Part shown: positions 1 through 64,000 of the stretch, piece by piece
How the letters are laid out: every line of letters begins with the position of its first letter
Numbering within the stretch: the stretch's first letter is position 1
Assembly (NCBI GenBank): GCA_023229845.1
Contig: JALNYK010000008.1
Location: forward strand, 13,781 to 77,780
Length of the DNA stretch: 64,000 bases
Source: Gallionella sp.
GTDB taxonomy: Bacteria; Pseudomonadota; Gammaproteobacteria; Burkholderiales; Gallionellaceae
Direction of reading: 5' to 3'
The notes under the pieces: model-generated
The model's database searches: none
What the model saw: only the letters and a program-made list of their open reading frames with translations
What the model was told of the DNA's origin: nothing
Made by a program: the position numbers and the translations under genes

Positions 1-388
1 TGCCATCGGATTCCGTCCTGTCCGGCTTGATCGACAATGCCTTGGCCGCAAGCATGGCCTTGTCGGCGAGCGACAGTTGCAACGAACCCAGGTAGTGACG
101 CAGCCTGAGCGCGCTGTAGAGGTCGCCGTCGATGTCGACGAGCCCCTGGAAATAGGATTCGACGAGTTGCAGCGGATGGCGCGACAGGACCATATCCCGG
201 AAAGCCTTCGGGGAGCGGAAGACCAGCGAGAACTCCGGACAGCCGCGCCCCAGATGCACCTCGGTGCCATCCCAGAGACAGATGCAGACACATCCGTCGA
301 AATTCCGGAACAGACGCTGCAGGATTTGTCTGGCCGGACCGGTTCCGGGATTGCGGACTACAGAGTGACTTCCGTAAATGGTTGCCAT
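1..388 (-). CDS. SAM-dependent methyltransferase, cyclopropane-fatty-acyl-phospholipid synthase (Cfa)-like; N-terminal part, gene runs off the left edge
   Basis: Hand translation of the minus strand from ATG 388..386 (AAGGAG upstream) gives MATIYGSHSVVRNPGTGPARQILQRLFRNFDGCVCICLWDGTEVHLGRG...VESYFQGLVDIDGDLYSAL, open to position 1. It is absent from the ORF track because there is no stop in the window. The pattern resembles Cfa-family N-termini. Confidence 0.55.
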   Translation of the reverse strand, partial: MATIYGSHSVVRNPGTGPARQILQRLFRNFDGCVCICLWDGTEVHLGRGCPEFSLVFRSPKAFRDMVLSRHPLQLVESYFQGLVDIDGDLYSALRLRHYLGSLQLSLADKAMLAAKALSIKPDRTESDG

Positions 389-521
389 TTCACTGAACTC
401 CTTTCTCAATTGGCTAGAGAATCTCCGTTCAAATCAACTCAAAGGCAGACATAGCCGCCAAACTGCAAGCCGGGGTTTGCCCGGCAAAAAACCTTTTCCT
501 CCCGTCGCGGATGCCTGACTA

Positions 522-974
522 TCATTCGACCGAGAACACTCGCGGTTCCTGCCCGTTTCTGGAAACGGCATAGATCGTCAGGGTTCCCTTCTTCATCTCG
601 CCCATCCCCGGCGAATTCATCGGCATGCCGGGGGCGCTGATGCCGGTTATCGCAGGCTTCTCCTTCAGCAGCTTGCGGATGGCGCCGGCCGGCACATGCC
701 CTTCGACCACATAGCCGCCGACCAGTGCCGTGTGGCAACTGGCGATATGGGATACGCCATGGCGCTTCTTGACGGCATCCATATTGGATTCATTCACGGC
801 CGTCACCGCAAAACCGTTCTCGCGCAAATAGTCCACGTACTTCTCGCAGCAGCCGCAGGTAGGGCTCTTGTACAGGGTGACGGCGGTTGCGGCGAACGCT
901 GGGGTTGCGTTGAGGGACAAGACCAGCATGCCGATATGCAGCCAGTTGATCCGGGATTCTTTCTTGCGATGCAT
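522..974 (-). CDS. copG: DUF411/CopG-type periplasmic metal-binding protein (copper-resistance associated)
   Basis: 150 aa with a signal peptide ending PAFA. Carries the CGCC motif (YKSPTCGCCEKY), HTALVGGYVVEGHVP and a Met-rich GMPMNSPGMG stretch typical of DUF411. Lies in the cus island. Confidence 0.8.
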   Translation of the reverse strand: MHRKKESRINWLHIGMLVLSLNATPAFAATAVTLYKSPTCGCCEKYVDYLRENGFAVTAVNESNMDAVKKRHGVSHIASCHTALVGGYVVEGHVPAGAIRKLLKEKPAITGISAPGMPMNSPGMGEMKKGTLTIYAVSRNGQEPRVFSVE

Positions 975-976
975 GG

Positions 977-1675
977 TTACGCTCCTTGGTTAGCCTGGCT
1001 GCGATGCCAGGTGAAATGTTCATAGATGCCCGCCCAGTACAGCCCGAAGGCAAAACCGAAAGCGAGTTCCTCCAATGGAATGCTGCCCAGCAGCACTCCG
1101 GAAATGTCCGGCAGATTCCACACCCGCTCGATGTAGCCCGGCGCAAAAATAACCAGCAACAGCATGAAGATTGCGTACAGCAACAAAAACAGCATACCGC
1201 CGACCAGGGTATTGCGCAGCAAGTCAGGACGGCACAGCACGTTGGCAACGCCGCCGATTGCCAGTGAGACGATGCCAGGATAAATCGGGTTCCACGGCAG
1301 GAAATACAGTGCAGGGAAAACGAGGAACGGCAGCGCAATGGCGAGGCGATGCCAGCGGTGGCGCCCGTTGTGCCGCTCTGCATGCGGTACAACGAAAAGT
1401 GCCCGGTTTGCAAGCGCGTTGTACATGACGGCACCGATGCCACCAATCGCGAAACAGAAGACCAGGCTTTCGATGTCGAAGCCCGTGCGCTGGGCAAGGT
1501 CGAACAGGCTCGGCGGGTTCCAGTATTCCGGCACGAAGACCGGCTCGCTGAGACCGAGCAAGCTGGTCGCCAAGCTGATGCGCAGCATCTTCTGCCGGAA
1601 AGCAGGCTTGAAGAAATACAGCAACGCCCAGGGAACCAGGAACGCGCCAGACCAGATCAACCAGATGTATTGCAT
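977..1675 (-). CDS. Polytopic membrane protein with lycopene-cyclase-like domain (function here unknown)
   Basis: Hydrophobic throughout, with a PLEELAFGF motif reminiscent of the CrtY c/d lycopene cyclase domain. Start set at MQYIWL (1675) to avoid overlap with the upstream gene; the ORF could extend to 1723. Confidence 0.55.
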   Translation of the reverse strand: MQYIWLIWSGAFLVPWALLYFFKPAFRQKMLRISLATSLLGLSEPVFVPEYWNPPSLFDLAQRTGFDIESLVFCFAIGGIGAVMYNALANRALFVVPHAERHNGRHRWHRLAIALPFLVFPALYFLPWNPIYPGIVSLAIGGVANVLCRPDLLRNTLVGGMLFLLLYAIFMLLLVIFAPGYIERVWNLPDISGVLLGSIPLEELAFGFAFGLYWAGIYEHFTWHRSQANQGA

Positions 1676-1680
1676 GCCGA

Positions 1681-1980
1681 TCACTTGACTTGGTGCCTGC
1701 TGCAGCACTGCCCGGAACCACACCCGGGACTACACAGGAAAAAGTTGTACAGTGGCACCCAGATCAGCGCGAAATACCAGCCGTAGCCATAGCTCTCGAT
1801 CAACCCCAGCCAGAAGCTGGACCAGCTGATCCACTCGAATCCCGGCAGCAACTTGCGCCATGCATCGTACATGGCGTGCTGCGGAAAAAGCAGGTCGAAC
1901 GCCACGCAGAGGACGAAAGTAATCGCCAGGAACAGGCCGGTCGCCTGTCCTACCGCATAAAACGAGAGTCCGTTTTTCAT
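1681..1980 (-). CDS. Small membrane protein (DUF5676-like) with Cys-rich C-terminus
   Basis: Internal ATG of ORF 1681..2211 at 1980. The 99-aa product MKNGLSFYAVGQATGLFLAITFVL... has 3 hydrophobic helices and a CSPGCGSGQCC tail. The 4-nt overlap with the YHS gene stop suggests coupling. Confidence 0.5.
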   Translation of the reverse strand: MKNGLSFYAVGQATGLFLAITFVLCVAFDLLFPQHAMYDAWRKLLPGFEWISWSSFWLGLIESYGYGWYFALIWVPLYNFFLCSPGCGSGQCCSRHQVK

Positions 1981-2273
1981 GACAATTCCTTTCCTTTTTC
2001 CAAATACTGTTGAGGATCGGCCTCGAATTTGTCGAGGCAGTTCCTCGAACAGAAATGATAAAGCGTGCCCTGATGCACTTTCGTGTAACCGCTGTCCGTC
2101 GCGACCTGCATGCCGCAGACCGGATCGACGCCACCACCATCCGCCGCACCGTGCCCGGCATGCTCGCCGTGCTGATGGCCGTGGCCGCCGTGGCCAATGT
2201 GAGCGCCGCAACCAAAACGCATCATCAGGAAAAACACCACCGCAACCAGTAACAGTGAAAACAATCCTTCCAT
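1977..2273 (-). CDS. YHS-domain metal-binding protein with N-terminal TM helix and His/Gly-rich tract
   Basis: Start at MEGLF (AAGGAG upstream). Contains HIGHGGHGHQHGEHAGHG followed by DPVCGMQV...YHFCSRNCLDKF, the YHS/TRASH signature. Confidence 0.8.
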   Translation of the reverse strand: MEGLFSLLLVAVVFFLMMRFGCGAHIGHGGHGHQHGEHAGHGAADGGGVDPVCGMQVATDSGYTKVHQGTLYHFCSRNCLDKFEADPQQYLEKGKELS

Positions 2274-2296
2274 GATTTTCTCCTTCTTGATGGTTA

Positions 2297-2327
2297 AACC
2301 TATGGAACCGGCGGACGGTTGCAGCAA
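2297..2327 (-). promoter_or_regulatory. Possible MerR/CueR-style promoter (TTGCTG, 19-bp spacer, TAGGTT) with an AACCG-N5-CGGTT dyad in the spacer
   Basis: The minus strand reads TTGCTGcaaccgtccgccggttccaTAGGTTTAACC about 24 nt upstream of the YHS gene ATG. A 19-bp spacer plus internal dyad is the MerR-family architecture, and the GGTTTAACC segment resembles what I recall of E. coli PcopA. No regulator gene lies in the window. Confidence 0.25.
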
Positions 2328-2375
2328 GCAGCGTTCTTCCTGATCTCGCTTTCCTCTACATTCATCCTTTGATAA

Positions 2376-2813
2376 CTATTCGAAATTTACCGGGAATGCC
2401 GCACCTGCTTGATCCGTGCAAAAGCCAGCGGGTTTGGCGCCAAATTTCCATATCAAACTACACGATAGTCCTTGCCCATCATCTGACTTGGCAGTTGTCT
2501 CAGCACAATACGTCACATGACTGTTATCAAGACCGGAAAAGATCCGGTCCCAGCGCTTCGGATTGGAAAAATAATAACGTTTGCGCAGCTCTCCCAAATG
2601 GAGATGACGCTCGACAGCAAATCCATGAGCCTCGTAACGCCGGTTCGACATCTCCAGCACGAGATGATTGTCTTTCCCTCGTTCGTGGTCATGAATCAAC
2701 TCCCCGGCAGTGAATGACTTCCCGTCACTTCTGACCATTTGATGAACATGGGCGGGATTGGCGCACCCGGTCATCCACAAAACGGCCAGCATGCTTAAAC
2801 AAAATGTTTTCAT
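2376..2813 (-). CDS. Hypothetical lipoprotein
   Basis: Start at MKTFCLSMLAVLWMTGC (lipobox LWMTGC). 145 aa, with no recognised domain. Confidence 0.55.
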   Translation of the reverse strand: MKTFCLSMLAVLWMTGCANPAHVHQMVRSDGKSFTAGELIHDHERGKDNHLVLEMSNRRYEAHGFAVERHLHLGELRKRYYFSNPKRWDRIFSGLDNSHVTYCAETTAKSDDGQGLSCSLIWKFGAKPAGFCTDQAGAAFPVNFE

Positions 2814-2957
2814 CGCATTTCCTTCCACTAAATAACCAGTAGTGCTGCGGCGCAAGAAAAATCAGACGCCACATGGCCAACACGCCAAGGATTCAGTTCC
2901 ACTTTTTTTGCTTTTTCCTGCTCGGGCATGACCGTTTCATATTTCTCTATACTCCGT

Positions 2958-3311
2958 TCAGCGTTTGCGCTCAATGCGGGTAATTGCCCATTTTTTCGAC
3001 TGGGTTTGTTCCAGCTCGAAACGCACGCTGTCGCCCACCATTACCTCCTTGGGCAACGGCTCGCGCAACGCGAACCACATGGTCATCGCCGGCCAGCCTA
3101 GCGAGGGTATCGCTTCGTGTGCGAGTTGCACCTTGCCCGCTTCCGTGTTCACTGCTTTAAGCACGCCGTAACCTTCATGCTTCACTATCTGGCTGGCAGT
3201 GCGCTGCATTTCCAGGCCGGGCGATGGCGTTGCGGCACATGCTGCGCCCGCCATCGCAGCCGTTGCGGCCATGGCGATCATCAGCGTCAGGGATAAATTT
3301 ACTGTTTTCAT
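2958..3311 (-). CDS. cusF: Periplasmic copper chaperone CusF
   Basis: 117 aa with a signal peptide. The AHEAIPSLGWPAMTMWF motif matches the CusF His/Trp/Met-Met Cu(I) site (HxxIxxxxWPxMTMxF). Confidence 0.8.
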   Translation of the reverse strand: MKTVNLSLTLMIAMAATAAMAGAACAATPSPGLEMQRTASQIVKHEGYGVLKAVNTEAGKVQLAHEAIPSLGWPAMTMWFALREPLPKEVMVGDSVRFELEQTQSKKWAITRIERKR

Positions 3312-3387
3312 CGATCTTCCTTTCATGCATTGATGTCCTTCATCCCACCCGCCCTCCGGCACTCCATCGGGCAGCCGAACCACTGCT

Positions 3388-3645
3388 TCAGTGCTTCTCT
3401 TTCATATGGTCGTGCCGGTCTTTTGACATTTCCTTGTCCATATGCGGTGCCGATTCGTTCATCGGCACGTTGGTCTTTTCTTCCATATGGCTATGTTTCT
3501 TTACCGGCTTCTTCACCATTTTTTTCGCCTCGCCCTGTTCGGCGGTTACAGCTTCAGGCTTCTCCGCTTCGGCGGCGATTGCAGTTGCGATCGCGCCAGC
3601 AAACATCGCCAGGGTGGCGGCCAGTAATGTCGATTTCAGTTTCAT
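3388..3645 (-). CDS. Small secreted Lys/His/Met-rich protein (MxKDx-repeat-like)
   Basis: 85 aa. Signal peptide MKLKSTLLAATLAMFAGAIATAIA, then a KKMVKKPVKKHSHMEEK...HMDKEMSKDRHDHMKEKH tail. TAGGAG lies upstream. Confidence 0.6.
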   Translation of the reverse strand: MKLKSTLLAATLAMFAGAIATAIAAEAEKPEAVTAEQGEAKKMVKKPVKKHSHMEEKTNVPMNESAPHMDKEMSKDRHDHMKEKH

Positions 3646-3771
3646 TTTGTGCTCCTAAAAAGTTTGGTTGGTTGAATGTGCTGCAACTGACCTGAAAAAA
3701 TGCGCTGGCTTGGTACCTCCTTTTGAAAAAATAAATTGAAGAAGTCTTCACATGAAGGACAAGGAAAAAAT

Positions 3772-4287
3772 TCAATGCGCGTGATCGTGTTCATGCCCAA
3801 CCTCATCGTGCGGCGCCATGTCTTGCACGGCATGAGCCTCCGGCAAAGCCATGACACCCAGCCCATGGCGATACACCAGTTCGGCACCGTGCCACGCCGT
3901 GCTTGTCACCAGCAACCATGCCGCAACCAGCAATCCCAGAAAGCTTGACGATGGCATCTTGCGAAAACGTCCGCGCCATACATCCCAGGCTGTGAGTGCA
4001 AGCAATGCGGCCAACGCGCCCAGCGCCCAGTTGCGGTGCAGGGTCATGGCCGCATGGCTCACTTCATCATGCGCAACGCCGTTGAAAGCGAACCAGCCAA
4101 ACGCAGCGGCGACGAGTGCGGACAATGCCGCGCCCCACAACATCCAGCGCCCCGTCATCCGGCACTGCGCCGCATAAGACCAATTCCCGAATAACGTGCC
4201 AACGGCGGTGAAGGCCAGCGCCGCCGTAGTAAATGCGATGGGGAAATGCACCAATGCCGGGTGCCAGTTTGGAATAATTTCGATCAT
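3772..4287 (-). CDS. DUF2231-type membrane protein with His-rich C-terminus, translationally coupled to cusA
   Basis: N-terminus NWHPALVHFPIAF is the DUF2231 signature. Four TM helices and a C-terminal HDEVGHEHDHAH tail. ATGA overlap with the cusA stop. Confidence 0.7.
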   Translation of the reverse strand: MIEIIPNWHPALVHFPIAFTTAALAFTAVGTLFGNWSYAAQCRMTGRWMLWGAALSALVAAAFGWFAFNGVAHDEVSHAAMTLHRNWALGALAALLALTAWDVWRGRFRKMPSSSFLGLLVAAWLLVTSTAWHGAELVYRHGLGVMALPEAHAVQDMAPHDEVGHEHDHAH

Positions 4288-7200
4288 GATTTCGTGCCCT
4301 TATTGAGAAGATTGATTTCGCGCGCCTTGATCAAGGCATACAGCACCGGTATCACCAGCAGCGTCAGCACCGCCGATGAGACCATGCCGCCGACCATGGG
4401 CGCAGCGATGCGGCGCATCACTTCGGAGCCGGTGCCGCTGCTCCACAAGATGGGCAGCAGGCCGGCCATGATCGCCACCACCGTCATCATCTTGGGGCGC
4501 ACGCGTTCCACGGCGCCCTCCATGATGGCCGCATGCAGATCGGCGGCGGCCGGTTTGCGGCCTTCGCTGGCGCAGCGTGATTGAACTTCCTGCCATGCCT
4601 TCTCCAGATAGATCAGCATCACCACGCCGGTCTCTGCCGCGACGCCGGCCAGCGCGATGAAGCCCACCGCGACCGCGACGCTCAGGTTGTAGTCCAGCAG
4701 CCACAGCAGCCACACGCCGCCGACCAGCGCGAACGGCACGGACAACATCACCACCATCGACTCAGTGATGCGTCTGAAGTTGAGATACAGCAACAGGAAG
4801 ATCAGCAGCAGGGTGATCGGGATCACGATCTTCATCTTTGCCGCGGCGCGTTCCATGTATTCGAACTGCCCGCTCCAGGTCGCGTAGTAGCCGGGCGGGA
4901 ACTTCACCTGCTCGGCCACCGCACGGCGCGCCTCGGCCACGTAGGAGCCGATGTCGCGGTCGCGGATGTCGACGTAGATGTAGGCGGACAGCAGTGCGTT
5001 CTCGGTGCGGATCGAAGGCGCGCCCTTGGCTATACTGATGCGTGCGAGTTGGCCGAGCGGGATCATCGCCCCGTCCATCGTCGGAACCAGCACCTCGCGC
5101 GCGATCTGCTCCGGCGTGCCGCGCAACTCGCGCGGGTAGCGGATATTCACGCCGAAGCGCTCCAGCCCTTCCACGGTGGTGGTGACGTTCTCGCCGCCCA
5201 GCGCGGTGGCGATCACCTCCTGCACCTCGCCCACCGTCAGGCCGTAACGTGCCAAAGCCTGCCGGTCCGGTTCGATGTTCAGATAGAAACCGCCGGTGAT
5301 GCGCTCGGCGAAGGCGCTGCTGGTGCCCGGCACCTTGCGCACCACTGCCTCGATTTCCTTCGCGACGCGTTCCATCTCGTCCAGGTTCTTGCCGTACACC
5401 TTGATGCCGATGGGCGTGCGTATGCCGGTGGAGAGCATGTCGATGCGCGCCTTGATCGGCATGGTCCAAGAGTTAGCCACACCGGGAAATTGCAGCGCGC
5501 GATCCATCTCGGCGATCAGCTTGTCGGTGTCCATGCCGGGCCTCCATTCCTCCTGCGGCTTGAGGTTGATCACCGTCTCGAACATCTCTAGCGGCGCGGG
5601 ATCGGTGGCGGTCTGCGCGCGCCCCGCCTTGCCATACACCGAGGCGACCTCGGGGAAGCTCTTGATGATCTTGTTCTGCGTCTGCAGCAGCTCGGCCGCC
5701 TTGGTCACCGACATGCCGGGCAGCGACGCGGGCATGTAGAACAGCGTGCCCTCGTTCAGCGTCGGCATGAACTCACTGCCCAGCTTCATCGCCGGATATA
5801 CGCTCAACAGCAGCGCCAGCGCGGCGACGGCTAGCGTGGTCTTCTTCGCTTGCAGCACGCCGGCGATCAGCGGACGGTAGATCGCGATCATCCAGCGATT
5901 CAGCGGATTCTCCGCTTCCGATTTGATGTGGCCGCGGATGAACAGCAGCATCAGCACCGGCACCAGCGTCACCGACAGCAAGGCTGCTCCCGCCATCGCG
6001 AAGGTCTTGGTGAATGCCAGCGGCGCGAACAGCCGCCCTTCTTGCGCCTCCAGCGTGAACACCGGCAGGAAGGACACGGTGATGATGAGCAGCGAGAAGA
6101 ACAGCGCGGGGCCGACTTCCTTGCAGGCGGCGATCATCGCTTCCGCGCGCGACTCGCCTTCCTTCATTCGTTCCAGATGCTTATGCGCGTTCTCTATCAT
6201 CACGATCGCCGCATCCACCATTGCGCCGATGGCGATGGCTATCCCGCCCAGGCTCATGATGTTGGAGTTCAGGTTCAGGAAACGCATCGCGATGAAGGCG
6301 ATCAGCACGCCTATCGGCAGCATGACGATGGCGACCAGCGCACTGCGCGCATGCATCAGGAACACCATGCACACTGCTGCCACGATCAGACCTTCTTCGA
6401 GCAAGGTCGTCTTCAACGTAGCGATGGCGCGCTGGATCAGTTCTGACCGGTCGTACACCGCCTGTATGGTCACGCCCTCCGGCAGTCCGGGGGTGATCTC
6501 GGCGATCTTGTCCTTGATATTCCGGATCACCTCCAGCGCATTCTGACCGTAGCGCGCCATCGCGATGCCGGACACGACCTCGCCTTCGCCGTTCAGTTCC
6601 GCGAGGCCGCGCCGCTCGTCCGGCCCGAGTTCGACGCGCGCGATGTCGCGCAGCAGCACCGGCGTGCCGCGCTCGGCCTTCACCACGAGGTTCTCGATGT
6701 CGCCACGGCCGGTGAGGTAGCCCTTGCCGCGCACCATGTATTCGGTCTCGGCCATCTCCACCACGCGCCCGCCGACGTCGCGGTTGCTGTCGCGTATCAC
6801 CTGTGCGACCTTGCTGAGCGGGATGTCGTAGGCGCGCAGCTTCACCGGATCGACCGTGACCTGGTACTGCTGCACGAAGCCGCCGATGGAGGCGACTTCG
6901 GCGACGCCGTGCGCCTTGGTGAGCTGATAGCGCAGATACCAGTCCTGCATCGTGCGCAGCTCGGCGAGGTTGTGTTTCTCGCTGAGTACCGCGTACTGGT
7001 ACACCCAGCCCACGCCGCTGGCGTCCGGCCCGAGTTGCGGCGACACGCCCTTGGGCATGCGACCGGCGATGCTGTTGAGGTATTCCAGCACGCGCGAACG
7101 CGCCCAGTAGATGTCGGTGCCGTCCTCGAAGATCACGTACACGAACGACGCGCCGAAGAACGAGAAGCCGCGCACCACTTTCGATTTCGGCACGGACAGC

Positions 7201-7418
7201 ATCGCCGTGGTGAGCGGATAGGTGACCTGGTCTTCCACCACCTGCGGCGCCTGCCCCGAGTACTCGGTGTAGACGATCACCTGCACGTCGGACAGGTCGG
7301 GCAACGCATCCAGCGGCGTCTTGACCACCGCGTAGATGCCCGCCAGCGTGATGAACAGGGTTGCGAGCAACACCAGAAAGCGGTTGCGCGCCGACCAATC
7401 GATAAGGTTGGAGAGCAT
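4284..7418 (-). CDS. cusA: Heavy-metal efflux RND pump, CusA/SilA family
   Basis: 1044 aa. The N-terminus MLSNLIDWSARNRFLVLLATL...DALPDLSDVQVIVYTEYSGQAPQVVEDQVTYPLTT is typical of CusA. 12-TM RND layout. Confidence 0.95.
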   Translation of the reverse strand: MLSNLIDWSARNRFLVLLATLFITLAGIYAVVKTPLDALPDLSDVQVIVYTEYSGQAPQVVEDQVTYPLTTAMLSVPKSKVVRGFSFFGASFVYVIFEDGTDIYWARSRVLEYLNSIAGRMPKGVSPQLGPDASGVGWVYQYAVLSEKHNLAELRTMQDWYLRYQLTKAHGVAEVASIGGFVQQYQVTVDPVKLRAYDIPLSKVAQVIRDSNRDVGGRVVEMAETEYMVRGKGYLTGRGDIENLVVKAERGTPVLLRDIARVELGPDERRGLAELNGEGEVVSGIAMARYGQNALEVIRNIKDKIAEITPGLPEGVTIQAVYDRSELIQRAIATLKTTLLEEGLIVAAVCMVFLMHARSALVAIVMLPIGVLIAFIAMRFLNLNSNIMSLGGIAIAIGAMVDAAIVMIENAHKHLERMKEGESRAEAMIAACKEVGPALFFSLLIITVSFLPVFTLEAQEGRLFAPLAFTKTFAMAGAALLSVTLVPVLMLLFIRGHIKSEAENPLNRWMIAIYRPLIAGVLQAKKTTLAVAALALLLSVYPAMKLGSEFMPTLNEGTLFYMPASLPGMSVTKAAELLQTQNKIIKSFPEVASVYGKAGRAQTATDPAPLEMFETVINLKPQEEWRPGMDTDKLIAEMDRALQFPGVANSWTMPIKARIDMLSTGIRTPIGIKVYGKNLDEMERVAKEIEAVVRKVPGTSSAFAERITGGFYLNIEPDRQALARYGLTVGEVQEVIATALGGENVTTTVEGLERFGVNIRYPRELRGTPEQIAREVLVPTMDGAMIPLGQLARISIAKGAPSIRTENALLSAYIYVDIRDRDIGSYVAEARRAVAEQVKFPPGYYATWSGQFEYMERAAAKMKIVIPITLLLIFLLLYLNFRRITESMVVMLSVPFALVGGVWLLWLLDYNLSVAVAVGFIALAGVAAETGVVMLIYLEKAWQEVQSRCASEGRKPAAADLHAAIMEGAVERVRPKMMTVVAIMAGLLPILWSSGTGSEVMRRIAAPMVGGMVSSAVLTLLVIPVLYALIKAREINLLNKGTKS

Positions 7419-7419
7419 G

Positions 7420-9030
7420 TCAGTGTCCCTCGTGCTGCGGCATCGCCCGCAATTTGGTGATCACCCATACGCCTTCGCCGCGCTCGACGAGTTCGAACGT
7501 GATCGCATTGCCCGGTTTAATGCCTTGCGCGAGCGAAGAATTGGCCAGTTCGAAATCCATCGTCATGCCCGGCCAGCCCAGCGACTCGATCGGTTCATGG
7601 GTAATGCTGACCGTGCCGTCGGCGTTGACCGTCTCCAGCGTGCCTTGCGCCTGATGCCCCACCGTTTTGGCGGGTAGGTCGGGCCTAAGCCCGACTTTTC
7701 TGTCCTGATAGGTATCCACTTGCCCGTTAGCGGGTTGGGTCGAAAGACTAGCTGTTTCATCGGATTGTCGGGCTGAAGCCCGACCTACATTGACTGAAGA
7801 TGCTGCGGCTGACAGACCGGACAACGCCGCCTTCAGATTGCTCTCCGCATCGATCAGGAAGTTGGCCGAGGTCACCACCTGTTCGCCTTCTTTAACACCG
7901 GAGAGCACCTCGACATAATCGTCGCCGCGTATGCCTAGCGTGACGGTACGCGGCTCGAAACGCCCCTCGGCCAGTTGCACCAGCACGACTTGCCGCACAC
8001 CGCTGTCGATCACCGCCGATGTCGGCACGGTCAGCACCTGACTGGCGCCGCCCACCGGCAGCTCGACCTGCGCGAACATCGCAGGCTTGAGCAAGCCCCG
8101 CGGATTGGCGAGCTCCGCCCGCACTTGCACCGTGCGCGTCGCGCTGTTCAGCGTCGGATAGACGAAGGCTATCTTGCCGTCGAAACGTTGCTCCGGATAA
8201 GCATCGACTTTGACCCGCACCGCATCGCCCGCCTTGATCCCGGCGATGTCCTGTTCGGCGACATCGGCGACGACCCACACCGTGGACAGGTCGGCGATAC
8301 GGTACAGTTCTTCGCCCGGCATGAAGCGCATGCCCTGCACCGCCCGCTTCTCCAGCACGACGCCGGTGACCGGCGCATGGAAGGTCACGCGGTTGCCGTT
8401 CACCCGGCCATCCGCGATGTCCCAGTTCTTCAACCGCGCGGCGCTGGATTCGGCGAGGCGCCGCATGCCGTCGCGCGCCTCGTCATCCGCATCCTTCAAC
8501 GCGTCTATGCCCTGTGCGGCGAGTTCGCGTTCGCGCCGTGCCGAGAGTAGTTCCGGACTGTATACCTCGAACAGCGGCTGGCCCTTGGCGACCGCCTGGC
8601 CCGTGGTGTTCACGTACAGTCGTTCCACCCAGCCTTCAAATTTGGGCGCAACGACGAAGGTGCGGCGCTCGTTGATCTCGATACGCCCGACCGCGCGCAA
8701 CGTCTTGTCCAGCACGCGCATCGCCGCCGCCTCGCTCTTCACGCCCAGCTTCTGCACCTTGTCGGTGCTGATGCTTATCTGGTTCGCTCCGCCCTGCTCC
8801 GCATCGCCCTCGTATACCGGCACATAGTCCATGCCCATCGCGTCCTTCTTGGGCACCGGCGAAGTGTCCGGCAGCCCCATCGGGTTGCGGTAGTACAGCA
8901 GCTTGCGCTCGGCCTTGCCCACGACGGTTTCCGATGACGGTGCAGCGGAGCGCGTACCCAGCCAGTAGCCGCCCGCGGCCACGCCCAGCAACGCCAGCAC
9001 GGCAATGAGTATCCGGTAATTCTTTTTCAT
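7420..9030 (-). CDS. cusB: Efflux membrane-fusion protein CusB with C-terminal CusF-like domain
   Basis: Start at MKKNYRILIAVLALLG (ATGA overlap with the cusC stop); the 381-nt upstream extension of the ORF is Arg/Ala/Gly-rich noise. The C-terminal 80 aa contain ITHEPIESLGWPGMTMDFEL, the CusF motif. Confidence 0.9.
   Translation of the reverse strand: MKKNYRILIAVLALLGVAAGGYWLGTRSAAPSSETVVGKAERKLLYYRNPMGLPDTSPVPKKDAMGMDYVPVYEGDAEQGGANQISISTDKVQKLGVKSEAAAMRVLDKTLRAVGRIEINERRTFVVAPKFEGWVERLYVNTTGQAVAKGQPLFEVYSPELLSARRERELAAQGIDALKDADDEARDGMRRLAESSAARLKNWDIADGRVNGNRVTFHAPVTGVVLEKRAVQGMRFMPGEELYRIADLSTVWVVADVAEQDIAGIKAGDAVRVKVDAYPEQRFDGKIAFVYPTLNSATRTVQVRAELANPRGLLKPAMFAQVELPVGGASQVLTVPTSAVIDSGVRQVVLVQLAEGRFEPRTVTLGIRGDDYVEVLSGVKEGEQVVTSANFLIDAESNLKAALSGLSAAASSVNVGRASARQSDETASLSTQPANGQVDTYQDRKVGLRPDLPAKTVGHQAQGTLETVNADGTVSITHEPIESLGWPGMTMDFELANSSLAQGIKPGNAITFELVERGEGVWVITKLRAMPQHEGH
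7674..7788. repeat. REP doublet (GTAGGTCGGGC..GCCCGAC / GTCGGGC..GCCCGACCTAC) lying inside the cusB reading frame
   Basis: GTAGGTCGGGCCTAAGCCCGAC at 7674-7695 and its inverted partner GTCGGGCTGAAGCCCGACCTAC at 7767-7788. The same family occurs at 29315-29391, 62329-62374 and 62942-62987. Confidence 0.85.
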
Positions 9031-10286
9031 AATTCTTCTCCCAACAAACGTTCGATCTCGGCCAGCCGCAGTTGCGCATCCACCTGCGCCTTGAGCAGTT
9101 GCTGTTTCGCCTTCAGGATTTGCCGTTGCGCCTCGATCAGCATCGCGAACTCCACCCTGCCGGTTTCGTAGCCCGCGAGCGCGGACTGGTAGGTCAGCTC
9201 GCTCTGCGGCAACAATCGCGTCGCCGCCAGCGACTCGGTGCGGCGCGCCGTCTCCAGCCCGTACAGGCTCTCGGACAACTCGGCCAATGTCTGGTTGAGC
9301 AGTGCTTCCTTGCGCGCGCCGGATGCGGCCAGCAGCGATTCCGCCTCGCGCTCCTGCGAACGGCGCGACTCCTGCTGCAGCGGGATGTTGAATTCGACCA
9401 TCAGGTCCCAACTCTTTACGGAACTGCCGGACTGGGTGGGGGCGACGCCCAGCGTGAAGCCGGGATAGCGATTGAGCTGAACGAGGTCGCGGCTTTTTTC
9501 GGCGGACTGGATCTGCGCCTCGGCGATCTGCAACTGCGGGTTGCGCGCGCGCAGCTTCTGCTCCAGAAACGAATAGTCCAGTTGGGCTGCGGCAGGCAAT
9601 CGCCGCAGTTGCGACGGCTCAGCCAGTTCCGCCATCGCGGGGCGCGACAGCAGGCCATTCAACCAGCTTTGCTGGTGATGCCGTTCGTTCTCCAGTTCCA
9701 GCAACTCGGCGCGCAAGCCGGTCTGCTCGACCTGCACGCGGATGACATCCTGCTGCGCGCCGAGTCCGTGGGCATAGCGCGTCTGCGCGATCTGCTCCAG
9801 CGTGGCCAGCAATTCCAGCGTCTGCCGCGCCAGCCGTTCGCTGCCGGACAGATAGTAGTAGCTGGCATAGCCAGTCTTGATCCGGGTAGCCAGTTCTGTC
9901 CAGGTCGCGGCGACTTGGCCGTCGGCCTGCTGGGCCTGCGCCTCGGCCACCTCGCGCTGCAAACCGCGCTTGCCGAACCAGGGCACGCTCTGCATCAGCA
10001 GATAGCGCGTACCGCCCACTTCGGACGGCCACAGGCTGGGGGGCTGGTCCGTCCCCTGATTGGTGACATCCATCAGTTCGGCGCGCAACACCGGGTCGGG
10101 CAATGCGCCGGCAGGCTGCACGCGCTGCAGCGCGGCGTCCGCTTCATGGCGCATCGCCGCCAGTTCGGGATTGTGTTCGCGCGCATAAGCCAGCAAGCCG
10201 GCGACATCGCTGCCCAACTCGGCGGCGACGGCCGGAATCGGGCCGAGCAGCATGCCGGCGAGCAGGTAAATCGGTATTCGTTTCAT
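9027..10286 (-). CDS. cusC: Outer-membrane efflux channel, TolC/CusC family
   Basis: 419 aa with a signal peptide and two coiled-coil/beta-barrel repeats typical of OMF proteins. First structural gene of the cusCBA order. Confidence 0.9.
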   Translation of the reverse strand: MKRIPIYLLAGMLLGPIPAVAAELGSDVAGLLAYAREHNPELAAMRHEADAALQRVQPAGALPDPVLRAELMDVTNQGTDQPPSLWPSEVGGTRYLLMQSVPWFGKRGLQREVAEAQAQQADGQVAATWTELATRIKTGYASYYYLSGSERLARQTLELLATLEQIAQTRYAHGLGAQQDVIRVQVEQTGLRAELLELENERHHQQSWLNGLLSRPAMAELAEPSQLRRLPAAAQLDYSFLEQKLRARNPQLQIAEAQIQSAEKSRDLVQLNRYPGFTLGVAPTQSGSSVKSWDLMVEFNIPLQQESRRSQEREAESLLAASGARKEALLNQTLAELSESLYGLETARRTESLAATRLLPQSELTYQSALAGYETGRVEFAMLIEAQRQILKAKQQLLKAQVDAQLRLAEIERLLGEEL

Positions 10287-10342
10287 GATCCGTTCCTCGC
10301 GTTAACTTGAAACTCGCGTAGCGATTCGTTTGCCTGGCTGCG

Positions 10343-10390
10343 CCCCCCTCGCTTCGCTCTCCCGCTTGCGGGAGAGGAGTGAGGTGAGGG
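10343..10390. repeat. Palindromic repeat of the CTCTCCCGCTTGCGGGAGAG family
   Basis: Reads cccccctcgcttcgCTCTCCCGCTTGCGGGAGAGgagtgaggtgaggg. Related copies are at 35610-35770 and 47017-47063. Confidence 0.8.
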
Positions 10391-10538
10391 AAACGGGTGT
10401 GGCAAGTCTCATAATCAGGGGGAGATGCTTGCCATGCCCGTTGATTCCATCGGACGGACGCGATGCGGCCGCCGAACGATGCGGAACGAGGTCAGTGACT
10501 AAATCGGATTACGAAACAGCAGACGGACTCGTCCCGCG

Positions 10539-10934
10539 TCAGGCGCGAACGAGAGGCGGAGGAACCAGCGGAATGGAGGTAATGGAATGGAACGAAACGG
10601 TATACGGAGTCGTTGCGGCAACGGCTTGCTGCATATCCGGAGCGGCGAGACCCGGCACGGCCAGATAACCGCTGCATGCCAGATGGCAAACGCCGCAGGC
10701 ATTGCAGGATGAGTCCGTCTGATCTTGTACGGCCGGATGATCATGCGATGCAGCCTGATCCATCGCCGCATCGTGGTGATGCATGGACATGTCCTCGTCG
10801 TGCTGCATGGCCGCCTGATGGCAGGAGCCCTGCTGAGCCTGCATCGCCAGCGAAGCCGCGAGTGCGCTGCCGCCGGACAGCGGCAGCCACAGCAGCATCA
10901 GTACGGCAATAAATTTTCTGGACAGGTTGGACAT
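10539..10934 (-). CDS. Small secreted His/Met/Cys-rich protein leading the cus operon
   Basis: Start at MSNLSRKFIAVLMLLWLPLSGGSALA (signal peptide). Contains a MQHDEDMSMHHHDAAMDQAASHDHP tract and a CNACGVCHLAC motif. Family not recognised with certainty. Confidence 0.5.
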   Translation of the reverse strand: MSNLSRKFIAVLMLLWLPLSGGSALAASLAMQAQQGSCHQAAMQHDEDMSMHHHDAAMDQAASHDHPAVQDQTDSSCNACGVCHLACSGYLAVPGLAAPDMQQAVAATTPYTVSFHSITSIPLVPPPLVRA

Positions 10935-11001
10935 GTGTGTAGCTTGGCAAACTCGACGAATTCTGTCAAATAAAGAACGGCAAATTACCCAAAACACCGC
11001 A

Positions 11002-11481
11002 TCAATCCGATGCATCTTCCAGCCGCAGCACCTGGGCTATCACATCGAAGCCGAAACCACGCGACTGCAGGAAACGCATCTGCCGCGCCTTCTCTTTCGC
11101 ATCCTGCGGCGGAACGCCGAACTTCTTGCGCCAGACCTCGCGCGCCGTTTGCAGTTCGGACTCCCTCAGTTCCGGCAATGCCCCGGCGATCAGTGTCTCG
11201 TCTATGCCGCGCTGGCGCAGTTCATGGGTGATGCGCTGGGTGCCGTAGCGGCCACGCTTGGCGTGCAGCAGTTGGGTCGCGGCACGTTGGTCGGACAGCC
11301 AGCCGCGTTGCGTCAGGTCGTCCAGCAGCGCATCGATATCCGGCGTCGATGCGCTATCGAATTCCTCATCGGCCTGAACATGCGGCAGCAGCTTGGCGCG
11401 CAGTTCGGCGCGGCTGTATTCGCGGCGCGCCAGATATTGCAGGGCGCGTGTGCGCAGGCTTATTTCAGGCTTTTTCCTCAC
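11002..11481 (-). CDS. recX: RecA regulator RecX
   Basis: 159 aa immediately downstream of recA. Carries the ALQYLARREYSRAELRAKL and RGFGFDVI motifs of RecX. Confidence 0.9.
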   Translation of the reverse strand: MRKKPEISLRTRALQYLARREYSRAELRAKLLPHVQADEEFDSASTPDIDALLDDLTQRGWLSDQRAATQLLHAKRGRYGTQRITHELRQRGIDETLIAGALPELRESELQTAREVWRKKFGVPPQDAKEKARQMRFLQSRGFGFDVIAQVLRLEDASD

Positions 11482-11517
11482 CCGCGCACCCGGACATAAC
11501 CAGCGATTTGACGGAAG

Positions 11518-12579
11518 TTATTCGGCTGCGTCCTTCGCAGCCGACTTGCCCGCCGCCTTGGTCTTGGTCTTTTCACCGCCATCGAGCAGCGCCACGCCCA
11601 GTGCTTCGCGCACCCTGTTCTCGATCTCGAAAGCGATTTCCGGATGCTCGCGCAGGTATTCGCGCGCGTTGTCCTTGCCCTGGCCGATCTTCTCTCCCTT
11701 GTAGCTGTACCAGGCGCCGGATTTCTCGACCAGCTTGTGCTGCACGCCCAGCTCGATGACCTCGCCCTCGCGCGAAATGCCCTCGCCGTACAGGATGTCG
11801 AACATCGCCTCGCGGAACGGCGGAGCGACCTTGTTCTTCACGACCTTGACGCGGGTCTCGTTGCCGATAACCTCGTCGCCCTTCTTGATCGCGCCGATGC
11901 GGCGAATGTCGAGGCGCACCGAGGCGTAGAACTTCAGCGCGTTGCCGCCGGTGGTGGTCTCCGGGTTGCCGAACATCACGCCGATCTTCATGCGAATCTG
12001 GTTGATGAAGATCACCAGCGTGTTGGAACGCTTGATGTTCGCGGTCAACTTGCGCAGCGCCTGCGACATCAATCGGGCGTGCAGGCCCATCTGCGCGTCG
12101 CCCATCTCGCCTTCGATCTCGGCCTTGGGCGTGAGCGCGGCGACCGAGTCGATCACGACGACGTCCACGGAAGAGGAGCGCACCAGCATGTCGGCGATCT
12201 CCAGCGCCTGCTCGCCGTTGTCCGGCTGGGAGATCAGCAGGTCTTCGACTTTCACGCCCAGCTTCTGCGCGTATTGCGGGTCAAGCGCGTGTTCCGCGTC
12301 GATGAAGGCCGCGGTGCCGCCCAGCTTCTGCATTTCGGCGATGACTTGCAGCGTCAGCGTGGTCTTGCCGGAAGATTCCGGGCCGTAGATCTCGACGACA
12401 CGGCCGCGCGGCAGGCCGCCGACCCCCAGCGCGATGTCGAGGCCCAGCGAACCGGTGGAAACCACCTGGATGTCCTTCGCGACGTCGCTCTCGCCTAGGC
12501 GCATGATCGAGCCCTTGCCGAATTGTTTTTCGATCTGGCTCAGTGCCGCCGCGAGTGCCTTGCTCTTGTTGTCGTCCAT
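11518..12579 (-). CDS. recA: Recombinase RecA
   Basis: 353 aa. Contains [19 protein letters not shown], Walker [10 protein letters not shown] and the conserved core of RecA. Confidence 0.98.
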
Positions 12580-12636
12580 GTTTGTCCCCTTTCAAAAAAT
12601 GTGGCCGGATTGTGGCACATCGTTTTTAATTTGTAC

Positions 12637-12650
12637 AGAACGTTCGTTCT
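12637..12650. promoter_or_regulatory. Perfect palindrome AGAACG-TT-CGTTCT (GAAC-N4-GTTC type) about 58 nt upstream of recA; possible SOS/LexA-like operator
   Basis: Read directly from the sequence. I found no CTGT-N8-ACAG box in the 100 nt upstream of recA. Confidence 0.3.
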
Positions 12651-12675
12651 CTTTTTTATTCGGACAAAAACAACT

Positions 12676-12804
12676 GTCCACGAAAGTCACGAAAAACACG
12701 AAAAGATTCATACGCATGCCACAACCAGAGGCATCTCGATGCCTAAACCAACCTATCTCTATAAGGAACAGGTTTGTTTCGTGCCTTTCGTGTTTTTCGT
12801 GGAC
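12676..12804. repeat. MITE-like element with terminal inverted repeats built from CACGAAA heptamers (copy 1)
   Basis: The left arm is GTCCACGAAAGTCACGAAAAACACGAAAAG. The right arm is TTTCGTGCCTTTCGTGTTTTTCGTGGAC. The element is 129 bp. A second copy of the same size lies at 38478-38607. Confidence 0.8.
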
Positions 12805-12811
12805 AAAGGGT

Positions 12812-13303
12812 CTATGCAGTTTCCGTGCGCTGCCCCAGCAACTCCACCACCCCTTGCAGCGCGATGCGCATCGCCTTGACGCGGACTTCGGCGCGGTTGC
12901 CGTCCAGCCTGTGCATGCGCGAGAAGGCGTAACCGTCGCGCAAAGCCCAGGCGAACCAGACCGTGCCGACCGGCTTGTCCGGCGTGCCGCCGTCCGGCCC
13001 GGCGATGCCGCTGACCGCCAGCGAAACTTGCGCATTGCTTTGCCGCAACGCGCCCGCGGCCATCTCGCGCACCACCGCTTCGGACACCGCGCCGTGCCGC
13101 TGCAGCGTCTCTTCACTGACGCCCAGCATCTGCTGTTTGGAGAGATTCGAATAGGTGATGAAACCGCGCTCGAACCAAGCCGAACTGCCCGCCACCTCGG
13201 TGACCGCATAGGCGACGCCGCCGCCGGTGCAGGACTCCGCGGTCGCGAGCATCAGGCCGTGGGACTTCAGCAGCCCGCCGATTTGTGCGGAGAGAATATC
13301 CAT
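12812..13303 (-). CDS. pncC: Nicotinamide-nucleotide amidohydrolase (CinA C-terminal domain, PncC)
   Basis: 163 aa. ATAESCTGGGVA and VSGIAGPDGG are CinA/PncC signatures. Confidence 0.9.
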   Translation of the reverse strand: MDILSAQIGGLLKSHGLMLATAESCTGGGVAYAVTEVAGSSAWFERGFITYSNLSKQQMLGVSEETLQRHGAVSEAVVREMAAGALRQSNAQVSLAVSGIAGPDGGTPDKPVGTVWFAWALRDGYAFSRMHRLDGNRAEVRVKAMRIALQGVVELLGQRTETA

Positions 13304-13317
13304 CGTCGTTCCGTATC

Positions 13318-13415
13318 GTAGGGGCGCGATTTATCGCGCCCTGTGGTTTTATATCGGGATTGGGCGCGATACCCAAAGGGTACAAGAACCTCTTCGAGGT
13401 GAATCGCGCCCCTAC
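13318..13415. repeat. REP doublet, GTAGGGGCGCGAT type
   Basis: GTAGGGGCGCGATTTATCGCGCCC ... GAATCGCGCCCCTAC. The last arm supplies the TAG stop of metZ (13412-13414). Confidence 0.8.
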
Positions 13416-14587
13416 GCCAATCCGCGTGCCAAATCGTTCTCGATGTCCACGACCGCCTCCAGCCCGACCGCGATGCGGATCAGGCCGTCGGTGATGCCCG
13501 CGGCGGCGCGCGCCTCGGGTGTGATGCGCGCATGGGTCGTGGTCGCCGGATGGGTGATCGTCGTGCGCGTGTCGCCGAGGTTGGCGGTGATCGAGATCAT
13601 CTTCGTGCTGTCGATCAGACGCCAGGCCGCATCTTTGCCTCCCTTGACCTCGAACGACACGATGCCGCCGCCGGTCTTTTGCTGCTGCATCGCCAGTGCA
13701 TGTTGAGGATGCGACGGCAGGCCTGGATAGAACACGCGCGCGACGCCGGGCTGCGCTTCCAGCCAGCGCGCCAGTTCCAGTGCGCCGGCCGAGTGCGCGT
13801 CCATGCGTATTTTCAGCGTCTCCATGCCCTTCAGGAATATCCAGGCGTTGAACGCGCTCATCGTCGGGCCCGCGGTGCGCAGGAATCCGTACACGCCTTC
13901 CATGTTCTTTTTGCTGCCCAGCACCGCGCCGCCCAGCACCCTGCCCTGCCCGTCAAGATATTTGGTCGCGGAATGGATCACGAAGTCCGCGCCCAGTTCC
14001 AATGGCCTTTGCAGGATGGGTGTGCAGAAGCAGTTGTCCACCGCCAGCAGCGCGCCGCAGCCTTTGGCGACCGCGGCAATCGCCGCGATGTCGGAGATTT
14101 CGGTCAGCGGGTTCGATGGCGTCTCCAGGAAGAACAGCTTCGTGTTCGGACGCACCGCGGCCTGCCACTCGGCGACATCGGTCGCGGAGACATAGGTCGT
14201 CTCGACGCCGAACTTCTTGATGATGTTGTTGAACAGGTTGACCGTCGCGCCGAACAGGCTGCGCGAGGCGACGACATGGTCGCCCGCCTTCAGCACGCCC
14301 ATCACGCACGCGAGAATCGCCGACATGCCGGATGAGGTCGCGACACATTGCTCCGCGCCTTCCATCGCCGCGAGACGCTCTTCGAACATCGTCACGGTCG
14401 GATTGGTGAACCGCGCGTAGATGTTGCCCGGCTCCTCGCCGATGAAGCGGCGCGCGGCCTGCGCCGCATTGTCGAAGGTGAAGCTGGAGGTCAGGAACAG
14501 CGCCTCGCTGTGTTCGTGGAACTGGCTCTGCACCGAGCCCGCGCGTATCGCCAGCGTCTCCGGCTGGTATTGGTCTTGATCTGACAT
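13412..14587 (-). CDS. metZ: O-succinylhomoserine sulfhydrylase
   Basis: 391 aa, Cys/Met-metabolism PLP family. TLAIRAG...SSFTFDNAAQAARRF and SATKYLDGQGR (PLP Lys) are typical of MetZ. Confidence 0.88.
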   Translation of the reverse strand: MSDQDQYQPETLAIRAGSVQSQFHEHSEALFLTSSFTFDNAAQAARRFIGEEPGNIYARFTNPTVTMFEERLAAMEGAEQCVATSSGMSAILACVMGVLKAGDHVVASRSLFGATVNLFNNIIKKFGVETTYVSATDVAEWQAAVRPNTKLFFLETPSNPLTEISDIAAIAAVAKGCGALLAVDNCFCTPILQRPLELGADFVIHSATKYLDGQGRVLGGAVLGSKKNMEGVYGFLRTAGPTMSAFNAWIFLKGMETLKIRMDAHSAGALELARWLEAQPGVARVFYPGLPSHPQHALAMQQQKTGGGIVSFEVKGGKDAAWRLIDSTKMISITANLGDTRTTITHPATTTHARITPEARAAAGITDGLIRIAVGLEAVVDIENDLARGLA

Positions 14588-14603
14588 GATGTCCCCTGAA
14601 ATG

Positions 14604-14636
14604 CAAAAACCCGGAAAGCTTGACGCTAAACCGGGT
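14604..14636 (-). terminator. Rho-independent-type hairpin (ACCCGG...CCGGGU plus U5) between purF and metZ
   Basis: The minus-strand RNA reads GAACCCGGUUUAGCGUCAAGCUUUCCGGGUUUUUGC and ends only about 17 nt before the metZ ATG. Confidence 0.6.
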
Positions 14637-14755
14637 TCACCCTCTTTAGCTGTATTTATTATGCGCCCGCAAGCTGTTCCTCAAATCGGCGCAAACGGAA
14701 AGTAGCACCGGCCTGCACAGCCTGTCAATCCGGCACAGGCCGCACAGCAGGTTCA

Positions 14756-16282
14756 CTACATCGAAGTGACGCTCATCGCCAGATTGAGTTCCATCTGATC
14801 GTCGTCTACAGGCTTGTCTGACTTGCTGGCGCCGCGCGCCGCCTCGATCGCATCCAGGTATTCGGCCGTGATGTCGCCGGTGATGTAGCAACCGTCGAAA
14901 CAGGAGGCATCGAAATCGACGATGGCCGGATTGGCCTTGCGCACCGATGCCTTCAGGTCTTCCAGATCCTGGTAGATGATACCGTCCGCGCCGATCTCGC
15001 GGCATATCTCCTCGTCGCTGCGACCGGTGGCGATCAGTTCTGTGCGGCTGGGCATGTCGATACCGTACACGTTCGGGAAACGCACCGGGGGTGCGGCGGA
15101 GGCGAAGTACACCTTCAGCGCGCCGGCGTCGCGCGCCATCTGCACGATCTCGCGGCTGGTGGTGCCGCGCACGATGGAATCGTCCACCAGCAGCACGTTC
15201 TTGCCCTTGAACTCGACGCCGATCGCGTTCAGCTTCTGGCGCACCGATTTCTTGCGCATCGCCTGTCCCGGCATGATGAAAGTGCGGCCGATGTAGCGGT
15301 TCTTCACGAAGCCTTCGCGGAACGGGATGTCGAGGTGGTTAGCCAGTTGCAGCGCGCTCGGGCGGCTGGAATCGGGGATGGGGATCACCACGTCGATGTC
15401 CACCTCGCTCCAGGTACGCTTGAGCTTCTCGGCCAGATATTCGCCCATGTACAGCCGGCTCTCGTACACCGAAACGCCGTCGATCACCGAGTCCGGGCGC
15501 GCGAAATACACGTATTCGAAGATGCAGGAATTCAGCTTGGCCTTATCGCTGCATTGCTTGCTGTGCAGCTTGCCGTCGAAATCGACGAACACCGCCTCGC
15601 CCGGCGCGACATCGCGCAGAAACTTGAAGCCCAGCGTGTCGAGCGCGACGCTCTCGGAGGCGATCAGGTACTCGGAGCCCTGCGCGGTCTCGTTGACGCC
15701 GATCACCAGCGGGCGGATGCCGTAGATGTCGCGGAACGCCAGCAGGCCATAGCCGGCGATCATCGCGACCACCGCGTACGCGCCCTTGCAGCGCTGGTGC
15801 ACGCCGGACACTGCGGCGAAAATGGTCGGCACGTCCAGACGCAGCCCCTTGGATTTCGATTGCAGTTCGTGCGCCAGCACGTTCAGCAACACTTCCGAAT
15901 CGGAATTGGTGTTGACGTGGCGCAGATCGTCCATGAACAGCTGCTTCTGCAACTCGGCGGTGTTGGTCAGGTTGCCGTTGTGGCCGAGCACGATGCCGAA
16001 CGGCGAATTCACGTAGAACGGCTGCGCCTCGTTGTGGTCCACCGCGGAGCCGGCGGTCGGGTAGCGCACATGCGCGATACCGGCGTTGCCCTTGAGCGCG
16101 CGCATGTTGCGCGTGCGGAACACGTCGCGCACCAAGCCGTTGCCCTTATGCAGGTGGAAGGTGCGCCCCTCCAGCGTGGCGATGCCGGCGGCATCCTGCC
16201 CGCGGTGCTGCAAAACCTGCAGGCCGTCGTACAGCAACTGATTGGCCGGCGTATGCGAAACGACTCCGAGAATGCCACACAT
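14756..16282 (-). CDS. purF: Amidophosphoribosyltransferase
   Basis: 508 aa. MCGILGV N-terminal nucleophile, and a PRT motif [13 protein letters not shown]. Confidence 0.97.
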
Positions 16283-16318
16283 GATGTTCTATCCTAAAAA
16301 TTAACCACTCAAAAACTG

Positions 16319-16810
16319 CTAACCGCGTGCGCCGTAACGAATGCGCTGCGCGACGCCGTCAGGCAACCAGCCGCGTGTCCACAAGGCCACATCCTCGGCC
16401 GCCCGGCTGGTCTGCGCATTGCGCCAGAACGGCTGCTCCGGCATGCTCGTCAGCCCGCCCAGCCACACCAGCGCCAGCACCACCAACAATCCGCGCACCA
16501 GCCCGAACACGCCGCCCATCGTCCTATCCAGCCCGCCCAAACCTACCGCTTTCACCAGTCGGGAGAACAGCCACACCAGCACACTCCACAGAATCAGCGC
16601 GGCGACGAACACCGCAGCGTAAGCCATGGCGGTACGCATCGCGCCCTCGCCCGGCATCGCCGGCGCGACGTTGGACGCAAAAAATTTGCTCAACAGAAAC
16701 GCAATCGGCCATCCGGCCAGCGACAGCAACTCGTAAGTCAGCCCGCGCCATACGCCGATAGCCAGCGACGCCGCCAGAATGGCGATGACGGTGTAATCGA
16801 AACCGGTCAT
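16319..16810 (-). CDS. cvpA: Colicin V production membrane protein CvpA
   Basis: 163 aa with 4 TM helices, in the conserved position upstream of purF. Confidence 0.88.
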   Translation of the reverse strand: MTGFDYTVIAILAASLAIGVWRGLTYELLSLAGWPIAFLLSKFFASNVAPAMPGEGAMRTAMAYAAVFVAALILWSVLVWLFSRLVKAVGLGGLDRTMGGVFGLVRGLLVVLALVWLGGLTSMPEQPFWRNAQTSRAAEDVALWTRGWLPDGVAQRIRYGARG

Positions 16811-17469
16811 TTGATGCTGACGATGCTGGGATGCAGCCCATGCTTCTCCAGCAATTTTATGACCTTCTCCGCCTTGACTCGTTCCTCATAAGGCCCGACG
16901 CGGACGCGTATCTTGTTGCCGGCCTTCTCGGTATAGGCCTTGAAGCCCCAGTCCTTCAGCTTGGCAAGTTCCTGTTTTGCGGTATTTGGATTGGAATAGG
17001 CGCCGACCTGGGCGGCGTAGGTGACGGCCTTGTCTTCTTTCTTGGCCGAGCCGGCTGCGGGCGCGGGGGCTGCCTGGACTGCAGATTTGGATTCGGCAGA
17101 TTTGGATTCGGCAGATTTGGATTCGGCGGGCTTGGATTCGGCGGGTTCGGCCGCCTTGGGCACGGCGACGCTAACGACGGCGGAGGTCGCGGCCGGCTCG
17201 GAAACCGCGGCGACGGCGGATGCCACAACGACGGCGGAGACGGGCAGCGCCACCGGAACCTCGGAGATCGCGACGTTAGTCACGAACTCGCCGGCCTTCT
17301 CGGGCGAGGGGATGCGCAGATCGATGTCCTGACCGGTCGGTTTGGGCTGGCTTTCCAGCACCATGGGCAGGATCACCACCACCGCCAGCGTCAGCGCAAT
17401 CGCACCGATCAGGCGGCGGCGAGCCTTGCGTCTCAGGTTCAGTTCGTCGTCTGTCAGCTCTTTGGCCAT
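16807..17469 (-). CDS. SPOR-domain cell-division protein (DedD-like)
   Basis: Start at MAKELTDDELNLRRKARRRLIGAIAL. One TM helix, a low-complexity linker and a C-terminal SPOR domain (AQVGAYSNPNTAKQELAKLKDWGFKAY...RVRVGPY). Confidence 0.8.
   Translation of the reverse strand: MAKELTDDELNLRRKARRRLIGAIALTLAVVVILPMVLESQPKPTGQDIDLRIPSPEKAGEFVTNVAISEVPVALPVSAVVVASAVAAVSEPAATSAVVSVAVPKAAEPAESKPAESKSAESKSAESKSAVQAAPAPAAGSAKKEDKAVTYAAQVGAYSNPNTAKQELAKLKDWGFKAYTEKAGNKIRVRVGPYEERVKAEKVIKLLEKHGLHPSIVSIK
17081..17140. repeat. 15-bp tandem repeat (GCAGATTTGGATTCG x3 plus one degenerate unit) encoding (S/P)AESK repeats in the SPOR protein linker
   Basis: Read directly from the sequence. The protein shows PAESKPAESKSAESKSAESKSA. 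Confidence 0.85.
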
Positions 17470-17479
17470 GCCACTATCC

Positions 17480-18745
17480 TTAATTGACGGAAAGCTCCCG
17501 GGCCTGCATCGCTTCAGCCACGGTATGGAACGATCCGAAGGCCGCGATTCTATCATTTTCGCCTGCCTCGTTGCAGGCTAGGCGAAGTGCTTCGGCGACA
17601 GCTTCGAAGGTCCGAATCTCCCCATGCACGCCGCTGTCTTTCAGCACCCGAGTGAGCTCTTCCGCACTCGCGCCGCGCGGCACATCCAGCCCCGCGACCA
17701 GCCACACGTCGATATGCGGCTCCAGCGCCTGCACCACGCCCGCCATGTCCTTGTCCTTCAGCATCGCAAACACCGCAAAGGTCTTCGCCGGCGGCAGACT
17801 ACCCAGATTCTGTGCCAGCGAACGCGCCGCATGCGGGTTGTGCGCGACGTCCAAAATCAGTTGCGGCCTGCCCGGCACGAACTGGAAGCGCCCGGCCAGC
17901 TGCACCTCGACCAGCCCACGCCGCACTGCCTCCATGTTCACCGGCAGCTTGTCTTTCAGCGCATCCAGCGCCGCCAGCACCGCGCTGGCGTTGTGCAACT
18001 GGAACGCCCCGCGCAGCGCCGGGATGGGCAGCGAGGTGCGCGCACCCGACTTGCCGAAGAAATCCCACTGCCCCTGATGCGACTTGAAACCGAATTCCTG
18101 GCCTATGCACCACAGCTCCGCGCCGATCTCCCGCGCATGGTCGCGTATCGCCTGCGGCACATCGCCGTCGGCGCAGATCGCCACGCGATCCTTGCGGAAA
18201 ATGCCTGCCTTCTCGAACGCGATAGCCTCGCGCGTGTCGCCGAGATAATCGACGTGGTCAATGTCCACGCTGGTCACAACCGCGGCATCGGCGTCGAACA
18301 CGTTCACCGCATCCAGCCTGCCGCCCAGCCCCACCTCGAGGATGGCGACATCGACCTTGTGCCCAACGAACAAAGACATCGCGGCCAGCGTGCCAAACTC
18401 GAAATAAGTCAGCGCGGTTTCTCCCCGCGCCTGTTCGATGCTCTCGAACGACGCGCACAACTCCGCATCGCTCGCCTGTTTTTTAGCTATGCGCACGCGC
18501 TCGTTGTAATGCAGCAGATGCGGCGAGGTATAACAGCCTACCTTGTAACCGGCGGCATGCAGGATGGACTCCAGCATCGCGCACACCGACCCCTTGCCGT
18601 TGGTGCCGCCGACGACGATGACCGGGAATTCGGATTGAAGAGCCATCCGCTGTTTGACCTGCGCGACGCGGGCCAGGCCGAGCGCTATGGTCTTGGGGTG
18701 CAGGGATTCTAAATAGGAAAGCCAATCGGCCAGATTATTGGGCAT
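17480..18745 (-). CDS. folC: Bifunctional folylpolyglutamate synthase/dihydrofolate synthase
   Basis: Start at MPNNLADWLSYLESLHPK. P-loop VGGTNGKGS. The longer ORF start (18778) would lie inside a REP element. Confidence 0.93.
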   Translation of the reverse strand: MPNNLADWLSYLESLHPKTIALGLARVAQVKQRMALQSEFPVIVVGGTNGKGSVCAMLESILHAAGYKVGCYTSPHLLHYNERVRIAKKQASDAELCASFESIEQARGETALTYFEFGTLAAMSLFVGHKVDVAILEVGLGGRLDAVNVFDADAAVVTSVDIDHVDYLGDTREAIAFEKAGIFRKDRVAICADGDVPQAIRDHAREIGAELWCIGQEFGFKSHQGQWDFFGKSGARTSLPIPALRGAFQLHNASAVLAALDALKDKLPVNMEAVRRGLVEVQLAGRFQFVPGRPQLILDVAHNPHAARSLAQNLGSLPPAKTFAVFAMLKDKDMAGVVQALEPHIDVWLVAGLDVPRGASAEELTRVLKDSGVHGEIRTFEAVAEALRLACNEAGENDRIAAFGSFHTVAEAMQARELSVN

Positions 18746-18753
18746 TTGATTTT

Positions 18754-18834
18754 GTAGGGTGCAATAAGCGCAGCGCATTGCACCAAATCTCGTTGAAACA
18801 TCCGGCGCAATGCCCGTTGGTTATTGCGCCCTAC
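18754..18834. repeat. REP doublet, GTAGGGTGCAAT/ATTGCGCCCTAC type
   Basis: GTAGGGTGCAATAAGCGCAGCGCATTGCACC ... GGCGCAATGCCCGTTGGTTATTGCGCCCTAC. Confidence 0.8.
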
Positions 18835-18877
18835 GCTTACTCACCATGGACTAGCTCTTGGTGCCTAGAATTTATTT

Positions 18878-19312
18878 TCATAACCACCTCATCACCTCGC
18901 GCATATGCTCAAGGTATATGCCGCTATATGTTTCTAAGCGGCGTTTTACCTCAATGGAGTAAGACTTGAATAACCAACTCCAAAAAGTTGGCGTCCAGAA
19001 GGCGCTATCGACATCTCGCCACTTAACTCCATAAACTCCTTGTTCCCACGGAAAAACGCCGGAAGATACCCAGATGCCGACGTCATCAAAATAGAGTTCG
19101 TAGCTACGCAGAAGCAGAACTCGATACCCGACAAAAAGCGCAGAGACGACTAACACTATGAGGCCCGCTATCCAATGAATAGACCAAGCCACAGGGACGG
19201 CTATGAAGAACAACAACAGCGCTATAAGTCCAACGCCGATATAGGCTACCCATGATTTCTTAGCAATCCACTCGCCCTTGGACGGAAAGGCGATGACGTT
19301 GTCACTGTCCAT
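18878..19312 (-). CDS. Hypothetical 2-TM membrane protein (possibly bacterial PH-like C-terminal domain), low-GC insert between accD and folC
   Basis: Start at MDSDNV with AAGGAGAG upstream. Two long hydrophobic helices, then a Trp-rich domain of about 70 aa. A hand count of 19021-19080 gives about 48% G+C. Confidence 0.55.
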   Translation of the reverse strand: MDSDNVIAFPSKGEWIAKKSWVAYIGVGLIALLLFFIAVPVAWSIHWIAGLIVLVVSALFVGYRVLLLRSYELYFDDVGIWVSSGVFPWEQGVYGVKWRDVDSAFWTPTFWSWLFKSYSIEVKRRLETYSGIYLEHMREVMRWL

Positions 19313-19354
19313 TTGCTCTCCTTCATGCGATGTGGCGAAAAGGCCGAACATAAT

Positions 19355-20236
19355 CTAAGCCGCCTCGATCTCCGCCACTGCTGCCTGCTTGGTCAGCAGC
19401 GTGATCAGCGTCGCGAGCTGGTTCTTCATCTCGCGGCGGTCGATGATCATGTCCACCGCGCCGTGTTCCAACAGGAACTCGGCGCGCTGGAAGCCTTCCG
19501 GCAATGTTTCGCGCACGGTCTGCTGGATCACGCGGGCGCCGGCGAAGCCGATCAGTGCGCCAGGTTCGGCGATCACTACGTCGCCGACGAAGGCGAAGCT
19601 GGCGGAGACGCCGCCCATGGTCGGGTCGGTCAGCACCGAGATGAACGGCAGCTTTTCTTCGGAGAGCTGCGTCAGCGCGGCGCAGGTCTTGGCCATCTGC
19701 ATCAGCGACAGCAGGCCTTCCTGCATGCGCGCGCCGCCGCTGGCGGAGAAGCAGACGAAGGGGCATTTCTGTTCCAGCGCGACCTGCACGCCGCGCACGA
19801 AACGCTCGCCCACCACGGAGCCCATCGAACCGCCCATGAAGCTGAATTCGAACACCGCAACGACCACCGGCACCGCATGGATGCTGCCCTGCATCACCAC
19901 CAGCGCATCGTCCTCGCCAGTGGTTTTCTTCGACGCGACCAAACGGTCGGAGTATTTCTTCTGGTCCTTGAACTTCAGCGTGTCGATAGGCAGCACCTCC
20001 GCGCCGATCTCGAAACGGCCCTCGCTGTCGAGCAGCAGGTCGAGACGGGTGCGCGCGGTGATGCGGTGGTGGTGGCTGCACTTCGGGCAGACGCTCTGAT
20101 TCTTCTCCAGGTCGGAGTGGTACAGCACGGCCTGACAACTCGGGCACTTGCTCCACAGGCCTTCCGGCACGGTCTTCTTCGCGTCGCCGTCGCGGCGCTT
20201 GATCTTCGGGGGCAACAGTTTCTGGAACCAGCTCAT
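19355..20236 (-). CDS. accD: Acetyl-CoA carboxylase carboxyltransferase beta subunit
   Basis: 293 aa. N-terminal Zn ribbon CPSCQAVLY...CPKCSHH and the conserved CT-beta core. Confidence 0.95.
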
Positions 20237-20249
20237 AAATCTCTCCTCT

Positions 20250-21046
20250 TTAGGCCTTATCGATGGCCTGTCTCAATTCCTTGACCAGCTTGCCGACGTT
20301 GGCGACGACATCCTGTTCGGTCGAATTCTCCACTTCCTGCACGATGCGGCTGCCGACGACGACGCCGTCGCACAGCTTGGCCACCGCCAGCGCGGTCTCC
20401 GCATCGCGGATGCCGAAACCGACGCCGATGGGCAGCGAAATGTATTTGCGCAGATGGGGCAGCTTCTCCGCTATCGCATCCAGATCGAGGTGGCCCGCGC
20501 CGGTGACGCCCTTCAGCGACACGTAATACACGTAGCCGCGCGCCAGCTTGGCGACCTCGGCGATGCGCTCGTCGCTGGTGGTGGGTGCCAACAGGAAGAT
20601 CGGATCGAGGCCGTGCGCCTCCAGGTGCGCGAACGCCTCGTGGCTCTCTTCCGGCGGGAAGTCCACGGTCAGCACGCCATCGACGCCGACTGCGGCCGCG
20701 CTCTTGGCGAACGTCTCCCAGCCCATCGCCTCGATCGGGTTGCCGTAACCCATCAGCACCACCGGAGTGGAGGCATTGGTCTTGCGGAACTCGGCGACCA
20801 TGCCCAACACGTCGCGCAGGGACACGTTGTGCTTCAGCGCGCGCTCGGAGGCGCGCTGTATCGTAGGGCCGTCCGCCATCGGGTCGGAGAACGGCACACC
20901 CAGCTCGATCACATCCGCGCCCGCCTCGACCAACCCGTGCATCAGCGGCACGGTCACTTGCGGATTCGGGTCGCCCGCGGTGACGAACGGGATCAGCGCG
21001 CGGCGCTGCTGCACCTTCAACTTCTCGAATGCTGCCTGGATGCGGC

Positions 21047-21050
<4 letters not shown>
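20250..21050 (-). CDS. trpA: Tryptophan synthase alpha chain
   Basis: Start at [12 protein letters not shown] (ATGA overlap with the trpB stop). Contains IPFVTAGDP and [17 protein letters not shown]. The remaining 5' part of ORF 20250..21848 is a shadow frame inside trpB. Confidence 0.95.
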
Positions 21051-22223
<1,173 letters not shown>

Positions 22224-22243
<20 letters not shown>

Positions 22244-22856
22244 CGACTCGTTTTACCTCGTTGACGAATGCCGCGACCTTCGCCGCATCCTTGATTCCTT
22301 TGCCCGCCTCTACTCCGCTGGACACGTCCACCGCGTAGGGGCGCACCCGCTCTATCGCCTCCGCGACGTTTTCCGCATCCAGCCCGCCCGACAGTATCAC
22401 CGGCAGCGGCAGTTGCCGCGGGATCAACCCCCAATCGAAGGTCGCCCCGGTGCCGCCCGGCACGCCCGCCACATAGGCATCCAGCAACAGCGCCCGGGCC
22501 GTGGAAAATTGCGCCGCGCATTGTAGCAAATCCACCCCGGCTTTGACGCGGATCGCCTTGAGGTAGGGCCGGCCGAATTGCGTGCAATATTCGGGCGACT
22601 CGTCGCCGTGGAACTGCAGCACGTCCAGCGGCACTGTGGCCAGCACCTCGCGCACGAAAGCGGCTTCGGCATCGACGAAAAGACCTACCGTGGTGACGAA
22701 CGGCGGCAGCGCCGCGACCAGTTGTGCCGCCTGTTCGGCGCTCACATGGCGCGGACTCTTCGCATAGAACACCAGCCCGATCGCGTCCGCGCCGCTGGCG
22801 GCGACGGTGCGCGCATCTTCCGCGCGCGTAATGCCGCAGATCTTCACCCGCGTCAC
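22224..22856 (-). CDS. trpF: Phosphoribosylanthranilate isomerase
   Basis: The conserved N-terminus is [13 protein letters not shown] place the start at GTG 22856 (GTGA overlap with the truA stop). The ORF track start at 22904 is also possible. Confidence 0.85.
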
Positions 22857-23641
22857 AGCAGTTCTCCCGGCATCGTATCGTCGTCCATCTGCGGCAATCC
22901 CCATTTTTCCTCGTATCGAATGCGGCGCAAGTATAAGCCATCGGGCGCGAAGGTCGGCGCGGCAAGACGGCGCTCGCGGCCTTCCAGCACATCGCGCAGC
23001 CAGTCCGGCGGATGCTTGCCCTTGCCGACGTAGACCAGACAGCCGACGATGTTGCGCACCATGTGGTGCAGGAATGCGCCGGCGCTGAGGTCGAACACGA
23101 TCATGTCGCCCTCGCGGTGAATGTCGAGCCGGGTTAGTGTTTTGACCGGCGACTTAGCCTGGCATTCCGCCGCGCGGAACGCGCTGAAGTCGTGCTCGCC
23201 CAGCAGGTGCTGCGCGGCCTCCCGCATCACTTCGACATCCAGCGGCGCATGGAACCAGCCAACCTTGCCGGATTGGATCGCCGGGCGCATCGGGCGGTTC
23301 AGCAACAGGTAGCGGTAGCTGCGTCCGTGCGCGGAGAAGCGCGCGTGAAATTCGTCCGGCACCGCATGCGCCCAGCGCACCGCGACGCTCTCCGGCAGCA
23401 GCGCGTTCGCACCGCGCACCCAGGCGGTCAGCGGCCGGTCGGTCTGCGTATCGAAATGCACCACCTGTTCGGTCGCATGCACGCCGGTGTCGGTGCGTCC
23501 GGCGGCGGTGACAGCGATGGCCTCGCCGGCGATCTGGCTCAGCGCAGCCTGCAATGCGCCCTGCACCGTCGCCCTGTCAGGCTGGCTTTGCCAGCCGGAG
23601 AACGGCCGACCGTCGTATTCGATACCCAGTGCAATCCTCAT
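22853..23641 (-). CDS. truA: tRNA pseudouridine(38-40) synthase
   Basis: Start at [11 protein letters not shown], with the catalytic motif GRTDTGVHA. Confidence 0.93.
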
Positions 23642-24252
23642 CACAAGCTCCACCATAACAGCGACAGTGCGGCACCCATCAGCAGCGCATCGCCCAGACC
23701 GAATCTGTACAACGGCAATTCCATCTCGCGAGTCGATTCGCCGTGTGGCTCAAGCAGGCCGTCCAGCGTCTCCCGCCAGCCGCGCTTGCCGCGCAGCATC
23801 GCCGCCTCGGCATAATGCAGCGTCAACGCCAGCCGCACCGCGAAACGTTCGCGCACTCCGCCCAACAATTGCAGCGGCGCGAACAGCGTATAGAGACCAG
23901 AGATCAACTGCATGCGATGCAACCGGTCCAGCAACATCGCCAGCGCGGCCAGCGCGGCCAGCAGCCGCAACAGTTGCGACAGGCCATCGAGCAGTCCCTC
24001 GCGGCTGGGACTGAACGCGCCGAACGGCGCGTACAGTGCTACGCCCGGCGTGCTCCAGGCGTAGATCAGCAGCAGCGACAGCATGATCCAGCGGGTGCGG
24101 CGCAACAACTGCGCGAACTTGTGGCGTGCAACGAAGACTGCGCACAACAGCACCGCACCGCTCGCCAACAGCAGCGCATCGAACTTCAGCAGCTGCAGCA
24201 TCGCGACCAGCAAACACCAGGCAAGTATCTGGGTGGCGGGATGGAATTTCAC
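23641..24252 (-). CDS. Hypothetical polytopic membrane protein (weak CbiQ/EcfT-like impression)
   Basis: 203 aa with a GTG start and 4-5 hydrophobic helices. The stop shares one base with the truA ATG. Family assignment is uncertain. Confidence 0.45.
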   Translation of the reverse strand: MKFHPATQILAWCLLVAMLQLLKFDALLLASGAVLLCAVFVARHKFAQLLRRTRWIMLSLLLIYAWSTPGVALYAPFGAFSPSREGLLDGLSQLLRLLAALAALAMLLDRLHRMQLISGLYTLFAPLQLLGGVRERFAVRLALTLHYAEAAMLRGKRGWRETLDGLLEPHGESTREMELPLYRFGLGDALLMGAALSLLWWSL

Positions 24253-24273
24253 GCAAAGCTCCCTGCGTCGGAC

Positions 24274-24309
24274 AAAAAGAAAACGGCAGCCCTGCTTCGA
24301 GCTGCCGTC
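24274..24309 (-). terminator. Rho-independent terminator after fimV
   Basis: The minus strand reads GACGGCAGCucgaagcaggGCUGCCGUUUUCUUUUU, about 15 nt after the fimV stop. Confidence 0.7.
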
Positions 24310-24325
24310 ACCAGGAAACGCACGA

Positions 24326-26947
24326 TCAGATCAGTTGATCGATCAGCGCCTGAGCCGCCTCTTGCTGCTCTGAGTCGCCGTCGCGCAGCACTTCATCGAG
24401 GATCTCGCGGGCGCCAGTCTGATCGCCCATTTCTTGATAGGCGCGAGCTAGGTCGAGCTTGGTCGCGACTTCGTGCCAGCGCTCGTCCTTGACCACCTCT
24501 GGAGCGGCTTCCGCAGGCGCGCCAATATCGTCCAGATTCAAGCTGATACCGGACAGGCCGATATCGGCCGCCGGTGCGGCCGGCTTGACCGCTTCTTCCT
24601 CTACCGGGAAGTCCAGCGAGAATTCCATCACGTCATCGTCGCTGTGCTCAACCTTTCTCGGCTCTTCGGGTTCGGCGACCGGCATGGACGTGGAAGATAT
24701 ATCGAAAACCAGATCGTCCAGATTGGGCAGTCCCGACTCGGCTGGCTCTTCCTCAACCGCGGCTTCCTCCGTCATGGCTGCGGCAGGCATGGACGGGCTG
24801 GTCGAGGTGATGTCGAAATCCATGTCTGGCGCAGACAACGAAGGATTGGTCGCAGTCAGATCGAAGTCCATCACCATTTCCTGCGCTGCCGGCATCTCCT
24901 CCGGGTTCAGGATCATGGTCTTGCCTGCGTCGTCCCCACCCAGATCGAAGTCCACTTCCGGCGACGATGTCTCTGCCACAATCTCCGGCGCCATATTCAG
25001 CACCATGGTCTGCATGGTCGCGCTCGCCGCATCCTCTATGGATGGACCGCCGTACATCGGGTTGTTCGGCTCCAGCTTGCGGCCCATTGCCGCAGCCTGC
25101 TGCCAGGCCGGCTCGTCGCCGGACATCTGCAACTGACGTGCGATGGCCGCGAACGAATTCACGTCCACGCGGTTGGCATAGATGCCGAGCAGCTTGAGAT
25201 GAATGCGGTGATCGTCCGGCGTGCGCAGCAAGGCTTCTTTAAGCACCTCTTCGGCCTGAGCATCGCGCCCGAAATTCAGGAACAGGTCGGCTTCGCTGAT
25301 CGGGTCCACGTCATCGGACTGAGCGCCCTCGACTTCATTGGTAGCGACCAGCGCGGTGAAATCGCCGGTATCCGGAGACGGGGTCTGAGGCGTAGCCATC
25401 CGGCCAGTAATCTCGCCCAGTTCTTCCTGCTTCTCGCTGAACGCAGCAGCAGGACTCTTACGCCGGCGCTGCGCCATGTAGCCCAGACCACCCAGCGCGA
25501 GCAGCACCGCAGCACCACCGGCCAGATAAAGCGGTTCGCCCAAAATCTCGTCGACCAGCGTAGGCTCGGGCTCGACCACCTTGGGTGCGACGACCTTGGG
25601 CTTGGGCTGAGCGACTGGTGCAGAGGCCGCCGCCACTTCACTGGCAGCCGCTACCGCAGAGGCCGCAGCCACATCGGAAACCGCGCTGGCGGACTGCACC
25701 AGCGCCGCAGCCTGCGACTTCAGTTCGGCCAGACGCTGCATATCCTTGAGATTCTGCTCCAGCATCGCCAAGCGGGTCTTCTCTTCTTCCATGGCCTTGG
25801 CCTTGGCGATCGCCTCTTCCTGCGCGGCATTCTTCCTGTCCTGCGCAGTCATCGCCTTGCCGCCGCCGGCCGCAGCCTGATCGCCGGGCGCCTCGCCCTT
25901 GGACAGCTTCAGCACCTCCTTGGCGGATTCCTTCGCAACCGGCGCCTTGTCGGCGACCGTGCTGGTGATCTTGCCGCTGGAGACCTGTTGTGCCTCCTGA
26001 GATTGGCTGCTCACAGGCGCTGCGCTGGCAAGTTTCTGGCGATAGGCGTTCCAGTCGGCAGCCTGCGCGCGTATCTCCCTGACAGCCTGGGCTTGCGCCA
26101 CGTTCATCAACTCATCCTGCTCGGGCAGGCGCAGGATCTTGCCGGTCTTGATGCGGTTCATGTTCCTGCCGTCGAACTGCTCGGCATTGGCGCGGTACAA
26201 CGCGACCAGCATGCGTTCTAGGCTGACGTCGACCGGCTTGTTCTCGGCGGCGATCTGATTCAGCGTGTCGCCGCGTTTGACGACGATCTCTCCAGCCGGA
26301 GCGGCCTTGGCGACCGGCTTGGGCGCAGGAACGGCGACAGGCTGTTTGGCCAGCGCCTTCTCATCGCCAGGCGCTTCGGCACGCATGGTATCGGACTCAG
26401 GCTTGGCCGGCTCGGCCCACTCCTGCTGATACTGGCGCTCCTGCTCGGTCTGTTCGACAGGCGCAGCAGCGGGTTCGACGGTCTCGACCGGAGCTGCAGG
26501 CGCGACCGGCGCGACGGTCACGACCTCGGCCGGTGCGGGCTGTTCTGCGACGTAATCGGGAGGATCGAGCAAGAAGGTGTATTCGCGCAGCAGCTTACCG
26601 GACGACCATGTCAACTCGACCAGCAAGCTGACGAAGGGATCGTTGACCGGCTGTGCGCTGCTCACGACGAGGTAGGAACTGCCGTCGGCGCGATGCTCCA
26701 CCTGAAACTTAAACTTGTTGCCGTAAGGGTACTCCAGCCCGGCGCCCTTGTAGGCGTCGGCGGAAGCGAGGCGTGCGACCAGACTGGCTTTCTCGGCCTT
26801 GCCGACCGACACCAGTTCGATATCGGCCTTAAGCGGCTGACCCAACGCGGACACCACGTTTATGCCTCCCAACCCCAGAGCCGAGGCTGTTGCGGACAGT
26901 GCCAGAGCGACAACAAACCCGAGCAGTTTCAGTAGTGATTTATGCAC
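24326..26947 (-). CDS. fimV: FimV/HubP-family polar landmark protein (LysM plus acidic repeats plus C-terminal TPR-like domain)
   Basis: 873 aa. N-terminus LGLGGINVVSALGQPLKADIELV, a LysM segment VVKRGDTLNQIAAEN...KTGKILRLP, one TM helix and the C-terminal FimV motif LDLARAYQEMGDQTGAREILDEV. Confidence 0.85.
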   Translation of the reverse strand: MHKSLLKLLGFVVALALSATASALGLGGINVVSALGQPLKADIELVSVGKAEKASLVARLASADAYKGAGLEYPYGNKFKFQVEHRADGSSYLVVSSAQPVNDPFVSLLVELTWSSGKLLREYTFLLDPPDYVAEQPAPAEVVTVAPVAPAAPVETVEPAAAPVEQTEQERQYQQEWAEPAKPESDTMRAEAPGDEKALAKQPVAVPAPKPVAKAAPAGEIVVKRGDTLNQIAAENKPVDVSLERMLVALYRANAEQFDGRNMNRIKTGKILRLPEQDELMNVAQAQAVREIRAQAADWNAYRQKLASAAPVSSQSQEAQQVSSGKITSTVADKAPVAKESAKEVLKLSKGEAPGDQAAAGGGKAMTAQDRKNAAQEEAIAKAKAMEEEKTRLAMLEQNLKDMQRLAELKSQAAALVQSASAVSDVAAASAVAAASEVAAASAPVAQPKPKVVAPKVVEPEPTLVDEILGEPLYLAGGAAVLLALGGLGYMAQRRRKSPAAAFSEKQEELGEITGRMATPQTPSPDTGDFTALVATNEVEGAQSDDVDPISEADLFLNFGRDAQAEEVLKEALLRTPDDHRIHLKLLGIYANRVDVNSFAAIARQLQMSGDEPAWQQAAAMGRKLEPNNPMYGGPSIEDAASATMQTMVLNMAPEIVAETSSPEVDFDLGGDDAGKTMILNPEEMPAAQEMVMDFDLTATNPSLSAPDMDFDITSTSPSMPAAAMTEEAAVEEEPAESGLPNLDDLVFDISSTSMPVAEPEEPRKVEHSDDDVMEFSLDFPVEEEAVKPAAPAADIGLSGISLNLDDIGAPAEAAPEVVKDERWHEVATKLDLARAYQEMGDQTGAREILDEVLRDGDSEQQEAAQALIDQLI

Positions 26948-27050
26948 GCTACCACCCTCACCTTATTTATTGGACAAGTAAAATAACATCATGGGGTTAT
27001 CAGCACAAGCTGATAATTCAAGTTCACAACCCCCGCTTAATCAAACCCGG

Positions 27051-28073
27051 CTAATCCAGGTACTTCTCGATCAGGATCTCGGCGATCTGCACGCTGTTCA
27101 ACGCCGCCCCCTTGCGCACGTTATCGCTGACCACCCACAGATTCAGGCCCAGCGGGTGGGATACGTCCTCGCGAATACGCCCCACATAGGTCGCGTCGGT
27201 GCCCGCCGCCTCGACCGGAGTCGGGTAACCGCCCGGTTCGCGCTTATCCATCACCTGCACGCCCGGTGCCTTTTCCAGCAGCGCACGCGCCTCGTCGGCA
27301 GTGATCTTTTTGCGAGTCTCGATGTGTATCGCCTCGGAATGTCCGTAGAACACCGGCACGCGCACTGCGGTCGGGTTCACCAAAATGGAGTCGTCTTCCA
27401 TGATCTTCTGGGTTTCCCACACCATCTTCATTTCTTCCTTGGTGTAGCCGTTTTCCATGAACACGTCGATGTGCGGCAGCACGTTGAAGGCGATTTGTTT
27501 CGGGTAAACCTCGACCTTCACGTCCTGCGAATTAAACAGCGCGCGAGTCTGGTCGGAGAGCTCGTCGATGGCTTCCTTGCCGGTGCCGGACACGGCTTGA
27601 TAAGTCGCCACGTTGATGCGGGAGATGCCCACCGCATCCTTGATCGGCTTCAACGCCACCATCATCTGGATGGTCGAGCAGTTCGGATTGGCGATGATGC
27701 CGCGATTCTTGTATTGAGCGATCGCGTGCGGATTTACTTCCGGCACGACCAGCGGAATGTCGCGGTCGTAGCGGAAGTGCGCGGTGTTGTCGATCACGAC
27801 ACAACCGGCTGCCGCCGCGATGGGCGCATACTTTTCCGACACGCTGCCGCCAGCCGAGAACAAGCCGATCTGTGCCTTGGAGAAGTCGAATTTTTCCACA
27901 TCGAGAACGGTGATTTCCTTGCCGTTGAAGGTCACGGTGGAACCGGCCGAGCGGCTGGACGCCAACGGGTACAGGTTGCGCACCGGAAACTTGCGCTGTT
28001 CCAGGATGGACAGCATCGCCTCGCCCACCGCACCGGTCGCACCGAGGATACATACGTCGTATTGCTTGCTCAT
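27051..28073 (-). CDS. asd: Aspartate-semialdehyde dehydrogenase
   Basis: 340 aa. Contains GATGAVG and the NPNCSTIQ active-site Cys motif. Confidence 0.97.
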   Translation of the reverse strand: MSKQYDVCILGATGAVGEAMLSILEQRKFPVRNLYPLASSRSAGSTVTFNGKEITVLDVEKFDFSKAQIGLFSAGGSVSEKYAPIAAAAGCVVIDNTAHFRYDRDIPLVVPEVNPHAIAQYKNRGIIANPNCSTIQMMVALKPIKDAVGISRINVATYQAVSGTGKEAIDELSDQTRALFNSQDVKVEVYPKQIAFNVLPHIDVFMENGYTKEEMKMVWETQKIMEDDSILVNPTAVRVPVFYGHSEAIHIETRKKITADEARALLEKAPGVQVMDKREPGGYPTPVEAAGTDATYVGRIREDVSHPLGLNLWVVSDNVRKGAALNSVQIAEILIEKYLD

Positions 28074-28113
28074 TATTTTTCCTAACTAAATTCGATAAAG
28101 CCTGATAAACCGG

Positions 28114-28199
28114 AAGAAGGGTAAAGGGGGAAGGGGAAGGGATAAGGGTGAAAATCTCTCACCGCTGCTACCCTTCTCCCTTCCCTCTTCCCCCTTCCC
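28114..28199. repeat. Long imperfect hairpin made of a polypurine arm and a polypyrimidine arm (GAAGGG/CCCTTC units)
   Basis: GAAGAAGGGTAAAGGGGGAAGGGGAAGGGATAAGGGTG, an 18-nt loop, then TACCCTTCTCCCTTCCCTCTTCCCCCTTCCC. Lies in the leuB-asd intergenic region. Confidence 0.75.
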
Positions 28200-28205
28200 A
28201 ATAAG

Positions 28206-29288
28206 TTAAAGGGCCGCAACCACCGCGTCGCCCATCGCCTTGCAGCCGATCTTCTGCATGCCGGCCTCGGCGATATCGCCGGTGCGCAGGCCTTGCTGCA
28301 GCGTCTTGCGCACGGCCGCCTCGATGCGCTGCGCGATGTCTTCGCGCGCGAAGGTGTAGCGCATCATCATCGCGACCGACAGGATGGTCGCCAGCGGATT
28401 GGCGATGTCCTTGCCGGCGATGTCCGGCGCGGAACCGTGGCAGGGCTCATACAGGCCCTTGTTGTTCGCGTCCAGCGAGGCGGACGGCAGCATGCCGATG
28501 GAGCCGGTCAGCATCGACGCCTCGTCCGACAGGATGTCGCCGAAGATGTTGCCGGTCAGGATCACGTCGAACTGCTTGGGCGCGCGCACCAGCTGCATCG
28601 CCGCATTGTCCACATACATATGAGACAGCTCGACCTCGGGATATTCCTTCGCCACCTCGGTGACGATCTCGCGCCAGAACATGCTGGTGTCCAGCACGTT
28701 GGCCTTGTCCACGGAGCACAGTTTCCCCTTGCCATTATTTTTAATGGCGCGCTTCATCGCGATCTGGAAACCGACATGCGCGACGCGGCGGATCTCGGAC
28801 TCGCTGTAGTGCATGGTGTCGAAACCCTGACGCTCGCCGTTGTCCAGCGTGCGGATGCCGCGCGGCTGGCCGAAGTAGATGTCGCCGGTGAGTTCGCGCA
28901 AGATCATGATATCCAGTCCGGACACCAGCTCCGGCTTCAGGCTGGAAGAATTGACCAGCTCCGGATACACCATCGCGGGACGCAGATTGGCGAACAAGCC
29001 CAAGCCCTTGCGGATACGCAGCAGGCCCTGTTCCGGGCGCATGGGACGCGGCAGGTTATCGTACTGGTAGCCGCCGACCGCGCCGAGCAGCACCGCATCG
29101 GATTCCTGCGCCAGCTTCAGCGTCGCTTCCGGCAACGGATCCTGTGCCGCGTCGTAACCCGCGCCGCCGATGTGCGCGTGTTCCATCTCGATCTTCAGGC
29201 CGTCGCTGCGCAACGCTTCCAATACTTTCACCGCCTGCGCGACGATCTCCGGTCCGATGCCGTCACCCGGCAATACTGCGATTTTCAT
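28206..29288 (-). CDS. leuB: 3-isopropylmalate dehydrogenase
   Basis: 360 aa. Contains [15 protein letters not shown] and [10 protein letters not shown]-type motifs. Confidence 0.97.
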
Positions 29289-29314
29289 TTCAACATCCTC
29301 TCTTAAAACTTACC

Positions 29315-29391
29315 GTAGGTCGGGTTAGCGCGAAGTGCGTAACCCGACATTGCGGTCGTCGGGTTACGGCCTTCGGCCTAACCCGACCTAC
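29315..29391. repeat. REP doublet, GTAGGTCGGGTTA type
   Basis: GTAGGTCGGGTTAGCGCGAAGTGCGTAACCCGAC ... GTCGGGTTACGGCCTTCGGCCTAACCCGACCTAC. Confidence 0.85.
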
Positions 29392-29401
29392 ATATATTTG
29401 T

Positions 29402-30040
29402 TCAGGCAAACAGCCAAGGCTGCGCCGCGCGATGCTTCGCCTCGAACGCCTTGATGTCGTCCACATGCTGCAAGGTCAGGCCGATGTCGTCCAGCCCGTT
29501 CAGCAGACAATGCTTGCGGTGCGCGTCCACGTCGAACTTGTACGTCGTGCCGTCAGGCAGCGCGATGGTCTGTTGCTCCAGATCGACCTTCAGTTTGTAG
29601 CCGTTATTGGCTTCCACCGCCTTGAACAGCGCATCGACCTTGTCCGCATCCAGCTTGATCGGCAGCAGGCCGTTCTTGAAGCAGTTATTGAAGAAGATGT
29701 CGGCGAAGCTGGGCGCGATGATGACGCGGAAGCCGTAGTCTTCCAGCGCCCACGGAGCATGCTCGCGCGAACTGCCGCAGCCGAAGTTCTCGCGCGCCAG
29801 CAAAACTTGCGCGCCCTGGTAGCGCGGCTGATTCAGCACGAAGTCAGGATTCAGCGGACGCTTGCTGTTATCCATGCCGGGCTCGCCGTGGTCGAGATAG
29901 CGCCATTCGTCGAACGCATTCGGGCCGAAACCGGAGCGCTTGATGGACTTCAGGAATTGTTTAGGGATGATCGCGTCGGTATCGACGTTGGCTCTATCCA
30001 ACGGCACGACCAGCCCATCGAGCAAGGTGAATTTACGCAT
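29402..30040 (-). CDS. leuD: 3-isopropylmalate dehydratase small subunit
   Basis: Start at [31 protein letters not shown], the canonical LeuD N-terminus. Confidence 0.95.
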
Positions 30041-30162
30041 TACTTGGTAGCCGCCTTTTCCAATTTCTCGCCGCCATGCTGGATGTCCTTGCCCAGACCT
30101 TCCATGGTGTTGCAACCGGCCAGAACCAATACCGCCAACAACAAAGTTATTGCCTTCATCAT
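30040..30162 (-). CDS. Entericidin A/B-family small lipoprotein (not in ORF track, too short)
   Basis: Hand translation gives [40 protein letters not shown]. It has a lipobox LAGC, GGAG upstream and a TAATG junction with leuD. Which of three consecutive ATGs is the start is uncertain. Confidence 0.6.
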
Positions 30163-30169
30163 CATCTCC

Positions 30170-31573
30170 TTACAGTTTGCTCACATCGACAAAATGGCCT
30201 GCTATTGCCGCAGCCGCAGCCATCTCCGGACTTACTAGGTGCGTGCGCCCGCCCTGCCCCTGCCGCCCCTCGAAGTTGCGGTTGGAGGTCGCAGCACAGC
30301 GCTCGCCGGGTTCTAGGCGGTCATCATTCATCGCCAGACACATCGAACAGCCCGGATCGCGCCATTCGAAACCCGCTTCGATGAATATCTTGTCCAGACC
30401 TTCCTTCTCCGCCTGCGCCTTCACCAGACCGGAGCCGGGCACGACCATCGCCAACTTGACGTTGACCGCGACCTTCTTGCCCTTGGCCACGGCTGCCGCC
30501 GCGCGCATATCTTCGATGCGCCCGTTGGTGCAGGAACCTATAAATACCTTATCGATCTTGATCTCGGTGATCGGCGTGTTCGCCTGCAGCCCCATGTAAT
30601 GCAACGCGCGCTCCCAGTCACCGCGCTTGACCGCATCGGGTGCGGAAGCCGGATCCGGCACGCGACCATCGACGGACGTGACCATCTCCGGCGACGTGCC
30701 CCAGGTCACTTGCGGGCGGATGCTCGCCGCATCCAGCTCGACCACGGCGTCGAACGCGGCGCCCTCGTCCGAATGCAATGTCTTCCAATAAGTCACGGCC
30801 TTGTCCCAGTTCTCGCCCTGCGGCGCGAACGGACGGCCCTTGATATAGGTGAATGTCGTTTCGTCCGCCGCGATCATGCCGGCGCGCGCGCCCGCCTCGA
30901 TGGCCATGTTGCACAGCGTCATGCGGCCTTCCATCGACAGGCCGCGGATCGCGCTGCCGCCGAATTCGATCGCATAGCCCGTGCCGCCCGCGGTGCCGAT
31001 CTTGCCGACCACCGCCAGCGCGACATCCTTGGCGGTCACGCCCTTGTGCAGCGCGCCTTCGACCTTGACCAGCATGGCCTTCGACTTCTTCGCCACCAGG
31101 CATTGCGTCGCCATCACGTGCTCGACCTCGGAAGTGCCGATACCGTGCGCCAGCGCCGCAAACGCGCCGTGGGTACTGGTGTGCGAGTCGCCGCACACCA
31201 CCGTCATGCCGGGCAGTGTCGCGCCCTGCTCGGGGCCGATCACGTGCACGATGCCTTGGCGGATGTCGTTCATGCCGAACTCGGTGACACCGAACTCGGC
31301 GCAATTCGCGTCCAGCGTCTCGACCTGCAGGCGCGAGATCGGGTCGCTGATGCCGCCGCTGCGGTTGGTCGTCGGCACGTTATGGTCCGGCGTCGCCAGC
31401 ATGGACGCGGTGCGCCACGGCTTGCGGTGCGCCAGCTTCAGGCCTTCGAAGGCCTGCGGACTGGTGACTTCATGCACCAATTGGCGGTCGATGTAGATCA
31501 GCGCGGTGCCGTCGGCATCCTGCTGCACCACGTGTGAATTCCAGAGTTTGTCGTAAAGAGTCTGTGCGCTCAT
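30170..31573 (-). CDS. leuC: 3-isopropylmalate dehydratase large subunit
   Basis: 467 aa. Contains [16 protein letters not shown] and the aconitase-family Cys motifs ([12 protein letters not shown]). Confidence 0.97.
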
Positions 31574-31739
31574 GTTGTATCGCTTGCCCGATTCCCGATT
31601 TCAAGAGCGCGCGATTATGCCATATATGGCGCGGCTTCGCAGCCTGCGGGAGAGTCCACCGGGGGGAAGCGCCCCTCACAGACGGGAAAAAGTTGTACGA
31701 TAGTTCCGCCACACCCCCCGCTCCCGACAGGCCCTCGAC

Positions 31740-32585
31740 ATGCTCTGGGAAACCCTCAAGACCTCCGTCATCCTCGCCGCCACCTTCTATGGCGTGATGC
31801 TGCTCATGCTGTTCCTGCGGCAGGACGGCCTCGTCTATTACCCCAACCTGCCGAGCCGCGCATACGAGGCCACGCCCAAGGATTACCAGCTTCCATACGA
31901 GAACGTCACGCTGACCACCTCGGACGGCGTCCGCCTCGCCGCATGGTTCGTCCCCGCCGAGCATCCGCGCGGCACGCTGCTCTATGCACACGGCAACGCC
32001 GGCAACATCTCGCACCGGCTGGACTCGATCAGGCTGTTCCACGACCTGGGGCTGTCGGTGTTCATCTTCGACTACCGAGGCTACGGCCGGAGCACCGGCG
32101 AACCGGACGAGGAAGGTACCTATCACGACGCCGAGGTCGCCTGGCAGCACCTCACCGCGCAACGCGGCATCAAGCCGGAACATATCGTCGTGTTCGGCGA
32201 ATCGCTGGGCGCGTCGGTCGCGGCACACCTCGCGGCGCAGCATAGGCCGGGCGCGCTGATCCTCGCCTCCGCCTTCACCTCCGTGCCCGACCTGGCCTCC
32301 GACTTCTACCCGCTGCTCCCGGTGCGCTGGATCACCCGCTACAGCTACGACACCCGACGCTATCTGCAGGATGTGCATGCCCCGGTGCTGGTCGCGCATA
32401 GCCGCGAGGACGAGATCATTCCCTTCCTGCATGGACAGTCGCTCTACGCTGCTGCGCACGAACCGAAACAATTTCTGGAATTGCGCGGCGGACACAACGA
32501 CCTGTTCTTCATGAACACGAAACCCTTCGCTCGTGCAACGGGAAGCTTCATCGAACAACACCTGCCCCGCCCCGATCAGCAGTAA
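31740..32585 (+). CDS. Alpha/beta-fold hydrolase with N-terminal membrane anchor
   Basis: 281 aa. Nucleophile elbow GESLG, HGNAGN, and Asp/His towards the C-terminus (SREDEIIP, GGHND). Confidence 0.8.
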   Translation: MLWETLKTSVILAATFYGVMLLMLFLRQDGLVYYPNLPSRAYEATPKDYQLPYENVTLTTSDGVRLAAWFVPAEHPRGTLLYAHGNAGNISHRLDSIRLFHDLGLSVFIFDYRGYGRSTGEPDEEGTYHDAEVAWQHLTAQRGIKPEHIVVFGESLGASVAAHLAAQHRPGALILASAFTSVPDLASDFYPLLPVRWITRYSYDTRRYLQDVHAPVLVAHSREDEIIPFLHGQSLYAAAHEPKQFLELRGGHNDLFFMNTKPFARATGSFIEQHLPRPDQQ

Positions 32586-32643
32586 CCGCGAGGGGCAATA
32601 TCCGCTAAAATGCGCGCCTAGTCCGATTCAAGGAGCAGCCACG

Positions 32644-32874
32644 ATGCCACCCTCTTTTGCTACCGTTGAACAACAAGCCACTGCATTGCTTCCCGACGAG
32701 CGCGCCCGGCTTGCAGAGATTTTGCTTGAATCTTTGCACAACGAGCCGGTGCTTGAGATTGAAGCGGCATGGCAGCATGAGATCGCACAACGCGTTGCAC
32801 GCTACGAGCGTGGCGAGGTGGAGAGCTTCCCCGCAGAACAGGTTTTTGCCGAAGCCAAGCGCATTACCCGGTGA
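32644..32874 (+). CDS. Type II antitoxin (putative addiction-module component, ParD/Phd-like partner of ParE)
   Basis: 76 aa starting at MPPSFATVEQQATALLPDERARLAEILLESL. GTGA overlap with the downstream toxin. Confidence 0.7.
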   Translation: MPPSFATVEQQATALLPDERARLAEILLESLHNEPVLEIEAAWQHEIAQRVARYERGEVESFPAEQVFAEAKRITR

Positions 32875-33176
32875 AACACGCTCGCTTTGTCGCCGAAGCC
32901 AGACTCGAATTCCTGTCCGAGGTCAGTTATTACAATCGGGCACAAGAAGGTTTAGGGGCGCGATTTGCCGCATCAATCGAAGAAGCCGCCGCTCGTGCGC
33001 TGGTTTATCCGTTGGCCGGCACGCTCTCGGTAGAGACAGATACTCGCCGCGTGATGGTCAAAGGATTTCCTTTCGCACTTCATTACCGCCCTGAACAAGA
33101 AGGCATTGTGATATTCGCGGTTGCCAACCATCTCCGCCAACCGAACTACTGGCAGAATCGCACTAAAGAATATTGA
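32871..33176 (+). CDS. RelE/ParE-family type II toxin
   Basis: 101 aa, GTG start. The FPFALHYRPEQEGIVIFAVANHLRQPNYW pattern is typical of the ParE/RelE fold. Confidence 0.78.
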   Translation: MKHARFVAEARLEFLSEVSYYNRAQEGLGARFAASIEEAAARALVYPLAGTLSVETDTRRVMVKGFPFALHYRPEQEGIVIFAVANHLRQPNYWQNRTKEY

Positions 33177-33215
33177 ATTGCAGCATTCCAAACAACAAAC
33201 AAATCATTCGACCGC

Positions 33216-34055
33216 ATGAACCTGATCCTCCAAGCCCTGCACGACATCCCTTCCAGCCATATCGAGCATATCGCCCAACTCTCCGGCGCTACGCGCATCG
33301 AGCAGATCGGCACGTATGCCTGCCGCTTGCGCGAGGCAAAGCCGCACGACGCCATCGCCGACTATTGTTTCGAGCACCGCATCGACTACGGCTTCGTGCC
33401 GCAGGGCAAGCACCTTTCCGGCTTCGGGCTGGTGGTGATGGACATGGATTCGACGCTGATCTCCATCGAGTGTATCGACGAGATCGCCGACATGCAGGGG
33501 CTGAAGCCGCAGGTCGCGGCGATCACCGAAGAGGCAATGCGCGGCGAGATAGACTTCGCCGAGAGCCTGCGCCGCCGCGTCGCGCTGCTAGAAGGACTGG
33601 ACGAAGGCGCATTGCAGCGCGTATACGACGAACGCCTGCAACTGAATCCGGGCGCGGAGATCATGCTCGCGGCACTGAAGAAACACGGTATCAAGACGCT
33701 GCTGGTGTCCGGCGGCTTCGTGTTCTTCACCGAGCGCTTGAAACAACGCCTCGGCCTCGACCACGCCCATGCGAACACGCTGGAGATCGTCGACGGCAAG
33801 CTCACCGGCAAGGTGCTGGGCGGCATCCTCGACGCACAGGTCAAGGCCGACTGGCTGGTGAGAACGCGCGACAAACTGGGACTGAAGCCCGAGCAGGTGA
33901 TCGCGATGGGCGACGGCGCGAACGACCTGAAGATGATGGCGCAAGCCGGCATCAGCATCGCCTATCATGCGAAACCGGTGGTGCGCGCACAGGCGAGCTA
34001 CGCACTGAACTTCGTCGGGCTGGACGGACTGGTGAATCTTCTGGATCACAGCTAA
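33216..34055 (+). CDS. serB: Phosphoserine phosphatase
   Basis: 279 aa. HAD motif I VVMDMDSTLI, plus SGGF and GDGANDL. Confidence 0.9.
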   Translation: MNLILQALHDIPSSHIEHIAQLSGATRIEQIGTYACRLREAKPHDAIADYCFEHRIDYGFVPQGKHLSGFGLVVMDMDSTLISIECIDEIADMQGLKPQVAAITEEAMRGEIDFAESLRRRVALLEGLDEGALQRVYDERLQLNPGAEIMLAALKKHGIKTLLVSGGFVFFTERLKQRLGLDHAHANTLEIVDGKLTGKVLGGILDAQVKADWLVRTRDKLGLKPEQVIAMGDGANDLKMMAQAGISIAYHAKPVVRAQASYALNFVGLDGLVNLLDHS

Positions 34056-34106
34056 AGGCAACATCGATTTAGTCGTCGTTCCCTATGAAGCCTTGAACTC
34101 GCCCCC

Positions 34107-34195
34107 GTAGGAGCGGCGGTTTTCGTGGGAGCGGCTTCAGCCGCGAAGGTCTCATCGAGCTGGAACGTGCCTATCGCGACTAAAGTCGCTCCTAC
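34107..34195. repeat. REP doublet/triplet, GTAGGAGCG..CGCTCCTAC type
   Basis: GTAGGAGCGGCGGTTTTCGTGGGAGCGGCTTCAGCCGCGAAG ... GCGACTAAAGTCGCTCCTAC. Confidence 0.8.
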
Positions 34196-34387
34196 AGGGC
34201 GTTTCATCATTCGGGGCAGCATCAACCACCATGATCGTTAACTCGCAACATTGCGGCTAAAGCCTGTTCTAGATTCATCGAAGGGCCGCTCCTGCAAAAA
34301 GCCCATCACCCCCACCCCACAAAAATACGCTAGGCTGTCGCACGACGCCCATCCTTCCCGGCAATAGAGGCGTATCTGGGAGAGCCC

Positions 34388-35008
34388 ATGAACAACCGAG
34401 TACGCCAGATCGTCGAGCAGATCGCCGCGCTGGAAGAGGAACTGGACGCCGCGATCGAGGAACACGAGCAGCGCCTGCGCTACCAGATCGAAGGCAAGCG
34501 CGTCGTGTTCGAGCAAGCCGTCCGCGACGCGCATCGGCGGGTCAAGCTGGGCATCTTCCACTGGTTCCTCACCGTGCGCCCCCAGAACTACCTCACCATG
34601 CCCATCATCTACGGCGCGGCCGTTCCGCTGGCGCTGTTCGACCTGTGCATCAGCCTGTACCAGACCATCTGCTTCCCCGTCTACCGCATCGCCAGGGTGC
34701 GGCGCGCCGACTACATCGTCTATGACCACCAGCACCTGGCCTACCTGAACGTCATCGAGAAGGCGCATTGCCTGTACTGCTCCTACGCGGTCGGACTGCT
34801 GGCCTATGCGGGCGAGATCATCGCGCGCACCGAGCAGTATTTCTGCCCGATCAAACATGCGCGCAAGATGCGCGCCGCGCATGCCCGCTACGAACGCTTC
34901 CTCGAATACGGCGAAGCGGACGACTTCCACGGCAAGCTGGAATCGTTCCGCGCCGAACTCGCCAGGGAAAAGACAGATAACAAAAGCGGCGGTCGGACTG
35001 GAGACTAA
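34388..35008 (+). CDS. Hypothetical membrane protein (N-terminal coiled coil, 2 TM, Cys/His cluster)
   Basis: 206 aa. Contains CLYCSYAVG...YFCPIKHA. No family recognised. Confidence 0.55.
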   Translation: MNNRVRQIVEQIAALEEELDAAIEEHEQRLRYQIEGKRVVFEQAVRDAHRRVKLGIFHWFLTVRPQNYLTMPIIYGAAVPLALFDLCISLYQTICFPVYRIARVRRADYIVYDHQHLAYLNVIEKAHCLYCSYAVGLLAYAGEIIARTEQYFCPIKHARKMRAAHARYERFLEYGEADDFHGKLESFRAELAREKTDNKSGGRTGD

Positions 35009-35796
35009 ATCGTAACCAGATCGTCCGGGATGTCGATGTCGGCAAATATCCCGTCGTCGCTGGTCTCGATATGCACGACACGAGAATTGTCGCGCTCCAG
35101 CCAGTGCCGTGCGCCGGCATCTCCCTGTAACGCCAGCAACTCTTCGCGATAATGGGCGGCGAACCCGACCGGATGGCCGCGCCTGCCTTCGCATGCCGGC
35201 GCTGCCAGGCCCGCTCCGCCCAACAGTGCATTACGCACGCTGGCTATGGCCGCCAAGGGCACGGCAGGCATATCGGCCAGCCCGATCAGCCAGCCTTCAG
35301 CGTCACGGTTCGCATGCACACCACATGCGAGGCTGTCCGCCATGCCGTCTGCGGCATCCTTGCAGACAACCCAGCGTATAGGCGCCGACTTGGCCGCACC
35401 CAGCGCTGTTTCGATCTCGTGGCAGAACGCTCCTGTGCCCGGCCTGACGACGACCGTGACCCGCCTGAATATCTCCAGCCACGGCTGCAGGCTGTGCGCG
35501 GCGAGCGGCAGCGTCACGCCATGCCTTGTGACCGGATGCCGCAACTTGTCCGAACCGAAGCGGCGCGAGGCCCCCGCAGCCAGCACGACCGCGGCGATTT
35601 CGTAACGAGCCCCTCTCCCGCTTGCGGGAGAGGGGGTGGAGAGAGGGATGTCAGCTATAAGGAGATCCAAGTTTCTACCCTCTCCCCAACCCTCCCCCTG
35701 GTGCGTGGTTGTTGCCGCTTCAGCGGCTTTACAACCACGGCCTCCTCCTTGCGGGGACAAGGGGGAGGGAGCAGAAAGCACGCTGACGTCAGACAA
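35005..35796 (-). CDS. MobA/MocA-like molybdenum-cofactor nucleotidyltransferase; N-terminus uncertain
   Basis: The conserved domain begins at AAVVLAAGASRRFGSDKL (about 35590). The only in-frame start upstream is TTG 35796, which overlaps the iorB stop. The intervening roughly 65 codons are repeat-derived (GEGWGEG, SPASGRG). Confidence 0.7.
   Translation of the reverse strand: MSDVSVLSAPSPLSPQGGGRGCKAAEAATTTHQGEGWGEGRNLDLLIADIPLSTPSPASGRGARYEIAAVVLAAGASRRFGSDKLRHPVTRHGVTLPLAAHSLQPWLEIFRRVTVVVRPGTGAFCHEIETALGAAKSAPIRWVVCKDAADGMADSLACGVHANRDAEGWLIGLADMPAVPLAAIASVRNALLGGAGLAAPACEGRRGHPVGFAAHYREELLALQGDAGARHWLERDNSRVVHIETSDDGIFADIDIPDDLVTI
35610..35770. repeat. Composite palindromic repeats of the CTCTCCCGCTTGCGGGAGAG / CCCTCTCCCCAACCCTCCCCC family
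   Basis: The first unit, 35610-35647, reads CCCCTCTCCCGCTTGCGGGAGAGGGGGTGGAGAGAGGG. The second, 35677-35770, is a nested palindrome: ACCCTCTCCCCAACCCTCCCCC...GTGGTTGTTGCCGCTTCAGCGGCTTTACAACCAC...GGGGACAAGGGGGAGGG. Confidence 0.8.
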
Positions 35797-37987
35797 GACT
35801 AGCCTGATCGAACGGCATGCGGCGCAGGCGCTTGCCGGTCAGCGCGAACACCGCGTTGGCGACCGCAGGCGCGATCGGCGGCGTGCCCGGTTCGCCTATG
35901 CCGCTGGGCGGCTCGCTGCTTTCCACGATATGCACCTCGACCTCGGGCATCTCGGAAAAGCGCAGCGGGGTGTATTTGTCGAAATTGGATTGCATCACGC
36001 GGCCGTTCTCCAGCGTGATCGCGCCGTGCAGCGCGGCGGAGAGACCGTAGACCATGCCGCCTTCGACCTGCTGGCGCACGCCATCCGGATTGACCACCAT
36101 GCCGCAATCCACCGCCGCCACCACGCGATGCACATGTATCTTGCCGTTCTGCAGCGACACCTCGGCGATCTGCGCGACATAGCTGTCGAACGACTTGTGC
36201 ACCGCCGCACCGTAAGCATGCCCCTTGGGCAATTTCTTCTTGCCCCAGCCGGCTTTCTGCGCGGCCAGTTGCAGCGCGCCGCGATAGCGGGAATCGGCAG
36301 GCAGGATGGAGAGCCGGTAAGCCACCGGATCTTTGCCGGCGAGATGCGCCAGTTCGTCCACCATAGTCTCGACGACGAACGCGGTATGCGAGTGCCCCAC
36401 CGAGCGCCACCACTGCACCGGCACCTGATTCTTCGGGCTGTGCAAATCGACCTGCAGGTTGGGGATCAGATAGGGCAGCGTAGCAGCGCCTTCCACCGAG
36501 GTGACATCGACGCCGTCCTTGATCATCATGGCCGAAAAAGGCGAGCCCTCCATGATGGACTGGCCGACGAGGGTGTGTTTCCACGCCACCGGTTTGCCGT
36601 CCTTCGCGATGCCCGCCTCGATATGGTCCGCCCACATCGGCCGGTAGTAGCCGCCGCGCATGTCGTCCTCGCGCGTCCACACTACCTTGACCGGTTTCGC
36701 CGTCTCATTCGTCGCCCTCATTGCCTTGGCCACCTGCGCCGCCTCGACGACGAAATCGGATTGCGGGTTGGCGCGCCGGCCAAAGCCGCCGCCGAGGAAA
36801 GTAGTGTGTATCTCCACCTGCTCCGGCTTGAGCCCGACGACCCTTGCCGCCATGTCGCGATCCACGGTCTGAAACTGGGTGCCGGTCCATATCTCGCAGT
36901 GGTCCGGCTTGAGGTCCACCACCACGTTGAGCGGCTCCATCGCGGCGTGCGCCAGATAAGGCACCTCGTATTCGGCGCTGACCGTCTTGTGCGCGTCCTT
37001 GATGCCCTGCGCCGCGTCGCCCTCCTTGCGCGCCACCGCGCCCGGCGTCTTCGCCAGCGCGAGATATTCCGCGCGCATCTTAGTCGTGGAGAGCGCCGCG
37101 CCCGGCCCCTCGTCCCATTCGATCTCCAGCAGGTCGCGCGCGATCTTCGCGGGCCAGAAGCCGTTCGCGGCCACCGCCACGCCGGTGGGCACCTGGTAAG
37201 CGCCCTGCACGCCGGCCACCTTCAGCGCCTCGGTCGCGTCGTAGCGCTTCACCTGACCACCGAACACCGGGCTGCGCGCGATCAGCACCGTCAGCATGCC
37301 GGGCAGGTGGACGTCGAGGCCGAACTGCGCCGTGCCGTTTATTTTCTCCGGCGTATCGAGACGTTTTGTCGACTTGCCGATCAGCTTGAAATCCTTGGGC
37401 TGCTTGAGTTCGACGTTGACCGGCAGCGGCAGCTTGGCCGCCGCATCGGCCAGCGCGCCGTAGCCCGACCGCCTGCCGCTAGGGACATGGATCACCTGGC
37501 CCGCCTCCGCGCGGCATTCGCTTTGCGGCACGCCCCATTGCAGCGCCGCGGCGCGGACCAGCATCATCCGCGCGCTGGCGCCCACGCGCCGCATCTGCTC
37601 CCACGACGAGGCAACACTGGTGCTGCCGCCGGTCATCTGGATGCCGAACGCGGTGTGGTTGTACACCGCCGCCACCGGAGCGGACTCGACACGGATACGG
37701 CTCCAGTCCGCCTCCAGCTCCTCCGCCACCAGCATCGGCAGCGAGGTGTAGACGCCCTGCCCCATCTCGGACTTGTTGACGAGGATGGTGATGCTGTCGT
37801 CCGGCGCGATGCGGATGAATGCGTTGGGCGGATACACCTGCTTGGCCAGCGCGGGCGATGCCTCCGCCGCGAAGGCGCGGTTGCCCTTCATCGGCAGATA
37901 GAAGCCGATCACCAGCCCGCCCATCAATGCGGCGGAGCCCTTGATGAATTCGCGGCGCGATGGATCTTGCACAATCATGTCGTTCAT
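35789..37987 (-). CDS. Molybdopterin-binding oxidoreductase large subunit (aldehyde oxidase/xanthine dehydrogenase family, IorB-like) with Tat signal
   Basis: Start at [28 protein letters not shown] (twin-Arg motif), with ATGA overlap with the 2Fe-2S subunit. 732 aa. Confidence 0.9.
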
Positions 37988-38457
37988 TTCGCGCCTCCCT
38001 GCATCTCCGCCGCGCGCTGTATCGCCGAGCGGATGCGGTTGTAAGTGCCGCAGCGGCAAAGGTTGCCGTCCATCGCGGCGGAAATCTGCGCCTCGCCGGG
38101 ATGCGGATGCTCCTTCAGCAACGCGGCGGCCGACATGATCTGGCCGGACTGGCAATAGCCGCACTGCGGCACATCCTCTTCCTGCCAGGCATCCTGCACC
38201 GTCTTGCCCAGCGCAGTCTCGGCCAGCCCCTCGATGGTGGTGACCTGCTTGCCGCTCGCCGCCGAAACCGGTGTCGAACAGGAACGCACCGCCTTGCCGT
38301 CCAGGTGCACGGTGCAGGCCCCGCACTGCGCGATGCCGCAGCCGAACTTCGTGCCGGTCAGTTGCAGATGGTCGCGTATCACCCAAAGCAAGGGCGTACT
38401 GGGATCGGCATCGACTCTGGCATCCTTGCCGTTGATCTTGAAAGAAATCATGAGCAC
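37984..38457 (-). CDS. (2Fe-2S)-binding small subunit of the molybdoenzyme (IorA-like)
   Basis: 157 aa. Contains [11 protein letters not shown] and [10 protein letters not shown]...CRCGTY cluster motifs. Confidence 0.92.
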
Positions 38458-38477
38458 CTCCTAAAAAACCGCAATTG

Positions 38478-38607
38478 GTCCACGAAAAACACGAAAGGCA
38501 CGAAATAAATCCATTGATTACCCGAATGCCGCGATTCAACCAGCGGGGGTCGTACACCCGGAAAGTGTTTTTGAATTCGTTCGTGTCTTTTCGTGATTTT
38601 CGTGGAC
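38478..38607. repeat. MITE-like CACGAAA-heptamer element (copy 2)
   Basis: The left arm is GTCCACGAAAAACACGAAAGGCACGAAAT. The right arm is ATTCGTTCGTGTCTTTTCGTGATTTTCGTGGAC. The element is 130 bp and overlaps the last roughly 24 codons of xdhC. Confidence 0.8.
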
Positions 38608-39543
38608 AGCCGAGTTGTTACGAACTGCAATCAAATGCGCGAGGATGGACACCGCGATCTCCGGCGGCGTGCGGCTGCCTATGCTCAGGCCCACCGGCCC
38701 GTGCAGCCGGGCGATCTCCTCCGGCGTGAGGTCGAACAGCGCCAGCCGCTCGCGGCGCTTCGCGTTGTTGACCTTGGAGCCCAGCGCGCCGACATAGAAC
38801 GCGGGCGTTTTCAGCGCCTCCAGCAGCGCCATGTCGTCCAGCTTGGGATCGTGCGAGAGCGCGACGATGGCGGTGCAACTGTCGACCTGCAGCGCCAGCA
38901 CCGCGTCGTCCGGCATCTCGCGGATGAACTCGGTGTTCGGCACATCCCAGGTCCGGCGCATCTCCTCGCCCGGCTCGCAGACGATGACCTGATAGTCCAG
39001 CGCCTGCGCCATGCGCGCGAGGTAGGCGGATGTCTGGCCCGCGCCGATAATCAGCAGCCGCCAGCGCGGGCCGTGCACCGTGGTCAGCGTCGCGCCGTCG
39101 AAGGCGAGGCTGTCGGCGCGAGTCGCGTCGTCCAGTTCCACATGCAAGGTATCCAGATGCAGCGTGCGCCTGACCATCTGGCCGGTCTGGATCAGTTGCA
39201 GCACCCGCCCCACCCAGCCCGCGTCGCGCACCGGCTCAACCACCAGCCGCATCGCGCCGCCGCAAGGCAAGCCGAAGCGCCGCGCCTCCTCGCGCGTCAG
39301 ACCGTAAGTCAGCTGCTCGTAACGGTCCAGCGGCAACTTTCCGTCCCGCGCCAGCCGCACCAGATCGTCCTCGATGCAGCCGCCCGACACCGAGCCCACC
39401 ACCAGCCCGTCAGCGCGCAACGCAAGCATCGCGCCCGGCGGACGCGGACTGGAACCGAAAGTCTCCACCACCGTCACCAGCCATTGCGTATCACCCTGCC
39501 ACTCGCGCAGGGTCTTGAGTACCGAAAGATCGACGCTATCCAT
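38536..39543 (-). CDS. XdhC-family molybdoenzyme maturation factor
   Basis: Start at MDSVDLSVLKTLREW. Contains SSPRPPGAMLALRADG..GSVSGGCIE and the Rossmann-like LLIIGAGQ. The C-terminal tail VHENHEKTRTNSKTLSGCTTPAG is read from the MITE-like repeat. Confidence 0.85.
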   Translation of the reverse strand: MDSVDLSVLKTLREWQGDTQWLVTVVETFGSSPRPPGAMLALRADGLVVGSVSGGCIEDDLVRLARDGKLPLDRYEQLTYGLTREEARRFGLPCGGAMRLVVEPVRDAGWVGRVLQLIQTGQMVRRTLHLDTLHVELDDATRADSLAFDGATLTTVHGPRWRLLIIGAGQTSAYLARMAQALDYQVIVCEPGEEMRRTWDVPNTEFIREMPDDAVLALQVDSCTAIVALSHDPKLDDMALLEALKTPAFYVGALGSKVNNAKRRERLALFDLTPEEIARLHGPVGLSIGSRTPPEIAVSILAHLIAVRNNSAVHENHEKTRTNSKTLSGCTTPAG

Positions 39544-39822
39544 TGCGCTGCCTCCATGGGTTCGTTCGGCTTCGGACGCACCGATGCGACGGCTGCCTGA
39601 AGGATGGCGCAACTTAACAAACTCGCGGACGCTTACCTATGGGGTGGATACCTACCCGAGGGGGATGGGAAAAGACGCATCGGACCAACGTCAGATGAAG
39701 ATATATGCCGAAATATCTATGTATTTCGGCATATTGTTCGGGTGGGGTGTATCGGGTATGGTGCGGCCTTCTCCGGCATTTTTCTTGTGTCTACTTAACA
39801 TTAGCCATTTCCGAACTCGAAT

Positions 39823-40776
39823 ATGAATCTCTTCATCGATACAAACGTTTTGCTCAACTTCTTTTACTTCTCCAAAGACAGTTTGGATGAGCTTGAGAAA
39901 GTCTTTGTACTCCAGAACTACGGGAAAATAAGTCTTTGGCTGACAGATCAAGTAGAGCTTGAGTTTTCCAGGAATCGTGAAACGAAGATCGCAGATGCAC
40001 TCAAGAAATTCCTCGATGAAAAGCCCAACTCAGGAATTCCTCATGTAGCACGAGGCTATCCTGAATCCGATCAATTGATGGAAGCCCTGAAACAAGTAAA
40101 TTCATCACGAGATCAACTGATGGTGAAAGTACGAAATGACATATCTAAAAAATCGCTCTATGCCGACAAACTAATTAAAGAGATATTTGCAAAGTCCACA
40201 CGGATTAAATTCACGGAAGATCAATTTACTGCGGCCAAAAGAAGATCCGACTTGCGAAGTCCCCCTGGAAAAAACAACTCCTTAGGCGATGCCATCAACT
40301 GGGAAGCGCTGCTAGAGGCTATTCCAGAAGGTCAGGATATTTATATTGTTTCTGAGGATGGAGACTTCACAAGCCCACTAGACACTGAGCGTCTTAGCGA
40401 TTTTTTGACGGAAGAATGGGCAAGCAAGAAGAAATCAAAGGCAATTCTCTACAAGAGACTGTCTCAGTTCCTGTCCCTAATGTTTCCTGATGCGAAGGTG
40501 GCAGCCGAACTAGAAAAGGACATCCTAATTGCGGAACTCGCTAGCAGCGGCTCCTTCGCCGCAACGCATCAGGCTGTTTCCGAACTAAATAAATTCGCCA
40601 GTTTTTCTCCGAAACAAGCTAGCGAAATCGCAGATGCCTACATAGTAAACTCCCAAGTCGGCTGGATTGCGACAGACGAGGACGTTCATGCCTTTGGCAA
40701 AAAGATTCAAGAAGCGCACAGCGCCACTCTTGATCCAACGCAGCAAAAGGCGTTTTTGGGTATTCTCACTAAATAA
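39823..40776 (+). CDS. PIN-like nuclease domain protein (DUF4935-type impression) with uncharacterised C-terminal domain
   Basis: 317 aa. MNLFIDTNVLLNFF (PIN Asp in DTN), then further acidic positions in QVELEF, GDAINWE and VSEDGDF. The last roughly 120 aa have no motif I recognise. 37% G+C in the hand-counted line 39841-39900. No obvious SD. Confidence 0.65.
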   Translation: MNLFIDTNVLLNFFYFSKDSLDELEKVFVLQNYGKISLWLTDQVELEFSRNRETKIADALKKFLDEKPNSGIPHVARGYPESDQLMEALKQVNSSRDQLMVKVRNDISKKSLYADKLIKEIFAKSTRIKFTEDQFTAAKRRSDLRSPPGKNNSLGDAINWEALLEAIPEGQDIYIVSEDGDFTSPLDTERLSDFLTEEWASKKKSKAILYKRLSQFLSLMFPDAKVAAELEKDILIAELASSGSFAATHQAVSELNKFASFSPKQASEIADAYIVNSQVGWIATDEDVHAFGKKIQEAHSATLDPTQQKAFLGILTK

Positions 40777-40861
40777 TCCCTGCACAATCCCGGATCTGCG
40801 CAAAAAGCCGCACAGGCCGATTACTTCTACATTAGGAACTGCACATCAAATTGCATTCAAC

Positions 40862-41401
40862 ATGGATAGCATACTTACATCATTGGGGTTAGCTACTGGT
40901 GGCGGGATACTCGCTGTTGTAGCCAAACATTTTTTCGACAATCCAATTCGAGAAATTGCCTTTAATCTTCCCTGGCTTAGAGTGAAGGCGAGTTCTCTCG
41001 CGGGCTACTGGCGCGCCGAATATGAATTCCAGGAGTGTGGAAAGAATGGCGTACATACATCGGTATCCGCACTCTATGAGCTAATCGAATGGCCTGGAAA
41101 TATCGTGCTCATTCGTGAGATACCTACCAACGGTGCTCCCGCCTCCATTGTGATTAAAGCAAAAAAGCGAAACAGCTACTTGAGTGGCTCCTATGAAAAT
41201 GCCGCTGCTCACGACACGCTGCACGGTGTATTTCAATTATGGCTACACCCCAAAGGCGAAGAAATGCGTGGGCATTTCTTAGGCTTTAGTGCTGAGGCTC
41301 CAAATTGCTTCAACACCGGCGAATGGCTGTGGTCGCGACTTACGACCGCCAGAACTGATGAGGCATTGGAGGAGGCAATAAAAAAGTTCGCTGAACATTG
41401 A
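40862..41401 (+). CDS. Hypothetical single-pass membrane protein
   Basis: 179 aa from the internal ATG of ORF 40667..41401. It has an N-terminal helix LGLATGGGILAVVAKHFF and a soluble domain of about 150 aa (GYWRAEYEF...LHGVFQLWLHPKGEEMRGHFLGF) that I do not recognise. It is on the same strand as the PIN-like gene, 85 nt downstream, and has similarly low GC. Confidence 0.5.
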   Translation: MDSILTSLGLATGGGILAVVAKHFFDNPIREIAFNLPWLRVKASSLAGYWRAEYEFQECGKNGVHTSVSALYELIEWPGNIVLIREIPTNGAPASIVIKAKKRNSYLSGSYENAAAHDTLHGVFQLWLHPKGEEMRGHFLGFSAEAPNCFNTGEWLWSRLTTARTDEALEEAIKKFAEH

Positions 41402-41489
41402 TGTGTTTGTTGAATCGCACCCCTAAGTTCTCCTCCGGCCCATTTGTACTATCATTCATGCGCAATCACAGCATGGGATGACACTAGCG

Positions 41490-41757
41490 ATGACACAGGA
41501 AATCAGCACCGAGGTATTGCTGGAAAAATACGCCGAGCCGGGCGAGAACTCGGTGGAGGACGTGCGCCGCCGCGTGGCGCGTGGGTTGGCGCAGGCCGAA
41601 GCGCCGGAGCAGCGCGCGCAGTGGGAAGAGAAGTTTTTCCTCGCGCAGGAAAACGGCTTCGTACCCGCCGGGCGCATCAACTCCGCCGCGGGGCTGGATA
41701 GCCAGGCAACGCTGATCAACTGCTTCGTGCAGCCGGTGGGCGATGCGATCTCCGGCG
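41490..41757 (+). pseudogene. 5' fragment (89 codons) of a class II ribonucleotide reductase gene (nrdJ'), diverged copy of 45065-45332
   Basis: [33 protein letters not shown]...[13 protein letters not shown], after which homology stops. About 21 mismatches in roughly 268 nt versus the intact gene by hand alignment, and 3 aa differences. Confidence 0.85.
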
Positions 41758-41779
41758 GCTTAATAATAGGGGACAGACC

Positions 41780-43115
41780 CTGAGGTTTCCCCTCAAATGA
41801 TCTTTCTTATTCAGTTTGTTACAGCTAAAGGCTGGCATGCATGACACCGATAACTCCTCCATCTCGGCGACCAAACGTCGAAGGAGGAAATGTCATGCAT
41901 GCCAAGGGGATTGTAGACGCAATGCTGGGGAATTGTCTTTCCGGCCTTCACGCGAAGTTGGCTGAATCCGTCAAAGCAGCGGTGTGCAGCGCATTGGTTG
42001 GTGGTCGTCTGAGTTTGAGCCAGCTTGCCCGTTCGGTAGATTCTCAGACGGCGATGCGCCATCGCATCAAACGTATCGACAGGCTGCTTGGGAACGAAGC
42101 GCTGCACGGAGAACGCGCGACGATTTACCACGAAGTCGCCGCGCAGTGGCTGAATGGAATCGAGCATCTGCTCGTGATCGTAGACTGGTCGGATGCAACG
42201 ACCGATCAACAGTGGCATTTGCTGCGTGCCAGCGTTTCGGTCGAAGGGCGCAGCATGACGCTGTATGAAGAAGTCCATCCGCAGCGCAAGTATGGAGACC
42301 GAGACGTGCATCGGCGATTTTTGACTCAATTGGCAAACCTGCTGCCTGAGGGCTGTATGCCCATCATCATGACCGATGCCGGGTTTCGCTCGACTTGGTT
42401 CGACTTGGTGACGAAGCGTGCTGGCAATGGGTGGGGCGAATCCGAGGAAAAGATATGGTCAGCATTGCGGGCGGCGCATGGAGACGATGTACGGATGTTT
42501 ACCAAGAGGCCACCTCGCGCGCGCGTCAGTTCGTCGATGCACATTACGTCCGCAGTCGTCCGACGAGCTGTCGGCTAGTGTTGGTCAAACGCGAAGCGAA
42601 AGGACGCACTCGTCGTACTCGCATGGGGAAGCGCTCCTGTTCCCATACCTCGCTCAAAGCCGCACGTGGTAGCCGTGAGCCATGGCTGCTGGCTTGTTCG
42701 CCGGGGCTTGCCCATCTGACTCCGGAGTCGGTTGTTTCTCTCTACGCACAAAGAATGCGAATCGAGCAATCGTTCCGCGATATCAAGAATGAGCGGCTTG
42801 GTTTTGGTTTGACCTCTTCGCGTTCGCGTACGGGTAAACGGTTGGAGATACTGCTGCTGATCGGGTACTTGGCCGGGTGGCTTATGCGGCTAATTGGGGA
42901 GTGCGCGCAACAGTGTCAGATGCAACTTCAATTCCAAAGCGTCGCACATCTCGACCACAAGGAAATCTCTGTGCTCACGTTGGCGCGCAGGGTCATTGAT
43001 GCGGGGGCTCCATGGCTGAAACGTCTTCGTCCAAAAGACTCATTCATCCTTTTGCGCCAACAAGCTCGGGAGGCCTGCCATGGAATGTGATGTTAAATTT
43101 GAGGGGAAACCTCAG
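41780..43115 (+). mobile_element. IS4-family, IS10-like insertion sequence (1336 bp) with 9-bp target-site duplication
   Basis: Perfect 19-bp terminal IRs CTGAGGTTTCCCCTCAAAT (compare IS10 CTGATGAATCCCCTAATGA). Flanked by direct repeats GGACAGACC at 41771-41779 and 43116-43124. Confidence 0.9.
41895..43090 (+). pseudogene. IS10-like DDE transposase, split by one frameshift near 42410-42425
   Basis: Frame 1 reads ...HRIKRIDRLLGNE...VIVDWSD...IIMTDAGFRSTWFDLVTKR. Frame 2 reads CWQWVGRIRGK...EPWLLAC...SLYAQRMRIEQSFRDIKN (YREK motif). Together they are colinear with IS10 transposase as I recall it. Confidence 0.85.
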
Positions 43116-43209
43116 GGACAGACCACGGTTTCCCTAGCCCACGTAGAGCGCACTCGGGCAATGCGCCGTATGCATCCCTCCCAACATCCGGCGCTCTATT
43201 GAATCGCCA

Positions 43210-43500
43210 TCACGCCGCCAGCAATTCCACCTTCAACTTCTTCCCCAGCACCGCTGCCGCGCTCGCCAGCGTGGTCAGTGTCAGGCTGGTGTTGTTCTCG
43301 TCCAGCAGGCGGTTCAATGAGGCGCGGCTGGTGTGCATTTTCTTCGCCATCGTGGTCTTGTTCAGGTTCTGTACTTTCATCTCCTGCTCGATCTGCCATG
43401 CGATGAAAGCGATCATTTCTACTTGGCGCTGACACCCCAAAGCCGGATTCGCGCGAAGACGGCAAAAGGGGCGCGAAGCATCAAGGTAGTCGGCGGACAT
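43210..43500 (-). CDS. XRE-family HTH antitoxin-like protein (orphan)
   Basis: 96 aa from MSADYLDAS. HTH segment LNKTTMAKKMHTSRASLNRLL and a C-terminus TLASAAAVLGKKLKVELLAA typical of HigA/HTH_37-like antitoxins. The start could instead be at 43416. Confidence 0.55.
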   Translation of the reverse strand: MSADYLDASRPFCRLRANPALGCQRQVEMIAFIAWQIEQEMKVQNLNKTTMAKKMHTSRASLNRLLDENNTSLTLTTLASAAAVLGKKLKVELLAA

Positions 43501-43709
43501 AGCCGCCAGACCGCAGAAATACAGCACGAAGCCCATCTGAAAAGCTGGCTGCCATACCCACCGTACCGCATAAATACGGCATCAAGCGAAGTGTTTTCTC
43601 GTCGTCGTGAAGCTATTGTAACTTCGCCGCATCCAGTCTACGCCGCGGTCTCGCACTCGCGGCCATCATCACGCCGCACTTCGCATAATTTATTGCAAGG
43701 AGAAATAAA

Positions 43710-44795
43710 ATGAAAACAAAGTTTAATTTTAAAGCAGCATTAATTTCAGTTGCACTTCTGGGCGGATCAATAACTTCAGGCGCGGTGTATTCAAGCCCTT
43801 TCCCTTTGCTCAAAGCCAACGGCGTTAGCACGGCCCAAGATGCCACCGACTATTACCGCACCATCGACCCCCCGGTTGCCGGACACCCGAACGGCCTAAG
43901 ATATACCCAGGCAGAATGGAGAGAAGTTAATGGCTTTAATGATCCCGCGAATGAAATCGTTGTGGTGGGGGGACACAAAAACGTCTCTGATCTCGGCTTC
44001 TGGCGAAGAATTGAGATGGTCATTGACAAGCGTTGGGGGAAAAGGAGGAACGTCGCGTTTACCACCTACAACTTCGAGTTCGAATCTGACACGACAGACG
44101 TAAAAAAAGCAAAGTCCATCGTGAATATGGAATACTCCCCTGGCCCGAATGGTGACCGTATCACCAAGTTCTACATCTACAATCCCGATGGTACACGCAA
44201 GGCCGATACTTTCTTTGATCCTGACGGCATTAACGACCTGACCAAGCAAGATAACCTGAACTTGCCAAACGGTTGCGCTGCCTGCCATGGTGGAGGGGAA
44301 GACTTTAGAGCCCATAGTGGTAAGACCGACGGCGGATTCCTTGCGTTTGACTTCAACGTTTTCGAGTACGGCACGCTGACATCCCGTGCAGCTAATGAAC
44401 CCAATGTGAAGAAGCTTAATCAAGGGGTGCTGATGACAGATCCGCCCAGCGCCGTAAAGAATCTGATATATGGACTCTACGGTGGCAAATCCCTGCCGTT
44501 GGCCACGCAAAACTCGGATTACATGCCGAGCGACTGGGCCACAGAGCCAGCACTCTGGAAGGTCGTCGTGACGGATTGCCTGGGCTGCCATACCCTGTCC
44601 GAATCGTCAGTGCTGAACCTCAATTACTGGAAGCTCCACGTCGGGTCGCTCCGTGAGCAACTTTTCGAATATCGACTCATGCCAAACTCGCCTTATGCAA
44701 ACAGACGTTTCTGGAATATGGACCCTAATCAGCCGCCTACTACGCCGGCCCATAGTGATACCGTAAGAGATGCACTCAAACGCTTCCGCCCTTGA
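43710..44795 (+). CDS. Secreted protein with two CxxCH haem-c motifs (putative dihaem c-type cytochrome, family unknown)
   Basis: 361 aa. AAGGAG RBS, signal peptide MKTKFNFKAALISVALLGGSITSGAVYS, and CAACH (about residue 200) and CLGCH (about residue 290). Confidence 0.6.
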   Translation: MKTKFNFKAALISVALLGGSITSGAVYSSPFPLLKANGVSTAQDATDYYRTIDPPVAGHPNGLRYTQAEWREVNGFNDPANEIVVVGGHKNVSDLGFWRRIEMVIDKRWGKRRNVAFTTYNFEFESDTTDVKKAKSIVNMEYSPGPNGDRITKFYIYNPDGTRKADTFFDPDGINDLTKQDNLNLPNGCAACHGGGEDFRAHSGKTDGGFLAFDFNVFEYGTLTSRAANEPNVKKLNQGVLMTDPPSAVKNLIYGLYGGKSLPLATQNSDYMPSDWATEPALWKVVVTDCLGCHTLSESSVLNLNYWKLHVGSLREQLFEYRLMPNSPYANRRFWNMDPNQPPTTPAHSDTVRDALKRFRP

Positions 44796-44850
44796 TCAGC
44801 AATCTGAATTAGTCACTGTCCATAACTCGGCTCTGCGCCACGTGCCACTA

Positions 44851-44888
44851 AACAGGCGGCTGCTCCGGCAGCCGCCTGTTTTCTTTAT
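44851..44888 (+). terminator. Rho-independent terminator after the dihaem protein gene
   Basis: AACAGGCGGCTGCtccgGCAGCCGCCTGTTTTCTTTAT, a 13-bp perfect stem plus a T-rich tail. Confidence 0.85.
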
Positions 44889-45064
44889 AGTTGCTCAACC
44901 GAGTATTCATGCGATGCAACTCCACCTTCAGCTTTCTTCTCCAGCCCACGTAGGCACTACCCCCCGGCAGGCTGATTGTCTTCCACAAGCCCTGAACTTG
45001 TCCTCTGACCGTTTCCTGTTTGTACTATCATTCATCGCAATAACTGCACGGGATGGAATCAGCG

Positions 45065-47965
45065 ATGACACAGGAAATCAGCACCGAAGTTTTGCTGGAA
45101 AAATACGCCGAGCCGGGCGAGCACTCGGTCGAGGATGTGCGCCGCCGCGTGGCGCGCGGGCTGGCGCAGGCGGAGAAGCCGGAGCAGCGCACGCAGTGGG
45201 AGGAGAAATTCTTCCTCGCGCAGGAGAACGGCTTCGTGCCCGCCGGGCGCATCAACTCCGCCGCGGGGCTGGACAGCCAGGCGACGCTGATCAACTGTTT
45301 CGTGCAGCCGGTGGGCGACGCGATCTCCGGCGTCGTCGACGGCAAGCCCGGCATCTACGACGCGCTGCAGCAGGCCGCCGAGACCATGCGGCGCGGCGGC
45401 GGCGTGGGCTACGACTTCTCGGCGATCCGTCCCGAGGGCGCGCATGTGAAAGGCACCAACTCGCGCGCCAGCGGCCCGATCTCCTACATGCGCGTGTTCG
45501 ACCGCTCCTGCGAGACGGTGGAATCCGCCGGTGCGCGGCGCGGCGCGCAGATGGGCGTGCTGCGCTGCGACCATCCCGACATCGAAAAATTCATCGGCGC
45601 CAAGGACAAGGGCGACCTGCGCAACTTCAACATCTCCGTCGGCGTGACCGACGCGCTGATGCGGGCGGTGGAGAAGGACGAGGAATTCGAGCTGGTGCAT
45701 GCCGCCGAACCCGCCGCCGCGTTCAAGGAACAGGGTGCTTCCCGCCGCGCCGACGGCAAGTGGATCTACCGCAAGGTGCGCGCCGTCGAGCTGTGGAAGC
45801 AGATCATCGCCAGCACCTACGACCACGCCGAACCGGGCGTGCTGTTCATCGACCTGATGAACCGCGACAACAACCTGTCGTATTGCGAGGTGATCGAAGC
45901 GACCAACCCCTGCGCCGAGCAACCCCTGCCCGCCTACGGCTGCTGCTGCTTAGGCTCGATCAACCTGACGCGCATGGTGAAGAATCCATTCTCGGTGCAT
46001 GCCGGCTTCGACTACGAACCGTTCAAACAACTGGTGCGCACCTCAGTGCGCATGCTGGACAACGTGCTGGACGTGAGCGCGTGGCCGCTGCCGGAACAGC
46101 AGCAGGAGGCGCAGAGCAAGCGCCGCATCGGCCTGGGCTACACCGGGCTGGGCGATGCGCTGGCGATGCTGGGGCTGCGCTACGACACCGACGCGGCGCG
46201 CGCCTTCGCCGCCGACATCACCCGCATCATGCGCGACGAGGCCTATTCCGCCTCGGTGGAACTGGCGCAGGAGCGCGGCGCGTTCCCGCTGCTGGATGCG
46301 GAGCAATATCTCGCCGCACCGCGCTTCGCCTCGCGCCTGCCGGACGAGCTGAAGGACAAGATACGGCGGCACGGCATACGCAACAGCCATCTGCTGTCCA
46401 TCGCGCCCACCGGCACCATCTCGCTGGCCTTCGCCGACAACGCCTCCAACGGCATCGAGCCGGCGTTTTCCTGGTACTACACGCGCAAGAAACGCATGCC
46501 GGACGGCACGACCAAGGACTACCAGGTCGAGGACCATGCCTGGCGGTTGTACAAGAAACAGGGCGGCGACACAGAGCATCTGCCGCCCGCCTTCGTCTCC
46601 GCGCTGGACATCTCCGCGATCGACCACATGAAGATGGTCGCCGCGGTCGCGCCGTTTATCGACACCTCGATCAGCAAGACGGTGAACGTGCCCGCCGATT
46701 ATCCCTACGAGGATTTCAAGGACCTCTACACCGAGGCATGGAAAGCCGGACTCAAGGGGCTGGCGACCTATCGGCCCAACAGTGTGCTGGGCTCGGTGCT
46801 GTCGGTCACGCCGGAACCGAAGACAGACGAACAGCCGCAGGATTTCGTGTTCGACCAAGATCGGCGCATCGAGCTGGAAGCCACGCCCACGCCGGCGCTG
46901 GCCTCCTTGCGCTGGCCGGGCCGGCCGAAGCTGTCCGCAGGCAGCGAGGGCTGGGTGTCGCAGGTGGTCAAGCATCCGCTCGGCAGCTTCGTCGCGTTCG
47001 TGTCGCATACCACAAACCGCCCTCTCCCCAACCCTCTCCCGCAAGCGGGCGAGGGGGCAAACGAATCGCTGCGCGACTCTTCAACTCTGGGCCACAACCA
47101 TCCGTTCGAAGTATGGGTGAACGGCTCCGAGCAGCCGCGCGGACTCGGCGCGCTGGCGAAGTCGCTGTCGATGGACATGCGCACGCGCGACCCGGTGTGG
47201 ATACGCATGAAGCTGGAGATGCTGACCAAGACCGCGGGCGACGACGCCTTCGACATGGCTATGCCACCGGACGGTGAAATGAAGCGCATGCCCAGCCTGG
47301 TCGCCGCGTTCGCGCACCTGCTGAAATACCGCATCGAGGCGCTGGGCGCGCTGGAGATCACCGAGGGCGTGACCACGCCGATGATGGACGCGCTGTTCGC
47401 GAAGAAGGAACCCAAGACCGGCACCGACGGCACGATGAGCTGGACCGTGGATATCGCCAACGCCGGAACCGGCGACGACTTCGTGCTGGGCCTGAAGGAA
47501 CTGGTGCTGCCCGACGGACAGCGCCGCCCCTATTCGATGTGGCTGTCCGGCGTGTATCCGCGCTCGCTCGACGGGCTGTGCAAGGTGCTGAGCCTGGACA
47601 TGCGCGTGATCGACCCGGCGTGGATAGGCATGAAACTGCGCAAGCTGCTGAACTTCGGCGAACCGCTGGGCGACTTCATGGCGCGCGTGCCGGGCGGGAT
47701 GAAGATGGAGAGCTACCCCTCGACCGTCTCCTACGTCGCCAAGCTCATCATCCACCGCTACGCGATGCTCGGCATCCTCGACGAACAAGGCTACCCGGTG
47801 CAGCAGATGGGCGTGCTGGAGATCCCCGAAGGCCAGATCAAGCCGACCACGATCACCAAGCCGCTGACCGGCAAGCTGTGCAAGGAATGCGGCAACGCGA
47901 CATTGATAAAAAAGGATGGGTGCGAGTTCTGCACCAGTTGCGGGGCGATAGGGGCGTGCGGCTGA
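45065..47965 (+). CDS. nrdJ: Adenosylcobalamin-dependent (class II) ribonucleoside-diphosphate reductase
   Basis: 966 aa from MTQEIS. Contains [21 protein letters not shown] (active-site region), SISKTVNVP and a C-terminal Cys cluster CKECGN...CEFCTSCG. Confidence 0.95.
47017..47063. repeat. CCCTCTCCCCAACCCTCTCCCGCAAGCGGGCGAGGGGG repeat lying in-frame inside nrdJ
   Basis: Same family as 10343-10390 and 35610-35770. Translated as [15 protein letters not shown]. Confidence 0.8.
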
Positions 47966-48017
47966 CGAGGACATAACCGTACGACCTGCGCCAACATAAC
48001 AAACAGGGAGGTGGCGC

Positions 48018-49100
48018 ATGAAACAGGTTCAAACGATATTTCGTTCAGCCGTCGTCGCGGCTGCGTTGTTGCTGGGTGCATCCGGCGCACAGGCCGGGGA
48101 TGAAAGCCCGCCTCTCGAATGCAAAGAGAAGGAGAACGGTCAGCATGTCCTGTGGGAGAACGACGTGCTCACCTCCAAGCTGCTGGGCAAGTCGGACAAG
48201 TGGTACACGGATGGCATCAAGTGGGCATCGAGCTACAAGCCGAACTGCACGCCGGGCTGGCTGCCGGACAAGCTGCAGAGCACGCTGGCCGATCTGATGC
48301 AGGAAGACAGATACGACATCGTGTACGGCGTCACCGTCGGCCAACTGATGTTCACCCCGAAGAACCTCGCCACCGCCCTGCCGCAGCCGATGGACCGATT
48401 CTGGGGTGGCTGGCTCTACACCGGCATGCAGGTGCAACGGCAACCCCGGGACGACAGCAACGAACTGGAGACGCTGGAAGTCGATTACGGCGTGACCGGC
48501 GCGTTGTCCGGTGCGGAACAGGTGCAGCGGGTGATCCACAGGCTCAGCAATTCCACGCCGCCACAAGGCTGGAACAACCAGATCAAGACGGAACCTTCGA
48601 TCCAGCTCACCTACTCGCGCACCTTCCACACGCCGCAGCGACGGATTCCCGGCACGGCGCTGTCTTCCGACTTCGCCTGGCACTACGGCGCGGTGGCGGG
48701 CACGCTGTTCGACTACGTCAACGGTGGCGTCACCGCACGGCTCGGCACCAAGCTGACGGACGTGACGCCCGGCACCATCGAGAATCCGGCGATAGGCCAG
48801 TTCAGCAAACTGTCGAACGCCGCCTACCTGATGGCGAGGCTGGACATGAAAGCGGTCGCCCACAACACTTTCATCGACGGCAGCCTGCTGCGCGAAGCGC
48901 CCCATGATTCGCAGGTCACCAGCAAACAGATCGTGCCCCAGCTCAGCTTCGGGGTGGTGCTGGAGTGGGCGGGCAAGGGTAACGACGAGGGCAAGCGCCT
49001 GAGCATCCTGCTCCACCGCCGCGGCTCTGAATTCAGGTCGCCCGCAGGACCTGCGCCGATCTTCAACTTCGGCACGATAGCCTGGGAGTGGGATATGTAA
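48018..49100 (+). CDS. lpxR: Lipid A deacylase LpxR-family outer-membrane protein (DUF2219)
   Basis: 360 aa with a signal peptide. WENDV, DRFWGGWLY and GALSGAEQVQRVIHRL...PQGWNNQIKTEPSIQLTYSR match the LpxR/DUF2219 pattern. Confidence 0.75.
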   Translation: MKQVQTIFRSAVVAAALLLGASGAQAGDESPPLECKEKENGQHVLWENDVLTSKLLGKSDKWYTDGIKWASSYKPNCTPGWLPDKLQSTLADLMQEDRYDIVYGVTVGQLMFTPKNLATALPQPMDRFWGGWLYTGMQVQRQPRDDSNELETLEVDYGVTGALSGAEQVQRVIHRLSNSTPPQGWNNQIKTEPSIQLTYSRTFHTPQRRIPGTALSSDFAWHYGAVAGTLFDYVNGGVTARLGTKLTDVTPGTIENPAIGQFSKLSNAAYLMARLDMKAVAHNTFIDGSLLREAPHDSQVTSKQIVPQLSFGVVLEWAGKGNDEGKRLSILLHRRGSEFRSPAGPAPIFNFGTIAWEWDM

Positions 49101-49220
49101 CGTGCGGCAAGGCCGCTCAAAAAAGACGATTGAGTTCAACGTTATGCTGAATGGCCGGAACGTGAATCTGTAGATCGTGCCACCTTTGCGGCGGCTCGCG
49201 ATAACATAATCAGCGCATCC

Positions 49221-52200
49221 CTAAACTAGGATATTCCCCGCCGTCAGCTGAACGATGTTCACCCCAGACAGGACCACCAGCGCCGTTTCCATGCCGTTAG
49301 CCGCCAGGTCGGTCGAGTGGTACACCGTCACCGCGTTGCCGTTGGCCGAGTCGGCGATCACGATGTAGCCATCCGTAGCGATCACGGACACGTCGGCCGC
49401 AATCGCATTCGCCGCATCGGCAATCGCCACCGGCGTGGCGTCGAAGATGAAGACGTTGGCGGCGACGAAATCGGTCGTCAGGGTCTGGCCGGTCGCGACG
49501 GAATCGGTCAGGTTGGCGATGGCGGACAAGTCCAGCACGTCGCCGCCGTTCGCGACCGGCGCGGCGCTGAAACCGAGGACGGTGTCGGTTCCGTCTGCAA
49601 TCGAAGTCAGCAGGATCGTCGCGGAGCCGGCCGCGGTCGCGTCGGCGATGACGATCTGGTCTGCGCCCGCGCCGCCGGCGATGAGGTCGGCCCCGCCGTT
49701 GCCATAGAGCACGTCGCCGGCCGCCGTGCCGTTCAGGATGTCGGTTGCGATGCTGCCGGTGACAATAGCGCCCGTTCCCAATGGCGTGACTTCTGCGGTG
49801 CTGAAACCGGGAATCGCCGAGAGCGACGCGGCGGCATCCGTCAGCAGCGCGGTCTTGGCGTCGTTGGACAGCACGTAACCGTCGGCAAACACCAGCCGGT
49901 CGTTCGATGCGCCCGTCGCCGCTGCAACAATTACCGTCTCGCCGCTCGTCGCGTTGGTGAAGGTGATCTTGGAAGTGGTCGCCGCCTTGCTGTAGTCGGC
50001 CCAGTTGCCGGTGAGGTAGATCTTGTCTTCGCCGCTGTTCAGTTTGGAGGCGTCCACCGTCGCGCCCGCCTTGACGTAGACGATATCTACGCCGTTGCCG
50101 CCGGTCGCGATGAAGTTGATCCCCGGCGAGGTGCCGGTGAACACTTCCCCGGTCGTATCCAGCGCGAAGCCCTTGACGGTGGCGTTCAGCGTGGTCGGCT
50201 GCGCCGGCGCCGCGCCCAGCGTCGGGATCGAGCCGCCCGATGCCCAGCCATGCAGGTCGAACGTGCTGGCCGCGCCATTCGCGAACACCACGGTGTCGTA
50301 ATTGAGCGACGTGCCCTTGGCCAGCAACACCGTCTCGGCGCTCGCGCCGGTTCCGCGCGTCAACGTCACCGTGGAGGTGGTGACGCTCGTCGCGTAATCC
50401 GCCAGGTTGCCCGTCAGATAGATGTTGTCGATGCCGCCATTGCTCTTGGTAAAGTCGAATTTTATGCCGGGCATCAGGGAAACATTGTCGATGCCGTTGG
50501 TGCCGGTGAATACGATGTACTGCCCTTGTAACGACATCGCTCCGCGCGCCAGATCAAAATGCGTCAAGTTGTCGCCTGGAGACTGCGTGACGAAATATTT
50601 CGATGATGGCGGAGCAGATATGCTGATGCCGCTGCTGGCCACGGATTCGACAGTGCCATGGGCATCGACATAGCCGGCAACTACGCTGACCGCCTTGCCG
50701 ATATCGGCTTGCGTCGGAATGTAAGTGCTATTGGTCGCGCCAGCGATGGCGACGCCGTCTGCAAGCCATTGATAGCCTATGGCACCCAGCCCATCGGCAT
50801 CGGCCAGGGTGTTGGAGGCGGTCAGCGTGTAGCCCCGGAAGGCGGCTCCCGCAATGGATACACTGCCCGTCGGCAGGCTGTTTATAAAAATCTGATCCCC
50901 ATACAAAGAGAAGTCGCTCGCCGAGAACGTACCCGCGAGTTGCACCTGCACGTCCGCGCCCGCCACGGCATCGGTGCCGATAAACAACGACGTCGTTCCC
51001 GCAGAGGATGCGCACTGGACCTGATTGGCCAACACAGCGCCGCCGTTGCCCGCCGCGACGCTTCCGGAGAATGCCGCACCCGCGATGCTGATGCTGTCTC
51101 CCGCCGCAAGATCGGCAATCGTGTCGAGACCGTTTCCGCTGGCAGCAAAGGCAAACACGTCGTTCCCGCCGCCTCCGGTGAAGATGTTGTTGTTCGAATT
51201 GCCGGTCAGGACGTTGTCCAGCGTATTCCCGGTGCCGTCGATCACAGCGGTGCCGGACAGGGTGAGGTTCTCAACGTTGTCGCTCAGCGCATAGGAGACC
51301 GAACTGATCACATGGTCGGTGCCTTCGTTGGCCAGCTCGGTGACTTGTTCGCCAAGGTAACTTCCTGGCATGTTATAGCGAACTGATCCATACAACATTG
51401 GGTCGAGGGGATACCCATTTAAAGAGAAAGTTGCAGACAGGCTCCTGAGAACAGGCTCCGCACCCGAATAGTCTATGTTGATGGAGTCGATAGAGAAGCT
51501 GCCGGAAAGTTCAGTACCATAACCTAGGCCATTCATGCTGTAAGCAAGGCCTGGATGCCCAAAATTGGCGAAGGACGCAAATTCTGCGTTAAGGTAAGTC
51601 CCTGGGGCAAGGTTAGCTCCCAACTGATCGGTTGCTAAAGTCAAATTAAAAAAGTCAGTTGTGCTTAAGTAGTAGAAACTAAGATAGTCGACAGATCCAT
51701 CGTTATTCTGATCAAGGAGCTGGTTAACCATCCAGTTCCCTGTTGCCAGGGTGAAAGTGAAAGACTTGTCTCCAGTCCACCCCAATCCCTTTAAAAGGCC
51801 ATTCTCGACACCATGTACATTCAAAAATGCCACTGGAACCATGGCATCTACTATATAGGTGTCATTTCCGCCCCCACCCAAAAACCAGTCCGTACCTCCT
51901 CCTCCGATCAGCGTGTCGTTCCCCGCACCACCGCTCAAGGTGTCGTTGCCATCCCCTCCGTCCAGTACGTTATCTGCCGCATTTCCGGAGAGGATGTTGT
52001 CGAGCGCATTCCCCGTGCCATCGATCGCAGTACCCGTCAACGTCAAATTCTCGACATTCGCTCCGAGGGTATAAGTGATTGCACTTTGGACGGTATCGAT
52101 GCCCTGCTCTGCTAATTCAACAACCGAATCGCCCAGCACATCGACGACATAGGTGTCGTTGCCCAAGCCGCCCGACATGCTGTCGCTGCCCAGCCCGCCG

Positions 52201-52856
52201 TCCAGCAGATTGGCGGCATCGTTGCCGGTCAGCACATTGCCGAGCGCGTTGCCGGTGCCGTCGATCGCTGTCGTTCCGGCCAAGATCAGGTTTTCGATGT
52301 TGGCGCCCAGCGTGTAGCCAACCGAACTCTGAACGGTATCGCTACCTTCATTCAGGTTCTCGGTTACGACATCGCCCGCGTTATCGACGACATAGATATC
52401 GTCTCCAACTCCGCCCACCAGCGTGTCAGCGCCTATACCACCGTCAACGATGTCGTTCCCAGCATAGCTCCATAACACGTCGTTATAGCTGCTGCCGGTG
52501 AAAGTATCGTTACCGGCAAAGAAGTAGGCGACGAGTCCGACAGCATCGTTGTTAAGCGCATAGGATTCATAGACGCCGCCGGGAATACTCAATCCGGAAA
52601 TGGAGTCTTGCACCACCCAGCTCAGATCGTATGTGGTGATGCCGGTCAGCGTGCTGTCGGGCCAGGACAGGTATTGATAACCACCGGAGTAGGTGTAACT
52701 GAAAGAGCCGTAGTAATCAGCATAACCAAGGATCGAATCGCTCAACTGGACCAGCGACGGCCCCATAGACAGCACAGACGACGTTCCTCCCCCCGAGTCC
52801 ACGCCGACCGCAGCCGGTGAATTGTCTGAAAAAACGTAGGTTATGTAAGTCGCCAT
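49221..52856 (-). CDS. Large RTX-type (GGxGxD nonapeptide repeat) secreted protein, probable T1SS substrate
   Basis: 1211 aa with no signal peptide. Multiple [15 protein letters not shown]-type repeats. The C-terminal roughly 460 aa are about 90% identical to the protein at 53084..56362. Confidence 0.85.
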
Positions 52857-53083
52857 AATTATTCCTGAGTATCAGACCTATCCCGCATTAGATCGAGCAA
52901 GCGACCATATGCGAAATATGCCCATTAAACAATAAGCCGAAATATCTATACTTCGATCCTGAAGAGATAGATTCATCACTACCGGACCATCCGCATTACA
53001 GGCAAATCCATCGAGGACAGTTCTGCATGTTCAGAACCCTAGATAGCCATATCGAGCAAGTACAAATTCGGGCTTGCGGGGTG

Positions 53084-56000
53084 TCAGACCAGCATATTCC
53101 CCGCCGTCAGCTGCGCGATGGCCACCCCGGACAGGACCACCAGCGCCGTTTCCGTGCCGTTAGCCGCCAAATCTGTCGAGTGGTACACCGTCACCGCATT
53201 GCCGTTGGCCGAGTCGGCGATCACGATGTAGCCATCCGTAGCGATCACGGACACGTCAGCCGCAATCGCGTTCGCCGCATCGGCAATCGCCACCGGCGTG
53301 GCGTCGAAGATGAAGACGTTGGCGGCAGCGAAGTCGGTCGTCAGTGTCTGGCCGGTCGCGACGGCATCGGTCAGGTTGGCGATGGCGGACAAGTCCAGCA
53401 CATCGCCGCCGTTCGCAACCGGCGCGGCGCTGAAACCGATGACGGCGTCGATTCCGTCTGTAATTGAAGTCAGCAGGATCGTCGCGGAGTTGGCGGCGGT
53501 CGTGCCGGTATCGGTGATGACGATGGTGTCGGCGCCTGCGCCGCCGTTGATAGCGTCGGCTCCGCCGTTGCCGTAGATCACCTCGCCGGCCGCCGTGCCG
53601 TTCAGGATGTCGGTTGCAACAGTGCCGGTGACGATAGCGCCCGTTCCCAATGGCGTGACTTCTGCGGTGCTGAAACCGGGAATCGCCGAGAGCGGCGCGG
53701 CGGCATCCGCCAGCAGCGCGGTCTTGGCGTCGTTGGACAGCACGTAACCGTCTGCGAACACCAGCCGGTCGTTGGATGCGCCCGCCGCTGCCGCGACGAT
53801 CACCGAGTCTCCGGTCGTCGCATTGGTAAAGGTGATCTTGGAGGTGGTCGCCGCCTTGGTGTAGTCCGCCCAGTTGGCGGTGAAGTAGATCTTGTCTTCG
53901 CCGCTGTTCAGCTTCGAGGCATCCACCGTCGCCCCCGCCTTGACGTAGACGATGTCCACGCCATTGCCGCCCGTCGCGATGAAGTTGATCCCCGGTGCGG
54001 TGCCGGTGAACACTTCCCCGGTCGCATCCAGCGCGAAGCCCTTGACGGTGGCGTTCAGCGTGGTCGGCGGTACCAGCGCCGCAGCCAGCGTCGGGATCGC
54101 GCCGCCCGCCGCCCAGCCGTGCAGGTCGAACGTGCTGGCCGAGCCATTCGCGAACGCCACGGTGTCGTAATTGAGCGACGTGCCTTTGGCCAACAGCACT
54201 GTCTCGGCATTTACGCCCGCTCCGCGCGTCAGCGTCACCGTGGAGGTGGTGACGCTCGTCGCGTAATCCGCCAGGTTGCCCGTCAGGTAGATGTTGTCGA
54301 TGCCGCCATTGCTCTTCGTAAAATCGACGACCACTCCGGGAGCAGCGGTCACGTTGTCTACACCGTTTGTGCCGGTGAATACAATGTTCTGCCCTTGAAG
54401 CGATGACGTGCCATAGGCCAGGTCAAAATCCAGCAGGTTGGAGCCCGGCGACTGGGTGACGAAGTATTTTGAACTCGCAATGAATGAATAAATGTTGAGA
54501 CTATTGCTGGCAACCGATTCAAAAGCACCAAAACCGTCGGTGTAGCTGGCAACCACGCTGATAGCCTTGCCGACCTCGGCTTGAGTCAGGGTGTAAATGT
54601 TACTGGTTGCACCTGTGATGTCGATGCCGTTGGCTTGCCACTGGTAAGCGATCGTACCGAGGCCGTCGGCATCGGCCAGGTTGTTGCTGGCGGTCAGGAT
54701 CTGGCTCAGGGTGGGAGTGCCGCTGATGGTCACGCTACCTGTCGGCAGACTATTGAAAAACAGCCAGTTTCCGTTCAGCGAAAAGTTGGATGACGCATAA
54801 CTGCCTGTCAGTTGAATCTGGACATCTGCGCCAGCTATCGCATCGGTTCCGATGTACAGCGTTGTCAGGCTGGCTGAATTAAACAGCTCGACCTGATTGG
54901 CCAGAATACTCGCCCCGTTCCCGCTCGATATGGCGCCCGTAAAACTGCAGCCCGTTATATCGATCCGGTCGCCCGACGAACAATCGGAAATCGTATCGAT
55001 TCCATTTCCGCTTGCACCGAACAGGAATACATCGTTTCCGCCGTTTCCGACCAGCGTGTCATTGCCGGACGCACCACCGATGGTATTGCCCTCAGCGCTC
55101 CCCGTCAGAATGCGGCCAGCCGTGCCATAAGCGTATAAGTTCTCGACATTAAGAAGGCTGGCTAGACTGTAATTGAAATTTGCCCAGATCGAATCAATGC
55201 CTTCGGCGCTGTATTCGACGACAGTATCGTTTATCGTGTTCAGATAGTAAGCATCGTTGCCCGCGCCGCCATACAGCGCATCGTTCCCTGCCCCGCCGTC
55301 CAGGGAATTGGCCGCATCGTTGCCGATCAATGTGTCGTTGCCGGAGCCGCCAGCCGCGTTCTCGATAATCGCGCCATAGGCAATGCCCAGATTGTTCGTG
55401 CCGTCGTAAGTCGGCGCATAGCCGGGCGCCGTCGCCCCTGCCGGAAGCGGATCAGACAGGATGCGGATGCTCGAATAGCTTCCGGGAGTGAGATCGATCC
55501 GGCAGTTCTCCGAAAAATTGCCGACGTCTATCGTATCGTTGCCGCCGGCGTCCCAAATCGTTTTTAGGAATGGCAGAGCGGGATCGAAAGTGTAAACGTC
55601 ATCCCCTGTCCGATAAGTCAGGTTCGCGCCATAGAGATGCTGGATGGCGGCGATATCCAGGACCATCGGGGTCTCTGGCGCTATCGCCCCCGTGCTCCAT
55701 GAAAAAGACACATCCGTGATTTGCGTGATCGTTCCAAAGAGATTGTTGGCCGGGTCGGTGTAGGACATCACCGTTTGTTGACGGTTGTCGAGTGCGACCG
55801 GAAGTTGCGACAGGCCTTCAAAAGGATGCTTTAACCCTAATGAGTGTCCGACTTCATGGATCAAAGAGAAATAGTTATGCGATCCTGCAGACCAGTCTGC
55901 ATCTGTCGCCCCGCCTTGAAGGGTGCTTATCCAGACATCTCCGGAACTTGGGAGCGCCTGATTTAACGTATAACTCCAACCCCATGCCTGCGACCCGGCA

Positions 56001-56362
56001 TCCACCGCAGAAGTAAATGCGAAGCGAATATCGCCGACGTTCGTGCTGGTGTCGGTCGTACTTTGAAAGGTAATGTTGGATACATTGGCCCAGGCAAGCA
56101 AAGCATTGCTTGCAGCGGTTTGCTGAACCGCATTCAAGCCATATACAGCGGCCGCAACGGGTTCATTCAGCGTCGAATAGGACGTCCCGTTCGCACCGTA
56201 AAAAACGGCGCTGCCGCCTGTCGCCCAGGGAAAACTATAGGTAAGCGTCGCTCCCGCTCCGACCGCTCCGCCCCACTTGGCGCCCTCAATGAGCGCGTCG
56301 AGGTTGGTAAGATTAGTCGGCGAAACGTTGGTAATCAAACTTGAGGTTGTAGGTAATGCCAT
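53084..56362 (-). CDS. Serralysin-like (M10B) zinc metalloprotease fused to RTX repeats and a long C-terminal module
   Basis: 1092 aa. HEVGHSLGLKH zinc motif plus a Met-turn (TVMSY), then GGSGNDTLIGNDAANSLDGGAGNDALYGGAGND RTX repeats. No signal peptide. Confidence 0.85.
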   Translation of the reverse strand: MALPTTSSLITNVSPTNLTNLDALIEGAKWGGAVGAGATLTYSFPWATGGSAVFYGANGTSYSTLNEPVAAAVYGLNAVQQTAASNALLAWANVSNITFQSTTDTSTNVGDIRFAFTSAVDAGSQAWGWSYTLNQALPSSGDVWISTLQGGATDADWSAGSHNYFSLIHEVGHSLGLKHPFEGLSQLPVALDNRQQTVMSYTDPANNLFGTITQITDVSFSWSTGAIAPETPMVLDIAAIQHLYGANLTYRTGDDVYTFDPALPFLKTIWDAGGNDTIDVGNFSENCRIDLTPGSYSSIRILSDPLPAGATAPGYAPTYDGTNNLGIAYGAIIENAAGGSGNDTLIGNDAANSLDGGAGNDALYGGAGNDAYYLNTINDTVVEYSAEGIDSIWANFNYSLASLLNVENLYAYGTAGRILTGSAEGNTIGGASGNDTLVGNGGNDVFLFGASGNGIDTISDCSSGDRIDITGCSFTGAISSGNGASILANQVELFNSASLTTLYIGTDAIAGADVQIQLTGSYASSNFSLNGNWLFFNSLPTGSVTISGTPTLSQILTASNNLADADGLGTIAYQWQANGIDITGATSNIYTLTQAEVGKAISVVASYTDGFGAFESVASNSLNIYSFIASSKYFVTQSPGSNLLDFDLAYGTSSLQGQNIVFTGTNGVDNVTAAPGVVVDFTKSNGGIDNIYLTGNLADYATSVTTSTVTLTRGAGVNAETVLLAKGTSLNYDTVAFANGSASTFDLHGWAAGGAIPTLAAALVPPTTLNATVKGFALDATGEVFTGTAPGINFIATGGNGVDIVYVKAGATVDASKLNSGEDKIYFTANWADYTKAATTSKITFTNATTGDSVIVAAAAGASNDRLVFADGYVLSNDAKTALLADAAAPLSAIPGFSTAEVTPLGTGAIVTGTVATDILNGTAAGEVIYGNGGADAINGGAGADTIVITDTGTTAANSATILLTSITDGIDAVIGFSAAPVANGGDVLDLSAIANLTDAVATGQTLTTDFAAANVFIFDATPVAIADAANAIAADVSVIATDGYIVIADSANGNAVTVYHSTDLAANGTETALVVLSGVAIAQLTAGNMLV

Positions 56363-56489
56363 AAACGATTATCTGGACGAACGACATAAAAACACGGAAG
56401 AAGGAAACCACGCCAACTCCCGTGAGACTGTCGGCAATATAATTCGTTCATGCAATCCGGTCGAGGATTATGGTTTACCTTCTTTCGGG

Positions 56490-57338
56490 TCAGTCGACCC
56501 CCAGCACTTTAGCGAAGTCTGAATATTCATCCTCGATCTCGCCAAAATGCGATTGCATCTGCTGGAAAGAAAGTTCGAGCCGCATCATCGCGCCATGGGA
56601 CAACGGCGGCACCTGTCCGGAACCGCCAAAATCCAGCGCATGGCTCAACACCTCCGCGACATGCACCGTATCGGCCATACGCGACGACACATCGTCGAAC
56701 ACATGATGATGCCCACCTATCGCCTCGCCAATGGCGGACGGGAAATTCCATCTATCCACCAGATGCGCGCCTATTCCGGCGTGGTCTATTCCTAACACCG
56801 CATGCTCCGCCACGGAAATATGGCAGTCCTGTCTCTTCTTGTACTCCATCACCGCATGCAATTCGCCCGGCAGCGTAACTGCCACCACCAACTGCCCCAC
56901 GTCATGCAGCAATCCGGCAACAAAAGCGATATCCGGATTCAGGTGGATTCTTCGGGCGATAAACTTGGCGCAGCAGGCTACTCCGATGCTGTGACGCATG
57001 AATTTCCCGAAATTGAAATCGTCATGGCTGTTTTCCCGAAAATGGCTGGAAAGCCCGTCCAGGCAGGCCAGATTACGAATCGCGTTGAAGCCCAGTATCG
57101 TCACCGCCTGCTGGGGAGATGAGACGCCGCCCCTGACGGCATAACGCGAAGAATTCGCCAGCTTCAACACCCCGGCCAGCATACCGAGATCGCTCTCGAT
57201 CTTTCGGGTCAACAACTGCGGCGTCATACTGTCGTCGTCGATAGAGCGGATTATCTCCACGACGGCCTGGGGCAAACTGGGAAACGACTCGACTGCCCCC
57301 AATATCTCTTCGGTGGATTTAAAGGACGAGGTATTCAT
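56490..57338 (-). CDS. HDOD-domain signalling protein
   Basis: 282 aa. FPSLPQAVVEIIRSIDD... and GLLHDVGQLV match the HDOD pattern. Confidence 0.85.
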   Translation of the reverse strand: MNTSSFKSTEEILGAVESFPSLPQAVVEIIRSIDDDSMTPQLLTRKIESDLGMLAGVLKLANSSRYAVRGGVSSPQQAVTILGFNAIRNLACLDGLSSHFRENSHDDFNFGKFMRHSIGVACCAKFIARRIHLNPDIAFVAGLLHDVGQLVVAVTLPGELHAVMEYKKRQDCHISVAEHAVLGIDHAGIGAHLVDRWNFPSAIGEAIGGHHHVFDDVSSRMADTVHVAEVLSHALDFGGSGQVPPLSHGAMMRLELSFQQMQSHFGEIEDEYSDFAKVLGVD

Positions 57339-57718
57339 GCCGACCCCTCCAGCCTGTATTCCAGCACCAGTTGATACAGCGACGCGAGATGCTCATCCTG
57401 TCCTGCATGGCGGAACAGCATGCCTAGGCGATCCAGCACCTTGGCGCGCTCGGCTGCCAACTCATCCTCGCCACGAGTATCTGCCACTTGTATGGCTATA
57501 TGAGCAATACCGCGCTTGCGCAAACCGGAGAGCGCGGACTCCGAAAGCTCGCATCCGGCCTGCAACAGCACATCGCCACGCTGGTTGCATACCGCAGCCG
57601 CCAGCTGCATTCCCGGCACCGCCTGATCGAGCGGAATTTTATTCAAACGAAATTTCATACCCAGCCTCCTCCTCTTCTCGGTTAACGCCTCCCTGAACAA
57701 CTCCATTTGCGGCAGCAC
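57335..57718 (-). CDS. Hypothetical small protein coupled to the HDOD gene
   Basis: 127 aa at most (the start may be internal, e.g. MKFRLNK). 4-nt overlap with the HDOD start. The segment IPLDQAVPGMQLAAAVCNQRGDVLLQAGCELSESALSGLRKRGIAHIAI resembles N-terminal modules of HD-GYP proteins. Confidence 0.45.
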   Translation of the reverse strand: MLPQMELFREALTEKRRRLGMKFRLNKIPLDQAVPGMQLAAAVCNQRGDVLLQAGCELSESALSGLRKRGIAHIAIQVADTRGEDELAAERAKVLDRLGMLFRHAGQDEHLASLYQLVLEYRLEGSA

Positions 57719-57775
57719 CGCGTTTTCGAGGGCAAAGCGTCTCTCAAGACATCAAACGCCGGAGCCATCTGAAAT

Positions 57776-59014
57776 TCACACACCCAATTGCACTAATCCT
57801 TGCAACATCTCCGGATCGAACTTCCAATCGGAGGGCTTCTCGATGCCGGCAATTTCATCCAGCGATTTCGACAAATCCATCATCTCCGGATAAAGATGCT
57901 CGCGCTGGCGGCCGGAATAGAACACCACTACTTTAGGGGTCAGCAGACTGTCGGCGGATTGGTCGGCCACCACGCCCAGACGCCCGGATGCGAGGCTGAC
58001 CAGTGTTCCAATCGGATAGATACCCACCGTCTTGACGAAGGCATGGAACACCGATTCATCGTAGTTACCGTCCTTCCACTCCGCCATCTTGCGGATCGCC
58101 TCGGCCGGGTCCCAGCCGGACTTGTAACAACGCGTCGAAGTAATCGCGTCGTACACGTCGCATACCGCCCCCATACGCGCAAACAGCGAAATGGATTCGC
58201 CAGACAGTTTTTCGGGATAGCCTTTGCCGTCGAGTCGCTCATGGTGGTGCAGGCAGACGTCCAGCGATATCTCGCTCACGCCGGGCGCAATCTTCAAAAT
58301 TTCCCATCCGCTGCGCGGATGCTGCTTCATGATGTCGAATTCCTCGCGGGTCAACGAACCCGGTTTGTTGAGCACCTCCTCCGGCGTCATGATCTTGCCG
58401 ATGTCGTGCAGCAGCCCGGCCATGCCGGCCTGTCTCAAGGCGTCCCCCTCCATCCCCAATTGCCGCCCCAGCGCAATCATCAGCGCACAAACGGCCACCG
58501 AATGAAGATAGGTGTAATCGTCCTTATTCTTCAGGCGCGCCAGACTCAACAGCGCGCACTGATTGCGCATGATCGATTGGCTTATCTCCTCAACCAGCGA
58601 CTCGGCCTGCTCCAGTTGCAGCGCCTTGCCCATGCGGGCCTCCTGAAACATCGAAGTCACTTCCTTCTTGGCCCTGGCATGGATCATCCGGGCTCGCCCC
58701 AGTTCCTGATGCAATTCGACCGTCCGCTCCGACTTCTTTACAGTTTTGACCGCCGATAGCAGCGTCTCATCGACCTTCAGTTTCTCATCTTCTTCGGAAA
58801 AAGCCTCGGCATCGGCCCCAACATCCAGCCCCTTGGAAACATCGATCCACACCTCTTGGATACCGCAATCCTGCAACGTCTTCAGCATGTTGGCATTCGA
58901 CACCTTAAACGTCTTCTTCCAGAACGGATGATCCATCCAGCTGCCGCACACCTCGTGCACATACATCCCGAGCCTGACATCGGCAACATGGATCTTTTTC
59001 AGATTGGCATTCAT
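57776..59014 (-). CDS. HD-GYP domain c-di-GMP phosphodiesterase with DUF3391-like N-terminus
   Basis: 412 aa. Contains IHVADVRLGMYVHEV, HSVAV, LLHDIGK, HHERLDGKGYP. Confidence 0.9.
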   Translation of the reverse strand: MNANLKKIHVADVRLGMYVHEVCGSWMDHPFWKKTFKVSNANMLKTLQDCGIQEVWIDVSKGLDVGADAEAFSEEDEKLKVDETLLSAVKTVKKSERTVELHQELGRARMIHARAKKEVTSMFQEARMGKALQLEQAESLVEEISQSIMRNQCALLSLARLKNKDDYTYLHSVAVCALMIALGRQLGMEGDALRQAGMAGLLHDIGKIMTPEEVLNKPGSLTREEFDIMKQHPRSGWEILKIAPGVSEISLDVCLHHHERLDGKGYPEKLSGESISLFARMGAVCDVYDAITSTRCYKSGWDPAEAIRKMAEWKDGNYDESVFHAFVKTVGIYPIGTLVSLASGRLGVVADQSADSLLTPKVVVFYSGRQREHLYPEMMDLSKSLDEIAGIEKPSDWKFDPEMLQGLVQLGV

Positions 59015-59039
59015 TTTTTTCCTCCAAACTCACACATAC

Positions 59040-64000: not shown

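Follow-up and report, generated by a model that had tools for sequence, protein, structure and literature searches.

Two neighbouring genes of a Gallionella sp. chromosome, one coding for a PIN-like nuclease and the other for a membrane protein, raise the question of whether they form an uncharacterised defence or abortive-infection pair, as the original prediction proposed, or are neighbours by accident. We analyzed a stretch of 64 kb (the window), in which the first gene (PIN gene) occupies positions 39823-40776 of the + strand, starting with MNLFIDTNVLLNFF and encoding 317 aa. The second gene (G2) lies 85 nt 3′ of it on the same strand (40862-41401) and encodes 179 aa from an ATG at 40862. 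Both ORFs are intact, as first read. A longer reading of G2 (244 aa, from a TTG at 40667) was dropped because all homologues begin at the Met matching position 40862. The A+T shift reported for the two genes was also found, with a G+C content of 44.3% in the PIN gene and 48.4% in G2 against about 65% in the flanks, and a GC3 of 46-47% in both against 88.5% in the neighbouring ribonucleotide reductase (RNR) gene (G+C 65.5%). There was no Shine-Dalgarno-like sequence within 20 nt of either start, in agreement with the first reading, no sigma-70-like promoter at the locus, including the spacer between xdhC and the PIN gene, and no terminator predicted on the + strand between PIN and G2. The dN/dS of the PIN gene against four relatives was 0.05-0.08, and G2 showed 61 invariant columns across 8 homologues. 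These are real genes, foreign in composition and under purifying selection, and the suggestion that both were horizontally acquired is supported.

The surroundings were as originally described. Upstream, xdhC lies on the opposite strand, and the spacer between this divergent gene and the PIN cassette, read from the sequence (39613-39799), contains a hairpin with a 9-bp stem at 39707-39730. Downstream follow, in this order, an RNR 5′ fragment, an insertion sequence (IS), an ORF resembling an HTH antitoxin, and the full RNR gene. The fragment (41443-41757, + strand) is a diverged copy, with 90.8% identity to 45019-45332, of the promoter-proximal region and the first ~93 codons of the class II ribonucleotide reductase; it forms the right edge of the block that we describe below as two cassettes, and it is cut by the IS. 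The latter (41771-43124, + strand) is bounded by terminal inverted repeats of 28 nt, and its DDE_Tnp_1 transposase is divided between two ORFs; it belongs to the context, outside both cassettes.

The PIN protein is a member of PIN_12/DUF4935 (Pfam PF16289), a known but uncharacterised family. Its residues 3-182 covered positions 1-172 of the 172 of the PIN_12 profile (E = 6e-18; 66.2 bits, cutoff 32), and PIN_8 was matched with E = 5e-11. The acidic motifs whose spacing had suggested a PIN active site (DTN, QVELEF, GDAINWE, VSEDGDF) fall on columns that are invariant in 24 relatives of 41-91% identity (D6/T7/N8, Q43/E47, G155-D156-A157...W160-E161, D179/D181), including the acidic active-site residues D6, E47, D156, D179 and D181. 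None of the four or five metal-binding acidic residues is missing from the domain, which is most likely a Mg2+/Mn2+-dependent endonuclease. This PIN-like domain (residues ~1-200) is followed by a helical domain (~205-317), and the AlphaFold model (pLDDT 92) is almost entirely helical beyond residue ~213. The presence of an extra domain, which had been noted as carrying no recognisable motif, was borne out by residues E231, K232, F245, H249, N276, Q278, D285 and D287, all invariant in the same 24 relatives. Most likely, this domain targets or gates the nuclease.

Size and context fit the family (about 320-380 aa, conserved non-PIN C-terminus, monocistronic), with 317 aa and no conserved neighbour in 80 loci. 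The description by Matelska et al. (2017; PMC5499597), which presents the family as monocistronic, resembles our protein in length (~320-350 aa), in the N-terminal PIN domain with 4-5 conserved acidic residues and a long helical insert, and in the uncharacterised C-terminal region. The single difference, which we do not regard as substantive, is that the C-terminal region is described there as alpha/beta, against an almost all-helical model here. In PADLOC, residues 224-301 matched positions 295-372 of the 384 of PDC-S34, a candidate single-gene system (E = 1.3e-12). The likeness concerns only the C-terminal ~80 residues, the N-terminal 290 positions of that profile being unmatched by the PIN protein, and PDC-S34 is itself a computational candidate; it is not mentioned in the literature that we searched. 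A profile search with the C-terminal domain alone returned 19 short fragments of the same family and no alternative N-terminal partner. The profile searches against Pfam and PADLOC proposed with the original prediction gave PIN_12, PIN_8 and a partial PDC-S34 match for the PIN protein and nothing for G2.

The structural comparison that had also been proposed yielded a confident model of the PIN protein and weak matches. Nothing in the PDB came below E = 0.07 with Foldseek, no solved relative of the C-terminal domain was found there, and the best matches were VapC-like PIN proteins (E = 0.07-0.3). These matches, together with the PIN fold, its intact acidic active site and the toxin-antitoxin and IS debris adjoining the locus, recall a VapC-type toxin-antitoxin module, in which the PIN protein would be the toxin, and G2 or a small ORF nearby the antitoxin or immunity protein. 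Nevertheless, we hold such a module to be extremely unlikely. The protein has no antitoxin partner, is more than twice the size of VapC (317 aa against ~130 aa) and carries a conserved extra domain; its family is reported to be monocistronic; no small upstream ORF nor any other neighbour is conserved, the window offering only a non-coding spacer and the divergent xdhC on that side; and G2 does not accompany PIN elsewhere.

This last point also weighs on the proposed two-gene cassette. None of the 80 genome loci encoding a PIN relative contained a G2 relative, and G2 was equally absent from 13 further PIN loci (L092-L104). Conversely, no PIN relative was found in the G2 loci L002 and L004-L011, where G2 has other neighbours. 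Apart from the window, both genes occur together only on the metagenome contig L003, which matches it with 100% identity across 3,049 nt. Also, no neighbour family of PIN was conserved within 3.5 kb in more than 80 loci, and the family, present in at least 255 species-level genomes, is conserved there as a solo gene. The two families therefore do not co-localise, and the pair proposed at the outset was not upheld.

The contexts of the PIN relatives offer a different origin for this arrangement. The contig of a 91%-identical relative and locus L092 both present arrays of unrelated small genes on the same strand, with gaps of ~65-125 nt in the former. In three loci (L024, L055, L046), integron integrases of the TIGR02249 type (405-489 bits, cutoff 265) lie 0.9-1.8 kb from the PIN relative. 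The PIN relatives are flanked by GTTAG-type sites, and their start box, which precedes the ATG by 16-17 nt, reads GTTAGCC or GTTAACC. Exact complementarity between the 7-mer that precedes the ATG and an R″ box at the stop codon was seen in 16 of 87 loci, whereas permutation gave 1.6 on average and never more than 6; the tie to integron cassettes thus concerns about 18% of the PIN loci sampled. The attC of L092 is intact and its R″ (GGCTAAC) is complementary to the start box GTTAGCC; an attC with the inverted repeats and the conserved AAC/GTT triplets is likewise present in L024 and L055, and in L005, the locus of a G2 relative. PIN relatives are bona fide integron cassettes. Others, in L001, L012 and L095, stand outside recognisable arrays; the family therefore also moves by other routes. 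Relatives of 85-93% identity occur in at least four other contexts (beside DUF1003, beside a cupin gene, beside a 311-aa ORF, and between DUF4145 and TetR).

The boundaries of a PIN cassette can be followed into the window. Similarity to L092 extends over 39790-40827 and similarity to L097 over 39783-40774, and five independent contexts share the cassette alone, with breakpoints at 39783-39800 and 40774-40831. The upstream alignment of these five contexts places the left edge at a degenerate core site, ATTAGCC (39800-39806, + strand), which preserves the start box of the relatives apart from one G-to-A change. The final ~10-17 nt of the spacer that precedes it (39783/39790-39799, ...TCTACTTAAC) are similar to the 3′ terminus of the attC that stands before the PIN cassette in L092. 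On the other side, 40777-40837 (+ strand) aligns with the intact attC of L092 and with the attC upstream of G2 in L005, and represents an eroded attC of the PIN cassette: R″ is reduced to GCACAAT (40782-40788), against GGCTAAC in L092, the L″ arm has lost about 11 nt, the central stem is weakened, and the R′ core reads ATTAGGA (40831-40837) in place of GTTRRRY. The 85-nt spacer between the two ORFs, which aligns along its length with the L092 attC, is therefore a cassette boundary and no intra-operon spacer. The same G-to-A change appears in both cores, and it could mark a variant of the site instead of decay. For G2, the 7-mer GTTGAAT (41409-41415, + strand) is a possible R′ remnant of the cassette's own attC, a weak assignment from one 7-mer, the remainder of this attC being absent in the window. 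A candidate R″ remnant, CCCTAAG at 41421, was dropped, as this stretch looks like diverged RNR-upstream sequence.

In the window, a canonical attC (imperfect inverted repeats R″-L″...L′-R′ with AAC/GTT triplets) is not found downstream of the PIN ORF, and the cassette start is not complementary to its own R″ (TTAGCC against GCACAAT). The spacer between PIN and G2 has no predicted stable hairpin, folding no better than shuffled sequences (z = +0.2 to +0.4). A strict regex-plus-fold search (RYYYAAC...GTTRRRY with complementary boxes) returned no site in any sequence, as arrays do not require full complementarity between R′ and R″; a relaxed search (one mismatch, AAC/GTT pairing enforced, at least 13 outer pairs) gave about equal densities in real and shuffled DNA (710 per 1.2 Mb and 161 per 0.29 Mb) and was discarded. 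Also, tBLASTN with two IntI queries detected no intI in the 64-kb window (best E = 0.5), and the locus stands neither in an array beside intI/attI nor in an attC cluster. Since no attC of the window passes a structural test, the integron origin of the block is drawn from homology to cassettes elsewhere and not from a functional site here.

The lack of intI and of a foldable attC could speak for a generic islet without integron ancestry, in which the GTTAG-like boxes and the attC similarity would be incidental and both genes would have arrived together, e.g., by IS-mediated transfer or by homologous recombination through the foreign RNR 5′ fragment. The IS and the 91%-identical RNR fragment that abut the block fit delivery by recombination, and some PIN relatives do occur outside integrons. 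However, the breakpoints match core sites in five independent contexts, the spacer aligns over its length with an intact attC, and the family is strongly enriched in complementarity between start box and R″, so that we rate this origin as rather unlikely. The two routes are not exclusive, as the block may have formed in an integron and then been delivered by recombination.

We therefore read the locus, with both cores ATTAG instead of GTTAG, an eroded attC and no intI in the window, as a fossil mini-array, located between xdhC and nrdJ and made up of two integron-type gene cassettes that are unrelated to each other; we consider this reading likely. Cassette 1 (39801-40831) carries the stand-alone PIN_12/DUF4935 protein, which would act without a dedicated partner, and cassette 2 (40832 to about 41415) the rare G2 protein with one membrane helix and a small beta-barrel. 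In other bacteria each cassette moves alone, through IntI-catalysed recombination at attC sites. In Gallionella sp. these sites would have decayed, by the change of both core triplets from GTT to ATT, mutation of R″ and partial deletion of the L″ arm, and, as no integrase lies nearby, the cassettes are presumably now fixed in place. The block shares with integron cassettes, and with the attC clusters lacking an integrase that IntegronFinder terms CALIN or SALIN, its promoterless single ORFs on one strand, boundaries at 7-bp core sites and relatives of both genes in true integrons or arrays; the lack of a nearby integrase is itself a CALIN trait. It departs from them in having ATT for the otherwise invariant GTT, a mutated R″, a partly deleted L″ arm and a second cassette with almost no attC. 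It would probably not qualify even as a CALIN, being a decayed remnant. As such, it would exemplify the fixation of cassettes far from any integrase, with ORFs kept intact by purifying selection while the attC sites decay, although the value of the example is modest.

Shuffling of cassettes could in principle also have created a functional pair. In a lineage-specific defence or abortive-infection module, the PIN protein and the membrane barrel would cooperate (e.g., sensor or effector with membrane effector) after having been joined recently. The two intact ORFs, 85 nt apart on the same strand with no + strand terminator between them, would allow it, integron cassettes are known reservoirs of defence genes (bioRxiv 10.1101/2024.07.02.601686), and both proteins have circumstantial links to conflict systems, through PDC-S34 for the PIN C-terminus and through TIR fusions for remote relatives of G2. 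The absence of co-occurrence elsewhere is compatible with an interaction in this one organism. Against this, adjacency is limited to that organism (the window and the identical L003), more than 250 species-level genomes keep PIN as a gene on its own, and the spacer is a cassette junction. Such a module appears to us improbable, and PIN-G2 does not belong in a catalogue of new two-gene defence systems. What looked like an operon of a nuclease and a membrane protein owes its appearance to two cassettes that happen to lie side by side, and a false lead is thereby removed.

The G2 family is rare, and in its relatives G2 is its own integron cassette. For example, the G2 relative of L005 is preceded by a ...CTAC|GTTAGAG site and followed by a complete 65-nt attC of its own, whose last letters are GTTGAGG. 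The original reading of a membrane-anchored protein of no recognisable family was correct: the N-terminus is hydrophobic (Kyte-Doolittle 19-residue mean of 1.76 at residues 3-21), and no match was obtained in Pfam, NCBIfam or PADLOC (E ≤ 1 for the latter). One N-terminal transmembrane helix and an eight-stranded beta-barrel are predicted. This plan resembles that of CBASS Cap15 and the 2TM-beta-barrel effectors, in which a small lipocalin-like barrel of eight strands accompanies an N-terminal membrane helix; we take the resemblance as a lead only. G2 differs from them in having one predicted transmembrane helix instead of two, in its neighbours, which are PIN and the RNR fragment and include no cyclase (CD-NTase), and in matching no PADLOC model or solved structure by sequence. 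Cap15 was absent from the top 50 Foldseek matches of G2, and a profile search with G2 found nothing among PDB sequences. In remote relatives, the G2 barrel is joined to TIR domains of the CAP12/Pycsar type, and these relatives match PADLOC PDC-S35.

With regard to defence, the part of the original prediction that survives concerns the PIN gene alone, for which such a role is plausible on circumstantial evidence; the two-gene system does not. As a tentative extension, for which we claim no more than a minority chance, PIN_12/DUF4935 may be a self-contained anti-phage or anti-plasmid nuclease, the C-terminal domain shared with PDC-S34 sensing infection and releasing the PIN endonuclease. In that case, integron cassettes would be spreading an unrecognised defence gene through many phyla, and in P1-like phage-plasmids the family would replace the EcoPI restriction-modification genes; independently, G2 would be a stand-alone member of a superfamily of effectors with a transmembrane helix and a beta-barrel, the barrel also occurring fused to TIR. 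PIN_12/DUF4935 is at least a cheap single-gene candidate, of modest value, for phage-defence or plasmid-addiction screens. Among the two genes that adjoin PIN relatives most closely on either side are matches to Gabija, a CBASS cyclase, DRT and several PDC-S models; beyond five positions, BREX, type I restriction-modification, AbiE and Mza matches occur as well. This comparison is suggestive only, as it counts families instead of members with any match and the far set is no independent control. In P1-like phage-plasmids, where WP_023153803.1 is the E. coli homologue, PIN fills the slot held in P1 by the EcoPI restriction-modification genes, and the family is now tied both to integron cassettes and to this res-mod hot-spot.

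The two genes lie on the forward strand, 85 nt apart: the PIN gene at 39823-40776, a 317-aa ORF, and a second ORF, designated G2, with its ATG at 40862 and its end at 41401. The accessions of the two proteins are MCK9202349.1 and MCK9202348.1. The G+C content, 63-70% in the flanks, falls to 41-50% over 39700-41350; it is 44.3% in the PIN gene (GC3 46%) and 48.4% in G2 (GC3 47%), the ribonucleotide reductase (RNR) gene close by having 65.5% (GC3 88.5%). No Shine-Dalgarno-like sequence was present within 20 nt of either start, and a search for a sigma-70-like promoter over 39500-41600 found none. Thus, the original prediction was accurate in its observation of two same-strand, A+T-shifted genes at this spacing and without clear Shine-Dalgarno sequences.

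Pfam assigned the first protein to PIN_12 over the entire profile (E=6e-18) and also to PIN_8. The acidic motifs that had been read as a PIN active site were invariant in an alignment of 24 relatives (41-91% identity): D6/T7/N8, E47, D156, D179 and D181. Conservation spans the whole protein length. The family is large: 339 database proteins match the window protein, and relatives occur at 255 loci among species-representative genomes, ranging from Proteobacteria to Chloroflexota, Cyanobacteria and Planctomycetota, with one Candidatus Berkelbacteria MAG. Strong purifying selection acts on the window gene, with dN/dS at 0.05-0.08 against four relatives. DUF4935 proteins were described as having about 350 residues, an N-terminal PIN-like domain with conserved acidic residues and a long helical insert, and a C-terminal region with no known relative, their genes being usually monocistronic (Matelska et al., 2017, PMC5499597). 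The window protein agrees with this description, including the monocistronic context, and its gene adds one more member to a family that is known but uncharacterised. The AlphaFold2 model was confident (mean pLDDT 92.4) and showed a PIN-like alpha/beta N-terminal half followed by a helical C-terminal domain. Foldseek against the PDB returned weak PIN matches (AF1683, VapC and HARP, E=0.07-0.3) and no match for the C-terminal domain. Judging from the fold and the conserved residues, the protein would be a metal-dependent endonuclease working as a single-gene module, and its C-terminal domain would most likely be the targeting or gating element of the nuclease.

The two genes had been proposed to form a two-gene defence system, an interpretation that the comparison of loci does not support, as the two families do not co-localise elsewhere. 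G2 is rare, with nine close relatives, and tBLASTN with G2 over 80 fetched genome loci encoding a PIN relative detected it in none (0/80). Conversely, no PIN gene was found beside the G2 relatives in the loci examined, which are set among toxin-antitoxin cassettes, unknown small genes or the cargo of a Tn7-like element. The single contig carrying both genes (L003) is 100% identical to window positions 38650-41698, and therefore represents the same organism. A lineage-specific functional pair, for which the adjacency of PIN and G2 is the sole support, seems very unlikely. When the ORFs lying up to 3.5 kb from the PIN gene were compared all against all, no neighbour family was common to more than six loci; the most shared one, at six loci, consisted of tyrosine recombinases at variable distances. 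The neighbours also vary among PIN relatives at 85-93% protein identity (a 311-aa ORF; DUF4145 and TetR; DUF1003; a cupin). A VapBC-type module is highly improbable, as no conserved partner was found and the size of the PIN protein contradicts it.

Several results of the sequence comparison show that PIN moves between genomes as a gene cassette of integrons. The contig with the 91%-identical relative carries more than 12 small unrelated ORFs in a same-strand array with gaps of about 65-125 nt, including toxin-antitoxin cassettes, and a similar array surrounds the relative in contig L092 (85% identity). In Motiliproteus (L024), Vibrio atypicus (L055) and Pontiella (L046), a divergent integron integrase (405-489 bits on TIGR02249, cutoff 265) lies 0.9-1.8 kb from the PIN gene, which is flanked in these genomes by typical ...AAC/GTTAG... 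sites, among them a Vibrio VCR-type repeat. The first bases of a cassette are expected to be the complement of the R'' box in the recombination site (attC) of that cassette. Exact complementarity between a GTTRRRY-type 7-mer upstream of the ATG and an AAC-terminated 7-mer at the stop codon was found in 16 of 87 loci, the upstream 7-mer lying 17-95 nt before the ATG (17-41 nt in 15 of the 16); when upstream and downstream flanks were paired across different loci, the count averaged 1.6 over 200 permutations and reached 6 at most.

Five independent contexts (the window and contigs L092, L097, L099 and L101) have the cassette as their sole common part, and the sequence 5' of (G)TTAGCC or (G)TTAACC is unrelated among them. 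Nucleotide similarity with the window runs from 39790 to 40827 for L092 and from 39783 to 40774 for L097. The intact attC of L092, whose R'' box GGCTAAC is complementary to the L092 start GTTAGCC, can be aligned with the 85 nt that separate PIN and G2, and so can the attC ahead of the G2 relative in contig L005. There, G2 is a separate cassette, beginning after ...CTAC|GTTAGAG and followed by its own 65-nt attC (CCCTAAC...GTTGAGG). The arrays of L008 and L092, from two metagenomes, also share a recurring inter-cassette element, GATAAGGGGCCAGGCTCGAATTGATTTCC, with an inverted copy, and perfect hairpins of about 65 nt, GAATCTTTGGGGTCAG...CTGACCCCGAAGATTC (L008 1572-1740, 2400-2460 and 3029-3134; L092 1738-2077, 3995-4422 and 6834-7034). 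These elements are unlike canonical attC sites.

The window locus is probably an ordinary, decayed pair of such cassettes. Its cores at 39800 and 40831 both read ATTAG, where the relatives have GTTAG; the spacer lacks about 11 nt of the L'' arm and did not fold better than shuffled sequence (z=+0.2 to +0.4). Past G2, the sole possible site remnant is GTTGAAT at 41409. No integron integrase was detected in the 64-kb window by tBLASTN with two integrase queries (best E 0.5). As attC sites are cleaved at a conserved core, the AAC/GTT triplet, we infer that the window cassettes are no longer excisable by IntI. The R'' remnant at 40782, GCACAAT, ends in AAT and not AAC, and an AAT/ATT pair would remain complementary; the G-to-A change shared by 39800 and 40831 may be coincidence, decay or a site variant. 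Despite the decay of the sites, the coding regions are intact. An islet without integron ancestry is unlikely, since the homology breakpoints fall at core sites. A diverged RNR fragment alongside hints at delivery of a ready-formed block by recombination, which is compatible with the cassette explanation.

For G2, a Kyte-Doolittle value of 1.76 over residues 3-21 is hydrophobic enough for the predicted N-terminal membrane helix, and the protein had no match in Pfam, NCBIfam or PADLOC. The model, of moderate confidence (pLDDT 75), shows the N-terminal helix and then an eight-stranded barrel similar to the NHBA C-domain (E=3.5e-5), the TbpB C-lobe barrel and lipocalins. A profile search over 1.84 billion representatives recovered 208 remote relatives. 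A CAP12/Pycsar-type TIR domain with a match to PADLOC PDC-S35 was present in 7 of 84 sampled relatives, and further ones bear SnoaL-like, TIR_2 or P-loop domains. The module of membrane helix and beta-barrel was seen in such fusions in P0159, P0160, P0163, P0186, P0218 and other proteins. This architecture resembles that of membrane-helix-plus-barrel effectors such as Cap15, as a lead; G2 had no sequence match to Cap15, nor a structural one among the top 50.

There are circumstantial hints of a role of the PIN protein in genetic conflict. The C-terminal part of the PADLOC candidate PDC-S34 is matched by residues 224-301 of the protein (E=1.3e-12). Gabija, a CBASS cyclase, DRT and several PDC-S candidates occur among the genes near members of the family; slightly more distant genes give a similar picture and are not a proper control. 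P1-like phage-plasmids carry a full-length PIN_12-family relative (40% identity). It lies alone between mat and lxc in phage JL22 (L105, 5001-5951) and in the E. coli plasmid NZ_CP069570.1 (L106, 5001-5951), and at least 20 plasmid records of the E. coli P1-like type contain it. The res-mod restriction-modification genes of EcoPI take up this slot in P1 itself (NC_005856, 3544-9749), and the slot is a documented hot-spot of variation, RD-1 (PMC6906374). Integron cassettes have been reported to be rich in defence genes, in a study that does not mention the PIN_12/DUF4935 family (bioRxiv 10.1101/2024.07.02.601686). The interest of the locus lies mainly in the PIN_12/DUF4935 family as a testable single-gene conflict candidate.

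Downstream of G2, the 315 nt at 41443-41757 are a partial copy of the class II (B12-dependent) RNR gene, covering its upstream region plus the first ~93 codons (counterpart 45019-45332), and lie 3.6 kb upstream of the intact gene. Because identity is only 90.8%, the copy probably came from a related organism or an old duplication. It is cut off by a 1,354-bp insertion sequence (41771-43124; 28-nt terminal inverted repeats, 89% complementary). The DDE_Tnp_1 transposase of this element is divided between overlapping ORFs at 41841-42578 and 42395-43090, so the element is possibly frameshifted or inactive. An HTH_37 antitoxin-like ORF (43210-43536, reverse strand) is not accompanied by an intact toxin partner. 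Just upstream of the RNR gene (44916-44953), its 3' end and sequence adjacent to the insertion sequence recur as short echoes, and together these look like toxin-antitoxin debris. The 361-aa ORF at 43710-44795 (forward strand) had no match in Pfam or NCBIfam and is the sole member of its 90% cluster. Its N-terminus is hydrophobic, it contains two CxxCH motifs (CAACH, CLGCH), and it may be a secreted dihaem c-type cytochrome in this iron-oxidising Gallionella; given its G+C of ~50%, it is likely foreign as well. Finally, an Rfam match to the SAM_alpha riboswitch lies at 14625-14702 on the reverse strand, just above the gathering score (37.7 bits against 36), in a betaproteobacterial Gallionella, the family having been described for Alphaproteobacteria.

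Follow-up and report, generated by a model that had tools for sequence, protein, structure and literature searches.

Background

Some integrative elements restore the end of the gene into which they insert; e14 and phage 21, which use icd, are examples. In such elements an integrase gene lies by the att site, the core is short and identical, relatives show a true empty site and the same target is used recurrently. Linear DNA that enters a cell is known to undergo homology-facilitated illegitimate recombination, or to circularise and then integrate by one crossover; homology-facilitated illegitimate recombination or single-crossover integration has been described in Acinetobacter, S. pneumoniae, P. 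stutzeri and E. coli (PMC3240628). At T6SS and Rhs loci, in turn, orphaned gene ends have been described in displacement arrays (PMC5361080).

The genome studied here is that of a Gallionella relative, a groundwater iron-oxidiser, and it contains an extra, truncated start of the gene encoding the vitamin-B12 ribonucleotide reductase (hereafter nrdJ'). The window, that is, the whole stretch of DNA analysed, is 64,000 nt long. According to the original prediction, the DNA located between the two gene starts was an island that had entered nrdJ at its 5' end. Our comparison indicates that nrdJ' is an ordinary leftover of recombination in a highly variable gene neighbourhood, and that it does not mark the border of a new mobile element. 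The reading that we favour, with a probability of roughly two in three, is that the left leader and nrdJ codons 1-89 are the orphaned end of a second, diverged geneB-nrdJ haplotype that was joined additively to the resident one.

Results and discussion

The nrdJ locus and its two gene starts

The features of the locus are as follows, with coordinates counted from the first nucleotide of the window.

34388-35008, + strand: geneB, encoding a 206-aa conserved hypothetical protein; left edge of the variable interval
35005-39612, - strand: xanthine-dehydrogenase-family (xdh) operon with MobA-like NTP_transf_3, MoCoBD subunit, Fer2 subunit and XdhC; GC ca. 0.65
39803-41419, + strand: low-GC block (GC 0.40-0.50) with a PIN_12 protein gene and ORF179; only in this genome
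39823-40776: PIN_12 protein gene, within the low-GC block
40862-41401: ORF179, within the low-GC block
41420-41489, + strand: left copy of the nrdJ leader, with the invariant TTTGTACTATCATTCA at 41443-41458
41490-41757, + strand: nrdJ' fragment, a diverged allele of nrdJ of which codons 1-89 are present
41758-41765: 8-nt spacer GCTTAATA, separating the last nrdJ-homologous nucleotide from the left tip of the insertion sequence
41766-43132, + strand: IS4-family insertion sequence, with inverted-repeat core 41771-41798/43097-43124
43137-43200: REP-like dispersed repeat (CACGTAGAGCGCACTCGGGCAATGCGCCGTATGC...), where homology to L087 restarts
43210-43536, - strand: gene for a Cro/C1-type HTH protein that matches HTH_37 weakly, lacking a toxin partner
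43710-44795, + strand: exported 361-aa protein with two CxxCH motifs, dihaem cytochrome c-like family
44850-44881, + strand: intrinsic-terminator-like hairpin (14 pairs and a T run), 3' of the cytochrome gene
44990-45064, + strand: right copy of the nrdJ leader, preceding the functional nrdJ
45065-47965, + strand: intact nrdJ, class II adenosylcobalamin-dependent ribonucleotide reductase (966 aa), whose codons 1-89 form the right repeat

The product of full-length nrdJ was identified as a class II NrdJ by its matches to TIGR02504 (610 bits, cut-off 400) and Ribonuc_red_lgC (438 bits), while nrdJ' matches Ribonuc_red_lgN with 39 bits (cut-off 28). The frame of the fragment stays open up to a stop codon at 41781-41783, giving a 97-aa ORF that is most likely a non-functional relic at present. 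The antitoxin-like and di-CxxCH genes that had been read between the two copies are borne out by the HTH ORF and the 361-aa protein, the latter with no Pfam match. The IS10-like element that had been noted there is a true insertion sequence, but it belongs to the IS4 family and is not IS10 proper.

A repeat search located the core of the direct repeat at 41461-41757 and 45036-45332 (297 nt, 91% identity), the two copies being spaced by ca. 3.6 kb. The repeat was widened by BLAST to 41443-41757 versus 45019-45332 (315 nt, 90.8% identity, one 1-nt gap), and in a MAFFT alignment a gapped and weaker similarity of the leaders reaches back to ca. 41420 and 44990. At the other end, homology halts abruptly past ...GATCTCCGGCG, at 41757 and 45332, as had been described. 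There are exactly two occurrences of the TTTGTACTATCATTCA leader motif in the window (41443 and 45019), when only 0.13 matches with up to three mismatches would be expected from shuffled sequences. Direct repeats of the nrdJ end are present, therefore, at both borders of the proposed island.

Divergence of the truncated copy

A formal comparison of the 89 shared codons (41490-41756 and 45065-45331) rendered 21 nucleotide differences, 17 of them synonymous and four non-synonymous, with three amino-acid changes and neither indels nor stop codons in nrdJ', in agreement with the ca. 21 mismatches and three changes previously counted by hand. Between the left and right copies dS is 0.34 and dN 0.020 (dN/dS 0.06), and four or fewer non-synonymous differences out of 21 would have a binomial probability of 4.4e-8 under neutrality. 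When the sister genome L087 was included, 16 sites were unique to the left copy, five to the right copy and five to L087 (P=0.027), and 13 of the 16 left-copy sites are synonymous (P=2e-6). Over the same codons, dS to L087 is 0.36 for the left copy and 0.16 for the right one. The excess of synonymous differences and the low dN/dS show that the left copy diverged inside a working gene of another lineage, under purifying selection, and not by local decay, which upholds the original prediction on this point. The three possible topologies, with L001 as the outgroup, are favoured by five, three and two informative sites, a weak signal. In a 12-nt patch 5' of the ATG, the left copy goes together with L087, whereas the right one goes together with L092, a third lineage, so that the lineages are themselves mosaic.

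Related genomes at the nrdJ locus

The locus was surveyed in ca. 85 related genomes (80 nrdJ loci of GTDB species representatives, L084 to L087, and L092), none of which has a second nrdJ start within 10 kb at either side; codon 89 of nrdJ is therefore not a recurrent integration target, and the islands ending in an nrdJ 5' segment that the original prediction anticipated elsewhere were not found at these loci.

The sister genome L087 (93-95% identity) has a single nrdJ start and the order XdhC, variable slot, HTH, cytochrome, leader, nrdJ and LpxR, and the order in L092 is cytochrome, REP, leader and nrdJ. The nrdJ fragment is absent from the locus in both. The 361-aa cytochrome is encoded directly 5' of leader-nrdJ in L087 (79% aa identity) and in L092 (77%). 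Since HTH-cytochrome-leader-nrdJ is found in L087, and cytochrome-leader-nrdJ in L092, the genes located between the two copies in the window are old neighbours of nrdJ. Homology between the window and L087 is lost at 39803 and is back at ca. 43150, bracketing PIN, ORF179, nrdJ' and the IS. Unique to this genome are 39803-41757 (the low-GC PIN and ORF179 genes and the leader with nrdJ') and the IS, which is the only part of the DNA between the copies that is missing at the L087 locus; the slot occupied by PIN-ORF179 is filled in L087 by HNH_2 and three small ORFs. The xdh operon is common to both genomes, with 92-94% nucleotide identity on this side of the locus and 95-98% on the nrdJ/LpxR side, the genes compared differing in constraint. 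Along nrdJ, divergence of 89-codon blocks ranges from 0.4 to 10.5%. L001 has no xdh operon between geneB and nrdJ, and in this genome the stop codon of geneB overlaps the nrdJ ATG.

Other gene ends have been orphaned at the same locus. In L087, the positional orthologue of the HTH gene is a pseudogene and a second, diverged copy is also present, the two copies (one of them HTH') flanking a 1-kb TA-like insert. In L092, a 3' fragment of geneB (geneB'), 88% identical to the full geneB of that genome, lies beyond a four-gene insert. The kind of scar seen as nrdJ' in the window thus recurs at this one hot spot, as it does in displacement arrays.

The IS4-family element and the joint

Like other IS4-family elements, the IS encodes a DDE transposase of the NF033591 type and has terminal inverted repeats. 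The transposase (41895-43090) is frameshifted by a 1-nt deletion after 42419; it matches NF033591 transpos_IS4_2 with 293 bits (cut-off 152) once one G is restored there, and the ORF for its C-terminal part matches Pfam DDE_Tnp_1. The inverted-repeat arms (41771-41798 and 43097-43124) are 28 nt long and 89% complementary. L086 contains a diverged relative in which the right-end 30-mer is kept, and this relative, together with the different flanks found in sequencing runs X1 and X2, sets the right tip at 43132. The left tip was set at ca. 41766 (range 41758-41769) by a second context in runs X1, X2 and X3. No target-site duplication was found around these tips, since the flanks GGCTTAATA and CCTAGCCCA differ. 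The 9-mer GGACAGACC was rejected as a target duplication, as it lies inside both IS termini and is common to copies found in other contexts. Further copies of the IS, and a miniature derivative, are present in related metagenomes.

The end of nrdJ homology is only 8 nt away from the left tip of the IS, a position that would suggest a role of the IS in the rearrangement, although the IS could also be a later arrival beside an older joint.

A proposed one-sided recombination at the locus

The interval 5' of nrdJ would be a recombination hot spot in this Gallionella clade, with conserved anchors (geneB, the xdh operon, HTH, cytochrome and leader-nrdJ) and variable inserts between them. Two haplotypes would be involved, one with PIN-ORF179 immediately 5' of leader-nrdJ and the other with HTH-cytochrome in that position, like L087 and L092. 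DNA of one haplotype would have entered a cell with the other and would have been added to its counterpart instead of replacing it, one end being joined by homologous recombination in a conserved anchor and the other by illegitimate joining at the left tip of the IS4-family element or next to it. The process might be homology-facilitated illegitimate recombination or the repair of a break at the IS tip, and its product would be the arrangement observed, PIN-ORF179-leader-nrdJ'(1-89), then the IS, then HTH-cytochrome-leader-nrdJ. We infer both this mechanism and the existence of an unsampled PIN-ORF179-leader-nrdJ lineage; among the genomes and contigs searched, none contains PIN-ORF179 followed by the leader and a full nrdJ. 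What is found at the joint, a selection-shaped anchor fragment (dS 0.34-0.36 to the resident gene and to L087) adjoining non-homologous inserted DNA, is what one-sided recombination would leave. As for the direction, the left block may have been the incoming one, anchored in the xdh operon, at somewhat less than even odds; that the right block came in, anchored in nrdJ, is slightly less probable. The homologous insertion of DNA carrying its own nrdJ 5' end, put forward in the original prediction as an alternative, would be one of these two directions and is to that extent plausible.

The locus resembles the described cases of homology-facilitated illegitimate recombination in that foreign or allelic DNA would have been added through one homologous anchor and one illegitimate joint; such events need no element-encoded recombinase, and part of the anchor gene may be left behind as a diverged duplicate, as nrdJ' is. 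Unlike those cases (PMC3240628), the nrdJ' event is known only from its end product in a natural population, and an IS tip at the joint falls outside the classical description. It also resembles the Rhs, CDI and T6SS displacement arrays, in which modules anchored in a conserved gene shove the old one aside and the orphan fragments keep their neighbours. In contrast to these arrays, however, the orphan is here the 5' end of a housekeeping reductase gene with its promoter region, and not a toxin 3' tip, and only one orphan was found per genome, with no evident selective benefit such as retained immunity.

A broader and rather improbable possibility is that the geneB-nrdJ interval is a dedicated stacking hot spot, to which blocks are regularly added in a recombinase-independent, homology-anchored manner. 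If so, a conserved gene would have one of its ends orphaned at each event (giving nrdJ' here, HTH' in L087 and geneB' in L092), and the locus would be a housekeeping-gene counterpart of the Rhs/T6SS displacement arrays, with breaks at IS4 or REP-like sequences as a possible trigger.

Alternative explanations

It can also be the case, with a low probability, that a whole second nrdJ, either an acquired allele that came with PIN-ORF179 or an old paralogue, occupied the slot and was recently truncated by the IS4-family element, its codons from 90 to the end, and the DNA up to the HTH flank, having been lost by an IS-promoted adjacent deletion or by recombination between two ISs. IS-associated deletions and rearrangements usually leave such a scar, with a truncated gene at one flank, here ending 8 nt from the tip, and no target duplication; nrdJ' is intact over its 89 codons and has a very low dN/dS, so that inactivation would have been recent, and losing a redundant copy could be cost-free. 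However, an adjacent deletion made by the transposase would not be expected to leave 8 unassigned nucleotides between the truncated gene and the IS tip, the transposase is frameshifted, two nrdJ genes are found in neither L087, L092 nor any other locus surveyed, and more steps are required than in a single one-sided recombination. This explanation overlaps with the one-sided recombination that we favour when the left block is taken as the incoming one.

Much less probable is a site-specific island, made up of HTH-cytochrome and later joined by the IS, which would have brought a replacement leader and 89 codons, pushed the resident nrdJ 5' end leftward and lost its integrase. As with e14 and phage 21 in icd, a diverged gene-end duplicate with mostly synonymous differences stands as a direct repeat of the functional end, and the DNA between the repeats has a GC content (0.50-0.57) below that of the flanks. 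Nevertheless, none of the hallmarks of those elements (integrase, identical core, empty site, recurrent target) was found at the nrdJ locus. No integrase, resolvase or excisionase domain was detected by Pfam in the ORFs at 38.5-49.1 kb or in the long ORFs at 30-35 and 49-62 kb, in keeping with the absence of an integrase previously noted between the copies, and the IS4 DDE transposase is the sole transposition protein in the ORFs scanned. Homology stops beside the IS4 tip and not at a shared att core, which speaks against the site-specific insertion that had been envisaged. In place of the empty site expected in relatives, L087 keeps HTH-cytochrome, and L092 the cytochrome gene, next to a single nrdJ start, with no displaced fragment, and the DNA specific to this genome, of low GC content, lies outside the supposed island, beyond the left repeat.

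Direct repeats so close to each other would also fit a tandem duplication of the 5' part of nrdJ within this genome, after which the upstream copy decayed and other DNA was inserted between the two, but this is refuted by the substitution pattern, as decay predicts ca. 76% non-synonymous changes versus 4/21 overall (P=4e-8) and 3/16 for the left branch (P=2e-6), the dS between the copies is at least the distance to the sister species L087 in spite of 89 codons with no indels or stops, and L087 and L092 have no duplication.

A chimera of assembly or binning, in which two strains' nrdJ regions were fused at shared sequence, is hardly credible either. The source is a metagenome-assembled genome, and the independent contig L082 stops after the first 425 nt of nrdJ, a place at which an assembly can be broken by repeats, but three independent assemblies (GCA_023231145.1, ENA ERZ27249449 and Logan SRR6484324) have the same arrangement with 99.99-100% identity. 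Moreover, in two groundwater metagenomes sampled years apart (2018 and 2022), unitigs span every junction (XdhC-nrdJ', 38650-41698; nrdJ'-IS, 41715-41795; IS-right copy, 43103-45145) at uniform single-copy depth.

Direct repeat of the leader and nrdJ start

Between geneB, which encodes a conserved hypothetical protein of 206 aa, and the intact nrdJ gene, the window holds the following features, in this order:

34388-35008, geneB
35005-39612, xanthine-dehydrogenase-family (xdh) operon with XdhC
left of the fragment, low-GC PIN_12 gene and ORF179
41443-41757, left copy: leader and nrdJ codons 1-89 (nrdJ')
41766-43132, IS element
right of the IS, HTH gene of the Cro/C1 type, then a gene for a 361-aa di-CxxCH protein (the cytochrome gene)
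45019-45332, right copy: leader and start of nrdJ (whole gene 45065-47965)

A repeat search aligned 41461-41757 with 45036-45332 (297 nt, 91% identical), BLAST extended the match to 41443-41757 and 45019-45332 (315 nt, 90.8%, one 1-nt gap), and MAFFT followed a gapped, fading similarity back to ca. 41420/44990 and placed a sharp end of homology after GATCTCCGGCG at 41757/45332. The leader 16-mer TTTGTACTATCATTCA occurs within the window only at 41443 and 45019, with 0.13 matches expected. The same arrangement is present at 99.99-100% identity in three other assemblies (GCA_023231145.1, ENA ERZ27249449 and Logan SRR6484324), and unitigs of two groundwater metagenomes span every junction at single-copy depth; the repeat structure is therefore real, and the diverged direct repeats described in the original prediction are confirmed.

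The leader was absent from all 23 Gallionellaceae representatives, no sigma-70 promoter was detected in either the left or the right leader, and Rfam rendered no family match over 39600-45400. Judged by eye, the leader 17-mer fits the NrdR-box consensus poorly. The 12 nt that precede the nrdJ ATG (41472-41489 versus 45047-45064, and the leaders of the sister genome L087 and of a third lineage, L092) exist in two forms, GACACTAGCG in the left copy and L087, and GGAATCAGCG in the right copy and L092. This grouping runs against overall sequence similarity, and points to recombination on a fine scale or to selection on the ribosome-binding region.

Origin of the nrdJ' fragment

Across the 89 shared codons the two copies differ at 21 nt, 17 of them synonymous and 4 non-synonymous (3 amino acid changes), with dS 0.34, dN 0.020 and dN/dS 0.06. 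The neutral expectation is that ca. 76% of changes be non-synonymous, as against the 4/21 observed (P=4.4e-8), which bears out the claim of divergence under selection in another lineage. In these 267 nt, L087 differs from the left copy at 21 positions (dS 0.36) and from the right copy at 10 (dS 0.16). Unique sites number 16 in the left copy, 5 in the right copy and 5 in L087 (P=0.027), and 13 of those 16 are synonymous (P=1.8e-6); support for the three-way topology is weak, the informative sites numbering 5, 3 and 2 when the related locus L001 serves as outgroup. Because a pseudogene older than the split between the window and L087 would show many non-synonymous changes, the fragment must have belonged to a functioning gene until recent times, in a lineage other than the source of the resident nrdJ. 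That lineage belongs to the same sub-clade, since the leader is common to both copies and L001 lacks it. There is recombination among the lineages of the window, L087, L092 and the left copy.

The donor allele of the left copy was not found in protein, contig or run searches. As a protein query, the 89-aa fragment retrieved only short N-terminal pieces with at most 92% identity, none of them a donor allele; its best matches (P0001 and P0003) are ordinary nrdJ genes behind SCO1/SenC, that of P0003 split by a frameshift. The leader pattern TTTGTACTATCATTCAT N0-1 CGCAAT had 0 exact matches in JGI metagenome contigs, but it was too strict, as L087 differs at the last T. According to the run index, the left copy is present only in the groundwater metagenome runs X1 and X2, in whose contigs we found neither a strain with a full-length left-type nrdJ nor an IS-free joint. 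A search with ORF179 gave nine homologues, of at most 70% identity except for one, which corresponds to part of the window's own protein; they are located in unrelated contexts, one adjoining TniQ/TniB genes, and none lies beside nrdJ or a PIN gene. The annotation of the 97-aa ORF at 41490-41783 should be changed to nrdJ pseudogene fragment.

Resident and genome-specific DNA

The nearest nrdJ loci among GTDB species representatives are those of Gallionellaceae, and no second nrdJ start was found in the 80 loci fetched. The related loci L001, L011 and L023 are arranged serB, geneB, nrdJ, with the stop codon of geneB overlapping the ATG of nrdJ in L001; in the window ca. 10 kb separates the two genes. 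L087 (Gallionella sp. GCA_049304375.1), which was reached by a search with the cytochrome-like protein, shares 93% identity with the window in the xdh genes and 95% in nrdJ. Its genes run MoCoBD, Fer2, XdhC, a slot (92-aa ORF, HNH_2, 161-aa ORF, 99-aa ORF), HTH, a small TA-like pair, the cytochrome gene (79% aa identity to that of the window), leader, nrdJ and LpxR, with a single nrdJ start and no fragment. Homology between the window and L087 reaches 39802 and is back at ca. 43150, directly after the IS. L092 carries an HTH 5' remnant, the cytochrome gene, a REP-like repeat, the leader and the nrdJ start, also with no nrdJ fragment, and the cytochrome homologues of the loci L086, L088 and L091 lie in unrelated contexts.

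By the synteny of L087 and L092, the cytochrome gene and leader-nrdJ, plus the HTH gene in L087, are the resident neighbourhood of the clade, and the genome-specific DNA consists of 39803-41757 and the IS. The sister-genome comparison thus reverses which DNA is accessory, a role that had been assigned to the stretch between the copies. The accompanying proposal, an island integrated at an att site in the nrdJ 5' end whose recombinase was later lost, is not supported, given this synteny and the absence of integrase, resolvase and excisionase domains from the ORFs examined in the 30-62 kb range. With PADLOC, the PIN and HTH proteins gave weak matches, the only ones. A gene end present as a diverged direct repeat does not, on its own, prove an integrative island.

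A perfect 9-bp inverted repeat, GCCGAAATA tctatg TATTTCGGC, is found at 39690-39713 in the conserved XdhC upstream region, ca. 90 nt short of the left border of the variable slot, and L087 keeps it with compensating changes (GCCGGAATA...TATTTCGGC). Just upstream of serB, a lower-GC patch holds a toxin-antitoxin pair (Unstab_antitox and ParE_toxin, 32533-33176).

The IS element and the joint

The element belongs to the IS4 family (NF033591, 293 bits once the G that is missing behind 42419 is put back); that G is present in a 95%-identical copy in metagenome run X3. At its right tip, 43132, a diverged relative in L086 matches the last 30 nt and then differs, and another context in X1 and X2 leaves the IS at the same base; at its left tip, ca. 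41766, an exact match to a second context in X1, X2 and X3 begins. The 9-mer GGACAGACC (41771-41779 and 43116-43124) could be taken for an intact target duplication of 9 bp, and the IS would then have no role; this reading was rejected, because the L086 IS has the 30 nt of right end including the 9-mer and 8 nt beyond it, and because the other flanks in X1, X2 and X3 begin at 41766 or after 43132. On both sides GGACAGACC is internal to the IS termini. The sequences that actually border the IS, GGCTTAATA and CCTAGCCCA, are unrelated, and there is therefore no target duplication.

Only 8 nt separate the end of nrdJ homology from the IS tip. That the truncated gene abuts the IS without a target duplication points to an IS-associated rearrangement; alternatively, the joint arose where the DNA had broken at the tip of the IS. 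In a plasmid database the IS had only a weak 149-nt match, annotated as an IS4-family transposase. We propose annotating 41766-43132 as a defective IS4-family element. In metagenome run X10, a joint of 41799 to 43105 defines a miniature derivative made of the left end, GCCTT and the right end, with 1305 nt missing, so that this IS family has MITE-like offspring.

Mechanism and direction

Additive recombination of two diverged haplotypes of the interval fits best, with one end homologous and the other joined illegitimately. Homology-facilitated illegitimate recombination is a documented route to such ends, as is a single crossover after incoming linear DNA has circularised (PMC3240628); the outcome at the geneB-nrdJ interval is similar to that of T6SS/Rhs displacement arrays (PMC5361080). 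In direction (a), a block from xdh to PIN, ORF179, leader and nrdJ' would have come in, anchored on the xdh side, its tail being joined at the tip of a resident IS. In direction (b), the incoming block would have comprised IS, HTH, cytochrome gene, leader and nrdJ, anchored in nrdJ, with its head joined to the resident nrdJ at codon 89. The two are structurally equivalent. Of the relic of insertion originally predicted, the site-specific island is not supported, and homologous insertion corresponds to direction (b).

Identity to L087 is 92-94% on the left (dS 0.19-0.27) and 95-98% on the right (dS 0.08-0.19), figures affected by differing gene constraint and by a block-to-block scatter too large for this step to mark an import tract. 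We lean slightly to direction (a), because breakage of the recipient DNA would come naturally at the tip of a resident IS. In either direction, the feature is a relic of inter-lineage recombination beside a defective IS and of a known kind, implying no new mechanism or function; it is a clear natural case of an orphaned gene end recording recombination between diverged lineages of uncultured iron-oxidising bacteria.

Similar scars at the locus

In L087, two diverged copies of the HTH 3' part (6230-6575 and 7526-7830) flank a 1-kb insert with a 49-aa ORF and a dnstrm_HI1420-type antitoxin, and the positional orthologue of the window HTH gene has lost ca. 80 nt internally and is a pseudogene. 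L092 (1011-1646 and 5870-6276) has a full geneB and, past an insert of four genes (two HD-GYP, one CBS, one GerE), a 114-nt geneB 3' fragment 88% identical to the full copy. This fragment is fused to a MobA-like 3' remnant, just as in the geneB/MobA junction of the window, and is a leftover of the xdh haplotype. The HTH copies and the geneB fragment suggest that the interval gains blocks repeatedly, retaining orphaned ends of conserved flanking genes.

A REP-like repeat with an internal hairpin (CACGTAGRGCGCACT...CGGGCARTGCGCCGTATGC) has copies around HTH, ahead of the leader and at other places, and is located at several homology breakpoints of the locus:

window, 43137-43200, 44936-44950 and 18752-18835
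L087, 6585-6650 and 7520-7560
L092, 7819-7908

Other features of nrdJ and the window

The window nrdJ contains an in-frame 23-aa insertion (47021-47090) whose source is a dispersed GC-rich palindromic repeat, with related copies at 35610-35694 and 10314-10377 in the window and at 3576-3641 in L087. As the insertion is present in L087 and absent in L001, the coding sequence of the essential gene nrdJ seems to have taken up a REP- or MITE-like element. An nrdJ intein with Intein_splicing and LAGLIDADG domains is found in L087 and L084; that of L087 (ca. 1.1 kb, 10271-11406) is at a site matching window 45910-45914, where the window nrdJ has no insert. The loci L002, L006, L007, L010 and L022 have nrdJ inserts of 1.1-1.3 kb at the L087 intein site, noted by position and size alone.

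Two giant RTX-repeat genes are neighbours, and one of them encodes a serralysin-like M10 peptidase domain:

49221-52856, minus strand, RTX-repeat gene
53084-56362, minus strand, RTX-repeat gene

They have a common 3' segment, 93% identical over 396 nt, and both copies match the L087 end at ca. 91%.
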